This document shows positions 1-49,487 of a DNA stretch of 49,487 nt, piece after piece. This stretch comes from Octopus bimaculoides. Lineage: Eukaryota. Numbering within the stretch: the first letter of the stretch is position 1; each line of letters opens with the position of its first letter. The notes under the pieces were generated by a model, which worked only from the letters and a program-made list of their open reading frames with translations, was not told the DNA's origin and searched no databases. The stretch lies in contig NC_068998.1 in assembly GCF_001194135.2 (NCBI RefSeq), forward strand, positions 17,640,290-17,689,776. The letters run 5' to 3'. The position numbers and the translations under genes were made by a program.

Positions 1-394
1 TATATATATATATAATTATTATTATTATTATTAATAATTTTATTATTATTATTATATTATATTATATATTATATATGCACCCTAAGGAAACCTACTGCTA
101 AAAAGATTTTGTTAGATTCTGTTGTGTTTTTTAACAAGTTTGATTAAAGAGATTAAAGCAATAGAGTGACTAAGGTTCAAATTAGTTTAAATCTTTATTC
201 TTTCTTTCTTAAAGAGTGTTAATTTGAAACTAGGATATCTGTGTATCTTGGTTGTTTCTGACATCGTGACCTCACAACACCACACGCAAGCTTCAAGCCA
301 ACGAGTCGCTCGATCTGATAGAAATAGCAACCAAATCGTCTTTATTTTACACTATATCGTAATAAAAGGGGTGGGTAAGGTCATCCCAGATATT

Positions 395-700
395 CTTAAA
401 GGGACAGTATAGTGTCAGCTGGAATACTGTTTATTGTAGGTCTGCCTAATCAACAACAACCAAAAGCAATTACTTATATAGAGAACCATATTTGAAGATA
501 TTAAATGGTCTGTTCAGTTTCGATCACAGATTTTTAAACTATTTTTTTAACTGAACAGCTTGAAACTTCGTATATTAGTGTAATTTCTCACGCTGAACAC
601 GGTTTACTTTCAACATTTTTGGCAAAATTTCGTATTTTAGAAGTTATTTCGTGTTAAAGTTATCGTATTTGGATAATTTTAACCAATGAACGACGTGTAT
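395..700 (+). mobile_element. Possible Kolobok-type DNA transposon end
   Basis: TTAA followed by AGGGACAG resembles Kolobok termini (TTAA TSD, RR start). No partner end was found. Confidence 0.25.
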
Positions 701-724
701 TCAGTTGAAGAAAGCTACTGCTGT

Positions 725-1380
725 TAGGTTTGTGATCGTACCAATTTTTTGCTCTGCCAAGTCCATACTTGTTGCAAAGAGTCCAATGAACAAGCTTGGC
801 TATATTGTCGTAGCGTCTCTTATATTCCTTCTGGGCTAGTGGCGTACATTGACTGGTAGTAGGCCATACGGTTTCGCCGTTTTGTCCACAGATTCTGCAC
901 TTATCAATTTTTGCTGTGTTGTTTTTCTGTATTTTCTGTAGTTTGTTCTTAGTGCTTGCTCTTGGGCAGCAGAGATTAGAGCCTCCGCTTCCGGTTTTAA
1001 ATCACTTTTAATCATCCACAGCCATCTTTTTTCTCTGTCTGTCTTATCTTCAACATCCCTATGAAATTGACCATGCGTTCTTTTCTTTACCCACCTATTT
1101 TCAGTTTCATTCGTTTTCAATTTCTTGTATAGCGCTTTATCTTTGCAATCTTTCATACTACACAAGCCTGACCTTCTTACCTCTAATAATAGCGGTTCTG
1201 TGGCATTTTTTACATCCCATGCTATGTTGTTTTCTTCTGCTGTAATGCTGTTCTTTCAACCAGCGTAGATAGCGCCATTCCAGCGAAGTGGAACAACTAG
1301 AGAAAAATGCGTCAAGGGTGTTGATCCTGCGACAGATTGTGTGATGCAATAAAATACCGTGGATAAGATTTCATCTAAAG
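725..1380 (-). mobile_element. R4/Dong-like RLE non-LTR retrotransposon fragment (post-RT region to CCHC knuckle), frameshifted
   Basis: ORF 836-1165 contains HGQFHR...WLWMIKSDLKPEAEALISAAQEQALRT, typical of the R4/Dong ORF C-terminal half. A shifted frame downstream reads like KRRHDNIAKLVHW. Confidence 0.75.
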
Positions 1381-1799
1381 TAACCCAGGATTTGGTTTAG
1401 AATCGTAGAGTACTGCAAATGGATTCACATATGCACACGAGACAGTCCAGCACGCCCCCATAATCATCAAAATATATTTTATTTATATATTTATATATCT
1501 CTTATACGTTGATGTACATGTCGCCTTTTCTTCAGAAGTAAGATGCGCCTTACTCAAGATTAGCAAAGGCATGCTGCAACGCGTCAGATGGAATCTCAAA
1601 AGAGAAAGGAGATGAGACTTTCCCAAGATCAGCAAATGCATGCTGCAGCGCTTAATGCTAGATCATTAAAACAACGTTTTAATGATTAGACAGAGGTCCA
1701 ATAGAAAAACTTTAAGAAACAGACTACGTACAAATTCGTTCCTCGCAACTTCTGGAGCTGCTTTCAGATATGATCCATCCCATTCTTATAAAAATGACA

Positions 1800-2150
1800 A
1801 TTTTGTTTAAATTGGTGTGCTAAACTCAAATTATCGTTTCTGGAAAGCTTTAAAATTTCATAATGAAACTAATGACATGTGCTGCTCAGGCCGTAAAGTA
1901 AGATTGTCAGCACTACCAGCTCCTCCTCAACCTCTTATGGATCTTCTGGAAGGCACTTCCATCCAGTCAAAAGATTTTCTGAGCAATATCAGACAATACA
2001 ACTCTGCATTTCAAATAACATCCTTTGGTGCATCTAAGGATGTAGCTGAACATGGATTTACGCCGACGTTCAAAGTTCAAGGGCAAGTCTATCACTTCAT
2101 TGGTTCCATGTTACCCACAAAGGAACAATCATAGTTCCTCAAATTTAATT
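1800..2150 (+). mobile_element. Helitron RepHel N-terminal fragment
   Basis: MCCSGRKVRL..LP.PP..L..LL.G.....FL.NIRQYNSAFQITSFGA...GFTPTFKVQGQVYHFIGSMLP is the conserved segment upstream of the Helitron Rep domain. It ends in a premature stop. Confidence 0.85.
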
Positions 2151-2883
2151 TATGATTGATGTAGGACAACAAACCCGAAGGAGGTGTCAAACCGTCAGAT
2201 GATGGATCGTGTTAGACGCAACGCCGACTGCCGCAAGGGGAGTATATCCACTGACAGTTTTTCGGTGCGTTCAAAAATCACATACCCCACACCGCACTCT
2301 ACCCCACCCAATTTTCCATGCCAGGTTAGGATATTAAAATAAAATCGCTAACGTTGACTTTTTTTCAAGAACCGCTGCTGTAGTCTAAAATTCAGATGAG
2401 GAAGGATCGCCTATCCAATGTGCATACTGATGTAAACATTGGCAGAAACACACCTTTAGTGCATATAAGTGATATCTATCATTATATATAATTTAAACAT
2501 TAATTTTCTTCTTACATTTCACATTCACTAGATATATCTTTTCCCAAGTCTATAGGGTTTTATTTAATTTACATATCGTTATATACCTCTCATTTATTTT
2601 GTTTTTTTCTTTCTTTTACCCCTCCTCTTTCTATAGGCTACCTTTGACGTTATATCCTCTAACTTTTTTTTTTAAACAAACTTAATAGCGTTCAGTTAAT
2701 CTTTATACATATCCATCATTTTCTGTTAGAATGTCTTATTGATGAGTTTCATTTCTTCATTTCCCTGAAGAGAAAATTACATTGTTTTACACCATTTTAT
2801 TCCTTTGGAATAATACCAGTGATATCTTCGAAATATGTGTCGGAAGTAAAAGAATTTGAATAACACCTGCGTTTAACTCCATT

Positions 2884-2884
<1 letters not shown>

Positions 2885-2938
<54 letters not shown>

Positions 2939-3001
2939 TTATATATACGCAGACACGCATATACACACACACACACACACACACACATATAAATATGCAT
3001 G

Positions 3002-3038
<37 letters not shown>

Positions 3039-3170
3039 GAGGGGACTATCTCCTTCATTGTGCGTCCTCCTCCCCGATAGTTCGAAGGCTCTCTTTCTCT
3101 TTCTTTCTCTCTCTCTCTCTATCTCTCTTTCTCTCTCTCTCTCACTTATAGACACACCTAATACGGGCAT
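2885..3170. repeat. Compound microsatellite (TG)n/(TA)n/(CA)n/(CT)n
   Basis: Seen directly. It explains several spurious ORFs in the track. Many similar tracts occur across the window. Confidence 0.95.
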
Positions 3171-3911
3171 ACAATCACTCACATAAAGCACGTACATTTC
3201 ATCTTTTTTCTTTCACTCTTTCCATCTCTAACATACTCACAAGCACACACACACAAACGCACACAGACTACCGCATGCACACACATAAGCACACACGCGC
3301 GCGCGCACACACACATACAACAATCTGTTCTCAATCTCACCCACGCATATTAAAGTTAAGCAGCTTGCAGTAAAGGTGAAGGTTAGTCTTTAATCTATTC
3401 GTACAGTTTTGCCTAAGTCAGAGTGCTTTGTGATGTTATTGTTTAACCAGAGGTCATCCCACATCGAACAGGACTGTAATCAATTATAGGCATGGCAATG
3501 TGAATTCACGTCTCTCCAGCAGTATATAGGGTTAATCTATATTAGACTTCTCCTACCTTTTTTTTTTTTTCATTTTATTAAGATAGTCGCTATGATTCGA
3601 TGGTCATTTAGCTGCTTTTTCTAGAGTGTCGAAATACTAAGTATAACAGCGGTTCTGAACCACAGCTCCCAGGGCCGCATGTGGCTTTCAAGCATCCTTC
3701 CGACAGCCCCCAATGGTCTTCCCTTCATAGACATACTTTATTTTTTTAATTGATATATCTCACGTTTTATGGTGCGCCCCTAAAAAATCCTGCATNNNNN
3801 NNNNNNNNNNNNNNNNNNNNNNNNNNNNNNNNNNNNNNNNNNNNNNNNNNNNNNNNNNNNNNNNNNNNNNNNNNNNNNNNNNNNNNNNNNNNNNNNNNNN
3901 NNNNNNNNNNN

Positions 3912-3951
<40 letters not shown>

Positions 3952-4596
3952 GTGTGTGTGTGTGTGTTCATTGAATGGTAAATGTATATTATTGACAATC
4001 TCCTCCGGCTATAAAATACCTGTCTTTTATTTCTATTGAACCATATATACAAGGTCGTTACAAGATCAGTTGTTTTCAGTTTGATTTGTATCAATCATTA
4101 TAGCAATCCAGAAGAGTAAATATCCTCAACTTATCCTTACTTAAGTTGAAAATATCGTGAAGCATGAAGCGCAAAACAAAATACAAATATTCAATGAATT
4201 GACATTTGCGTTTGTAGCTACCATCTTGTCAGTTAACAAATCATCTGCCTCCACCACGTTAATTACGAAACCTTAATTATGAAAATCCGTGACTTTCTAT
4301 GAAAATGAACCGTTAAATCCTTCAAATCATTTTCCTCTTTCTTTGGCAATTGCCAACAATTGATTCTAGGTTTTTGCTTCCTTTATTATCTCTCTCTATA
4401 TAAAATTCTTTGTCTATCTGTCCTCTATGCATTCTCAAACGTCTCCACCAAATCAAATCATATTTTACAAGGTAATAGTTATTAGACCCCGCGAGTGTCA
4501 ACATGTAATTTTTATTTTCATTTGGATTAAAACAATATGACACTTTCTCGATCGAAAATAATCTTTCAATAGTCAACTATAGTAAAATGATATCTT

Positions 4597-4792
4597 AAAC
4601 CACGACGACGGTGTCACATTTTGTATATGAGTGTGTATGTGTCTGTGAGTGTGTGTCTGTGAGTGTGTGTCTGTTGCGCGTCCGTTACGTACGACAAAGT
4701 AAATGACATTTTATACCACGACGACGGTGTTACATTTTGTATATGAATGTGTATGTGTCTGTGAGTGTGTATGTGTCTGTGAGTGTGTGTCT
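4597..4792. repeat. Local tandem duplication, about 117-bp period, two copies
   Basis: ACCACGACGACGGTGT(C/T)ACATTTTGTATATG followed by GTGTGT-rich sequence occurs at about 4598 and about 4715. Confidence 0.8.
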
Positions 4793-5641
4793 TGACTATT
4801 AATTCTGCCATGAAGGGAAACCATCGGGCTGGCGGATTTCCGAGATCTGGGCTATCCCCCAGATCACCACAGATCCCCCTCCATGTTTAACAGTTGGAAG
4901 GAGGCAGTCTAGGTCAAATGCTTCTTTTGGCTGCCATACGAGCACCAGCTATTTGACCTGTTTGAAAGACCAATAGATCTGTCATTTTAATGAATTTTAG
5001 TTACCTTTTTCTGATGATATCTGAAAAGAAACATCAATTTTAGCAGAACATATTATGCAACACTAATAATAAATCAAAAGACATAAAAATAAACAAGCTT
5101 TTCACGGTTTTATAGATATTTCAAAATTATGATGCTATGATGTTAGGTNNNNNNNNNNNNNNNNNNNNNNNNNNNNNNNNNNNNNNNNNNNNNNNNNNNN
5201 NNNNNNNNNNNNNNNNNNNNNNNNNNNNNNNNNNNNNNNNNNNNNNNNNNNNNNNNNNNNNNNNNNNNNNNNNNNNNNNNNNNNNNNNNNNNNNNNNNNN
5301 NNNNNNNNNNNNNNNNNNNNNNNNNNNNNNNNNNNNNNNNNNNNNNNNNNNNNNNNNNNNNNNNNNNNNNNNNNNNNNNNNNNNNNNNNNNNNNNNNNNN
5401 NNNNNNNNNNNNNNNNNNNNNNNNNNNNNNNNNNNNNNNNNNNNNNNNNNNNNNNNNNNNNNNNNNNNNNNNNNNNNNNNNNNNNNNNNNNNNNNNNNNN
5501 NNNNNNNNNNNNNNNNNNNNNNNNNNNNNNNNNNNNNNNNNNNNNNNNNNNNNNNNNNNNNNNNNNNNNNNNNNNNNNNNNNNNNNNNNNNNNNNNTGTG
5601 TGTGTGTGTGTGTGTGTAAATTGATCACTCTTAGTCTTGTC

Positions 5642-5650
5642 AGTCATGTG
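5642..5650 (+). promoter_or_regulatory. Distal M-box-like site AGTCATGTG
   Basis: Exact match to the first 9 nt of the M-box, about 1.5 kb upstream of the ATG. A single site could occur by chance. Confidence 0.3.
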
Positions 5651-5682
5651 TCAAATATGCTTCGCTAAGAAGGTCTAATCTT

Positions 5683-5890
5683 TTCTATTCTAGGCACAAG
5701 GCCCGAAATTGTGGCGGAGGGGGGAGGCACTCGATTAGATCGACTCCAGTGCGCAAATAGTACTTAATTTATCGACCCCGAAAGGATGAAAGGCAAAGTC
5801 GACCTCGGCGGAATTTGAACTCAGGACGTAATGACAGGCGAAATACCACCTAAGCATTTAGCCCGGCGTGCTTAACGTTTCTGCCAGCTC
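5683..5890 (-). mobile_element. tRNA-derived SINE, family A
   Basis: Reverse complement of the GGCGAGCTGGCAGAA...GAGTTCAAATTCCGCCGAGGTCGACTTTGCCTTTCATCCTTTCGGGGTCGATAAA unit, which recurs more than 15 times. A-box and B-box-like motifs in the head. Confidence 0.9.
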
Positions 5891-6739
5891 AAAGGTCTCA
5901 TAAGACCGAAATGTATCCATACAATCGTAGGCTATAAAGAGCAAACCCATTGTAGTCTATATTGCTAAAAACTTCCAATAAACATAATATTGGAGTTATC
6001 TCACTAGTTTGTTGATTTCAAAATTTTGGATAGGAAGTTTTTGTTTACTAATTGCATAGATAATCTCAGTCCATCGACATTTCACCCTACATGTGTCTGT
6101 ATTTCCGGGGTTTAAATTTGCACCGTAATACGCTTGCGCAACATACAAACACAGGTACAAACGTACATAAATATTCCCAGATAGACGTAACCACAATGTT
6201 GATTCAAAAAGTGAAAAAAAAAAGTATGTGAATGAACTTTCTATACGACCATAATCCCATTTAGTTGCATAATCACAATTAAACATACATATTCATATTA
6301 TATACATACATACCTGCATTAAAAAAAACGTACAAACACGCATATACAGAGACAGAGAGAGAGTGAGAGAAAGAGAAAGAGGATGGGGAGAGGGAGAAAG
6401 AGGATGGGGAGAGGGAGAAAGAGAGACAAAGAGGGGAAAGAGAACAAAAATACAATTTCTTTAAACATTCAAATAGTAAATTACTTCAATTTGTGATATT
6501 ATATTTGTTTGGTGATGAGCTATTGTAAGAGTGTGACCATGTGCGCAATTGTGTGTGTGTGTGAGAGAGAGAGAGGGGGGGGGAGAGAGAGAGAGGAGAG
6601 AGAGAGGGGAGAGGGAGAGAGGGGGAGAGAGAGTGTGTGTCGGTGCGTGCATGCATGTGTGTGTGCGTCGATGTGTATGTGTGTTTTAGATGAATACGTT
6701 TTCAGATAAAGTGGAGGTGGAGTCTGATTCGTCTCCTAT

Positions 6740-6895
6740 GTCACGTAGCTGTTTAAAGCTTCGGAATTCGTCATGTGCTTACGTACATCAGTCACGAGGA
6801 CATGCTGAAAAAAAGAAGCGAGGGTTAAATATTAAAAAGAAAAAAAATAAGCAAATAGGTGAAAAACAATGTATTACAGAGGTGGGTCACGTGAG
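6740..6895 (+). promoter_or_regulatory. Cluster of MITF/TFE-type E-boxes including a near-perfect M-box
   Basis: CGTCATGTGCT at 6769-6779 (10/11 match to the M-box AGTCATGTGCT). GTCACGTGAG at 6886-6895 (palindromic TCACGTGA). One-mismatch sites GTCACGTA at 6740 and GTCACGAG at 6791. All lie 250-410 bp upstream of the ATG. Function is inferred from the motifs only. Confidence 0.55.
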
Positions 6896-6940
6896 TAATT
6901 ATTAGCCGGTAATCCAGTCGCCATTAACCCAGCGTCGACT

Positions 6941-6970
6941 TAATATATGGTGCATGTGGTCCGGTCAGTC
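6941..6970 (+). promoter_or_regulatory. Possible core promoter (TATA-like element plus initiator)
   Basis: TAATATAT at 6941 and TCAGTC (TCAKTY-type Inr) at 6965-6970, about 26 bp apart. They lie between the E-box cluster and the ATG. Short motifs in AT-rich DNA, so weak evidence. Confidence 0.3.
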
Positions 6971-7145
6971 ACAGTAAAACAGTTGTACGTTACGGAACTC
7001 TGAAGGATCTTAATGGCTTGCTAACAGTAACAAACGCAGGAGAGCGAAAATACATAGAAACTTGTTAAAACAAAGTTTTTTGCCTTTTCTTTTTTTTTAC
7101 ATTTTCACCTTAATCAAAAAAATATATTTGAATATATTTACGAAT

Positions 7146-7293
7146 ATGCATCGCTATTTGGCTATGGATATTCCTCAAACATTTTCATGTTTTCTTTTCT
7201 TCACATTATTGCCCTCAATTTCTGCACAGTTTCCAAGAGTATGTGCGGAAAATGCCACCACTCCTGATGGAATTTGTTGTCCAACAAGACCAG
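7146..7293 (+). CDS. Exon 1 of membrane-bound tyrosinase/TRP family gene (signal peptide and start of Cys-rich domain)
   Basis: Translates MHRYLAMDIPQTFSCFLFFTLLPSISA-QFPRVCAENATTPDGICCPTRP. A hydrophobic signal peptide is followed by the QFPRxC...CCP N-terminus typical of TYRP1/DCT. Donor CAG|GTAAAA at 7294, phase 1. The alternative start ATG at 7164 is equally plausible. Confidence 0.9.
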
Positions 7294-7944
7294 GTAAAAC
7301 CCCCTCTTTCTTTTCCGTTTTCTATTTCTGGTATAAACTTTCTTTCAAGCATCTTTACTTTTATGTTTCTTGTGAAATGTTTCCCCTATTCTGGCACAAA
7401 AAAGAACCCAACTTATCTATCATTTAACAAAAACAGTCATCGACTTAGCATCTTGCTAAGCTATTTCTTTCTTTTTATATGAGTAGCAATGTGCGTCACA
7501 GTATTTACTTCCGTCTCTTCTTCCCCTTCTAGTTCAAATTTCATTATTATCTTCTGTTATTACATTCTTCTTGGGTCAATAAGGTAAGTACGAATATGGT
7601 AGCGGGACCGATGGACTGTAAGAAATTCAGTATTTGCGTATAATTCACCTTCTACAAATGATGGCCTTGTGTCTCGTCAAAATAAATCAATAGGACTTAT
7701 AGATATGGTTGCATTTATAGCAATACTGATAGTCTTAAACAGTTCGTTAATAACGGATAAGCAAAACATTTGAAATATGTGTCAATTTTTCCGTGAACTA
7801 TGTTAGTTTAAGTGAATTTAAATAAGATTTTTAATTTCGATTATAACTTCGATAGTTATCCCTCGTCCAAACTTCAAAGTTTTCTAAATTTGGCAAGACG
7901 ATATTGATGAAGGCGATAATAATGATAATAATAATAATAATAAT

Positions 7945-8157
7945 CCTTTCTACTATAGGCATAAGGCCTGAAATTTGAGGAAAGGGATTAAGTCGGTTAC
8001 ATCGACCTCAGTGCGTAACTGGTACTTTATCTAATCGACTCTGAAAGGATGAACGGCAAAGTTGAACTCGGCAGAATTTGAACACAGAACGTAGCGACAG
8101 ACGAAATACCGCTAAGCATTTCGCCCTGCGTGCTAACGATTCTGCCAGCTCGCCACC
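7945..8157 (-). mobile_element. SINE family A
   Basis: Full-length reverse copy, with an (ATT)n tail at about 7920-7944. Confidence 0.9.
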
Positions 8158-8262
8158 TTATGATGATGATGATGATGATGATAATAATAATAATAGTTGT
8201 TGTTGCTACAGCTGCTGTTGTTGTTGTTGTTGTTGTTGTCAAAGAGACAAACTACTGTTGGA

Positions 8263-8443
8263 AAAAATGCTTAGTGGCATTTTTTTTCAGGTTCATTACA
8301 TTTGAGATTCAAATCTCACCGAAATAAACTTTACCTTATGTCCTTTCGGGATGGATAAAATAAAGTACCAGTCAAGTACTGGGGTCGATGTAATCGACTT
8401 CCCAGCACCACGCTTTCCTCAAAATTGCTGGCCTTGAGCCAAA

Positions 8444-8445
<2 letters not shown>
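8263..8445 (+). mobile_element. SINE family A, 5'-truncated
   Basis: AAAATGCTTAGTGGCATT...GAGATTCAAATCTC...GGGGTCGATGTAATCGACT...GGCCTTGAGCCAAAA, followed by an (AAT)n tract. Confidence 0.85.
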
Positions 8446-8478
<33 letters not shown>

Positions 8479-8511
8479 TAATGATATTATTATTATTATT
8501 ATTATTAGTTC

Positions 8512-8543
<32 letters not shown>

Positions 8544-9181
8544 TAAATCTTCAGTATTAATACTTTTGTTATTAAAGATACGTTGTTGTTGACGACGCCA
8601 TGTACATCCATCTTGCTTGTTTTGAGGGTAAAAAAAGGCGGGTGTGCAACATTTTATCATTCATGTTAATTGAACTTTTCCATTTATTGAACTCAACTCT
8701 CCACGATTTCCTCATATGAAGAAATCGAAAAATATATCAATAACAATTTTTATTTTTTTATTTTTTTAATACTAACTGTGTCTTTCCTTTTTTTTTTTTT
8801 TTTTTTTTTTTGTCCTTTTAATTTAGACTAATTAGAACCATGATGTCGTTAGCTTTCGCGCAGCTGAAATCATATTCCTTTTATCAGTAGGACTGCGGAC
8901 GGCAAAACTAGTAACGACTCGGACTTAAATGTTGTGAAGCATTTAGTTATGTCTCTTTAAGTTCTGGCTTCAAATCTCCGAAACCTGTCTGGGTCTTTCT
9001 TCTCTTCGGGATTGACATAACTAAAAGCAGTTTTGTACTGGTGTCAGTGTAATTGTGTGTACTCTTCCGCCAAATTGTGTGGTTTGTGTCCAAGTTTGAA
9101 ATTATAATTTCTGTATTTAACCTAATTCACATTATCTGCAATGCCATTATCGTATCTTAGTGCCTTCCTATATATATACAC

Positions 9182-9213
<32 letters not shown>

Positions 9214-9832
9214 NNNNNNNNNNNNNNNNNNNNNNNNNNNNNNNNNNNNNNNNNNNNNNNNNNNNNNNNNNNNNNNNNNNNNNNNNNNNNNNNNNNNNNN
9301 NNNNNNNNNNNNNNNNNNNNNNNNNNNNNNNNNNNNNNNNNNNNNNNNNNNNNNNNNNNNNNNNNNNNNNNNNNNNNNNNNNNNNNNNNNNNNNNNNNNN
9401 NNNNNNNNNNNNNNNNNNNNNNNNNNNNNNNNNNNNNNNNNNNNNNNNNNNNNNNNNNNNNNNNNNNNNNNNNNNNNNNNNNNNNNNNNNNNNNNNNNNN
9501 NNNNNNNNNNNNNNNNNNNNNNNNNNNNNNNNNNNNNNNNNNNNNNNNNNNNNNNNNNNNNNNNNNNNNNNNNNNNNNNNNNNNNNNNNNNNNNNNNNNN
9601 NNNNNNNNNNNNNNNNNNNNNNNNNNNNNNNNNNNNNNNNNNNNNNNNNNNNNNNNNNNNNNNNNNNNNNNNNNNNNNNNNNNNNNNNNNNNNNNNNNNN
9701 NNNNNNNNNNNNNNNNNNNNNNNNNNNNNNNNNNNNNNNNNNNNNNNNNNNNNNNNNNNNNNNNNNNNNNNNNNNNNNNNNNNNNNNNNNNNNNNNNNNN
9801 NNNNNNNNNNNNTGTGTGTGTGTGTGTGTGTA

Positions 9833-10583
9833 TAAGCTTTTGAACAAACTCGAGCATCTCCTCCAACCAAACATGCTTTGGTTTTTCTGAGACGAGAAAA
9901 ATTTCTATCAAGATCAGATGCTGAACACACAGAACAATCGTTGGCTTGCCGTGTCCCCAAAACATATACCGAAAGTGATAAAAATAAAACACCCAGTCAA
10001 CCTCAGGGTGTTCGGAGTGATCACTAGTGATGGCGGCGTTATGCCTCCATTCATCTTCCCACACAGCCTCAGACTCAACACGGAGGCCTACATCAAGTGC
10101 CTGGAGGAGATAGTGCTACCCTGAGTCAAGAGGGTGGCTGCTGGATGACCCTATGTCTGGCAACAAGACTCTGCATCATGCTATACAAGCAGGGAAACCC
10201 AGTCATGCTGTCAGACAATTTCTGCGACCACATCACTTCTAATATCTGGCCACCTAACTCCCCCACACTGCAATCCACTTGATTATTATGTGTAGTTGAG
10301 CGAGAGACCAACGAAACTCCTTGTAACACCAAAGATGAACTGAAGGCAAGGATTATGGCAGCATTCACCAACTTAAACAAGGAGACTGTCCGGAAGTGTT
10401 GCACGAGATTCCTAAGTCGTCTTGAGGCTGTGGTTGAAGCCAATGGCGATTTTATTGAATAGGTCTACTCTCTAGTATTTGAAGATATTTTATGTAATTC
10501 GGGTAAATATATCTGTTAAAATGAGATGTTAGTGCTAACTTCATTCTTGTGTAATTTAGACGACAATTTATTCACTACTTACG
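9833..10583 (+). mobile_element. maT (DD37D) Tc1/mariner transposon, 3' half, decayed
   Basis: KHP..LRVFGVITSDG.VMPPFIF, WQQDSA and WPPNSP..(PL)DYY. Restoring the frameshifts gives 37 residues between the last two Asp. The ORF ends LEAVVEANGDFIE*. A TIR-like end GACAATTTATTCAC is followed by TA. Confidence 0.85.
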
Positions 10584-10601
10584 TATATATATATGTATTC
10601 A

Positions 10602-10855
10602 ATGAGGGAGTGATGAAAAGTTCCTGGCTTAAAGAGTATCACGGAAGGCCTGACTGGAGACCCAACCTTCCGGGTTCTTTTACAGGGCTTAGAAAAACTG
10701 AAGGACCGCTGCAATAAGTGTATCAATCTGAGAGGGGTTTATTCTTTTATTCTTTTACTTGTTTCAGTCATTTGATTGCGGCCATACTGGAGCACCACGT
10801 TGAATAAATTCATAATTAACTGATCATCTTGTGTTTTCTTTTACCTAAAAGGAAC
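10602..10855. mobile_element. Mariner-derived MITE (same family as 40026-40192) with a nested SINE tail fragment
   Basis: GAGGGAGTGATGAAAAGTTCCTGGCTT at the left end. Internal sequence is shared with 40026-40192. Interrupted at about 10741-10798 by the reverse 3' end of SINE family B. Confidence 0.65.
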
Positions 10856-11399
10856 TCATTGAAAATCGCTGGTATAAACTCTAAGCTGTGCAGCTTACTG
10901 TTGTATAAAACGTTTGCATAACTTCATTGAATATCTTACCGTTGTATAACTTATGGTATAACTTATTGTCGTTTAGCTCCAGTTCGACTGTAATCAAACA
11001 GACTTATGATCAAAGACAATCTAACCATGACCGTCCTGTTCTTATAAAGTGTATACAACTACAATATTTAATGTGTCCTTCCATTTTTTTATCAATGGTA
11101 GGGTGTGTGATCTTTTTCAGAGAGATTTCACAGCCATTTTAGTAGGTCGAGTGACTGCATAACCTCCTGGTGCTTGGTTTATCGTTGTGTTCCTCTAAAT
11201 AGGTTTCGAGGGATCTCAGGATTCCGTGAAAAAAAGATCCTGGTCTCCCACAAGATAAAGTGGTATTTAATGAAATTTAACAAAAAATTATTTTATAAAA
11301 CGAATGTTACTCATTTACAAAATCAAGGTTATATTCATTTATTTTTACGAATAAATTGTATCGTTAAAACAATTTTTATTATATTTAATGTTCTTATTT

Positions 11400-11617
11400 T
11401 TTTATTGCCCACAAGGGGCTAAACATATAGGAGACAGACAAGGACAGACAAACGGATTACATCGACCCCAGTGCGTAACTGGTACTTAATTTATCGACCT
11501 CGAAAGGATGAAAGGCAAAGTCGACCTCGGCGGAATTTGAACTCAAAACGTAGTTGGAGACGAAATACCACTAAGCATTTCGCCCGGCGCGCTAATGTTT
11601 CTGCCAGCTCGCCGCCT
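11400..11617 (-). mobile_element. SINE family A with alternative tail (..TTTAGCCCCTTGTGGGCAATAAA)
   Basis: Full-length reverse copy. The tail matches the copies at 15143 and 45310. Confidence 0.9.
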
Positions 11618-13566
11618 CAATTATAATCAATCTTCTAATATTATATTTATATTTATTGTATAATTATATTTAATGTTCTAACATTATATTTAATGTTCTA
11701 TTAATATGAAGGTGGTGGGGATGTCTGTAAAATATAGGTGTTGGTTTCTGAATTTTTGTGAAATCATATGAAAATTCCACGCTAAAATATGCTTCAGAAC
11801 CGCTGGTAACAGTCCGGTAGATTATAGCAACAGTCCAGTAGATTATAGAGTTCAAATATTTCCCATGAGTCTTATTTAACGAAGAATGAGATAAACTAAC
11901 CTAGGTGATGTAATTTATGCGAAGATGGTTATATTTTCTTTTGAAGAAATTATAGGAAAATACTTTTCTAAACACCTTCATTCCCAACAGTTCTCTGGAT
12001 GAAACTACTTCTTCAAAGTAGTCTGTGTTTGGCAAAAATAAAGAGAGGCTGGAACTCTCTTGATCAACCCGTCTGTTTAATCAGGGCTGAATTGGAGGTA
12101 AAACAACAACAATAACAAGGGGACCTCTAAATTAATGGTCCCTAACCTTTTCTATGCCTCACAAATATTTCATTTATTTTTGTATCCCCTACAAAAGTGA
12201 TATCCCATATAAAGATTTAAAAGCCATTTTTTTTAGTAACTAAATTATTTCTTTTTTTTTATAAATTGAACTACATATAGTATTGTGGACGGACACATTG
12301 AACTTCAAAAATAAATTCGCAAAATGCGAATATAAATTGAGCAATTAGAAACAGTGAATTATACACAGTGAAATCAATCACAATTGTGAAAATAAAATTC
12401 GAAGACTTCCGACTTCTCATTCGTAACTTTATCAAAACGTAGCACTTTCTTTCTGATTGCAATGTGTACGTTTGCTCGTGAATTCAGGCAATTTGTCTCG
12501 ATGGACAAAAGAACTGAATCCAAACTCGCATAAGTGTGTTGTTGCAAATGGAATGAAGACACTGTTCTTAGTTATAACCTGTTAAGGGTTAAAGCTACAC
12601 GAGTAGAATAACAACGTCCTTGGTGCGCTTGGTTGAAAAAGTCATTTGCAAGAGCTTTGTTCTGAAAGTTGATTTAAATAAAATATATACTTCTTTTGTC
12701 GAACCTCAAAATGCTTCCTCGCACTACCAGGAAATGCAGATACTCTACGTTGGGAAACTAGCTCTAAGTAGTTGCTCGACCTCTTTGAAATTGCTGCCAA
12801 ATCACCCACAAATCATACTGTATCGTCTTAAATAATGCATACAGTGAACAATGTAATCCCTGATATTATAGAAGATGAGATGGTCACAAATGGAACACCT
12901 TTGACCATATGACTGTTTTATCACGGTTGACAACAGTAACAACTACCTAAACTGCAGTTAAACTCTTACACCCTTGAAACTACCAAAGCCTATGTAGCAG
13001 CGAAGACTTACTGTGGACCCTGAAGCATATTCAATGACTTCTAATCTGATTACCAGTTGTATAAATAAGGAAGACTAAATACTGGGACCAGATTAGGTTG
13101 ACAAACAAGCCATTTGTTCCATTTGTTTTTCATTCTGTTTTAAAAGGATATTTTTGATCGCAGTCAACAGCTGCTGAGTTTATATTTGTCTGCTTGATCG
13201 GAAATCTTGTTAGCTCCTTAAGAGAGAGAAAAATATAACGATTCAAATACCCTTTTAAAACATAGCTTGGGTCACCCTAAAGATATATTATAAATCCTTT
13301 TAATTACGATTATAAATCCATCTGGTTTTGTTCACAAAACAAAAGAAAAGAGAGAAAAACAGAAAGAAGTTGCTTTATGTACTGTTATACATTCATTGAC
13401 TTATGTTTGAAAACTTTTGCGAATATATTTCACATATCCACACCACCGTCACCATTTTCTGTGCCTCTCCTTTTTCATCATCCTACAACCACCATAACCA
13501 CCACCACCACCACCACCACCACTGCTACTACTACTACTACTAATAATAATAATAATAAGGATAATG

Positions 13567-13600
<34 letters not shown>

Positions 13601-13677
13601 TGATAATAATAATTACAGCTGTTGCAGTAGCAGCGGCGTTGTTTTTACTACTAATTCGTTATTAATAGAAATACGAC

Positions 13678-13732
<55 letters not shown>

Positions 13733-13819
13733 CGCGTGTGTGCGTGTGTGTGTGCGCGCGCGCGCGAATGTAAATTACTATGTCAGGTCTATTATGTTTA
13801 AATTTTATTAAGGTTTTCA

Positions 13820-14810
13820 TTGGAACTCCTTTTTATTATGAGTGGCTATGGCTTCTACCATACTGTGGGTTCTTATTTCTTTGTGCTAGGGGTTATCCTT
13901 CCGACGGATCTCATTACAGAGTATCTTAGCTACAACATCACATCTCATCGGTAGATAATACCGTGATGACATTTTCGGACAGCTGCTTCTGGTGTGGGTG
14001 ATATCTTCGGTGTTAACAAAGTCTGCATCGGTTGTCACATTTTGCTGCTTTTCCTGCATCTCTGTCTATTTTGTGCATCAGGTGTTCGGTTGATATTTCC
14101 TGCTCCTGGATTGCAAACGCATACGCTTCAAAGTGGGAGGTAGTAATCCGATTGTTGATCCATGATAAACTGCTTTGATGATCAGTATTACTATCATCCT
14201 AGAGCTTTCTACCAACATATCCATCTTCTGCTGATATGCGCTCATCCTTCCATCTGATGATATATTGCGGTAGAGTCGTGCGACTTCTTTGGGTATGTAT
14301 TTAAGGTTATCAGACAAGGAATACTGCTCAAGGAGCTGCTTCCCAAGTCTCATGATATTATCAGCCTCATATGTATATAATTGGTCAAGGGATACACTTC
14401 GGCACTTGATGTTTAAAAGATGTTGCTGAAGAGATATGATATGACATTCAGAAGCAGTCTGGGTTGATTTTAAACCTCTTCCTCCTTGTTTTCGTTTCAG
14501 GGGGAAGCAGTCTACGTCACTGCTGATGTGGAAATTATGTGTGCTGGTTAATACCGTTGGGTTTTCACATCTATGACTCGGATCTTATCAAGCGTTCAAT
14601 CATGTAGCCCAAATGTTGGTGTGTGTACTGGTACTGCAAACACATTATGGGCCACTGTTTTATTGAACGCCGAAAGTTCCGAGGTTCATATTTTCCTTAT
14701 TCGGCTGTAATATTCTTCGGTGAAACGTGTTTTGTTACAGGTGCCATCGTAAGATATGTTTCTATCCACCCCCAAGATACCTGTAACATTCCTCGTCAGA
14801 TAAGGGTAAA
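13820..14810 (-). mobile_element. R4/Dong-like RLE retrotransposon fragment
   Basis: Reverse frames give ILGVDRNISYDG..NKTRFTEEYYSRIRKI and a CRLC...DI.H-type knuckle. Positions 13830-14030 are near-identical to 25800-26020. Confidence 0.75.
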
Positions 14811-15142
14811 CAGTTAAGTCATTAGTGAAGATGTTGTTAGTCTTAGTCTGTTTTTCAGTTTTCCCTCTTTTCACAACCGTATAACAAAAAGCAAAATTTA
14901 TCATGGATGGATGGGTGGATGGGTGGATGGGTGGATGGATGGATATAGGTGTATGTATGTATGTATGAACATGCACATAAGATATATGTATGTAAACGCA
15001 TATTCATATACTAATGCCGGTGAATATGCACATATAAACATATATTCAAATATAAGTATGCTTATAAATATACATAAATACATACACACACACACGCACG
15101 CACGCACAGACGCGCGCGCGCATATAGTATATGTACTAACAA

Positions 15143-15565
15143 GGCGGCGAGCTGGCAGAAACGTTAGCACGCCGGGTGAAATGCTTAGCGGTATTTCGTC
15201 GGTCGTTACGTTCTGAGTTCAATCAAATTCCGCCGAGGTCGACTTTGCCTTTCATCCTTTCGGGGTCGATAAATTAAGTACAGTTACACACTGGGATAGA
15301 TGTAATCCGTTTGTCTGTCCTTGTTTGTCCCCTCTACGTTTAGCCCCTTGTGGGCAATAAAGAAATGAGAAACGTTAGCAAACCGGGCGAAATGCTTAGC
15401 GGTATTTCGTCTGTCTTTATGTTCTGAGTTCAAATTCTGCCGAGGTCGACTTTGCTTTTCATCCTTTCCGTGTCGTTAAATTAAGCACCAGTTGCGTACT
15501 GAGGTCGATCTAATCGACTGGCCCCTCCCTAAAAATTTTGGGCCTTGTGCCGAGAGTAGAAAAGA
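15143..15565 (+). mobile_element. Tandem pair of SINE family A copies with different tails
   Basis: 15143-15365 ends GGGCAATAAAGAAAT. A second, head-truncated copy starts immediately and ends GGCCTTGTGCCGAGAGTAGAAAAG, followed by (CA)n. Confidence 0.9.
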
Positions 15566-15674
<109 letters not shown>

Positions 15675-16089
15675 ATCTATATATATACATATATGTAGGT
15701 AGGTATATATATGTGTGACGTGTGTGTGTGTGCGTGTGGGCGTGTGTACATGTACACATCGTGATGCAAGTATAAGTATTTTATGTACACGTAGCTAAAA
15801 ACCCTTTATGCATACACAAATATAAATACTCAACAAAATACCGTGAAGCACGTAGGTACAGAAAAAATATACTGAATATACATACACTAATATGGGATGG
15901 TTTTGACGAATGCATATACATCGTTCACATGAACACAAAAAGTGACACAAAGTAACCGGTTGATAGACAAACATTCAAGTATATGTAAGTAAATTTCACA
16001 ATTGATGTAAAAGACTAGAGACTTCTATCTTATATTTTAATATTAATACAAGAAAGTGAAGCTTGCTTTTCTCATTGAAAAATTATGCG

Positions 16090-17900
16090 AAACTTGAAGT
16101 ATTGCTCAACAAACTTGAACAAGCCTGAGCAAAAAGCACCCCAGGAGGTGATTGCGTTTCGTATAAGGTATATAACTACAGCGATCGTTTCCGAAAGAAG
16201 CTTTTCATCTTGCTCCGACAACTTTGGCATGAAGAGGTTCTAGTGGATGATTGGTGTACAGCAGAAGGTATATACCTGCCAAAGGAAGCCAATGCAGAGA
16301 CTATAAATCAATTCAGACCATATCCTTATTGAATGTGAATGGCAAGATTTATATGGGGATTCTTTCAAAAAGAACAATGACATACCTTCGGCGTAATGAC
16401 TATGCGGATTAATCTGTTCAAAAGATTGGAATCCTCGGGATTCCTGGGTGTGTTGAACATTCCTTTTCAATTTAGAAGGTAATCCAGGATGTCAAACAAA
16501 ACGAGATTGAAGTAGTTGTATGTTTACAAGGGGGAGACTGATGACGAACAAAGACTCAGAAACATGTCTCTGATGACGAACAAAGACTCAGAAACATGTC
16601 TCTGATGACGAACAAAGACTCAGAAACATGTCACAGGAAATGTGTCAAGGCCGACAGGAAGCGGTGCAGCTTCCTAGGTCTAACCAACAGTAGTATTATT
16701 CCCTTCAGGGGAATGTCGCANNNNNNNNNNCTTCCTAGGTCTAACCAACAGTAGTATTATTCCCTTCAGGGGAATGTCGCATTAAGTTGACAGCATACAA
16801 CTACTTCATCGTATCACTACTGCATAAATCTCTCTGAGAGATTTAGATATGTATTATTTCTAAAAAAAAAAAAAAAACAAGATTGATCTAACTAATGCAT
16901 ATGGCTCAGTACCACATGAATTGCTGATGAGAGCTACGGGCCACTTCCACATTCTAGAGAAGGTAACAAAATTAATGAAGAAATACCATGACAGTATCGA
17001 GATGAGATTTACATCTGGCAACTTCACAAGAGACTGGCACTGCTTGAAGATTGGTGTTGCTGGTAGCTGCACAATATCTTTCATGTGGTTTATTCTTGTC
17101 ATAGAGATACTTTTAAAAGCAATAGACTTTCAGAACAAATGGTTCAGATACAATCACCTAAGAAGGCATTCATGGATAGACCTGACTCTTCTATCTATAG
17201 ATGAGTAAACCATTCAGAATGCTCTCACAAGGCTAGACGGGCTGATAAAGTGGTCAAGGATGTGATTCAGAGCAAAAAAGTTATGTAGCTTGACATTTGT
17301 TAGACGTGTACAGAAAGAAGTGAAATTTAAAATAGCAAGTATATCAACAGTCAAAGAAGAACCTATTAAAAGCCTGGGTCATGCATACCCTAGAATATTT
17401 TCAGATAGAAGCTGAGGATGGACTAAAGACAGTTGATGGTTCAAGCTATCTAGTAATCACTACCTTAGGAAGTGCGGAATATTTGCGGTACCAGAATTGA
17501 GTTGCAAGTTCATACGAACTTATCAAATTCATTAGTATGTAAGCTATATAGCTATATTAAGCAACTGTTTGGTCTCAACAGACTAAATCTTTTTTTCCCG
17601 TGGGTATTTAGGGACTTCGTCACTGAACGGTTAGAGATTTGATAGCAGGCAAAATTTCGCTCGCAGGCAGAAAGGTTTCTACCTAAACAAAGAAAACTGT
17701 AGGTGGTGTTGCTCTCTTCCAGTTGTTATAACTCAAATTTTAATGTCATTGACTCTGAACAAAGAAAAAGAAAAAATTAAACCAATTACTTGAGAGCCAA
17801 GCCTCAGGCTTGGCACTTTAGCAACGACCTTGATCTTTCGAACAACCCAGACTTGTTAAAGTATACATTAATGGCTTCTTGCGAGCAGACACGTTAAAAT
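16090..17900 (+). mobile_element. HERO-like RLE non-LTR retrotransposon RT fragment, interrupted by an insert at about 16525-16876
   Basis: YLPKEANAETINQFRP.SLLNVNGKIYMGILSKR...SVQKIG..GIPGCVEH (frameshifted). After the insert it resumes DLTNAYGSVPHELL...MRFTSGNFTRDWHCLKIGV.GSCTISFMWFIL. The clade call rests on recalled motifs. Confidence 0.75.
16538..16632 (+). ncRNA. Three head-to-tail 32-nt units, each resembling a minimal type I hammerhead ribozyme
   Basis: Unit CTGATGA-CGAACAAAGACTCA-GAAACATGTC-T starts at 16538, 16570 and 16602. It has CUGAUGA and GAAA cores, a palindromic ACAUGU helix III and a GUC triplet. Helix II is weak. The tandem repeat itself is certain; the ribozyme identity is inferred. 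Confidence 0.5.
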
Positions 17901-20618
17901 GTTTCGTAGAGGATTTTTCAAAGTACATTTGTTAATGACTTCTTAAAAGATTTGGTGAAAGTAGATTTGTTTAAAATAGGCTAGAGGTAATCTAACAGTG
18001 AGATAAGTTCACAATCTAGTTTTGATTCTTGGGGTGTGACCGTCATTGGAAAAGGTATGTACGCCACTCGGTGGGTTTCCTTCACCCAGTATCACTTTAA
18101 TATCACAGTAGTGATTGCTATAATTGACAGATAAGCTTCCAGCATCCTGGATCAGATTCGTGACTTGGCGTTTATTTCTGGTTGCAATAATTTAGCTTCA
18201 CTTATGTTGCTAATTGAAAACTATTTTTACAAAAGATAGAATCCGGGAACTGATTTGTCTGATAGATTCAATTATTTGGAGAACATTCTTTTATTGTGAC
18301 TCTTCTATATTGAAATACCTTTGAATAACTATTTTTGTTGCTGTCGTTCACAATCACGTAACTGCTTTGCTTTTTAATTATCTTTTCAAACAACATTCAA
18401 CTGTGTGGGATGTGATGGTTCACATGATGACAGGATAAAAGCTTAAAGCCATGTGAAGAATTTCAATTGAGAGCGGAGACAGAATGAATACACAATAGCT
18501 GTGAATATGAAAATGCTTGTTATCTGGTTTTTGTTTCGTGTCTGTTTTTTTTTTTCTTTTCTGTATAGGTTTACTTTTGTCCATAAGTGGAGGAACGGAA
18601 ATAGAGAGCAGTATCATTTGAGCTAAAAAAAAATTTTTTAATGAAGATAAATTGATAGTTTTTCATAGAAAAGTGTATTTTAAAACCTTTAAGGTTCAGA
18701 ACTACATTGTTATTCACAAATAGTTTCCTGCTTTGAATATATTTTGCCTCATTCCAATAGACAATACAATCGAGAGGACACTGACCCAGAATAACTTATT
18801 ACAGTACTTAACTTCGTATTATTAAGCTTCCAGGTACACTCCCACAAAGATCCTATCATTTAACTGTCATCGGATATTTTCCCCCTTTCAACATCCGTAG
18901 CATAGATAATATACTATAGTGGAAAATTGATTTCATACCATTGTTAAAAATATTGGCCCGGTATCTATGTAAGAAGGTAATATTTCAGACATCGTTACTG
19001 ACAGATCAACGATATTGTATTCCCTCACAAGTGATACATAGACAAGACACTAACTTTCATACTACTTAATCTAGCCCTCTCATCAACCAATATCTCAACG
19101 AGCATCGGGAATAGAAACGTGTCATTACTGCAAGAAACAGAAGCATTGTATATTTATGCGTCGTAACGACGCTGACAAAAGTAGCTTTGTTTCCTTCTCA
19201 GCAGAATTTATCAAAGAGTATTAGATTTGGGCAAGTTCAGGAATTATATCTCGTAAAGTAGAATTTGATTAGTTGGAGTCAGTGATCAGTCGTGGGTGAG
19301 GTTTACTAGTTGGCTGATCACTATGCATTGAAGTGCTAAGAGAGTGAAAAGAAAAGGAAAACCAAAAAAGGGACCAGTCTTAACGATAGCTGAGAGTGAC
19401 AAAGTTATCAACTCCTACGGAACATAATATTCTCTTAATTCATGAACCAAAAATCTGTCTAACTGTAAGTCCTTGAGTATGTCTCATTCCTCATTTATTA
19501 TGAAGTACTTTTTTTTCCTTATTTTCCCCTAATGAGTGGCTGATGGAGAATATAGACGCAAGCGTGGATATATGATTGAGAAGCTCGCTTTACAACCACA
19601 TAGTTCGGGTTCGGTCTCAATGCGCAGCACCGTGAGCACGTGTCTTCTACTATATCTACGGGGCAACCAATGCCCTGTGAGAGAACTTGGTAGATGGAAA
19701 CTGGTTAGAAACCTGTAGTGTGTGTGTGTGGGTGGGGTTACAATGAAGAACACAAAAATCTAGTCGAGATTTTAAATGCAAAAATATTTATTTTTATCGT
19801 CAACAAAATAAATGTTTTTTGTTGTTCATAGTATCTGTGTCATGAACGACAAACTGTATCGAGACTATGGACGACAAAGAAATGATGTTTACAACAAGAT
19901 TATTCGAAGGTCATATAAGATGTTGGATTAGATATGATAATAGTCGCCATCGTAAGTTTCTTGAAGTTAGCGGGTCTTAGGGTGTCGCTGCCGTACCATT
20001 GTGCTGATGTTGTGACATCACTCTGGTCTGCTGCTGGTTCACTGCTACTGCCTGGTGTCTCTTTCTGCCGTCTGCTGTGTAGTGGCTAAAATGCACTGAA
20101 TATGTATATATATATATATATATATNNNNNNNNNNNNNNNNNNNNNNNNNNNNNNNNNNNNNNNNNNNNNNNNNNNNNNNNNNNNNNNNNNNNNNNNNNN
20201 NNNNNNNNNNNNNNNNNNNNNNNNNNNNNNNNNNNNNNNNNNNNNNNNNNNNNNNNNNNNNNNNNNNNNNNNNNNNNNNNNNNNNNNNNNNNNNNNNNNN
20301 NNNNNNNNNNNNNNNNNNNNNNNNNNNNNNNNNNNNNNNNNNNNNNNNNNNNNNNNNNNNNNNNNNNNNNNNNNNNNNNNNNNNNCCAACATCGTTTGAC
20401 AATTGCTGTTGATTTGTTTACGTACTCGTAGTTTAGTAGTTCGGCAAAAAAAGATAGAATACCAACTAAACTTTAAAGAAATAAGTACGATTTGCACGAC
20501 TAAAACCCTTCAAAACGGTGCCCCTATATACCCGCAGCCCAATGAGTGAAAGAAGTAAAAAACAAATAAAACAGCTTAATGATAGTCAAGAACGTTATTC
20601 AACAATCAAATATGAACA

Positions 20619-20658
<40 letters not shown>

Positions 20659-20699
20659 CTTTCTCTTTAATTTTAGAGGAAATTTTGACCGGCCACCTG

Positions 20700-21075
20700 T
20701 TTGGTAGCAAGGTTGTGAAGGAAAGTATCTTCTTTTAACCATCATCTTTTAAATCATAAAGTCTTACAGGTTTTTACAGTCCTAGATATCGAGATCATTT
20801 GTAGCATATGAATTAAGGATTTGCATTCTCTTCCAAATATCTCAAGGTCAGCCATACTTTGCGCCAGACAGGTTGGTATGTATCCTGTTGTTCCAATATT
20901 GATAGGTTTGGAAGAGTATCTTGGATACTGGATTTGCAAAGTCCTTATCAAATGTCTATAGATGTCCCCTTTCTCTTGTATTTTTCTCACCACATTCGTA
21001 TTCAGAGGACAGCTGATTTCCACAACAGGACATATCCTTTCTTTCTGGTCCCACACAACGATATCTGACCGGTTG
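20700..21075 (-). mobile_element. R4/Dong-like RLE domain fragment (3' end of ORF)
   Basis: ICPVVEISCPLNTNVVRKIQEKGDIYRHLIRTLQ...PINIGTTGYIP matches the E...K..Y...P..IG..G pattern at the end of RLE ORFs. Confidence 0.75.
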
Positions 21076-21367
21076 TGTTTTAACTTGGTGGTCGTTCTCG
21101 TTTGTAGGTATTTTCTTTTTTGTTATCGTGTTCCAGATCGCTCTGCCTCTAAAGTATACTAAACGTTTTTTATAAGCAGTGCTTCTTACATTATTTTGTT
21201 AAGGTTGTTTCAACAGATATTCCATAGAAATTATAGCCAGCGCTGACTTTTGCTACAACGTTTCGTTTCGAGACGTCCATATTTCAGGAGTTGCTGCCCT
21301 TCCATTAGCACCCATCTAACCCATTCTCGCCTCTGAACACATTGCTTATATAGCCACCACATAGAGC

Positions 21368-21570
21368 GGTGTTAAATTATTGGATAAACCAATTTACATA
21401 TTAAACGCATTCTTGGAACTTGTATTTAGACATTAATGATTTATAGGTACGTGGTACTTCGTTATGCAAACATAATGCACTATAAAGTATGCTAAATGTT
21501 TTTATAAGTCAGTACCACGCTCCAGGAATGTGCTTAATATGTAAATTGGTATATCCAATAACTTAACACC
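21368..21570. repeat. Imperfect inverted repeat, 52-bp arms
   Basis: Positions 21368-21419 match the reverse complement of 21519-21570 with 6 mismatches. Confidence 0.85.
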
Positions 21571-21755
21571 ATCGCTTGACAACCGATATTAGTGTATTTA
21601 CGTCCCAGTAACTTAGCGGTTCGGCAAAAGAGACCGATAGAATAAGTACCAGGCTTACAAAAAATAAGCCCTAGGGTTGATTTCTCCGACTAAAAGGCGG
21701 TGCTCCAGCATGGCCGCAGTCAAATGACTGGATCAAATAAAAGAATAAAACAATA
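21565..21755 (+). mobile_element. 3' module of SINE family B
   Basis: CACCATCGCTTGACAACCG...ACTTAGCGGTTCGGCAAAAGAGACCGATAGAATAAGTACC...GGCGGTGCTCCAGCATGGCCGCAGTCAAATGACTG. Homologues at about 20390-20560, 43000-43170, 43190-43385 (-) and 45665-45800. Confidence 0.8.
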
Positions 21756-21756
21756 A

Positions 21757-21794
<38 letters not shown>

Positions 21795-21797
<3 letters not shown>

Positions 21798-22005
21798 CTT
21801 GTCTGGCTCCTTACCCTGCTCCCAGCCACGCTGTTGCACCTGCCCCTACCTCAGGCACCAATCACCGTCCCTATAACGTAACCGACTGCATCACCTGCTC
21901 TCTCTGTCCTTCCCTGTACATTGGTCAAATGGGACGCTTAGCTGACCAGTTCGCGAAGCACCTCCGAGACATCAGACTTGGCTACGACAATAAACCGGTT
22001 ACATC
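21795..22005 (+). mobile_element. Penelope-like element GIY-YIG endonuclease fragment
   Basis: Hand translation gives CSQPRCCTCPYL...CITCS(L)CPSLYIGQMGR.LADQFAKHLRDIRLGYDNKPV, matching the C..RC..C / C..C..LYIG.T.R.L..RF.EH pattern. Confidence 0.75.
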
Positions 22006-23301
22006 ATGGAAAATAAAACGTTTTCTTCAAGTGAATTAAAAATTAAAAATCAAAAATTTGGTTTGGAAAAAATACCAGAATGTGGAATTTGTGTTGACCA
22101 TCTCATTTTGGCAACAAATAAAATAGTGAAAATATATCGACTTATAGACAGATATCTTACACGTAAGGGTCATAAAAACCATCAACAGACAAAGTTACAC
22201 TAAATTATTTCTTTAAATAGATAACAAGTGATAAAGCTTAAGAAAAAAAAATAAAGGAAGAAAGAAAGAATAGAATAAGGGTGAGATGTGAAGCTAGATT
22301 AGGATAATATAGTGGAGACAAAATTTCAGGCGCCAAAAAAATATATTACTTTGAATGGTAAGGCAGAGAAGGCTAACATACATCGCCTGCCTTTTTTATT
22401 ATCCCCTAACCATCGTGCCATGCATCAGCTTTCATTTGACCTTTTCATCTACTCTTTCGCTCTTTGTTGGAAGTAATGCATTCCATTGATCAGAAGGTTC
22501 GTCTTCTCTCAGCACCTACTGCACAGAGGGCTCAGTATAATGCGGTTGATAAGGTGTATGTATGCACTGAAGCTGTGACATCTACAGAGACTTCTAGGTG
22601 GTGAGAAGGAGTGGCCGCCGCTTGCAAGGTACAACTCATGCCTTGACGAAGCTACAGTTCCGGGTAAAGCGAAGACTAAAATATAGGTACCTGGCATCGA
22701 AAATGTTGTACTCTCATTTTCTACTATTTTAGTAGCATACAAAAAGACCGCAAAACGGCTAATGGTCTGTCTGCTAAACTGCCATAGTATTTTCACTTTG
22801 TTATTTTCTGAGACAGGATGCAATTCATATGTGTACAACAGACCTTTTCCTTAAAACCGTTGAAAAGGATAGCTAGACATTGGTAGGGTAACTTTTATAT
22901 TTTGTCGAAGCTAGTGAACATTGTGATACAATGTGGTATATCGTTAGGAAAAATACATCACATAGGTGACATCTGCCATCTATATTGTAGGAATTGTGAA
23001 TATTTCTTGTAGTTTAAGTGGTGATGACATTGCTGTTCCTATACCGCGACATTCCTGTTCCTATACCGCGATTGGTACAGCTTCATTTTTAATTTTTTAA
23101 ACGGAGCATCCAGTTTATGGAATTGTTGGTCTGTAAAAGCATGCCTTCTTTATTAGATAATATTTGCTCATGGTGGTCAGGATGTTTATGGACAGGTGGA
23201 ATGTTATGATTGGCCCTAAGACATGATCCTCCCCTCTGAGGACCGACTGCGTCACATATTTGTATGCTGTACACTATCTTTATCTCATTTCTGTGTAACC
23301 C

Positions 23302-23355
<54 letters not shown>

Positions 23356-23424
23356 ACACACAATTTTTTACCTTGTCTATGTAATATACCTGTCGTCCCT
23401 CAACCTACCAGCAAACAAATGAAT

Positions 23425-23760
23425 TACCGCCAAGGTCGATTTTGCCTTTTATCTTTTCGAGATCGATAAATTAAGTACCAGTTGAGCACTGGGGCCGATG
23501 TATTCCCCTAGCCCGTCCCGCCAGAAGTTTCAGCACCTGTGTCTATAGTAGAAAGGATTATTATTAGACGAGTAGTAAGTTGGCAGAATTGGAAAAGCGT
23601 CGGACAAAATGCTTTGTGGTGTTTGTTCTGTCTCTTTACGTTCCGTGTTCAAATCTCAACAACTCAATAAAATACCTGCCGAGTATTGAGGTCAATAGAA
23701 TCGACAAATTCCTCCCCAACTTTTAGGGTTTTGTGCCTATATTAGAAACGAGCATTATTA
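23425..23760 (+). mobile_element. Two partial SINE family A copies
   Basis: 3' half at 23425-23545 and a degenerate copy at 23570-23755. Both end in (ATT)n. Confidence 0.8.
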
Positions 23761-23909
23761 TTATTGTCATCCATTCATTGATAAATTAAATTATTTGCTA
23801 TCTTTACTTCTAATGAATAAAATTATATCACCATTGAATTGTAATTTTGCAATAGACTTCAGTATTAAAGTAGTATGAAACCTATCTCTTTTCAAACTTC
23901 TAATTTCAG

Positions 23910-24871
23910 GTGATACACTTCCATGTGGCGGTCCATTACGGGGATTGTGCCGGCCAATAGATTTTACCAACGAGGTTGATCTGGTCCCACCTGAAAACAA
24001 GATGGACGATCGTTTTAACTGGCCCACACGTTTCTTTAAACAAGCATGTGACTGTCGTGGTAACTATGATGGTTTTATGTGTCAGCACTGTGATTATGGA
24101 TTTACAGGACTTAATTGCACCAAAAAACTTCGTCGCATTCGCAAAGATTACAGGAAATTAACTAAAGAAGAGAAAGACGAGCTTCTTCGTGGTATTTTAC
24201 TGCTGAGTGAGACAGACAGTGATTATGCAGTTTTGGATACTACTGCTTCAGTGGATCCTGCAGTGAACCCAACATTTGTAAATGTATCGGTGTACAATTA
24301 TTTAGCTTATTTCCATTACTATGTGGCTAGGAGGACACTTGTGAAGCCTATAGAAAAGTGTCAAACGGCAGCCTTCGTGCCCGATTTTGCTCACGGAGGA
24401 CCGGTGTTCAGTTCGTGGCACCGAGCATATCTCTTACTTTGGGAAATGGAAATAGCAAGAGCCCTGAAAAATCCATCGTTTTCTTTCCCCTATTGGAACT
24501 GGACTGAATCAGGTAGAAATTGTGATGTGTGTACCAACGATTTTATGGGTCATACACCTGATAACAAAAACGGAACACTTGATACTTTGTCTTTGTTTTC
24601 GGAGTTCTCCGTATATTGCGTACCGACTCTGGGCGGCTGTGCAGGCTGCAACGTGTCAACACCGAGTGGGAAGATTATTCGACGCCCAGGCAACAACCCT
24701 GAATATCGCTCACTTCCTCCTTTGAGGGATGTAGAGTTCTTGAAGGCCGTTAAAAACTATGACACTTTACCGTACGACACACGCAGTGGTAATAACAGCT
24801 TCAGAAACCTTTTGGAAGGGTTTGCGAATAGAGAAGGACCAACCACCGGTAGAATGTACACTCATAATCAG
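23910..24871 (+). CDS. Exon 2 of tyrosinase/TRP family gene (EGF-like Cys-rich region, metal site A, first His of site B)
   Basis: Acceptor TTTCAG|G at 23909; phase 1 matches exon 1 (G-GT-GAT...). Encodes CDCRGNYDGFMCQHCDYGFTGLNC, FHYYVAR, DFAHGGPVFSSWHR, PYWNW..CDVC, SFRNLLEGFA and THNQ. Donor CAG|GTTGGT, phase 0. Confidence 0.95.
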
Positions 24872-25199
24872 GTTGGTAAGATTTTATTTGATATTATTGA
24901 GAATGTCAACATCTTGTACCACATCCAAATACTAGGTCTCTTCCAGGTGTCACCCCCTCCACCACCACCACCACCACCACCACCACCACCGTGCAGCTTT
25001 TCCAAGCTTTGATGAAAGCTTCGGCGTCGATTCCATAACTTTTACTGTTGATACTGGTACAGGCTTCTTGCCTGATTATACTTGGCCATGTTGTATTTTT
25101 GATTATAATCTTTCCTTTCATTCTGGATCTTAGACCAAAATTATTTAACGTCTTCCTGAGAAAAGGTTCTTTTTACTTAAATATTCTACGTGTGTCTAC

Positions 25200-26075
25200 G
25201 TGTGTATGCCGTTGTTCAATTTTATTTCAAGATTTATTGCCAATAGAGAAAGAGCCGGTTTTTAACCTAGATCTAAGGCTCCTTCTTTAGAATTTCAATG
25301 TGAACAACGGGGTATTTTTGTTTCTATGTATGTGTATGTGCAGATTTGTATGTTTTGTTTTATGTCTGTATTCTCATGCATATAGTTGTATGCCTAGACA
25401 TGCTCATATATATTTAAATGATAAACGTCTGGAAAGTTTTACAGATTTTTACAGTTCCAGTGATGGACTGGATCTGTAGTCTTCGAATCAGCTTTCTCCT
25501 TTCTGGTTTTGAGAAGCCTAGTTTCTCAAGATTGGTATTTAGTCAGTGTGTCACATATCCCAGTGCCCATTAATTACAGGTATAAATCTGAACTTGTAAT
25601 CTGGACAGAGTAATTGCAGATTTCTCAATAGTCCAGCGTAGATATTCTCTTTATCACTGATCTTCAGTTTTATGTTAACATCCGCTGGGCAGCTAATTTC
25701 TACAACTGTACATAGTTTCTCTTTTCGATTTCTAAATCATTATATCAGGTCTGTTGTGCTTACATTTTATTGAGGTTTTCACTAGGACATTCCACTTCTT
25801 TTTTATTACGAGTGGCTATGGCTTCTACCATACTGTGGGTTCTCATTTCTTTGTCCTCGGGGTTATCCTTCCGACGGATTTCATTATAGAGTATCCTAGC
25901 TACAACATCATGTCTCATCAGTATATAATACCATGATGACATTTTCGGATAACTACTTATGGCGTGGGTAATATCTTCGGTGTTAACTCCACAAACTCTG
26001 CATCGGTTGTCACATTTTGTTGCTTTTCCTGAATCTCTATCCCTTTTGCACATCAGGTATTTGGTTGATATTTCT
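25200..26075 (-). mobile_element. R4/Dong-like retrotransposon 3' fragment (CCHC knuckle, RLE domain, probable 3' UTR)
   Basis: CRVCGVNTEDITHAISSYPKMSSWYYILMRHDVVARILY, then TVVEISCPADVNIKLKISDKENIY..LLRNLQ. The UTR-like region runs left to AAATAAAATTGAAC. Confidence 0.75.
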
Positions 26076-26989
26076 TGTTCCATATGTATGTATGTATGTA
26101 TGTATGTATGTGTGTATGTATGTATGTATCATCTGTTTTTAACCATTTAAACTCTTCCTCTAAAGAAGGAGCTGATTTCTAACAACGATACAAAGCTCCA
26201 TCTTTGGAATGTAGTTAACGAAAACACAGTCACATTTTAAACCTGACAAACATCTTGTATAGTATCACTGTTCTGCTCACATATTGTATATGTAATGTGC
26301 AAATTAGTCGATTGATTTCTTTTCATGAAAACTCAAGCTTATCCAGACTGACTGTAAGGCATTTACTTACAAAACCAAATGCACCTATTATTATTTGTAT
26401 AAATGTAAATTAGTAATCCAGATATAGAAGATGGAGGTTTGAAAGCAGTTGTTCATAGTTATCTTCTTTCTCTTTGATTTTCAAAGAGATATTCACATCA
26501 GCAGGACAGTTGACCCCTATGATGGCACATACTTTTTCTTGTCTGTCCCAAACAAGAATATACAGCCTGTTATGCTTACTCGTAACGTATGTTTTATTGG
26601 GAATGTTTCGTGTACTGATATTTGTGTACTATTCAATAACAGAGGGATTCTCTATGTTTATTCCACGACAGTCTTTTTTCTGAATGGCATTGTATGTATG
26701 TATGCATGTGTGTGTATACGTATGCATGTATGTATGCTTGCCTGTTACATGAATATATGTCTGCATAAACATGCATATGCACGGAGATCACTGCATGTGT
26801 GGATCTGAATGTTTTGAGATATATGGGTACACATGTGCATGCATGTCTACACGTTTATATGTATACTTATTATATGCTGCAATTCAAAAATCTTTTACAA
26901 ATGTTTTTACAGTGGCGTATCAAGAGTGTGCTACCCAAAGTCAGCCATTAAGTTCGCTGGCCCTTTCCCACTCTCCAGCCCCTATTCAA

Positions 26990-27440
26990 GCTGTAAAGTT
27001 GACCCAAAAGTGCCACCAGAGATAGAACGTCCCTCTCGGTTGCCCCTTGCTCCGCTGCTAGTTTTTGATGGTTTGTAGTTGTAATTTCCTGATTTGCCAC
27101 GTTCTTTCGTGAAGCCCAGCTTCTCGAGACCGATGCTGTGACATTTACTTACGTATCCAAGTGTCCCAATAATTATAACTATAATCCCAAAGCTGGATTT
27201 CAATTGAGGAAACTGCAGATTCTTCATTACTTCTTTCTTACTATTCTTTAACTTTTTATTAACAACTGCAAAGAAACTGATTTTCACTGCTATACATAAA
27301 GTCTAGCCGCTATTCCATCCAGTATTCCAACTCATTATGCCTGATCTGTTAATCGCTTACATTTTACAGAGGTCTTAATGGAAACAATTCGCCAGTCTTG
27401 TTTCATTTTATGAGTGACAATGCTCGCCATATCACTTCAG
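26990..27440 (-). mobile_element. RLE retrotransposon C-terminal fragment
   Basis: IIVIIIGTLGYVSK.....LEKLGF resembles the P+IIG.LG motif seen in the other RLE copies. Confidence 0.5.
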
Positions 27441-27889
27441 CTTCTTTTAATTGTATCTTCTAACGCGGCGAGCTAACAGAACCGATGGCGCATCAGACAA
27501 ATATGTTTCGCAGAATTTCTTCTTATTCATTACGTTCTGTGTTCAAATTCCACCGAATTTTCATTGGACTTAATTGCATTTTTCAATTTTTTTAAAGGAG
27601 AGATTGCCTTTCCAGGCATGACTAGCATAATACATGATGGATCCAAAGTATTGTTTGTGCAATACGTTGTTTCATTTTGCTAGTAAACGTGGTGCCTATG
27701 GTTTCTTTATGCTTGTGCATGCACTTCACTTCTTTAACTGTCATTTATGTGTGCTGTGTTGTGGAATTGGTGTTTATAGCTCCAAACAGTTTTGTCATCT
27801 GTTTGAACTATATGCAATTTACTGCAATGGTTGTCCAATATGTTTTCGGGTATGGCTCATAAGAAGAAGAGACACAATGAATTTGTAAG

Positions 27890-28450
27890 GTGCGACTTTA
27901 AGTATCTTATTTTTCAGCCATGTTTTTAATCGGATCTAGGCAAGCACTTAGTTTTGCAACTTGTCAAGAGAATAATTGGGGAGTGTAATGTCATCTACGT
28001 ACAAGATTGTATGTATGCTTCGATAAAGTATCAGTGTCAAGTAGGTATAGGATGATAAAAGCGGGGATGAGGTTCGGATACTTGTAGCATGTCTTTCGCG
28101 AAATTGAAAGTTTCAGAAATGGGTTTGTCTTAGCGGCCTTGAATATAGTTCATTAACCGGTGTTTTCTACTTTTTTGGTAGATGTCACGTATTTGTGCAT
28201 TAGTGGATAGTGAGGATTTGGTGTAGTAAGCTTTGGAAGTTAAAATGATGCGTGAGAGAGGTGATTTGTTGTTGAAGCTATCGTTGTGTCGTCTGTTTTA
28301 GGCTTGTGAGTAGCACGGTTATTGAGTGCAGTGATCTAAATTCACGTTGTGAGTGGGGTTAGTAATGTCAGGTGGTGATACTTCCTACGATTTCGAGGGT
28401 GAGCGTAAGAGTTAAACATCCGCGAATTATATCACTCTATTTTCATTTTT
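27890..28450 (-). mobile_element. Highly decayed non-LTR reverse transcriptase fragment
   Basis: The reverse strand encodes TILYVDDITL (YVDD at 27990-28001), preceded by a frameshifted G.QGS..SP.F.LY-like segment. Confidence 0.5.
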
Positions 28451-28892
28451 TGTTAGGTTTCTAGATTTAAAAAATATTTTATTCAAGACTTAGAACGAGT
28501 ACTTGTAAACATTCATAATTGCAGTTTTAAGTTTATGTTTGTAATTTTTCCCTGAGACTTCTCAGTTTTTTAGATTTCCCTATGGCTTGTTGGTATTTGA
28601 CGAAAGAAAGAGAGAAAAGAAAGAACAATGATCTAAGTGTGTAATTTTCGTTTTGTGTTACTTCTTGACAAGACTTTTGATGGCTGATTTTTGAGATATG
28701 TCTGATGGAGGACATTGTTTTTTTTTGTTTTTTTTTATTGTGTACGGTTGTGTTAAGTTCTTATTGTGACGTGAAATATGATGCAGTTGTTGTTCTTCTT
28801 CCTCTTGATGATAATGACGATGATGACTATGACGACGACAAGGATGACGGCGACGACAATGACGATGACATGACAATGACATGACGACAGTA

Positions 28893-28925
<33 letters not shown>

Positions 28926-29499
28926 CCTATCCTACATAATGTTTTACTGTTTGCTCTGTGGATTACATAGTTTTTATTTTTTTATTCATTTTGTTTTTGT
29001 TATGTCATTGTTTAGATATTTGATATTCAGTTTTATGTCTATTGCTTTTTTACCTTGTCCATAATTTTAACAAGATTGGCTATTTCCGTCGAATAACTAG
29101 GGATACATTTCTTTCTCCTTTTTTTGTTCTTTTTTTTTTCACATTGTCGGATATGTCATTTGGAAGCGACACATATAAAAATGTTTCGTTGAAAATATGT
29201 ATTGCGGGATTTATGTTGGCAGTTATGGTGTTGCTGAATTCTATAATACAAGCCTTGATTCTGTTTCCCGATGAAAGTGGCTCCACATAGAGTATCACAG
29301 ATATCTTTAATTACCGCTACAATACGTCAGCCTACAGGCTAATTCAGTCAGCCCTACTTGCCTCTCCTGCTCACACTTAAGCAAATTTACTAGAGGTTAA
29401 ACACCATCTTGATACACGCTCCTCTTTCTAAGTGAATTTCAAGTGGAACTTGATGTCAATGGAGGTTTGGCTGAAGAGGAATCATACAATGGAAATATA

Positions 29500-29963
29500 C
29501 AGTGGGGGGAAACAAATATTCGTACAGGTCAAAATTCTTTATTTATTTAATTTCTAATGAACATAAACGGGATATATCAATACTATATTTGCATACACAT
29601 GCATAAACTAAGAATATGCAAAAGAAACTAATAAATTATAGTAACTAATGAATTTATATACAATTATAAATATTTAGGGGTGAAAAAAAGTATTTGTACA
29701 GAACATAAATATCTGATAATTCTGATTTAATACTTCGTAGCATAACCATTATTCAGTTCCACTTCAACCAATCTCTTCTTGTAGTTCTTAATCAATGACT
29801 CGCATGTTTCTTTAGGAATTTTTTCCCATTCTTCTTGACAAATTTTCTTCAAATCTGGAATGCACATTGGGGCTCTCGCCGTGTGCTTAGAGTCGTTATC
29901 CTGTTGTAAAACCCACCCTTCACAAAGCTGGAGCTTTTTTACAGAGTCCCATAACTTATTGTT
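29500..29963 (-). mobile_element. Tc1 (DD34E-type) transposon 3' end with internal deletion; remainder lost in the N gap
   Basis: WVLQQDNDSKHTA...DLKKICQEEWEKIPKETCESLIKNYKKRLVEV...GYATKY*. The terminus TA|CAGTGGGGGGAAACAAATATTCGTACAG is at 29500, with an inner repeat AAAAAGTATTTGTACAG near 29685. Confidence 0.85.
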
Positions 29964-30479
29964 NNNNNNNNNNNNNNNNNNNNNNNNNNNNNNNNNNNNN
30001 NNNNNNNNNNNNNNNNNNNNNNNNNNNNNNNNNNNNNNNNNNNNNNNNNNNNNNNNNNNNNNNNNNNNNNNNNNNNNNNNNNNNNNNNNNNNNNNNNNNN
30101 NNNNNNNNNNNNNNNNNNNNNNNNNNNNNNNNNNNNNNNNNNNNNNNNNNNNNNNNNNNNNNNNNNNNNNNNNNNNNNNNNNNNNNNNNNNNNNNNNNNN
30201 NNNNNNNNNNNNNNNNNNNNNNNNNNNNNNNNNNNNNNNNNNNNNNNNNNNNNNNNNNNNNNNNNNNNNNNNNNNNNNNNNNNNNNNNNNNNNNNNNNNN
30301 NNNNNNNNNNNNNNNNNNNNNNNNNNNNNNNNNNNNNNNNNNNNNNNNNNNNNNNNNNNNNNNNNNNNNNNNNNNNNNNNNNNNNNNNNNNNNNNNNNNN
30401 NNNNNNNNNNNNNNNNNNNNNNNNNNNNNNNNNNNNNNNNNNNNNNNNNNNNNNNNNNNNNNNNNNNNNNNNNNNNNAT

Positions 30480-30660
30480 ATATATATATATATATATACG
30501 ACGGACTTCTTTCAGTTTCCGTCTAACAAATGCACTCAAAAGGCTTTGGTTATTCCGAACCTTTTGTAGAAGACACTTGCTCCCAAGGTGCCAAGCAGTG
30601 GGACTGAATCCGGAACCATGTGGTTGGGAAGAAAACTTCTTACAACACAGGCACGCCTGT
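30480..30660 (-). mobile_element. SINE family B, 5' module
   Basis: Reverse of the head ...AACCACATGGTTCCGGATTCAGTCCCACTGCTTGGCACCTTGGGAGCAAGTGTCTTCTAC...GACGGAAACTGAAAGAAG. Homologues at 19565-19715, 41250-41360, 42800-42910, 43430-43580 (-) and 45090-45225. Confidence 0.8.
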
Positions 30661-30979
30661 TGATTTTAACATCATATAGTACAGTAGAACTACAGACATT
30701 GTTGTAGTTAACAAGAAGCATTGTTGTGTTAAAACACTGGTATGATGATACTTACGAGGGGGAAACAGAAAATAATGCAATTGTTGTTTGCATTACTTTT
30801 TCACTTATTTTCGTATATATGTAGATAGTATAAAGAATAATCGAATTAACATTAAGGAAGATGAATACTTGGAAAGTATCAGGATCTCAAAATATGAAAT
30901 CTCATTTGCGCTGATCTCAACCGTCTCGGGAACCCTCGTGGGCCCGCGAAGGCAATAAGCTCAGCTCCTTCCTCTAGAC

Positions 30980-31276
30980 CAGGGGTTTTCAAACTTTTTG
31001 ACTTGCGGACCCCTTTATATTTCAGGCTTTACCTTAGGGACCCCCTTATAAACGCTTATGAAATTTATACATAAATATTTGCTTAAAATAACATATATTT
31101 TTACATTTATTTATTTAACAGTATTTAACAAATAGGTTCATTGTCAATTAAAAGATTTCGATTAAAAAACATATATAAAATCAAATTGCCCATAAAAAGT
31201 ATTTGCTGTCGACAGACCCCCGGTCTTGTCCTTGCGGACCCCCTGTGGTCCGCGGACCACAGTTTGAAAACCCCTG
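30980..31276. mobile_element. Intact non-autonomous hAT (Charlie-type) MITE, 297 bp
   Basis: Perfect 16-bp TIRs CAGGGGTTTTCAAACT / AGTTTGAAAACCCCTG. Perfect 8-bp TSD CTCTAGAC at 30972-30979 and 31277-31284. Subterminal GCGGACC repeats. Confidence 0.95.
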
Positions 31277-31364
31277 CTCTAGACTACAACCAAAGAAAAC
31301 ACAGTCTTACTATATTTAGAAATTGTCTGACGGCGACTCCGCAAAATCATCAACGAATTGAATA

Positions 31365-31545
31365 AAATGCTTAGCGGTATTTCTTCCTGCTCCTTACGTT
31401 CTGAGTTCAAATTCCGTCGTGGTCAACTTGGCCTTTCATCTTTCTCGGGGTGGATAAAATAAATTACTAGTCAAGTACTGGGGTAGATGTAATTAACTTG
31501 CCTCCTCCCATTATAATTTCTGAGCCTGTGCCAAAATTAGAAAGA
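31365..31545 (+). mobile_element. SINE family A, 5'-truncated
   Basis: AAAATGCTTAGCGGTATTTC...CGTTCTGAGTTCAAATTCC...GTGCCAAAATTAGAAAG. Confidence 0.85.
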
Positions 31546-31639
31546 ATATTCAGAAATTTTCTCTAAAAAGTCAGGCAAATAACTAACTAGGAGGGAGATA
31601 TTAAAATTCATTACAGAATATCTTCGAACAAAAAAAAGA

Positions 31640-31965
31640 CTGTTACATAGGAATAGGTCATGAATGACCATGGGATTGCACCTAGAAAGTTACCCTCCGA
31701 GGTACAAGTCCGGACAAGGTTGTTTATGGAAGACCAGCAGTCGCCCATGCATACCAACCTCCTCTCTCCACGCCACCGATGTTATCTAAGGGAAAGGCAA
31801 AGACCAGTACAGTTTGATATTAGTGGCGTCGCAACTCATTTCTACAGGTGAGTGAACTGGAGCAACGTGAAATAAATTCTCTTCCTCAAGAACACAACAC
31901 ACAGCCCGGTCCGAGAATCGAACTCCCTACCTAATGATTGTGAATCCAACGCTCTGACCACTGAG
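31640..31965 (-). mobile_element. tRNA-derived SINE family C (middle module X plus tail T2)
   Basis: Reverse head ATGGCTCAGTGGTCAGAGCG...GGGAGTTCGATTCTCGG (A and B boxes), then TTTATTTCACGTTGCTCCAGTTCAC, then a distinct 3' tail. Confidence 0.75.
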
Positions 31966-32211
31966 CCATAATAAGGATCAAAGAAAGTATAACACAGTAT
32001 AGAAGTAAGCACTAAAATGACATTAGTTTTAGAAATCAAGATCTCTGGTACAACTCCATTTCCGGGAGCGACCACTTCCGTTCATAATATCCTAAAACTA
32101 AGTGAGGAAATAAGAGAAGTTTTGTTGTATGGTGATGCTGAAGCTGCTGATAATGATGATGATAATGTAATAATGATAATGAGTAGCCCTCTCTTTCTTT
32201 CTTTCTTCCTT

Positions 32212-32259
<48 letters not shown>

Positions 32260-32599
32260 TATCTCTGTCAATCGTAGTATCAAATGTAACTAATTGTTTT
32301 TTTGCTGTTGTTTTTGTTCTAAGAGATGTATTGGATATCTTGCGGGATTGTTATCAGGAGTGTTCCTTTTCCGCACTTCGCACTTCTGGTGTGTTTGTTT
32401 CCTAAGATTTGCAAGTGACGAAGAACGGCCTTCCTAAAATCACTAAGGAAGGGAAATATCGTTTAAACTTGTAGCTTCTTGTAGAAAATCCACAAGTGAT
32501 AAATATTCAGTTTTATTTATTAAGTACTTGCGACAAACTGTATTGAAAAGAATTAATTGAATAAAATACGTTCCACTTCATCATATGATAATGATAATG

Positions 32600-32655
<56 letters not shown>

Positions 32656-32745
32656 GATGATGATGATGATGGTGATGATGATTTCTTTATTAACCACAAG
32701 GGTTTACATTAAGAAAAACATTATGGACAACACAGGACAAAACAA

Positions 32746-33540
32746 TAATAAACTGCCAAACGGGAAAGCAGCAGGACCAGACAAAATTCAAAGCTAGAGG
32801 CTCAAGCGGTTTAGGTCAACACACAAGCCAATTGCGTTGCAATTAGACAATTGCCTACAGAGTAATGCAGTTCCGGAATGGATTGTAAAGGGAAAGACAA
32901 CATTATTGATGAAAAATTGGTCAAAGGGCAATGAAGTTGACAATTACCGACCCATTACTTGTCTTAACCTCTTCTGGAAAATGTTAACTGGCATGCTCAC
33001 AGGGAAAATATATACGTCCCTTGTGGGAGACAATCTTCTTCCAGTTGAACAAAATGGATGCCGAAAACAATCGAAGGGCACCAAGGACCACCTTGCCACT
33101 AAGCATTTTGTCTGATGCACTACACATACATGCATGCATGCATGCATACATACATACATACATACATACATACATACATACATACATACATACATACATA
33201 CATACATACATACATTGGAGTTGTATTAGAGATTAAAGCCAGAATAACAAAAGAGTAGACTCCGGAAAATATGGAACTCATAGATGTCTACATTTAACGA
33301 GACCATATCTCACAGTGTTCTTGCAGTACTAGTGCTAGTACCAACATTTGGGATATTGGATTAGACATTCGATGAGACACGCAGTCTGGTTATCAAAATC
33401 AAAAAGGTACTGACCACCACTGGTAAGTTCCATATTAACAATGACACTAATAGGGTTTATGTGAGAGGAATTGATGGCAGTAGAATCATAAGGTTAGTCC
33501 AAACAGCCTTTGAACGTCGCATTGTATCACTCAGACAACA
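32746..33540 (+). mobile_element. R4/Dong-like RT fragments split by a (TACA)n tract
   Basis: KLPNGKAAGPDKIQ, then VPEWIVKGKTTLLMKNWSKGNEVDNYRPITCLNLFWKMLTG...EQNGCRKQSKGTKDHL. Further decayed ORF sequence lies at 33230-33540. Confidence 0.85.
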
Positions 33541-33574
33541 CATGCTGAACAGTAAAGAAAGAAATTAGTATATA

Positions 33575-33750
33575 GCGGCGAGCTAGCAGAATCGTTAGCA
33601 AGCCGGACAAAAAGCTTCAATTCCCGCCAAGGTTGAATTTGACTTTCGTCCTTTTGAAGTCGATAAAATAAGTTCCAGTTGAAAACTGGGGTCGATGTGA
33701 CTGATTTACCCCTCCCTAAAATTGCTGGCCCTGTGCCAAAATTTGAAGCC
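33575..33750 (+). mobile_element. SINE family A
   Basis: GCGGCGAGCTAGCAGAATCGTTAGC...GGGGTCGATGTG...GGCCCTGTGCCAAAATTTGAAGCC. Confidence 0.85.
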
Positions 33751-35604
33751 AATATATAATGTATTGTAAAATTTACTATATTTATGTACATGTGGGAAGT
33801 GTTGTACTAAATCTAGAAAATTCTAACTATGTTCGTGGTAACGTCCAAGTTATGTGGTAGATAATAGTATTTTGTCTTCTGTTGTATGTCAGTAATTCAT
33901 GCCAAGAAAGTAGTTATTTTGATTTGTACTTTAGTTTTAAGCTAGATAATCTGAGATTATAAAGCTTAAGCAATTTTTATATAGGATAACACATGCAAAC
34001 TGTTTTTAATTAATTAATTTGAGATACTAAATTTGAAACTAATCGAGGAAGAAATATTGATTTGTTAAGTGGGTGGGAACTTAATGTTTAAAATATTAAA
34101 AAATGTTGAAGTTGGATCAGATATGCTGTGAAATAAAAATATTTTTTCGTATCTAATATTAATTTTTTTCCCTTTTCTTTCGGCAAATAAGGGAGACAAC
34201 ACCAGGCATGTTCACGCTCATTAGAGTTTGTCACCGTAAGCCTAACCTTACTGTAACATTTATTTTATTGTACAGCATACAGGCTTAAATATTTACAATT
34301 AAACATATATTCTGGAGCCAAAAGGAAGGAAAATATTTGAAATCCAAATAATTCTGAGACGCCATCAACATGACAGATAATATTTAATCGGAATATTAAA
34401 ATGCTAAAGTACAATCAAATATGTGACTAAATCAAACTATATTTATAGGAAACAAATAATTATGTTTTCCTCGGCAGTTCTGGATATGTTTGATTTATAA
34501 TGCAGTTCCTAAACAGTAATATTTAGTCTCGCAGTAACTTGTAGCTTTAACGAATTGTTAAAGTCTGGTAGTTAAGCTAGCTCTTTTTGTGAGTTCAGAT
34601 GATTTCTGGTCATTTTACCATTCAGCAAAAAAGACATTTTGATTTGTTGCATACAGCTGCTACTTTGCACTTTAACTAATGACCAATGTTTCTTTCTCAA
34701 CTTGGATTTCATTGATTAATGCGCTTAGACGGTATTCCTCGTTCACTGGGAATTCCAGACTTGATGCTCAATCAAATTCTCCACATAACAGGAATTGAAG
34801 AGACCCTCATATAATAACTCGGTAAAATTTAAATAGGTTGGTCAGTTAGAGTAAAGATAAGTCGTTGGTTCAGGAAAAAGCTTTTTACAAATGTCTGTTC
34901 GCGTACTTATTTGCTATTTTAGTTGCTATCTTACTTGCTATTTTAACGATGTTTTCCATTAATTTTTCGACCTCACCGCGAACAAACGCTTACAAGGAGA
35001 AAAGTCAAAGATGTAGATTGATTACAACTGATGAGGTTCTACAATTTTAGAAGATTCTAATGAATATCAAAGCTAAATTTAATCAAACGTCTTCACATGA
35101 TGACTTGAAGTCAGTTGAAGATAAAAATTTCAATAGTGACGTGTCTGAAATGAGGGTAATAGTTCTCAATCAACTGATGATAGCGGTGATGTAATGATAC
35201 TAAACTGGCTGATTGTCAATTCTAGTTATCTCCAACTTTCAGGCCTATCAGTTTTCGATCAATCTCTTTTTGAGAGCCGTATCTATCTCTGATGTTCTGA
35301 TGAAAGTTATCTCCTCACCATCAGGACTCACCGGGTAAACTTCTTTGAAAAAAGGTAACTTTCACCAAAAGATTTCATAACTTAAATATTTTATTACATT
35401 GCGATGGAACCGTAAGTACATCGACTAATTCTCAACAGGTAAACGTAGTGGTCGAATTACTTTATGGATGTTTCAATTCGACAGTATTGTATACACATCA
35501 GAGGTTAACTTATGATGACTAACTATTCCTGTCTGTTATTCATCCGTCTTGTGCAGCTTTTCATTAGAACTTTTAGTCGTTTTTGGTGCCATCCGCTTAG
35601 ATAT

Positions 35605-35648
<44 letters not shown>

Positions 35649-35773
35649 TTCCGTCTTCCTCTTTCCTTCTCCAACTTCCTTTATTGTTGCCAAGTCGTAT
35701 GATCAAAAATGTCAGTATTCTTTATTAAACCAGATTTATTCGCATTGTAGGACTACCAGAATTTGAAATACTT

Positions 35774-35835
<62 letters not shown>

Positions 35836-37288
35836 CAAATAGTTTTCTAAATATTTACTGAATGTCTGTTTCACAGTAATAATAGACAAGTGAATGATTT
35901 AACAGTCTAAAGTTGTTTTCATGCAGTTAATGAAGTTTCTTTTGAAGTTACATTTTTTATTTATTTATCTATTTTAGTAGTGGGGGTGTTTTTAAGAACT
36001 ATAAATTCCCACATTTTATTTATCTTATCTCTATCTTGCTCTTTTGGTCTTCTTTGGCGAGCTAGCAAAAGTATTTAAATGTCGTTTCTTGTTCCAGTTC
36101 TTAATGTAAATTAATTTTAGTTCTCTTTGAAGCTTGCTTTCATCCATGAATTCGCGGCTTGCTCCGGTTTTCTTTACAGTATATGTTCAGTCTAAAACTT
36201 TCGCTTCTATTATTTATCCTGTCTAAAACGGACTACATATTTCAAGTTATTGATGTTTTTTTTCCTCTTGCATTCATGACGTTTTGTCTTGTATTTTCTT
36301 TGAACATAAATTTAATCTATGGTAAATTGCTGTGTATGGTATGTTAGTATACATCATAAATTATGTATGGTTAGTTGACTACTTCACAGATTAATTCTTC
36401 CATTATTAAAAGACAGCTCTCACTTCTCAAGTTTTTCTTCGTTATTAAAAAGTAGCTTATAATAAAAGACTATAAATCTAATCGTTGTAGTGGCACACTA
36501 ACAACATTTAATGTGGCTAAGTGCGTGCGTGTTTTCGTTTAAACGTGTGTTTGGTTTATCTCATTCTTTTCTAAAATAATCTTATCTGATAACAGTTTCG
36601 CCGATAACTAAAAATATTTCTTTTGTTAATAATTTAGTTTGCTTTTTATTATAAGTTTTTAATTCGCGTGTTATGATAGATTTTTTAGTTTCAGATTCAA
36701 CAAAATTTCTAGATCATGGTTTCGATTTTTTCTCGATGATGAATCAATGTCTTACATCAATACAAAGTGTAACAAAATATTCACAAGAAAGATATTTCTT
36801 TTATTCAAAACGTTCTACGAATTAGAAATAACAGTGGAAAATGCTTTGTTAAAATTTTTCAGTTAACAGCATGGGTGGTGTCTATTCTTTTTGAAAATAT
36901 GGGGCCCTGTTTTCTCTAATGAGTATGTACAGACTTTTAAAAGTGCCTAAACTGAGCAAGTATCCAGAAGTCCTTACTTGATAGGGCTACCATATAACGA
37001 GCAATTCGAAAGTGTACTTTCGATATTTAAACAAAGGTCTCAGACAGTCATTTTCGTATGAGCTCTGACGCATTGTAGTCACGCTCTGGATATTCAACCC
37101 AGGATATTATGAATAAAGAAATTGAAAAATTAAAGAGATCAGCACATTTTCAAAAGCAACGAACAGCACTCTGGAACAAAATGTTCCGCTTTGTGTTATT
37201 TTTAATTTGTTTCACGAGTAAAGTTTTTTGTTTCATTTTGTCTGTTTATAATTTAGTAACTAACATTTTGAAACATCTCTTTTCTCAG

Positions 37289-37423
37289 GTCCATGCTTTC
37301 ATGAATGGAACATTTTCTGAATTGGTTACAGCTGCATTCGACCCTGTTTTCCAGCTTCATCATGCATTCGTAGATAAAACTCTGGAAATTTGGATCAGAG
37401 AAAACCAACCAGCTTACTCAGAG
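37289..37423 (+). CDS. Exon 3 of tyrosinase/TRP family gene (metal site B)
   Basis: Acceptor TTTTCTCAG|GTC. Encodes VHAFMNGTFSELVTAAFDPVFQLHHAFVDKTLEIWIRENQPAYSE, continuing HNQ|VH in frame. Donor GAG|GTAAGT, phase 0. Confidence 0.95.
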
Positions 37424-37547
37424 GTAAGTGTAATATGTTAAAATTATAAGAGAGTTGCAGAAATATTGTTTCGATTCCTAGCTGAAATATTATTTTCTCG
37501 AAGCAAAGATAGAAACACATTTAAATTTTTCTCTACTTCAAAAAAAA

Positions 37548-37750
<203 letters not shown>

Positions 37751-37974
37751 AAATAGCGCTTGCTGGGAAACTTGCCAAAAAGACTTCAACTATAGCATAT
37801 ACATTAAGAAGCAATTACTAAGTGGTCACATATGAGACACGACATCATGTAAAATAAATAATGTAAATATCTCACATGGGATTTCATAAGGGGCTATTTC
37901 TGGTTTGGGCTGGAAGAAAGATAACTCTCCCAACATGCATCCTCATGGAGTATGCTATCTGTGAAAATGTTGGT

Positions 37975-38260
37975 TATGGGTGTGTGGCTTACTGGTTAGG
38001 GGTATTCGGCTCACGATCGTGAGTTCGGTTCCCGGCGGCGCGTTGTGTCTTTACGCAAGACATTTTATTTCACGTTGCTCTGGTTCACCCAGCTGGCAAA
38101 AATGAGTAATTCAAAGAGCCGGCCTTGTCACACTCTGCGTCGTGCTGAATTTCCCTGAGAATATCTTAAGAATATGCGTGTCTGTGGAGTATCCAGCTAT
38201 TTGCACTTTAATTTCCCGAGCCGGCTATTCCGTTCATCAGATCAGCAGGAATTCTCGACG
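37975..38260 (+). mobile_element. tRNA-derived SINE, mosaic (middle module X plus tail T1)
   Basis: Head GTGTGGCTTACTGGTTAGGG...GAGTTCGGTTCCCGG. The middle is shared with 31830-31900. The tail is shared with 42320-42490 and 43705-43930. Confidence 0.75.
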
Positions 38261-39589
38261 TTGTATCATTTGTCTGTAACGGATGACGTTATTGCTTTTA
38301 TGGAGAAAATAGATATAAGTCATACACTAAACCCGTAAGTCAAATTGCTTATAGGCCATTGCTTAATACTTCTAATGTCCTTCACTTCTTCCGTTTTCAC
38401 TCAAGTAACAACTATAGTAGAGCAAATGCATTTAATGAATAGTTCCATTCTATCAAATGTAATATTATACGTTTTAAACATGTAAAATTTCCTCAGAAAC
38501 ATTGTGCTCATATGAGGTACAGCTCCTTCGAATGTACAGCCCCGTGTTTGGTTTAATACTATTCCCAAGACATCCAACTGAAGCTGAATCAATGAACAGC
38601 TATTTGAGTCGTATTCACAAAGCACTTCTTACCTTCTCAGTACACTGGGAATAATTTCGAAAGCAAAAATGCTGGACACCAACAATTATTTATACAGTTA
38701 TATATCTCAATGCCAAATGCCCTCACATGTTTTCTGTATACACTATAAACAATATAAGACGATAATGTTTTAGTCAATCGTGATTTAAATCTTTTGGGTA
38801 AGGTTTCTACATTGTTCGTTATGGAACCAGCTAATTTGATACGCAACAATGTGAACATGGGATCGAGATCCGGTAATCCTCTTTCTATATGTGTCTGTCT
38901 CTGAATCGAATTACATATTTTCACATTGTGGATAACAGTGACATATTTCTATGTTCCCAAACAGCACTGTATACCTAAAACTTCTCAATGTTTTCAAGAG
39001 AAAATCATTTTTATTCAAACTTTTATTGGTTTGAAATTAGCGTCAAAATAATATCCGTATGCAAATCATTTAAAAAAGCCTCAAAAATTGCGACTTTAAA
39101 ACATCTTTCTTCTTGTTCAAGGTCGATTAATTTTGAAAGTATTCTGGCCCCGTGGAGCATGGTGACTGAATTAAAGAATGTTATTTATGGATTTATAATT
39201 TATTTATTTGTTTGTTTGTTTATGCTACAATAAAAAACTCATTAGGTTTTCGTGATCTTCAAAAAGACATCAACAATACTAATTTATGATTTATTGCAGC
39301 TCAGATACACATCATGAGCAAGATATCACTTTCCTTTATGTTTCGATCGGTGTGTAAGAAATAGTGCAAAGGAATTAACTCATAAATTTATAAATAAGTC
39401 CCCACAGACGGAAGCAAGAATGAATAAAACAATGAGAGCAAAAGAACCTGTTGTTCTGAAAAAAAAATCCTGAAGATTATCCGTCAAGTGGTATATAGTA
39501 CAAATTGAATATTTTGTGATATGTCGACAAGATTCTGACATTTTGAACTTTTCATTTATACTATGCACGAAGGCCTCAGGCTGACAGAA

Positions 39590-39920
39590 TAGTTTGCATG
39601 TCGGTCAAAATGCTTAGCTATACTTCTTTCGGATCTTTACATTCCGAGTTCAAATTCTGCTGAGGTCGATATTGCTTTTTATCCTTTCGGAGTCGATAAA
39701 ATAAGTACGAGTTGAGCACTGAGCTCGATACAATCTGCTCTAAATTTGCTGGTCTTCTACCAAAATTTAAAACCATTATCATTATGCTGAAATTCCGCCA
39801 AGGCCAACTTAGCTTTCATCCTTTTGGATCGATAAAATGAAGTACCAGTCTAGTACTGGAGGTTGATATAAACGACTTACCCCTCCCCCTAAATTCTTGG
39901 CCTTGTGCTAAAATTTGAAA
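39590..39920 (+). mobile_element. Two SINE family A copies in tandem
   Basis: Degenerate full copy at about 39590-39775, then a 3' half at about 39790-39920. Confidence 0.8.
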
Positions 39921-40025
39921 CTATTTATCCCATGCACGTCTTGTTTATGCAAACGGGTGCATAATTGTGAAATTTAAATATTGCAACCCCTTGATTTGTA
40001 GGGCACCATTTTAATGCTTCGTATA

Positions 40026-40192
40026 TCAGGTGGTGCTGAAAAGTTTCTGGCTTTAAGGTTATCACGAGAGGCCTAGGACCGCTACAATATATGTGTGAAT
40101 CTGAGATAGGAATATGTTGAATAAAATCATAATTAACTGATCATCTTGTATTTTCTTTTACCTAAAGCCAGGAGCTTTTAAACGACCCCTCG
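40026..40192. mobile_element. Mariner-derived MITE with about 32-bp imperfect TIRs
   Basis: TA|TCAGGTGGTGCTGAAAAGTTTCTGGCTTTAAGG ... CCTAAAGCCAGGAGCTTTTAAACGACCCCTCG|TA. Confidence 0.75.
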
Positions 40193-40718
40193 TATGATGT
40201 AATATATCATATCTAATGCAGACCAAGCATCTTGAAACTACAATCGTATGAGCATTGTACTCAGCACAACGAAGTAATGAGAATTCCATCAGTTATTCAG
40301 TGTATTCGTTACATACGTTGCTAACCTTTATCTATTCACGTATGTAACCACGTACGCATATCTAATGATGAAAAACAGTCAGCCTTTTTACAGTTTTAAT
40401 GCAGAGCCGTTAGAGTAGAGGTTAAATTTAACAAGTGCATTTTGTGTGTTTTTCTATTATAGGGCAACAGGATAAAAACTAAGGTTATTATTTAAAGAAA
40501 TTTCCTAAATATTTACCAGATGTAGTTTGTTTTTGTTTTTGGTTTTGGTGGGGAGAGGGTCTTTTGCATGTTTGTGTGTGGGTTTTTCTTTTAACCACAA
40601 ACATTTTATACTTCTGTGGCTATCATCAACGCCGTCAAAAACAAAATATTCACCACATAATATTAAAGTTTCTATATAAGTTTTAAAATTTTATGCAACT
40701 GTTTCTCTTTTTTGACAG

Positions 40719-40863
40719 CTGCCAGTATTTGAAGCCCCGCCGGGTCACGGTAGAATGGCCAACATGGTGCCGTTCTTTCCAGTAGAAAAGAACTTCATGA
40801 TGTTTGCTCACTCACACGCTCTTGGCTACGACTATGACGATTTGGTTGTAGAAGATGTACCGA
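40719..40863 (+). CDS. Exon 4 of tyrosinase/TRP family gene
   Basis: Too short for the ORF track; translated by hand. Acceptor TTTTTGACAG|CTG. Encodes LPVFEAPPGHGRMANMVPFFPVEKNFMMFAHSHALGYDYDDLVVEDVP, matching the family motif AP.GH.R..NMVPF.P...LGY.Y. Donor A|GTAAGT, phase 1. Confidence 0.92.
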
Positions 40864-40956
40864 GTAAGTAGCATTCAAGATTTCAATCTTGTTTTGAACC
40901 TCAAACATTTCCTTTCCACTTCCATAAGTCATGATGATACAAATAATGTTATTAAA

Positions 40957-41175
40957 GCGGTGAGCTGGCAGAATCATGAGCATGCTTGACAAAATGCCGT
41001 CTAGCATTTTGTCTGTCTACGTTCTGAGTTCACATTCCGCCGAGGTCGACTTTGCCTTTCATCCTTTCGCAGTCTATAAAATAAGTACCAGTTGAGTACT
41101 GGGGGGGGGGGAGCGATATAATCAACTTATCTTCTGCCTTAAACTTGCTGGCCTTGTGCCAAAATTTGAAATTGG
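40957..41175 (+). mobile_element. SINE family A
   Basis: Full-length copy starting about 95 nt after the exon 4 donor. Confidence 0.9.
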
Positions 41176-41721
41176 TATTTGTTATGTTATTTTTACAGAG
41201 GATGAGGAGTTTAAACACGGTATAAATCAGACGAAAACCCTTATTATAGTTTCGTGGCTGTGTGATTAAGAAGTTCGTTTCACAACCACTTGGTTTTGGG
41301 TTTAGTCCTACTGGGCAAGTGCCTCTTCTACAATATCCCCCGACCGACTAATGCCAGGTGAACAGAGGTAAAAATGCCATCTCAGTGGCATTTTACCCTG
41401 TTCTCTGGCTTGTCTAAATTAGCCGACTTTATAATAAATGTGATGAACACCTAGTCTTGCTTTCACATAAAAAAATAGCAGAATAGAGCTTCTTTTTTTT
41501 ACAGGCTGAGTATACGAAAGCAAAACACTATTTTCTATCCATAAACAAATTCGAATGTTTACCGTTAAAACAAAAAGAAGTAACAGAATTAATCCATTGT
41601 TTTACTCTGTCTAGCTTAGAAATATGTAAAATATAGATATATTTAAAGAAAACCTCCTTTGTATACCGTAGTTTATGATAAGATCACTCACGGACGTGGC
41701 ATTAGTGTGGCTATTACTTAA

Positions 41722-41925
41722 GGTGGCGAACTGACAGAATCATTAGCACGCCAGGCAAAATGCTTGGCGGCATTTCGTCCATCTTTATGTTCTAAGTTCA
41801 AATTCTGCTTAGGTCGATGTTCATCCTTTCTGGATCGATAACATAAGTACCAGTTGAACAGTGGGGTCGATGTAATCGATTTAGCCCCTCCCCTAAACCT
41901 GCTGACCTTGTGCCAAAATATGAAA
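41722..41925 (+). mobile_element. SINE family A
   Basis: GGTGGCGAACTGACAGAATCATTAGCACGCC...GACCTTGTGCCAAAATATGAAACC. Confidence 0.85.
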
Positions 41926-42314
41926 CCATTACTATGGCTACTACTATCAGAACAGATGTTGGTAAAACCTGAGATCGATTATGAACGGAACTGTTCCTTC
42001 CCTTCTTAATAAAGCAAATTTTCTTAACGGAAAGAGTATTGTCGAATGTTTTGATTATAGGGTTACTAATTTCAAGAAGGATAAATTCGACACCTCCTCA
42101 ATTTAAAGTCAAACCCAAGAGAAAGAAAACTAGTGTTGGGGTTATCTTCATATGAAGGAGTAAAAAGAAATTACTAAGTCATTAGTATTAGAGCTGAAAA
42201 CAAGAGCAGTAACACACAAAACTAGATGGCTTGTATTTTAAATTCGCCAGTATATGTTCTAAGTGCAAACGCACTTTTCTTTGCAGCACATTTCAAATAA
42301 ATACCATTAATATT

Positions 42315-42700
42315 GTTGTTGGCACTCCGTCGCTTACAACGTCGAGGGTTCCAGTTGATCCGATCAACGGAACAGCCTGCTCGTGAAATTAACGTGCAAG
42401 TGGCTGAGCACTCCACAGACACGTGTACCCTTAACGTAGTTCTCGGGGATATTCAGCGTGACACAGTGTAACAAGGCTGACCCTTTGAATTACAGGCACA
42501 ACAGAAACAGGAAGTAAGAGTGAGAGAAAGTTGTGGCGAAAGAATACAGCAGGGTTCACCACCATCCCCTGCCGGAGCCTTGTGGAGCTTTACGTGTTTT
42601 CGCTCAATAAACACTCACAACGCCCGGTCTGGGAATCGAAACCGCGATCCTATGACCGCGAGTCCACTGCCCTAACCACTGGGCCATTGCGCCTCCACCA
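42315..42700 (-). mobile_element. tRNA-derived SINE family D (module Y plus tail T1)
   Basis: Reverse head GGAGGCGCAATGGCCCAGTGGTTAGGGCAG...GGTTTCGATTCCCAG, with an (AAC)n-like end. Near-identical to 43705-44148. Confidence 0.85.
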
Positions 42701-42799
42701 TTAATATAATAGTATAGATACAATCTGCTCGAAGCCCACCTTGTCAAAATTTGACTTTGTGTTTTCTCAAACAGAAATACTTTTATACAATATACAAGC

Positions 42800-43580
42800 A
42801 GGACTGTGTGGTTAAGAAGCTCGCCTTACAACCACGTGGTTTCAGGATCATCCCACTGCGAAATACCTTGGGCAAAAGCCTTCCACTATAGTCCCGGGCT
42901 GACCAATGCCTTCATAAACAGAAAATGTGTAGAAGCTTTGTGCGTGTGTGTGTATGTGATCTCGTTTGTATCTATTCTCCAACAGCTTAACAACCGGTAT
43001 TGGTTTATTTTTGTCCCCATTACCAAGCGGTTCATCAAAAAACGACCGATGGAATAAGCACCAGATTTTAAAGAATATTAAGTGATAGAGGTTCATATGT
43101 TCCATTAAACACTTCAAGGCGGTGCCCCAGCATGGCTACTGTTCAATGACTGAATCAAGTAAAATATAATGGCTAATCTAAACTAAAATTTTGTATCTCT
43201 TATCTTTTACTTGTTTCAATCATTAGACTGCGGCCATTCTGGAGCACCACCTTGAAGAAGTTTTGGCCGAAAGAATCAATCCCAGTCCTTTTTTAAGCTC
43301 GGTACTTATTCTATCGGTGCCTTTTGCTGAACCGCTAAGCTGAGGGGACGTAAATACACCAACACCGATTGTCAAGCGGTGGTGGGGGATAAACACATAT
43401 ACAAAGACGCACACACACACACACACATACATATACGACGGGATTCTTTCAGTTTCCGTCTACCAAATCCACTCACAAGGCTTTGGTCGGCACGAAACTA
43501 TAGTAAAAGACATTTGTCCAAGGTGCCGCGCAGTGGGACTGAACCTAAAACCATGCTTCTTACCACACAGCCATGCCCGC
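42800..43580. mobile_element. Tail-to-tail pair of SINE family B copies (42800-43170 +, 43190-43580 -)
   Basis: Both have the 5' module, an internal (TG)n-rich spacer and the 3' module. They converge near 43180. Confidence 0.75.
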
Positions 43581-43704
43581 GCCTATATTTTGATGCGTTG
43601 TAAATGTAATTCTATTTGTACAGAATTACGATTGCTTTTGAAGGAGGACATAAGTCACAAAAGTTTCCATTTAATTTAGAGTTTGGTCTTTAACTTGTGT
43701 TGAA

Positions 43705-44148
43705 TAGTTGTTGGCACTCCGTCGCTTACGACATCGAAGGTNNNNNNNNNNNNNNNNNNNNNNNNNNNNNNNNNNNNNNNNNNNNNNNNNAAGGTTCCAG
43801 TTGATCCGATCAACGGAACAGCCTGCTCGTGAAATTAACGTGCAAGTGGCTGAGCACTCCACAGACACGTGTACCCTTAACGTAGTTCTCGGGGATATTC
43901 AGCATGACACAGAGTGTGACAAGGCTGACCCTTTGAATTACAGGCACAACAGAAACAAGAAGTAAGAGTGAGAGAAAGTTGTGGTGAAAGAGTACAGCAG
44001 GGTTCGCCACCATCCCCTGCCGGAGCCTCGTGAAGCTTTAGGTGTTTTCGCTCAATAAACACTCACAACGCCCGGTCTGGGAATCGAAACCGCGATCCTA
44101 TAACCACAAGTCAACTGCCCTAACCACTGGGCCATTGCGCCTCCACTG
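43705..44148 (-). mobile_element. tRNA-derived SINE family D, second copy (contains a 49-N gap)
   Basis: Near-identical to 42315-42700 along its length. Confidence 0.85.
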
Positions 44149-45089
44149 TTGAATTGTACATGGAATAGAAAGACAATATCTGAATAGATTTCTATTAATT
44201 CACCTTATCTAATGTGTGTGTGGTTACTTACTATTCATCACTAGTATTCATTTTTATGAAAATAGTTCTCGCGACACATATCCCTGACACAATATTGAGG
44301 TCAAATTTGAAGAAGGGGATTTAGTTGGAGTTTAATAAATCTCGACTGACAAGAATGTTATTATCCCTCCGGCTGCTTTTTTTTCTTTTTTTTTTTTAAT
44401 GAAAACGCTACTAAGTATGTCACCTTTCTGATATATAATTAGCGAGATAACAATATGATAAAAAGAATTATCTGCACCATCTGTTGATGAGCTTCATAAA
44501 TATTTTTCTCTTGTGTACTCCGTTATATAACAGAAAAGGCTTCTTGCAAAAAAACAAATGGCCAGACAATATTAAGGAAAATTGAAAATTAAAAGTAGCC
44601 ATTACTTTTGAAGGTTGTCACATGATGGAACAGTTACAAATGTTTGAAGACATTTGAGGATGGGAGTATCACTATAAACTAAGTGTATATTTATAACTGA
44701 TGTGATCGTGTCATATGACTAATATGTACTAGGAATCACTATTACTATCCTCCAGAACCTAAGCAGTTGGCTGGTTAGTTGGTTGGCTGGTTGGTTGGTT
44801 GGTTCGTTCGTTGGTTAGTATAGACCTGGATATATTTTTACTACTTAATACAACGTGGCGAATACGATGGAGTACAAGGTTGGGTAACAGCGAACCGAAT
44901 CTGCGAACCACTTTCAGTCCCCTGTTGTAGCTATTTTCTTTCTCAAATACATCGTTAAATACATCGGGAAAGACATTAATGTCACAACGTCCTAACTACT
45001 CTGTTCTTAAAACCACAGGTTTTCGTGTCTGGTGGAAAGGAACTAGAAATATAAATTGTTAAATTAAGAATTTGAAAACCCCTCAAACA

Positions 45090-45220
45090 TGGCTATGTCG
45101 TAAGAAGTTTGTTTCCCAATCACATGGTTCTGAGTTCAGTCCCGTTCTTGACAAGTGTTTTCTACAATAATCTTGGGCTGATCAAACCCTTGTGGAAGAC
45201 AAAAACTGAAAGATGGCCCA

Positions 45221-45289
<69 letters not shown>

Positions 45290-45494
45290 TGAGTATATNN
45301 NNNNNNNNTGATTAGCGGTATTTCGTCTGCCCTACGTTCTGAGTTCAAATTCCGCCGAGGTCGACTTTGCCTTTCATCCTTTCGGAAACGATTAAATAAA
45401 TACCCGTTACGCACTGGGGTCGATATAATCGACTTAATCCGTTTGTCTGTCCTTGTTTGTCTCCTCTGTGTGTAGCCCCTTGTGGGCAGTAAAG

Positions 45495-45564
<70 letters not shown>

Positions 45565-45800
45565 TGAGTATATGTGTGTGTGTATATGTGCGTATATGTG
45601 TGTTTATATGTGTGTATATGTGTGTGTATATGTGACAGAGAGAACGAGCGTCTCTATGTCTGTGTTTGTGTCCCACCACCGCTTGACTAGGATTTGAAAA
45701 AATTAAGTACAGGTGTCGATTCGTTCGACTAAAATTCTTCAAAGGGTTGTCCCAGCTTGGCTCCTGTCTAATGACTGAAACGAGAAAAAGATAAAAAGAA
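45090..45800 (+). mobile_element. SINE family B with a family A copy (45310-45499) nested in its internal microsatellite
   Basis: Order: B 5' module 45090-45225, (CA)n, short gap, family A copy ending GGGCAGTAAAGAAAT, (CA)n, B 3' module 45665-45800. Confidence 0.7.
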
Positions 45801-45929
45801 CCCGATCCAAGCAATCACTGCTGCTACTGCTACTGTTCGGTTGATAGATTGACACCTCTCAGTCACAACGGATTCTTTCTCTCTCTCCAGAAGCAAATTT
45901 ATACATACATACATACATACATACATATA

Positions 45930-46310
45930 CAGGATGCAATGGGTAAATTGTCACCATTTTATGCGCATTGTTTATTTTTGATTTTGTCAACTATGCAGTA
46001 CGATAGAGTCAGTTGGGCACCTTCTATGAGAAAAACAGCACCATGACACAATTCACTCTGCCAGAAATTTGGAAACGACATGCTGTACTGCTTGGCATTC
46101 GCGCCGGATGCTCCACTACGAACATTTCAGAGTGTTTGGGTGTCAATCTGAGGACAGTGCAGAGGATTCAGAAAAAAGTTGGATGTGTCTAATGGTGATT
46201 ATGAAGGTGCAACAGCTCGGAAATCTTGTTCTGATCGTTCTGATAAGAAAAGTACTCCTGAATTTGTTGGTGAAATCCAGGCCATGATTGACAACGATCC
46301 CTCCAAGATA
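45930..46310 (+). mobile_element. maT-like transposon 5' end (TIR and N-terminal DNA-binding region)
   Basis: TA|CAGGATGCAATGGGTAAATTGTCACC resembles the reverse complement of the end at 10556-10583. ATG 46043 begins MTQFTLPEIWKRHAVLLGIRAG, with ...LGVNLRTVQRIQKKL in a shifted frame. Confidence 0.65.
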
Positions 46311-47056
46311 GACGCGGAGGTGACAGTAGTAGTGGTGGTGGTAGTGGTGGTGGTGGTGGTGGTGGTAGCCGAGGCGATCAGGGATGACGTTGATAGTAAG
46401 CGATGTGAAAGACAGTGGTGATGATGGTGGAGGGGAAGGAGGCGAAGTCAAAGGTATTGATGGTGGTGGCGTCAGATGTCTGAATGATGTGTGTATGGCA
46501 GTTGTGATGGCGAAGGTGGTGGTACTGGTGATGGTGATGGTTGAATACAATCAACATAAAGAGAGAGAGAGAGAAAGAAAGAGATTAGATAGAAAATAAT
46601 CGTACTGATCTCCGAATGGGAAGACAAACAGTGTTGTTTATCATGCAGTTTTGCAATAGTTCCAAGTCGACAAATTACATCATTGTTTTGATGAAAATTG
46701 TTCATTGCTTGAGAAATATTAGTCTAATAAAATTTAATATGTACTCAATGCATGAAGTGTAATTGTTGGGTCTAAGGTCCAATGAAGTGCCGTCCACAGG
46801 AACTAGTATTATATTATATATGCAATTATTTCGTATATATACTGTGTGTGTGTGTGTGTGTGTAAGAGTAATCACCTGTCATCTATTTTCTGTTGTCTGC
46901 CAGGTTCTCTGAACGAGTGTAGGAAGCCATATTTTTGTTTCATACAAAAGTTTTAATACAATATTTATCAGATGAACATAGGTAGAAAAAGGAATGCGTT
47001 TTCTTCATTTTAACTTATTTTAACTTTTTTCTTTCGTTTTTTTTTTTTTTTTGCAG

Positions 47057-47292
47057 AAACTTCGCTCAGTCCAGTTTGGATTATTGTTATTGTCGAAGCT
47101 GGTCTTTTACTGCTTCTGCTGGCAATCATCATCGAATTGGCACGCACACGTAATCACCGTTCCCAAGCAAGACAACTGAGTTCCACGTCCGTGCATAACA
47201 ACGTCACCGCTGACACAGCTGATGAAGAACAACCAATATTCCAACCAGGAAACCCAACTTACAGAACCTATAATGCTGCCGAGAATTCATAG
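47057..47292 (+). CDS. Exon 5 (terminal) of tyrosinase/TRP family gene: TM helix and cytoplasmic tail
   Basis: Long poly-T tract then TTGCAG|AA; phase 1 fits exon 4. Encodes KTSLSPVWIIVIVEAGLLLLLLAIIIELARTRNHRSQARQLSSTSVHNNVTADTADEEQPIFQPGNPTYRTYNAAENS, ending at TAG 47290-47292. The 541-aa total matches vertebrate family members. Confidence 0.88.
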
Positions 47293-48647
47293 TGGAAGAA
47301 AGAAAACATAATTTTTTTTATATTACTTAATTTATCTATCTTTACGTATGCGAAAGCATTTTGACATTTATCCAGCATCACATTTTCGTTTTTGTTTTCT
47401 TTTTTGTTTTGTTTTTTGTTTGTTTTTTGTTTTGTTGTTTGCTTCTACAATTTCTACTTCCGCCGCTGGCTCACCCAGCCAGATCTTTGTGTGTGCGTGC
47501 AGAAAAATGTCCCTTCACCTACATAAAAAAATATATATATCGTCAATGGAGCTTCTTTCTATACTGTCAATCGACCAGCAAAAATTAGCAGCTAGATCTT
47601 CATCAAATCACTTTTTACTGCATTTTTAAAAGAAATTTACAGAAGTGTTTGAATATGTTCTTAAGGATAAACAATTGAAATCTAACAGAAGTGCGTTGTA
47701 AGTTGCTTGAAACATTGTGATACAGAAGGAAAATAACAAAATAGTGGAAACAGAGAGCTTTTTTTCAATGTGAAAGGGGAAAAGTTTAACGACCTTCATA
47801 TATTTCAGGCACGAAATATATAAACGTTACTAATCTTATCCCTTTTCTCCTTGTAAGCAGCTCTCCGTCTTCATTATGTTGTTATTTTACTTCTGAAATT
47901 AAAAGATTTCTGTGTGGAAAATAAAATAAAATAAAATAAAATAAAGATACAGAGAAAATCGTATATTTTACAACAAAATTAATATTAAAAGGATTGCAAA
48001 CAGAGACTGTCCTAAGAATTTGAATAGGATCTTAAGGCCAGAACTACTGAAAATAATAGGTTTCGGTAAAAAAAAAATAATAAAATAAACCAATACAGTT
48101 TTGGGTTCGCTAATGAGGTTAGGGTAAAACCAAACCATGATCGGAGTTGTCTATCTTACTTACCCAATAATATGGGTCATTTTTTTTATCCCACAGCATA
48201 CTTATTTCTAGCTACCACAAAAGTACCCAAGGCATTAAATATGTTAATACTAATACGTTTCTTTTCTCATGCGGATGACATCTCTGAGTAGTTTATTCTT
48301 TAATTATAGATCGAACATTAATAAATACCATGGAAAGTACTTGACTGGTAATCACAGAGATATAAGTTCGAGTCTCATGGCTGGCTGCTGACAATTTTTT
48401 TGTCTGTAATATAAAGATGCTATCCTATTTACGCTGTTCATGCATAATTCTGCACTTGAGAATAAACTATCTCCATATCTGTATATCTCAATACATCTCC
48501 ACATTTCCACATACAAAGCAATCTTCGTTTGTGTGTGCGTGTGTGTATGTATTGTTAGAATGGCTAAAACACGCGCCCGACGCAAACCCACACTCGCACT
48601 CACGTTCACACACACACACACACACACACATACATGCNNNNNNNNNN

Positions 48648-48700
<53 letters not shown>

Positions 48701-48858
48701 GACACTGAGTGAAGAAACAGCGTAGATAATGGAAGTAAAAATGAAGATAAATTGTCAGGTTGCTATTGCATACGTAAAGGTTAGAAATATTTCGAAAGTA
48801 AGCTGCTCGCAGATTATTCTGTTTTGTACATAGAAAAGACATTCATAAATAATATTTC

Positions 48859-48891
<33 letters not shown>

Positions 48892-48916
48892 CATTGTTGT
48901 TGTTGTTGTTGTTAAC

Positions 48917-49120
48917 AGGTAGAATCGTTAGCACGCCAGGCCAAATGTTTAGCGTTATTTCGTCCGTCTTAATGTTCCTGAGTTCAAATTCCGCCGAGGT
49001 CGACTTTACCTATCATCTTTTATGAGTCGATAAAATAAGTACCAGTTGATAACTGGAGTCGATGTAATCGACTTATCCCCTTCCCTCAAACTTCAAACCT
49101 TATGCCTTTAGTAGAAAAGA
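48917..49120 (+). mobile_element. SINE family A between trinucleotide tracts
   Basis: Preceded by (TTA)n(TTG)n and followed by (ATT)n. Confidence 0.85.
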
Positions 49121-49149
49121 TTATTCTTATTATCATTATTATTATTATT

Positions 49150-49475
49150 CAGTAGTTTTATTTTTATAACGTGCTTTCACTTCACTACCGAGCGCAGCTC
49201 TGTGTGCCTTGGGTATGTGCTGTGGTTTGCTGTGATGCTCTTATGGTTACTGTATTGAAAGTGTTTTGCGTAGGATGTGTGCAGTGCCCAGTAGTGCAAT
49301 TTTCTGTATGTTATATATATTTGTAAGTCCTGGTGTTTTTGTTATGTATTTGTCTGAATATTTTTTTATTATACCTAAGGCACCTACTATGATAGGAATT
49401 GTTTCTGTTTTTAGATTCCACATTCGAGTTACCTCTATTTCCAAGTCTTTGTATTTTGAAAGTTTCTCCATTTCT
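49150..49475 (-). mobile_element. 5'-truncated Dong/R4-like retrotransposon 3' end
   Basis: KEMEKLSKYKDLEIEVTRMWNLKTETIPIIVGALGIIKK...IQKIALLGTAHILRKTLSIQ* is the canonical R4/Dong ORF end. About 95 nt of UTR follow, then (TAA)n. Confidence 0.9.
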
Positions 49476-49487
49476 TTATTATTATTA

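What the first reader, a model, noticed from the sequence alone, without database searches (positions are those of the whole stretch)
6740..6970. MITF-type M-box/E-box cluster upstream of the pigmentation gene
Seen: four GTCA(C/T)G-core sites within about 160 bp, in non-repeat sequence. They include CGTCATGTGCT (10/11 to the M-box) and GTCACGTGAG (9/10 to the CLEAR element GTCACGTGAC), followed by a TATA-like and Inr-like pair. A further AGTCATGTG lies at 5642. Known: vertebrate TYR, TYRP1 and DCT promoters are driven by MITF through the M-box and T-flanked E-boxes. Inference: the MITF-to-tyrosinase link may be conserved, or convergently rebuilt, in a cephalopod.
Basis: partly seen in the sequence, partly recalled or inferred. 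Interest (0 to 1): 0.7.

Follow-up and report, generated by a model that had tools for sequence, protein, structure and literature searches.

The report
Conserved E-box promoter of octopus tyrosinase
Just upstream of the octopus tyrosinase (melanin enzyme) gene lie two short DNA motifs of the type read by the pigment-cell regulator MITF; they are unchanged in octopuses, an argonaut and a cuttlefish, so this is very probably a working promoter, though which protein binds it is untested.

Summary
The window is Octopus bimaculoides. The gene is a five-exon, membrane-anchored TYR-type tyrosinase with its ATG at 7146.

Only two are true T-flanked E-boxes:
- the M-box-like CGTCATGTGCT (6769-6779);
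- the palindromic TCACGTGA (6887-6894).

GTCACGAGG (6791) is not an E-box; it is N-box-like. GTCACGTAGC (6740) is found only in the genus Octopus. AGTCATGTG (5642) is already lost in O. sinensis.

The clustering alone is only marginally unusual. Conservation is the real evidence. The region 6705-7145 is the main conserved non-coding block of the locus between Octopus and Argonauta. GTCATGTGC, TCACGAGG and TCACGTGAG recur in the same order in the 5' leader of Sepia tyrosinase mRNA contigs (6 of 20,000 shuffles do as well).

Most Sepia RNA 5' ends lie at the CACGTG box. The layout M-box, A/T-rich stretch, E-box at the start site therefore parallels the mouse Tyr promoter.

Verdict: a real, conserved proximal promoter module. 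Control by a bHLH-zipper factor is likely. MiT/TFE is the best single candidate, and USF is the main rival. This is a new member of a known kind.

The parts
6705..7145 (+). Conserved non-coding block: the proximal promoter plus 5' leader of the tyrosinase gene
   Evidence: It aligns colinearly with Argonauta L001 9224-9734 and on to the ATG (64-68% identity, E 5e-21). Apart from one intron-1 element, it is the only unique colinear non-coding match in the locus. Identity to O. sinensis is 96-100% over 6850-6999, against roughly 85-90% in the flanks.
6713..6722 (+). GGAGGTGGAG, an octopod-conserved run at the 5' edge of the block
   Evidence: Identical in Argonauta. Not found in the Sepia leader. 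Function unknown.
6740..6749 (+). It is not an E-box and not deeply conserved.
   Evidence: Its core is CACGTA. It is present in O. sinensis but replaced by unrelated sequence in Argonauta.
6769..6779 (+). M-box-like element CGTCATGTGCT (T-flanked E-box TCATGTG at 6771-6777)
   Evidence: 10/11 to AGTCATGTGCT. CGTCATGTGC is identical in O. sinensis and Argonauta, and Sepia has TGTCATGTGCT. GTCATGTGC is one of only two 9-mers shared by all three lineages.
6788..6799 (+). TCAGTCACGAGG, a conserved non-E-box element that is N-box-like (CACGAG at 6793-6798)
   Evidence: 12/12 identical in Argonauta. TCACGAGG is kept in Sepia at a fixed 21-22 bp from the M-box-like site. The assignment to the N-box class (CACNAG) rests on background knowledge and was not tested.
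6806..6865 (+). A/T-rich spacer with TATA-like stretches (TTAAATATTAAAAAG, AAGCAAATAGG) between the two boxes
   Evidence: Read directly from the sequence. Sepia has AATAAAAAAAAAG and GATAAATAG in the same interval, 20-50 nt upstream of the main pile of RNA 5' ends. Its role as a TATA element is inferred.
6884..6895 (+). GGGTCACGTGAG: the palindromic T/A-flanked E-box TCACGTGA (6887-6894), CLEAR-like 9/10
   Evidence: It is the only TCACGTGA in the window. It is 12/12 identical in Argonauta and O. sinensis, and TCACGTGAG is kept in Sepia. Sepia RNA 5' ends cluster on it.
6910..6915 (+). TAATCC, an Otx/K50-homeodomain-type site
   Evidence: GGTAATCC in both Octopus species and GGTAATCT in Argonauta. 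Not seen in Sepia. The factor assignment rests on background knowledge.
6940..6970 (+).
   Evidence: At 14 nt it is the longest octopod-identical run. The Inr-like hexamer varies within the consensus: TCAGTC, TCATTC, TCATTT. The similar Sepia element CATTAATAGAGGTGCC (L004:133-148; the equivalence is judged by eye) lies inside the RNA contigs, so this pair is probably transcribed leader.
7013..7024 (+). A three-codon upstream reading frame, ATGGCTTGCTAA, in the leader
   Evidence: Identical in O. sinensis. Argonauta has ATGGCCTTTTAA at the aligned position. Significance untested.
7146..7293 (+). Tyrosinase exon 1 (ATG, signal peptide, QFPRVC...CCPTRPG)
   Evidence: The five exons translate exactly to XP_014779110.1 (P0001).
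23910..24871 (+). Tyrosinase exon 2 (Cys-rich region, CuA site, start of CuB)
37289..37423 (+). Tyrosinase exon 3
40719..40863 (+). Tyrosinase exon 4
47057..47292 (+). Tyrosinase exon 5 (transmembrane helix, cytoplasmic tail, stop codon)
   Evidence: The hydrophobic stretch VWIIVIVEAGLLLLLLAIIIEL is visible in P0001.

Best explanation
Window 6705-6970 is the proximal promoter, running into the 5' leader, of the Octopus bimaculoides TYR-type membrane tyrosinase gene.

It carries three short elements that have been kept across coleoid cephalopods:
- an M-box-like T-flanked E-box (TCATGTGC, 6771);
- a fixed-distance partner, GTCACGAGG (6791);
- a palindromic T/A-flanked E-box (TCACGTGA, 6887).

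The two E-boxes bracket an A/T-rich, TATA-like stretch. By analogy with Sepia RNA 5' ends, transcription starts at or just upstream of the CACGTG box.

Most likely mechanism: a bHLH-leucine-zipper dimer, most likely the single invertebrate MiT/TFE (MITF) orthologue, binds both boxes and switches the gene on in melanin-producing cells. This is the same logic as at the vertebrate Tyr promoter.

Shown here: the gene's identity, the presence of the motifs, their conservation and order, and the Sepia RNA 5' ends.

Inferred: the octopus start site, the identity of the binding factor, and activation.

My sub-probabilities: functional conserved promoter module about 0.85; E-boxes bound by some bHLH-zipper factor about 0.7; that factor is MiT/TFE about 0.45-0.5.
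For: Gene identity:
- The query is 100% identical to 'tyrosinase [Octopus bimaculoides]' with Pfam PF00264. The nearest non-cephalopod relatives are hemichordate and amphioxus tyrosinase-like proteins.
- The exact five-exon model was verified.

Conservation:
- The Octopus-Argonauta alignment of the upstream 450-700 bp contains perfectly kept runs CGTCATGTGC, TCAGTCACGAGG and TGGGTCACGTGA.
- O. sinensis keeps them all. The region 6850-6999 is as conserved as exon 1.
- Spliced Sepia mRNA contigs carry GTCATGTGCTT, TCACGAGG and TCACGTGAG in the same order.
- The only 9-mers shared by all three lineages are the two E-boxes.
- Three or more colinear hits to octopod-conserved runs arise in 6 of 20,000 shuffles of the Sepia leader.

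Flanks:
- The 5'T and/or 3'A flanks that MITF prefers (Aksan and Goding 1998, as reviewed in PMC6672050) are kept in every species.

Start site:
- Fifteen Sepia contig 5' ends fall at L004 positions 1-182. Ten of them lie within 105-145, around the box at 124-131. A second decapodiform contig starts about 5 nt after the box.
- This arrangement matches the mouse Tyr promoter: an M-box 70 bp upstream of the TATA box and an E-box downstream near the initiator, both bound by microphthalmia (PMC2120943).

Precedent in molluscs:
- Mitf activates a Tyr promoter in the pearl oyster Pteria penguin (PMC8173187).

Excluded:
- No Rfam family matches the region and there is no RNA-structure signal.
Against: - No binding, chromatin or expression data exist for octopus. 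The presence of an MiT/TFE gene in octopus was not checked here.
- TCACGTGA and TCATGTG are also good USF and TFE3-type sites. CACGTG is read by many bHLH factors, so sequence alone cannot name the protein.
- The octopus start site is unmapped.
- In Sepia, four contigs run through both upstream motifs. Part of the block is therefore transcribed at least at a low level.
- Only one decapodiform species supplies the M-box region, and that sequence is RNA, not genomic.
- The cluster statistic within the window is weak.
- It is not known which cephalopod tissues express this particular tyrosinase paralogue. Cephalopod chromatophore pigments are ommochromes, not melanin (background knowledge).
Confidence: 0.5

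Rival explanations
1. The conserved E-boxes are generic core-promoter elements bound by a ubiquitous bHLH-zipper factor such as USF (or MAX/MLX-type dimers). They set basal promoter strength, and pigment-cell specificity comes from other elements such as GTCACGAGG, the homeodomain sites or the intron-1 element.
For: GGTCACGTGA(G) is very close to the classical USF site, and USF also reads T-flanked CATGTG sites (background knowledge). The CACGTG box sits right at the RNA 5' ends in Sepia, a typical position for USF-type start-site-proximal boxes. Other conserved non-E-box elements exist in the block and in intron 1.
Against: The CATGTG variant with the extended GTCATGTGCT flank is kept over 10-11 bp in three lineages. 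Per the MITF review, that variant is mostly associated with differentiation (pigmentation) genes. The paired M-box and start-site E-box arrangement matches a known MITF-driven promoter.
Confidence: 0.2
2. The boxes are targets of repressor or clock-type bHLH factors: HES/Hey proteins on the class-B CACGTG and the N-box-like CACGAG, or CLOCK:BMAL on CACGTGA. The module would then gate tyrosinase by Notch or circadian/light input rather than by MITF.
For: CACGAG fits the N-box pattern CACNAG and is 12/12 conserved with its flanks. CACGTGA is also the preferred clock E-box (background knowledge).
Against: This does not explain the conserved CATGTG M-box-like element. Neither clock nor HES regulation of any tyrosinase gene came up in the papers read here, though no search was aimed at it.
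Confidence: 0.1
3. The block is conserved because it is part of the mRNA 5' leader and acts at the RNA level (upstream reading frames, translation or stability control). The E-box matches would then be incidental.
For: Sepia mRNA contigs include the CACGTG box, and a few include the M-box-like site too. A three-codon upstream reading frame is kept among octopods.
Against: Across lineages only short islands survive, and their spacing varies (84, 116 and 186 bp between the two boxes). That pattern is typical of factor binding sites. There is no excess RNA structure (z = +0.81) and no Rfam match. Most Sepia 5' ends lie downstream of the M-box-like and GTCACGAGG elements, yet those are the conserved ones.
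Confidence: 0.08
4. Chance: short motifs picked out after the fact in AT-rich DNA, with apparent conservation due to slow neutral decay.
For: The within-window cluster statistic is weak, and GTCAYG is not enriched overall. A hemichordate TYR-like gene has GGTCATGTGAC at -580, but at a density compatible with chance.
Against: The three elements are kept colinearly in lineages separated by very long times, while the surrounding sequence is unalignable. The shuffle test gives 6 of 20,000. In the close pair Octopus-O. sinensis the block is more conserved than its flanks.
Confidence: 0.03

Closest known systems
Vertebrate tyrosinase proximal promoter (M-box, TATA box, initiator E-box) driven by MITF
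   Same: The gene is of the same family: a membrane-bound TYR-type tyrosinase. There is an upstream CATGTG box with the extended flank GTCATGTGCT, then an A/T-rich TATA-like stretch, then a second T-flanked E-box at or near the RNA start. Mouse Tyr has the same order (PMC2120943).
   Different: The start-site box is CACGTG, not CATGTG. A third conserved element, GTCACGAGG, sits 21-22 bp from the M-box-like site. Spacing between the boxes varies from 84 to 186 bp among cephalopods. The octopus start site and the binding protein are unknown. Homology versus convergence is undecided.
CLEAR element (GTCACGTGAC) of TFEB/TFE3 lysosomal target genes
   Same: The core TCACGTGA is identical, with a 9/10 match in octopods. 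It lies close to the start site. Invertebrates have a single MiT/TFE gene, so MITF-type and TFEB-type sites would be read by the same protein (background knowledge; the review describes CACGTG as part of the CLEAR box).
   Different: There is a single copy rather than the multiple copies typical of lysosomal promoters. The gene is a pigment enzyme. The outer flanks differ in Sepia (ATCACGTGAG).
Mollusc Mitf-Tyr regulation reported in bivalves and gastropods
   Same: The same phylum and the same proposed regulator. In Pteria penguin, Mitf raised Tyr-promoter reporter activity about threefold, dependent on a region holding two CATGTG boxes (PMC8173187). An abalone study describes yeast one-hybrid assays with tyr promoters (PMC13544226).
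   Different: The Pteria boxes lie about 1.6-1.8 kb upstream and were shown without cross-species conservation. Whether those bivalve and gastropod tyr genes are the same kind as this membrane-bound gene was not checked here. In the present case the boxes are promoter-proximal and conserved across coleoids, but nothing has been tested functionally.
USF-bound start-site-proximal E-boxes
   Same: GGTCACGTGA-type sequence at the start site.
   Different: This would not by itself explain pigment-cell specificity or the conserved M-box-like flank.

Membership tests
M-box (MITF site with CATGTG core) | Core CATGTG with a 5' T and/or 3' A flank | tested here: met
   TCATGTG at 6771-6777. The same is found in O. 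sinensis, Argonauta and Sepia. The criterion is taken from PMC6672050.
M-box (MITF site with CATGTG core) | Extended 11-bp match to AGTCATGTGCT | tested here: met
   10/11 in O. bimaculoides, O. sinensis and Sepia (C/TGTCATGTGCT), and 9/11 in Argonauta. The 11-mer consensus itself is recalled from background knowledge.
M-box (MITF site with CATGTG core) | Lies in the proximal promoter upstream of the TATA box and start site | tested here: inconclusive
   Eleven of 15 Sepia RNA 5' ends lie downstream of it, and four contigs include or approach it. There is no start-site evidence for octopus.
M-box (MITF site with CATGTG core) | Bound and activated by MITF | not testable with these tools
   Needs EMSA, DAP-seq, ChIP or reporter assays.
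CLEAR / palindromic MiT-TFE E-box | TCACGTGA core within GTCACGTGAC | tested here: met
   The TCACGTGA core is exact in all four species. The 10-mer match is 9/10 in octopods and 8/10 in Sepia.
CLEAR / palindromic MiT-TFE E-box | An MiT/TFE orthologue is present and co-expressed in the organism | not tested
   Mitf is documented in a bivalve, an abalone and a chiton. The octopus gene was not retrieved here.
   TTAATATATGGTGC is identical in three octopods. The Inr-like TCAGTC, TCATTC or TCATTT lies 24-29 nt downstream.
   No octopus RNA was available. In Sepia and a second decapodiform, the apparently corresponding element lies inside the RNA contigs, downstream of most 5' ends. This argues against the assignment, but only by proxy.
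TYR-type (membrane-bound, melanosomal-type) tyrosinase | Tyrosinase copper-binding domain | tested here: met
   Pfam PF00264 is recorded for P0001. CuA and CuB histidine motifs are visible.
TYR-type (membrane-bound, melanosomal-type) tyrosinase | Signal peptide, N-terminal Cys-rich region and a C-terminal transmembrane helix | tested here: met
   Read directly from the P0001 sequence. No dedicated predictor was run.
TYR-type (membrane-bound, melanosomal-type) tyrosinase | Orthology to deuterostome TYR rather than to secreted mollusc tyrosinases | tested here: inconclusive
   The best non-cephalopod hits are Ptychodera and Branchiostoma tyrosinase-like proteins at 34-36% identity. No phylogeny was built.
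N-box (HES/Hairy site, CACNAG) | CACNAG core | tested here: met
   CACGAG at 6793-6798, conserved in Argonauta and Sepia. The family definition comes from background knowledge. Binding is not testable here.

The most novel reading that the evidence does not exclude
The arrangement 'M-box, TATA-like stretch, start-site E-box' upstream of TYR is homologous between cephalopods and vertebrates. On this reading it is a promoter architecture, together with the MiT/TFE-to-tyrosinase link, retained in TYR orthologues since the bilaterian ancestor and not rebuilt by convergence.
Probability: 0.1. Interest if true: 0.8.

Novelty: new member of a known kind. Interest (0 to 1): 0.5.

Why it matters
Regulation of tyrosinase by MITF through T-flanked E-boxes is the textbook pigment-cell circuit of vertebrates. 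In molluscs it has been proposed from reporter and one-hybrid assays.

This locus is a cephalopod case in which the candidate sites are promoter-proximal. They have also been kept in octopods and a cuttlefish, lineages separated by roughly a quarter of a billion years (background knowledge).

That gives three precise, short targets (6771, 6791, 6887) for EMSA, reporter assays and CRISPR work in cephalopod models. It also gives a concrete test of whether the pigment-cell regulatory link is ancestral to bilaterians.

In addition, it provides a compact candidate pigment-cell promoter (about 450 bp) for cephalopod transgenesis.

Tried and rejected
1. Decapodiform genomic promoter. The ENA contig L002 and the Sepia pharaonis locus L014 hold exon 2 but not exon 1 within the 9-10 kb available upstream. 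Only RNA contigs supply the decapodiform motif block.

2. A profile search with exon-1 peptides returned nothing.

3. An exhaustive representative search with the exon-1 peptide. It gave P0004 again, unrelated repeat proteins, and two exon-1-like reading frames of unknown taxon (L022, L023). Their upstream DNA has none of the motifs, so they were not used.

4. The distal AGTCATGTG at 5642 reads AGTCGTGTG in O. sinensis and abuts a dispersed repeat and an assembly gap. Discarded.

5. GTCACGTAGC at 6740 is not an E-box and is absent from Argonauta. Discarded as a deep element.

6. Known RNA families and RNA structure: none.

7. Outgroup check on the Ptychodera TYR-like gene. There is a GGTCATGTGAC at -580, but 13 TCAYGTG sites in 25.6 kb make this compatible with chance. 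It is not counted as evidence.

8. MAFFT mis-aligned the Sepia CACGTG box in the five-way alignment. Exact k-mer sharing was used instead.

9. Literature searches found no paper on MITF or a tyrosinase promoter in cephalopods.

10. I ran no further search on MITF. Vertebrate hits would have swamped any octopus entry.

Full report
**What the window is.** The conceptual product of two exons (7146-7293 and 23910-24871) is 100% identical to 'tyrosinase [Octopus bimaculoides]' (XP_014779110.1, 541 aa, Pfam PF00264). Its relatives are Argonauta hians (79%), three decapodiform proteins (68-69%) and, much further away, hemichordate and amphioxus tyrosinase-like proteins (34-36%).

The locus lies on chromosome CM046618.1 of GCA_001194135.2. 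Five exons translate exactly to that protein: 7146-7293, 23910-24871, 37289-37423, 40719-40863 and 47057-47292. The protein has a signal peptide, a QFPRVC...CCP Cys-rich N-terminus, CuA and CuB sites and a C-terminal transmembrane helix. That is the vertebrate TYR-like, membrane-bound build. So 'the pigmentation gene' is correctly identified, and the finding lies 180-400 bp upstream of its ATG.

**The observation.** All quoted strings are present:
- GTCAYG on the + strand at 6740, 6770, 6791 and 6886.
- CGTCATGTGCT at 6769-6779.
- GTCACGTGAG at 6886-6895.
- TTAATATATGG at 6940.
- TCAGTC at 6965.
- AGTCATGTG at 5642.

The block starts right after (GA)n/(GT)n microsatellites that end near 6680. 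Only two of the four sites are E-boxes: TCATGTG at 6771-6777 and the palindrome TCACGTGA at 6887-6894. The other two have cores CACGTA and CACGAG.

As pure statistics the cluster is weak. GTCAYG is not enriched in the window (26 sites against 35 expected). Four sites in 160 bp turn up somewhere in 7 of 300 dinucleotide shuffles on both strands, and in 0 of 300 on one strand. The TCAYGTG cluster turns up in 10 of 300. TCACGTGA does occur only once in 49.5 kb.

**Conservation among octopods.** In O. sinensis (L013) all four sites are intact. The stretch 6850-6999 is 96-100% identical, like coding exon 1, against about 85-90% in the flanks.

In Argonauta hians (L001) the upstream region aligns colinearly (64-68% identity, E 5e-21). 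Apart from exons and dispersed repeats, the only other unique colinear match in the whole locus is a 120-bp element in intron 1.

The perfectly identical Octopus-Argonauta runs of 8 nt or more upstream of the ATG are listed here:
- GGAGGTGGAG
- CGTCATGTGC
- TCAGTCACGAGG
- ACAATGTAT
- TGGGTCACGTGA
- GCCATTAAC
- TTAATATATGGTGC
- ATTTTCACCTTAA
- two A/T-only runs

Both E-boxes and GTCACGAGG are therefore footprints. The site at 6740 is not, because Argonauta has unrelated sequence there. The distal site at 5642 is already AGTCGTGTG in O. sinensis and sits beside a repeat.

**Conservation in a cuttlefish.** Protein P0004 belongs to a 90% cluster that contains TYR of Sepia (Acanthosepion) pharaonis. 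Its Logan contigs align to the S. pharaonis genome in four separate exon blocks, so they are spliced mRNA.

The longest contig (L004) begins ...TTGTCATGTGCTTCTCACGTCAATCACGAGGCC...CCATCACGTGAGAAGC.... The same three elements appear in the same order. The distance from the M-box-like site to TCACGAGG is 21 nt, against 22 nt in both octopods.

I compared three upstream regions: Octopus 6690-7145, Argonauta 9290-10000 and Sepia 1-671. The only 9-mers they share are GTCATGTGC and TCACGTGAG. The only shared 8-mers that are not A/T-rich are those two boxes plus TCACGAGG. Sepia hits three of the eight non-low-complexity octopod-conserved runs, colinearly. Only 6 of 20,000 dinucleotide shuffles do as well.

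The T/A flanks that MITF prefers (review PMC6672050) are kept everywhere. The spacing between the two E-boxes is free: 84 bp in Sepia, 116 bp in Octopus and 186 bp in Argonauta. Free spacing suggests separate binding sites rather than an RNA structure.

**Where transcription starts.** No octopus RNA was reachable. For Sepia I obtained 15 mRNA contigs from independent sequencing runs. All share the same 3' end and differ only at the 5' end.

In L004 coordinates they start at 1, 26, 54, 77, 105, 110, 111, 114, 116, 125, 128, 128, 137, 145 and 182. The CACGTG box is at 124-131. The eight P0004 contigs are the longest of 93, so they are biased upstream. The unselected P0013 set starts at 114-182. 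A second decapodiform contig (L012) starts about 5 nt after the position of the box.

Assembled contigs usually stop at or a little short of the true start. The main start is therefore most likely at or just upstream of the CACGTG box, 20-50 nt downstream of A/T-rich TATA-like stretches (AATAAAAAAAAAG, GATAAATAG). Minor upstream starts, or overlapping antisense RNA, would account for the four longer contigs.

This gives the order M-box-like, GTCACGAGG, TATA-like, E-box at the start site. [quoted passage not shown]

The similar decapodiform element CATTAA(T/G)AGAGGT(G/A)CC lies inside the RNA contigs. This is inference by homology, and octopods could still use a different start.

**Mechanism and rivals.** The best reading is a proximal promoter whose two T-flanked E-boxes are bound by a bHLH-zipper dimer. 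The single MiT/TFE orthologue is the most likely factor, for four reasons:
- The CATGTG variant with the extended GTCATGTGCT flank is kept.
- The gene is a TYR-type tyrosinase.
- The layout matches a proven MITF promoter.
- A Mitf-to-Tyr link has support in a bivalve and has been examined in an abalone (PMC8173187; PMC13544226).

USF reads the same sequences and is the main rival. HES/Hey or clock factors are possible, especially for the N-box-like CACGAG. An RNA-level role of the leader is disfavoured by the island-like conservation, the absence of a structure signal (z = +0.81) and the absence of any Rfam match. Chance is disfavoured.

**Comparison and novelty.** The module works like the vertebrate Tyr M-box and initiator E-box promoter, and like CLEAR-type MiT/TFE sites. 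Membership in the sense of 'bound by MITF' could not be tested. I found no paper on MITF or a tyrosinase promoter in cephalopods. Tyrosinase-positive pigmented cells are described in squid atlases. It is therefore a new member of a known kind. The more novel possibility is that the promoter architecture itself is ancestral to bilaterians. That stays open but unlikely on present evidence, because the hemichordate check was uninformative.

**Limits.**
- Only one decapodiform sequence covers the M-box-like region, and it is RNA.
- Exon 1 of decapodiform genomes lay beyond the reachable flanks.
- The octopus start site, the MiT/TFE gene and the expression pattern were not examined.

Noticed in passing
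window 13019-13141 (intron 1); Argonauta L001 15401-15523: This is the only other unique colinear conserved non-coding element in the locus (69% identity). Its perfectly kept core CTGACTTCTAATCTGATTA contains a palindromic Otx/K50-homeodomain-type site, TAATCTGATTA. It is followed by TATAAATAA and an inverted Sox-like pair, AACAA..CATTTGTT. It is a candidate intronic enhancer.
   Followed up: partly
window 6910-6915: An Otx-type TAATCC lies 16 bp downstream of the CACGTG box. It is kept in O. sinensis and reads TAATCT in Argonauta. OTX2 is studied alongside MITF at the human TYR gene in retinal pigment epithelium (PMC3258524, seen in the listing).
   Followed up: no
window 7013-7024: A three-codon upstream reading frame, ATGGCTTGCTAA, sits in the presumed 5' leader. 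It is identical in O. sinensis, and Argonauta has ATGGCCTTTTAA at the aligned position.
   Followed up: no
L004 88-95 (Sepia mRNA leader): A near-perfect cAMP-response-element-like palindrome, CGACGTCA, lies between the A-run and the CACGTG box in Sepia. Octopus has TTACGTAC (6781-6788) and a CGTCA half-site overlapping the M-box-like element.
   Followed up: no
window 5149-5596 and eight other N runs (3796-3911, 9214-9812, 16721-16730, 20126-20385, 29964-30477, 43742-43790, 45299-45308, 48638-48647): These are assembly gaps, 2016 N in all. One lies only 1.1 kb upstream of the promoter block, so more distal regulatory sequence may be missing from this assembly.
   Followed up: no
window 5690-5760: A dispersed repeat (GGCACAAGGCCCGAAATTGTGG...TCGATTAGATCGACTCCAGT) matches several places on both strands of the Argonauta locus. 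It is probably a SINE-like element shared by octopods.
   Followed up: partly
window 1811-2131 (+), 9836-10460 (+), 16864-17205 (+): Open reading frames that by eye look like transposon remnants: Helitron-like N-terminal motifs, a mariner/Tc1-like transposase and a reverse-transcriptase-like fragment. They lie upstream of the gene and inside intron 1. No family search was run.
   Followed up: no
L024 about 9419-9429 (Ptychodera flava TYR-like gene, 580 bp upstream of its ATG): GGTCATGTGAC, a fully T/A-flanked M-box-type site, lies just after a microsatellite tract. With 13 TCAYGTG sites in the 25.6-kb locus, this is compatible with chance.
   Followed up: partly
window 7294-23909: Intron 1 is 16.6 kb in O. 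bimaculoides, 7.7 kb in Argonauta, and more than 9-10 kb in two decapodiforms. The small exon 1 holds only the signal peptide and the first Cys-rich motif.
   Followed up: partly

What the first reader, a model, noticed from the sequence alone, without database searches (positions are those of the whole stretch)
24314..37423. Active site mixes TYR-specific and DCT-specific residues
All six His are present (24314, 24392, 24419; HNQ|VH; LHH), and site B spacing is 4 and 23, as in TYR. TYR-like features: LHHAFVD (TRPs have LH[TS]FTD), DFAH, HYYV, LLxWE, EGFA and MNGT. DCT-like features: Met three residues before the first site B His, Val before the second His, and Ala at the TYR S380 position. 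TRP-like features: QFPR, HxGP and NMVPF. AAFDP replaces the ANDP/PNDP of all three vertebrate paralogues and resembles hemocyanin AA[FY]DP. Activity and metal (Cu vs Zn) cannot be predicted. A dopachrome-rearranging activity has been described biochemically in cuttlefish ink, so this is a candidate for that activity or for a bifunctional ancestral-type enzyme. Vertebrate residues are recalled from memory.
Basis: partly seen in the sequence, partly recalled or inferred. Interest (0 to 1): 0.7.

Follow-up and report, generated by a model that had tools for sequence, protein, structure and literature searches.

The report
Octopus tyrosinase gene, ancestral-type active site
This is the already annotated membrane-bound tyrosinase gene of Octopus bimaculoides; its mix of "TYR-like" and "DCT-like" residues is what a gene that split off before the vertebrate TYR/TYRP1/DCT duplications should show, so the finding is largely ordinary.

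Summary
They belong to a clean five-exon, 541-aa gene (7146-47292, + strand) that is 100% identical to the NCBI protein "tyrosinase [Octopus bimaculoides]".

The N gap (29964-30477) lies inside the 12.4-kb phase-0 intron that splits HNQ|VH. A gap-free Argonauta hians locus has identical exon lengths and the same junction, so no exon is missing.

Most of the paralogue labels do not hold:
- Val before the second CuB His occurs in 38 of 41 invertebrate homologues. Amphioxus has the identical HNQVH.
- Ala at the TYR S380 position occurs in 21 of 41.
- HxGP and QFPR are general to the family.
- Met at -3 is found in only 2 of 6 DCTs.

The octopus protein has none of the TYRP1/DCT signature changes tested (L for H394, L227, F247, S210, T398). 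In an NJ tree it lies outside the TYRP1+DCT clade (100% bootstrap).

The mosaic therefore reflects retained ancestral states in a pre-duplication co-orthologue, most likely a copper tyrosinase. Rosani et al. 2019 already discussed this gene as "octopus DCT".

The one distinctive feature is N to F/Y in the NDP motif. It is confined to the four cephalopod proteins among 228 family members and resembles mollusc hemocyanin.

The parts
7146..7293 (+). Exon 1: start codon, signal peptide (7146-7226), QFPR (7227-7238) and the first Cys of the Cys-rich N-terminus. Ends in phase 1 with donor GT.
   Evidence: NCBI protein P0001 starts at the upstream ATG 7146. In Argonauta only that Met is conserved.
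23910..24871 (+). Exon 2 (962 nt): EGF-like Cys-rich region (24047-24118), CuA site (His codons at 24314, 24392, 24419), NWT sequon (24497-24505), LEGFA with E352 (24815-24826), and first CuB His plus Asn (HNQ, 24863-24871).
   Evidence: Pfam PF00264 covers residues 170-401 of the 535-aa model, E=1.2e-35.
24872..37288 (+). Intron 2 (phase 0, GT...AG, about 12.4 kb), splitting H-N-Q | V-H. It holds the assembly gap and repeat/retroelement debris.
   Evidence: The same junction occurs in Argonauta hians with a 1183-bp gap-free intron.
29964..30477 (.). Assembly gap (514 N), intronic. It does not interrupt coding sequence.
   Evidence: N runs. The orthologues P0003 and P0004 are continuous across the junction.
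37289..37423 (+). Exon 3 (135 nt): second CuB His (37292-37294), MNGT glycosylation sequon, L382 (aligned with the TYR Val of MSQVQGS), A385, F387 (37337-37339, cephalopod-specific N to F), Q392, and H394-H395 (37358-37363) in LHHAFVD.
40719..40863 (+). Exon 4 (145 nt): PPGHGRMANMVPFF (NMVPF at 40761-40775) and GYDYDD, the end of the luminal domain.
47057..47292 (+). Exon 5 (236 nt): transmembrane helix (47074-47142); cytosolic tail with DEEQPIF (47221-47241), aligned to the vertebrate E-x-QPLL motif; conserved NPTY.TYNAAE end; stop TAG at 47290-47292.
   Evidence: The AF2 model has a helix at 469-500.

Best explanation
The window carries the Octopus bimaculoides gene for a membrane-anchored, gamma-class type-3 copper protein. 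Its layout is signal peptide, EGF-like Cys-rich region, tyrosinase domain, one transmembrane helix and a short cytosolic sorting tail.

It descends from the single gene that later gave rise, within chordates, to TYR, TYRP1 and DCT. Each vertebrate paralogue kept a different subset of ancestral residues. An outgroup sequence such as this one therefore necessarily looks like a mixture of 'TYR-specific' and 'DCT/TRP-specific' states. The mosaic is retained ancestry, not a sign of special chemistry.

Inferred mechanism (not shown here): a glycosylated luminal enzyme binds two copper ions through H185/H211/H220 and H368/H372/H395. The conserved E352/N369 pair activates substrate. The enzyme oxidises tyrosine or DOPA-type phenols inside a lysosome-related pigment granule, to which the acidic DEEQPIF tail directs it. 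Published expression data place it almost exclusively in the retina.

A few coleoid-specific changes, above all N387 to F/Y in the NDP motif ahead of the third CuB His, may tune the site. They do not move it towards DCT.
For: Shown here:
- The five-exon GT-AG model translates to a protein 100% identical to NCBI 'tyrosinase [Octopus bimaculoides]'.
- Pfam Tyrosinase E=1.2e-35.
- Best solved relative is human TYRP1, E=1e-75 over residues 22-449.
- AF2 model has pLDDT 83.7 and matches TYRP1 5m8l with TM 0.85.
- All six His, E352 and N369 are conserved.
- TRP signature changes are absent: the octopus has H394, W227, W247, A210 and V398 where TYRP1 and DCT have L, L, F, S and T.
- Diagnostic columns score 7 TYR / 2 TRP of 16, within the invertebrate range.
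- NJ bootstrap: TYRP1+DCT 100%, DCT 100%, and vertebrate TYR+TRP+tunicates (plus unnamed relatives) 84%, all excluding cephalopods.
- phmmer bit scores to TYR (295), DCT (284) and TYRP1 (257) are roughly equal.
- Purifying selection versus Argonauta: dN 0.116, dN/dS about 0.04 with dS saturated.
- The tail motif aligns with vertebrate E-x-QPLL.

From the literature:
- The gamma subclass is defined as membrane-bound and occurs in sponges, flatworms, annelids and deuterostomes (PMC3658974).
- Trematode relatives act as tyrosinases in eggshell hardening (PMC5450960).
- Expression is retina-restricted (PMC6678240).
Against: - No enzyme assay or metal analysis exists for any cephalopod gamma-type protein. 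Metal choice in this family cannot be read from sequence (PMC5855855).
- Cephalopods share three rare states with TYRP1/DCT: N179, N246 and N430 of NMVPF (3, 2 and 4 of 41 invertebrates).
- They carry non-conservative changes at positions where human TYR mutations cause OCA1A: N382 (here F), S380 (here A) and W272 (here F).
- Deep branches of my tree are weak (16-45%). It is NJ, not ML, with only 2 TYRP1 and 6 DCT sequences in it.
- To my knowledge (not checked here), cephalopod eye screening pigment is usually described as ommochrome, so the physiological substrate in the retina is unclear.
Confidence: 0.75

Rival explanations
1. The protein is a functional dopachrome tautomerase or dopachrome-rearranging enzyme (a Zn enzyme like vertebrate DCT). 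2019 labelled the gene.
For: - Rosani et al. list it as 'O. bimaculoides DCT'.
- A dopachrome-rearranging activity exists in Sepia ink.
- It shares N179, N246 and N430, which are rare in invertebrates, plus A385, V371 and (in 2 of 6 DCTs) Met at -3 with DCT.
- The first homologue search listed DCTs as the top vertebrate hits.
Against: - Rosani's label rests on the Pfam domain plus BLAST with human DCT. It does not discriminate DCT from TYR or TYRP1.
- V371 and A385 are ancestral states.
- The protein has none of the five TRP signature substitutions tested (L394, L227, F247, S210, T398).
- It lies outside the 100%-supported TRP clade.
- N246 creates an N-W-T glycosylation sequon in all four cephalopods, a simpler reason for that change.
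- The Sepia enzyme yields mainly DHI. DCT yields DHICA, and the DHI-forming yellow/DCE family is also present in cephalopods.
- The gene is reported as retina-restricted, not from ink gland. The tissue panel was not checked and may lack ink sac.
Confidence: 0.08
2. The protein is a coleoid-specific neofunctionalised oxidase. The aromatic F/Y at the NDP Asn, together with Q392, L382 and F282, reshapes the CuB side of the pocket in a hemocyanin-like way. The result would be altered substrate range (for example catechol oxidase only, or a non-melanin substrate in ommochrome granules of retina or chromatophores) or altered O2 handling.
For: - F/Y387 occurs only in the 4 cephalopod proteins among 228 motif-bearing family members. 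All others have N (209) or small S/T/G/C.
- Mollusc hemocyanin units have [AS][FY]DP at the same place.
- Q392 replaces a hydrophobic residue found in all others.
- Human N382K, S380P and W272R/C are OCA1A mutations.
- These changes are conserved between octopods and the roughly 68%-identical orthologues, under strong purifying selection.
- A 'tyrosinase' is co-expressed with TDO in squid chromatophore cells, though which gene it is was not stated.
Against: - The six His, E352, N369 and most second-shell residues are canonical.
- The exon-3 peptide is still closest to gamma-type tyrosinases (51-63% identity, ungapped) rather than hemocyanin (44%, gapped), so there is no gene conversion.
- I could not inspect the model coordinates, so no structural role for residue 387 was established.
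Confidence: 0.15
3. The feature is an artefact: a mis-joined or broken gene, with an exon lost in the assembly gap or a pseudogene.
For: There is a 514-N gap inside the gene span, and eight other N runs in the window.
Against: - All splice sites are canonical and the ORF is intact.
- Exon lengths are identical in the gap-free Argonauta locus.
- The orthologues P0003 and P0004 are continuous across the junction.
- dN/dS is about 0.04.
Confidence: 0.02

Closest known systems
Vertebrate tyrosinase (TYR, EC 1.14.18.1)
   Same: Same domain order (signal peptide, EGF-like Cys-rich region, tyrosinase domain, TM, acidic P-L-L-type tail). Six His with identical spacing. Shares LHHAFVD, DFAH, LLLWE, EGFA and MNGT, and W247, H394 and the E352/N369 pair. 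About 35-38% identity.
   Different: It is not inside the vertebrate+tunicate clade (84% NJ support). It has V371 (TYR L), A385 (TYR S380), L382 (TYR V), F387 (TYR N382), F282 (TYR W272), N246 and N179 (TYR D), HxGP (TYR HEAP) and NMVPF (TYR YMVPF). From memory, the intron positions appear not to match those of human TYR; this was not tested.
Vertebrate DCT / TYRP2 (EC 5.3.3.12, Zn enzyme)
   Same: Same family and architecture. Shares V371, A385-A386, G213-P214, N246, N430 and (in some DCTs) Met at -3. About 34-36% identity.
   Different: Lacks the TRP signature changes: VLH[SA]FTD (here LHHAFVD), LLxLE (here LLLWE), YWNF (here YWNW), DFSH (here DFAH), HYYSV, LNGT and EGFD. It lies outside the DCT and TRP clades, each with 100% support.
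Human TYRP1 crystal structure (5M8L / 9EY5), binuclear Zn as crystallised
   Same: Best solved relative: E=1e-75 over residues 22-449 of the 535-aa model, 33% identity, TM 0.85. No alignment shifts occur around the active site.
   Different: TYRP1 has R374, Y362 and T391, where the octopus has M365, F354 and L382. TYRP1 also has LLHTFTD and SPNDP.
Invertebrate gamma-class 'tyrosinase-like' proteins (amphioxus, hemichordates, tunicates, the nemertean Tubulanus, trematode eggshell tyrosinases)
   Same: Same architecture and the same 'mosaic'. Examples: amphioxus HNQVH; hemichordate DFAH-AGP and LHH; flatworm LHHAFVD with HNLVH; nemertean M at -3. The nemertean protein is the best non-cephalopod hit (41%, 357 bits).
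   Different: None has an aromatic residue at the NDP Asn, Q at 392 or F at 282.
Mollusc hemocyanin functional units (alpha-class type-3 copper proteins)
   Same: The local CuB motif S-x-L-x-x-[AS]-[AS]-[FY]-D-P-x-F-x-L-H-H resembles FSELVTAAFDPVFQLHH.
   Different: Hemocyanin has a 4-residue insertion after the second His, different overall architecture and much lower similarity (about 20 bits per unit versus 72 bits to TYRP1 for the same segment). The exon-3 peptide is 44% identical with a gap to hemocyanin versus 51-63% ungapped to gamma-type proteins. The resemblance is a point convergence.

Membership tests
Type-3 copper protein / tyrosinase domain (Pfam PF00264) | Significant match to the tyrosinase central domain | tested here: met
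   124.3 bits against a cutoff of 22.6, E=1.2e-35, residues 170-401 of the 535-aa model.
Type-3 copper protein / tyrosinase domain (Pfam PF00264) | Six metal-binding His arranged as CuA H1(n)H2(8)H3 and CuB H1(3)H2(n)H3 | tested here: met
   H185, H211 and H220 (8 residues between H2 and H3); H368, H372 and H395. Motif definition is from PMC3658974.
Gamma subclass (membrane-bound tyrosinases; Aguilera et al. 2013) | N-terminal signal peptide, Cys-rich/EGF-like region and C-terminal transmembrane helix | tested here: met
   The hydrophobic N-terminus ends ...PSISA|QFPR. Family-conserved Cys are at 33, 44, 45, 55, 63, 96, 98, 107, 110 and 119. VWIIVIVEAGLLLLLLAIIIELA lies within AF2 helix 469-500. 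No dedicated SignalP or TMHMM run was available.
Gamma subclass (membrane-bound tyrosinases; Aguilera et al. 2013) | Aliphatic 'place-holder' residue over the active site (Val in listed gamma members) | tested here: met
   L382 aligns with the TYR Val (20/20 TYR, 23/41 invertebrates V; 3/41 L). It is aliphatic but not Val.
Catalytically competent tyrosinase (monophenolase) | Conserved Glu and Asn (the residue after the first CuB His) that position the activating water. This role was established for bacterial tyrosinase; the statement rests on my own knowledge. | tested here: met
   E352 is invariant (41/41 invertebrates, 29/29 vertebrates). N369 is present. All three vertebrate paralogues also have both, so the pair does not discriminate TYR from DCT.
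Catalytically competent tyrosinase (monophenolase) | Copper loading and tyrosine hydroxylase / DOPA oxidase activity | not testable with these tools
   Needs protein expression, ICP-MS and assays. Metal choice is not predictable from sequence (PMC5855855).
Vertebrate DCT/TYRP2 orthogroup | Phylogenetic placement inside the DCT (or TYRP1+DCT) clade | tested here: not met
   The DCT clade and the TYRP1+DCT clade each have 100% NJ bootstrap and exclude the cephalopods.
Vertebrate DCT/TYRP2 orthogroup | TRP signature substitutions (Leu for the His before HB3; LLxLE; YWNF; DFSH; F-T-D) | tested here: not met
   The octopus has H394, W227, W247, A210 and V398, so 0 of 5. It does share N246.
Vertebrate DCT/TYRP2 orthogroup | Zn site and L-dopachrome to DHICA tautomerase activity | not testable with these tools
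   Biochemical. Residues that confer DCT specificity are unknown.
Vertebrate/tunicate TYR orthogroup | Placement inside the TYR clade | tested here: not met
   Cephalopods lie outside the 84%-supported clade holding vertebrate TYR, TRPs and tunicate TYR. They group weakly (45%) with nemertean and flatworm sequences, as a co-orthologue of all three paralogues.
Sepia ink dopachrome-rearranging enzyme | Identity with the purified ink protein | not testable with these tools
   No sequence of that enzyme was available, and the original paper is not held. The reviews describe a mainly DHI-forming, melanosome-associated activity.
Mollusc hemocyanin / alpha subclass | Overall similarity and CuB-region architecture of hemocyanin functional units | tested here: not met
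   Only the [FY]DP motif is shared. There is a 4-residue indel and lower scores than to gamma-type proteins.

The most novel reading that the evidence does not exclude
Coleoid cephalopods have reshaped the CuB side of their single melanosomal-type tyrosinase: an aromatic F/Y replaces the otherwise near-invariant Asn of the NDP motif, together with Q392, L382, F282 and TRP-like N246/N430. The enzyme could therefore have a different activity from canonical tyrosinase. One possibility is the DHI-forming dopachrome-rearranging activity of ink. Another is a role in ommochrome-type granules of retina or chromatophores.
Probability: 0.12. Interest if true: 0.6.

Novelty: already known. Interest (0 to 1): 0.22.

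Why it matters
If the ordinary reading holds, the value is mainly corrective in two ways. First, the gene has been called both 'tyrosinase' (NCBI) and 'DCT' (Rosani et al. 2019); the residue and tree evidence here says it is neither a TYR nor a DCT orthologue but a pre-duplication co-orthologue. The published inference that cephalopods 'retained DCT' should therefore be read as 'retained a gamma-class tyrosinase'. Second, residues often quoted as DCT- or TRP-specific (Val before HB2, Ala at S380, HxGP) are ancestral. It is TYR that changed, which matters when these positions are used to reason about Cu versus Zn or tautomerase specificity.

The cephalopod-specific N to F/Y change sits at a position where human N382K causes albinism. 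It is a cheap mutagenesis target for asking what that Asn does. A retina-expressed melanosomal-type tyrosinase, in an eye whose screening pigment is, to my knowledge, usually described as ommochrome, is also a small open question.

Tried and rejected
- I looked for an independent assembly of the octopus locus to read through the gap. The only record found (GCA_001194135.2, CM046618.1) is the same sequence with the same N run. I used the gap-free Argonauta hians locus instead.
- I considered that the hemocyanin-like AAFDP might come from gene conversion with a hemocyanin gene. This is rejected: the exon-3 peptide is closer to gamma-type tyrosinases, ungapped.
- I considered a missing micro-exon in the gap. 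This is rejected by the restored HxxxH motif, the phase-0 junction, and the orthologous proteins and genomic locus.
- I tried to read Palumbo et al. 1994 on the Sepia dopachrome-rearranging enzyme. It is not held, so only the reviews were used.
- The word-indexed homologue searches returned few distant relatives (23 and 21 hits). TYRP1 remained thinly sampled: one PDB sequence plus two unnamed representatives, of which one (partial) was left out of the tree.
- A Pfam scan of ten intronic and flanking ORFs gave only one weak reverse-transcriptase hit.
- The coordinates of the AF2 model are not exposed, so contacts of residue 387 could not be examined.
- Literature searches for a cephalopod knockout or an in situ study of this specific gene found none.

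Full report
**What is there**

On the + strand the window holds a five-exon gene. All splice sites are GT-AG.

| Exon | Coordinates |
|---|---|
| 1 | 7146-7293 |
| 2 | 23910-24871 |
| 3 | 37289-37423 |
| 4 | 40719-40863 |
| 5 | 47057-47292 (stop TAG) |

These coordinates rest. The translation is 100% identical to a database protein named 'tyrosinase [Octopus bimaculoides]' (541 aa), which uses the upstream in-frame ATG at 7146. That Met, not the one at 7164, is the one conserved in Argonauta. Pfam finds one tyrosinase domain (E=1.2e-35).

The protein has these parts:
- a signal-peptide-like N-terminus ending ...SISA|QFPR;
- an EGF-like Cys-rich region;
- the CuA and CuB sites;
- a hydrophobic helix, VWIIVIVEAGLLLLLLAIIIELA;
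- a 49-residue cytosolic tail.

**The assembly gap**

The N run 29964-30477 lies inside intron 2 (24872-37288). Exon 2 ends ...ACT CAT AAT CAG|GT and exon 3 begins AG|GTC CAT GCT. The intron is therefore phase 0, and the junction rebuilds the H-x-x-x-H of CuB.

The only other record of this locus is the same assembly with the same gap, so I used a relative. The Argonauta hians orthologue (82% identical) sits on a locus without any N. Its exons are 148/962/135/145/236 nt, identical to the octopus exons. Its junction is CATAATCAG|GT...AG|GT and its intron 2 is 1183 bp. Two further orthologues of about 68% identity, found on short contigs (2-4 kb) of read-archive assemblies, read THNQVHAYM straight through. 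No exon is missing; only the true intron length is unknown.

**Check of the observation**

The alignment to human TYRP1 and a 74-sequence L-INS-i alignment do not shift any of them. The CuB spacing of 4 and 23 is correct, but it is shared by TYR, TYRP1 and DCT.

The hemocyanin comparison is also correct. Mollusc hemocyanin units read ...S-x-L-x-[YT]-[AS]-[AS]-[FY]-D-P-x-F-x-L-H-H at the same place.

**Are the residues paralogue-specific?**

I compared the following sequences:
- 20 vertebrate TYR;
- 3 TYRP1 (the human PDB sequence plus two representatives);
- 6 DCT;
- 41 invertebrate homologues: amphioxus, tunicates, hemichordates, a nemertean, trematodes and 23 unnamed representatives;
- 4 cephalopod sequences.

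Results:

| Feature | Distribution | Reading |
|---|---|---|
| Val before the second CuB His | 38/41 invertebrates; amphioxus has the identical HNQVH | TYR (Leu) and TYRP1 (Ala) are the derived ones |
| Ala at the TYR S380 position | 21/41 invertebrates | Common, not DCT-specific |
| Gly of HxGP | 34/41 invertebrates | Ancestral |
| QFPR | 18/20 vertebrate TYR | Not TRP-specific |
| Met three residues before HB1 | only 2/6 DCTs | Not diagnostic of DCT |
| 'TYR-like' H394 (LHH), W247, A210 (DFAH) | 40/41, 39/41, 32/41 invertebrates | Ancestral; TYRP1 and DCT jointly changed them to L, F and S |

Most of the mixture therefore consists of retained ancestral states.

Of 16 columns that separate TYR from both TRPs, the octopus has the TYR state at 7 and the TRP state at 2. 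Other invertebrates range 4-9 and 1-6, apart from three tunicate-clade sequences (two named tunicates and unnamed P0174) at 12-13.

**Placement**

I built an NJ tree on 457 trimmed columns with 100 bootstraps. Support values are:
- TYRP1+DCT, 100%;
- DCT, 100%;
- vertebrate TYR, 72%;
- the clade of vertebrate TYR + TRPs + tunicates (plus unnamed relatives), 84%.

The four cephalopod sequences (100%) lie outside all of these. They group loosely (45%) with nemertean and flatworm sequences. The best non-cephalopod hit overall is a nemertean 'tyrosinase-like' protein (41%, 357 bits).

Bit scores to TYR, DCT and TYRP1 are similar (295, 284 and 257). The gene is thus a co-orthologue of all three vertebrate paralogues. 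Limits: the tree is NJ rather than ML, deep nodes are weak, TYRP1 is thinly sampled, and 23 sequences have no taxon name.

**What was already known**

Aguilera et al. 2013 defined the membrane-bound gamma subclass. Their table lists it in sponges, flatworms, annelids and deuterostomes but not in molluscs.

Rosani et al. 2019 already reported a cephalopod 'DCT'. They drew the O. bimaculoides protein with signal peptide, EGF, tyrosinase domain and TM, and found it expressed almost only in the retina. Their identification rested on the Pfam domain plus BLAST with human DCT. My residue and tree tests do not support the DCT label.

The same paper shows that cephalopods also have a yellow/DCE gene. 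Yellow-type enzymes make DHI, which is what the Sepia ink activity mainly makes, whereas DCT makes DHICA.

Solano 2018 stresses that metal choice, and the residues giving DCT its specificity, are unknown. Cu versus Zn therefore cannot be settled here.

**Likely function**

Shown here:
- an intact gene under strong purifying selection (dN 0.116, dN/dS about 0.04 versus Argonauta, with dS saturated);
- all six ligands plus the E352/N369 pair;
- a confident model (pLDDT 83.7) that superposes on TYRP1 with TM 0.85;
- eight luminal N-x-S/T sequons, including the conserved N376-G-T;
- a tail motif DEEQPIF that aligns with the vertebrate E-x-Q-P-L-L. To my knowledge that vertebrate motif is the AP-3/AP-1 melanosome-sorting signal of TYR.

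Inferred: a copper-loaded phenol oxidase working in a lysosome-related pigment granule. Trematode members of the same class are described as tyrosinases acting in eggshell hardening.

**What is distinctive**

Five near-invariant columns are changed in all four cephalopod proteins: K149, D179N, D246N, W282F and N387F/Y. In addition, Q392 replaces a hydrophobic residue found in every other sequence.

- Among 228 family proteins carrying the CuB motif, the residue before D-P is N in 209, S/T/G/C in 15, and F or Y only in the four cephalopods.
- In human TYR, N382K, S380P, D383N and W272R/C are listed as OCA1A mutations.
- The exon-3 peptide is still closest to gamma-type tyrosinases (51-63% identity, ungapped) rather than to hemocyanin (44%, gapped). 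The hemocyanin likeness is convergence at a point, not gene conversion.
- D246N creates an N-W-T sequon.
- N179, N246 and N430 are shared with TYRP1/DCT and are rare in invertebrates (3, 2 and 4 of 41).

**Verdict**

The mosaic is what a pre-duplication orthologue should look like. The gene is annotated and has been discussed in print. The residual interest lies in the coleoid-specific aromatic replacement of the NDP Asn and in the unexplained retina-restricted expression.

Noticed in passing
window 37337-37339 (F387); also 37352-37354 (Q392): Cephalopod-only aromatic residue (F in octopods, Y in two other orthologues) replaces the Asn of the NDP motif. It occurs in 0 of 224 other family proteins. 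The neighbouring Q392 replaces a hydrophobic residue found in all other sequences, which may be a compensating pair.
   Followed up: partly
window 24497-24505: The D246N change, shared with TYRP1/DCT, creates an N-W-T glycosylation sequon in all four cephalopod proteins.
   Followed up: partly
window 47221-47289: The cytosolic tail DEEQPIF aligns with the vertebrate E-x-QPLL sorting motif. It is followed by a conserved [ND]P[ST]Y.TYNAAE C-terminus, an NPxY-like motif, in all cephalopod orthologues.
   Followed up: partly
L002 2001-16105 (Argonauta hians): The orthologous gene is compact (14 kb versus 40 kb) with identical exon lengths. The octopus introns are 3-10 times longer: intron 1 is 16.6 kb versus 7.7 kb, and intron 2 is 12.4 kb versus 1.2 kb.
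   Followed up: yes
window 37540-37750: A very long trinucleotide-type simple repeat starts about 120 nt after the exon 3 donor. It reads as poly-T, poly-Q or poly-N in the three frames. Many (CA)n/(TG)n and similar microsatellites occur throughout the introns.
   Followed up: no
window 16864-17205 (+); also 32798-33112 (+), 14081-14584 (-), 20757-21122 (-), 9891-10464: Stop-free stretches that look like transposon or retroelement remnants lie inside introns 1 and 2. Only 16864-17205 gave a weak RVT_1 hit (E=3.7e-4, below the gathering score).
   Followed up: partly
window 3796-3911, 5149-5596, 9214-9812, 16721-16730, 20126-20385, 43742-43790, 45299-45308, 48638-48647: Eight further N runs are in the window besides the flagged one. 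All lie outside the five exons.
   Followed up: yes
P0005 (ENA protein prediction, 352 aa): This truncated orthologue prediction matches up to the CuB His-Asn (...THN) at the exon 2 end and then diverges into unrelated sequence. The break is at the same place as octopus intron 2, which is consistent with that intron position being conserved in that species too.
   Followed up: no
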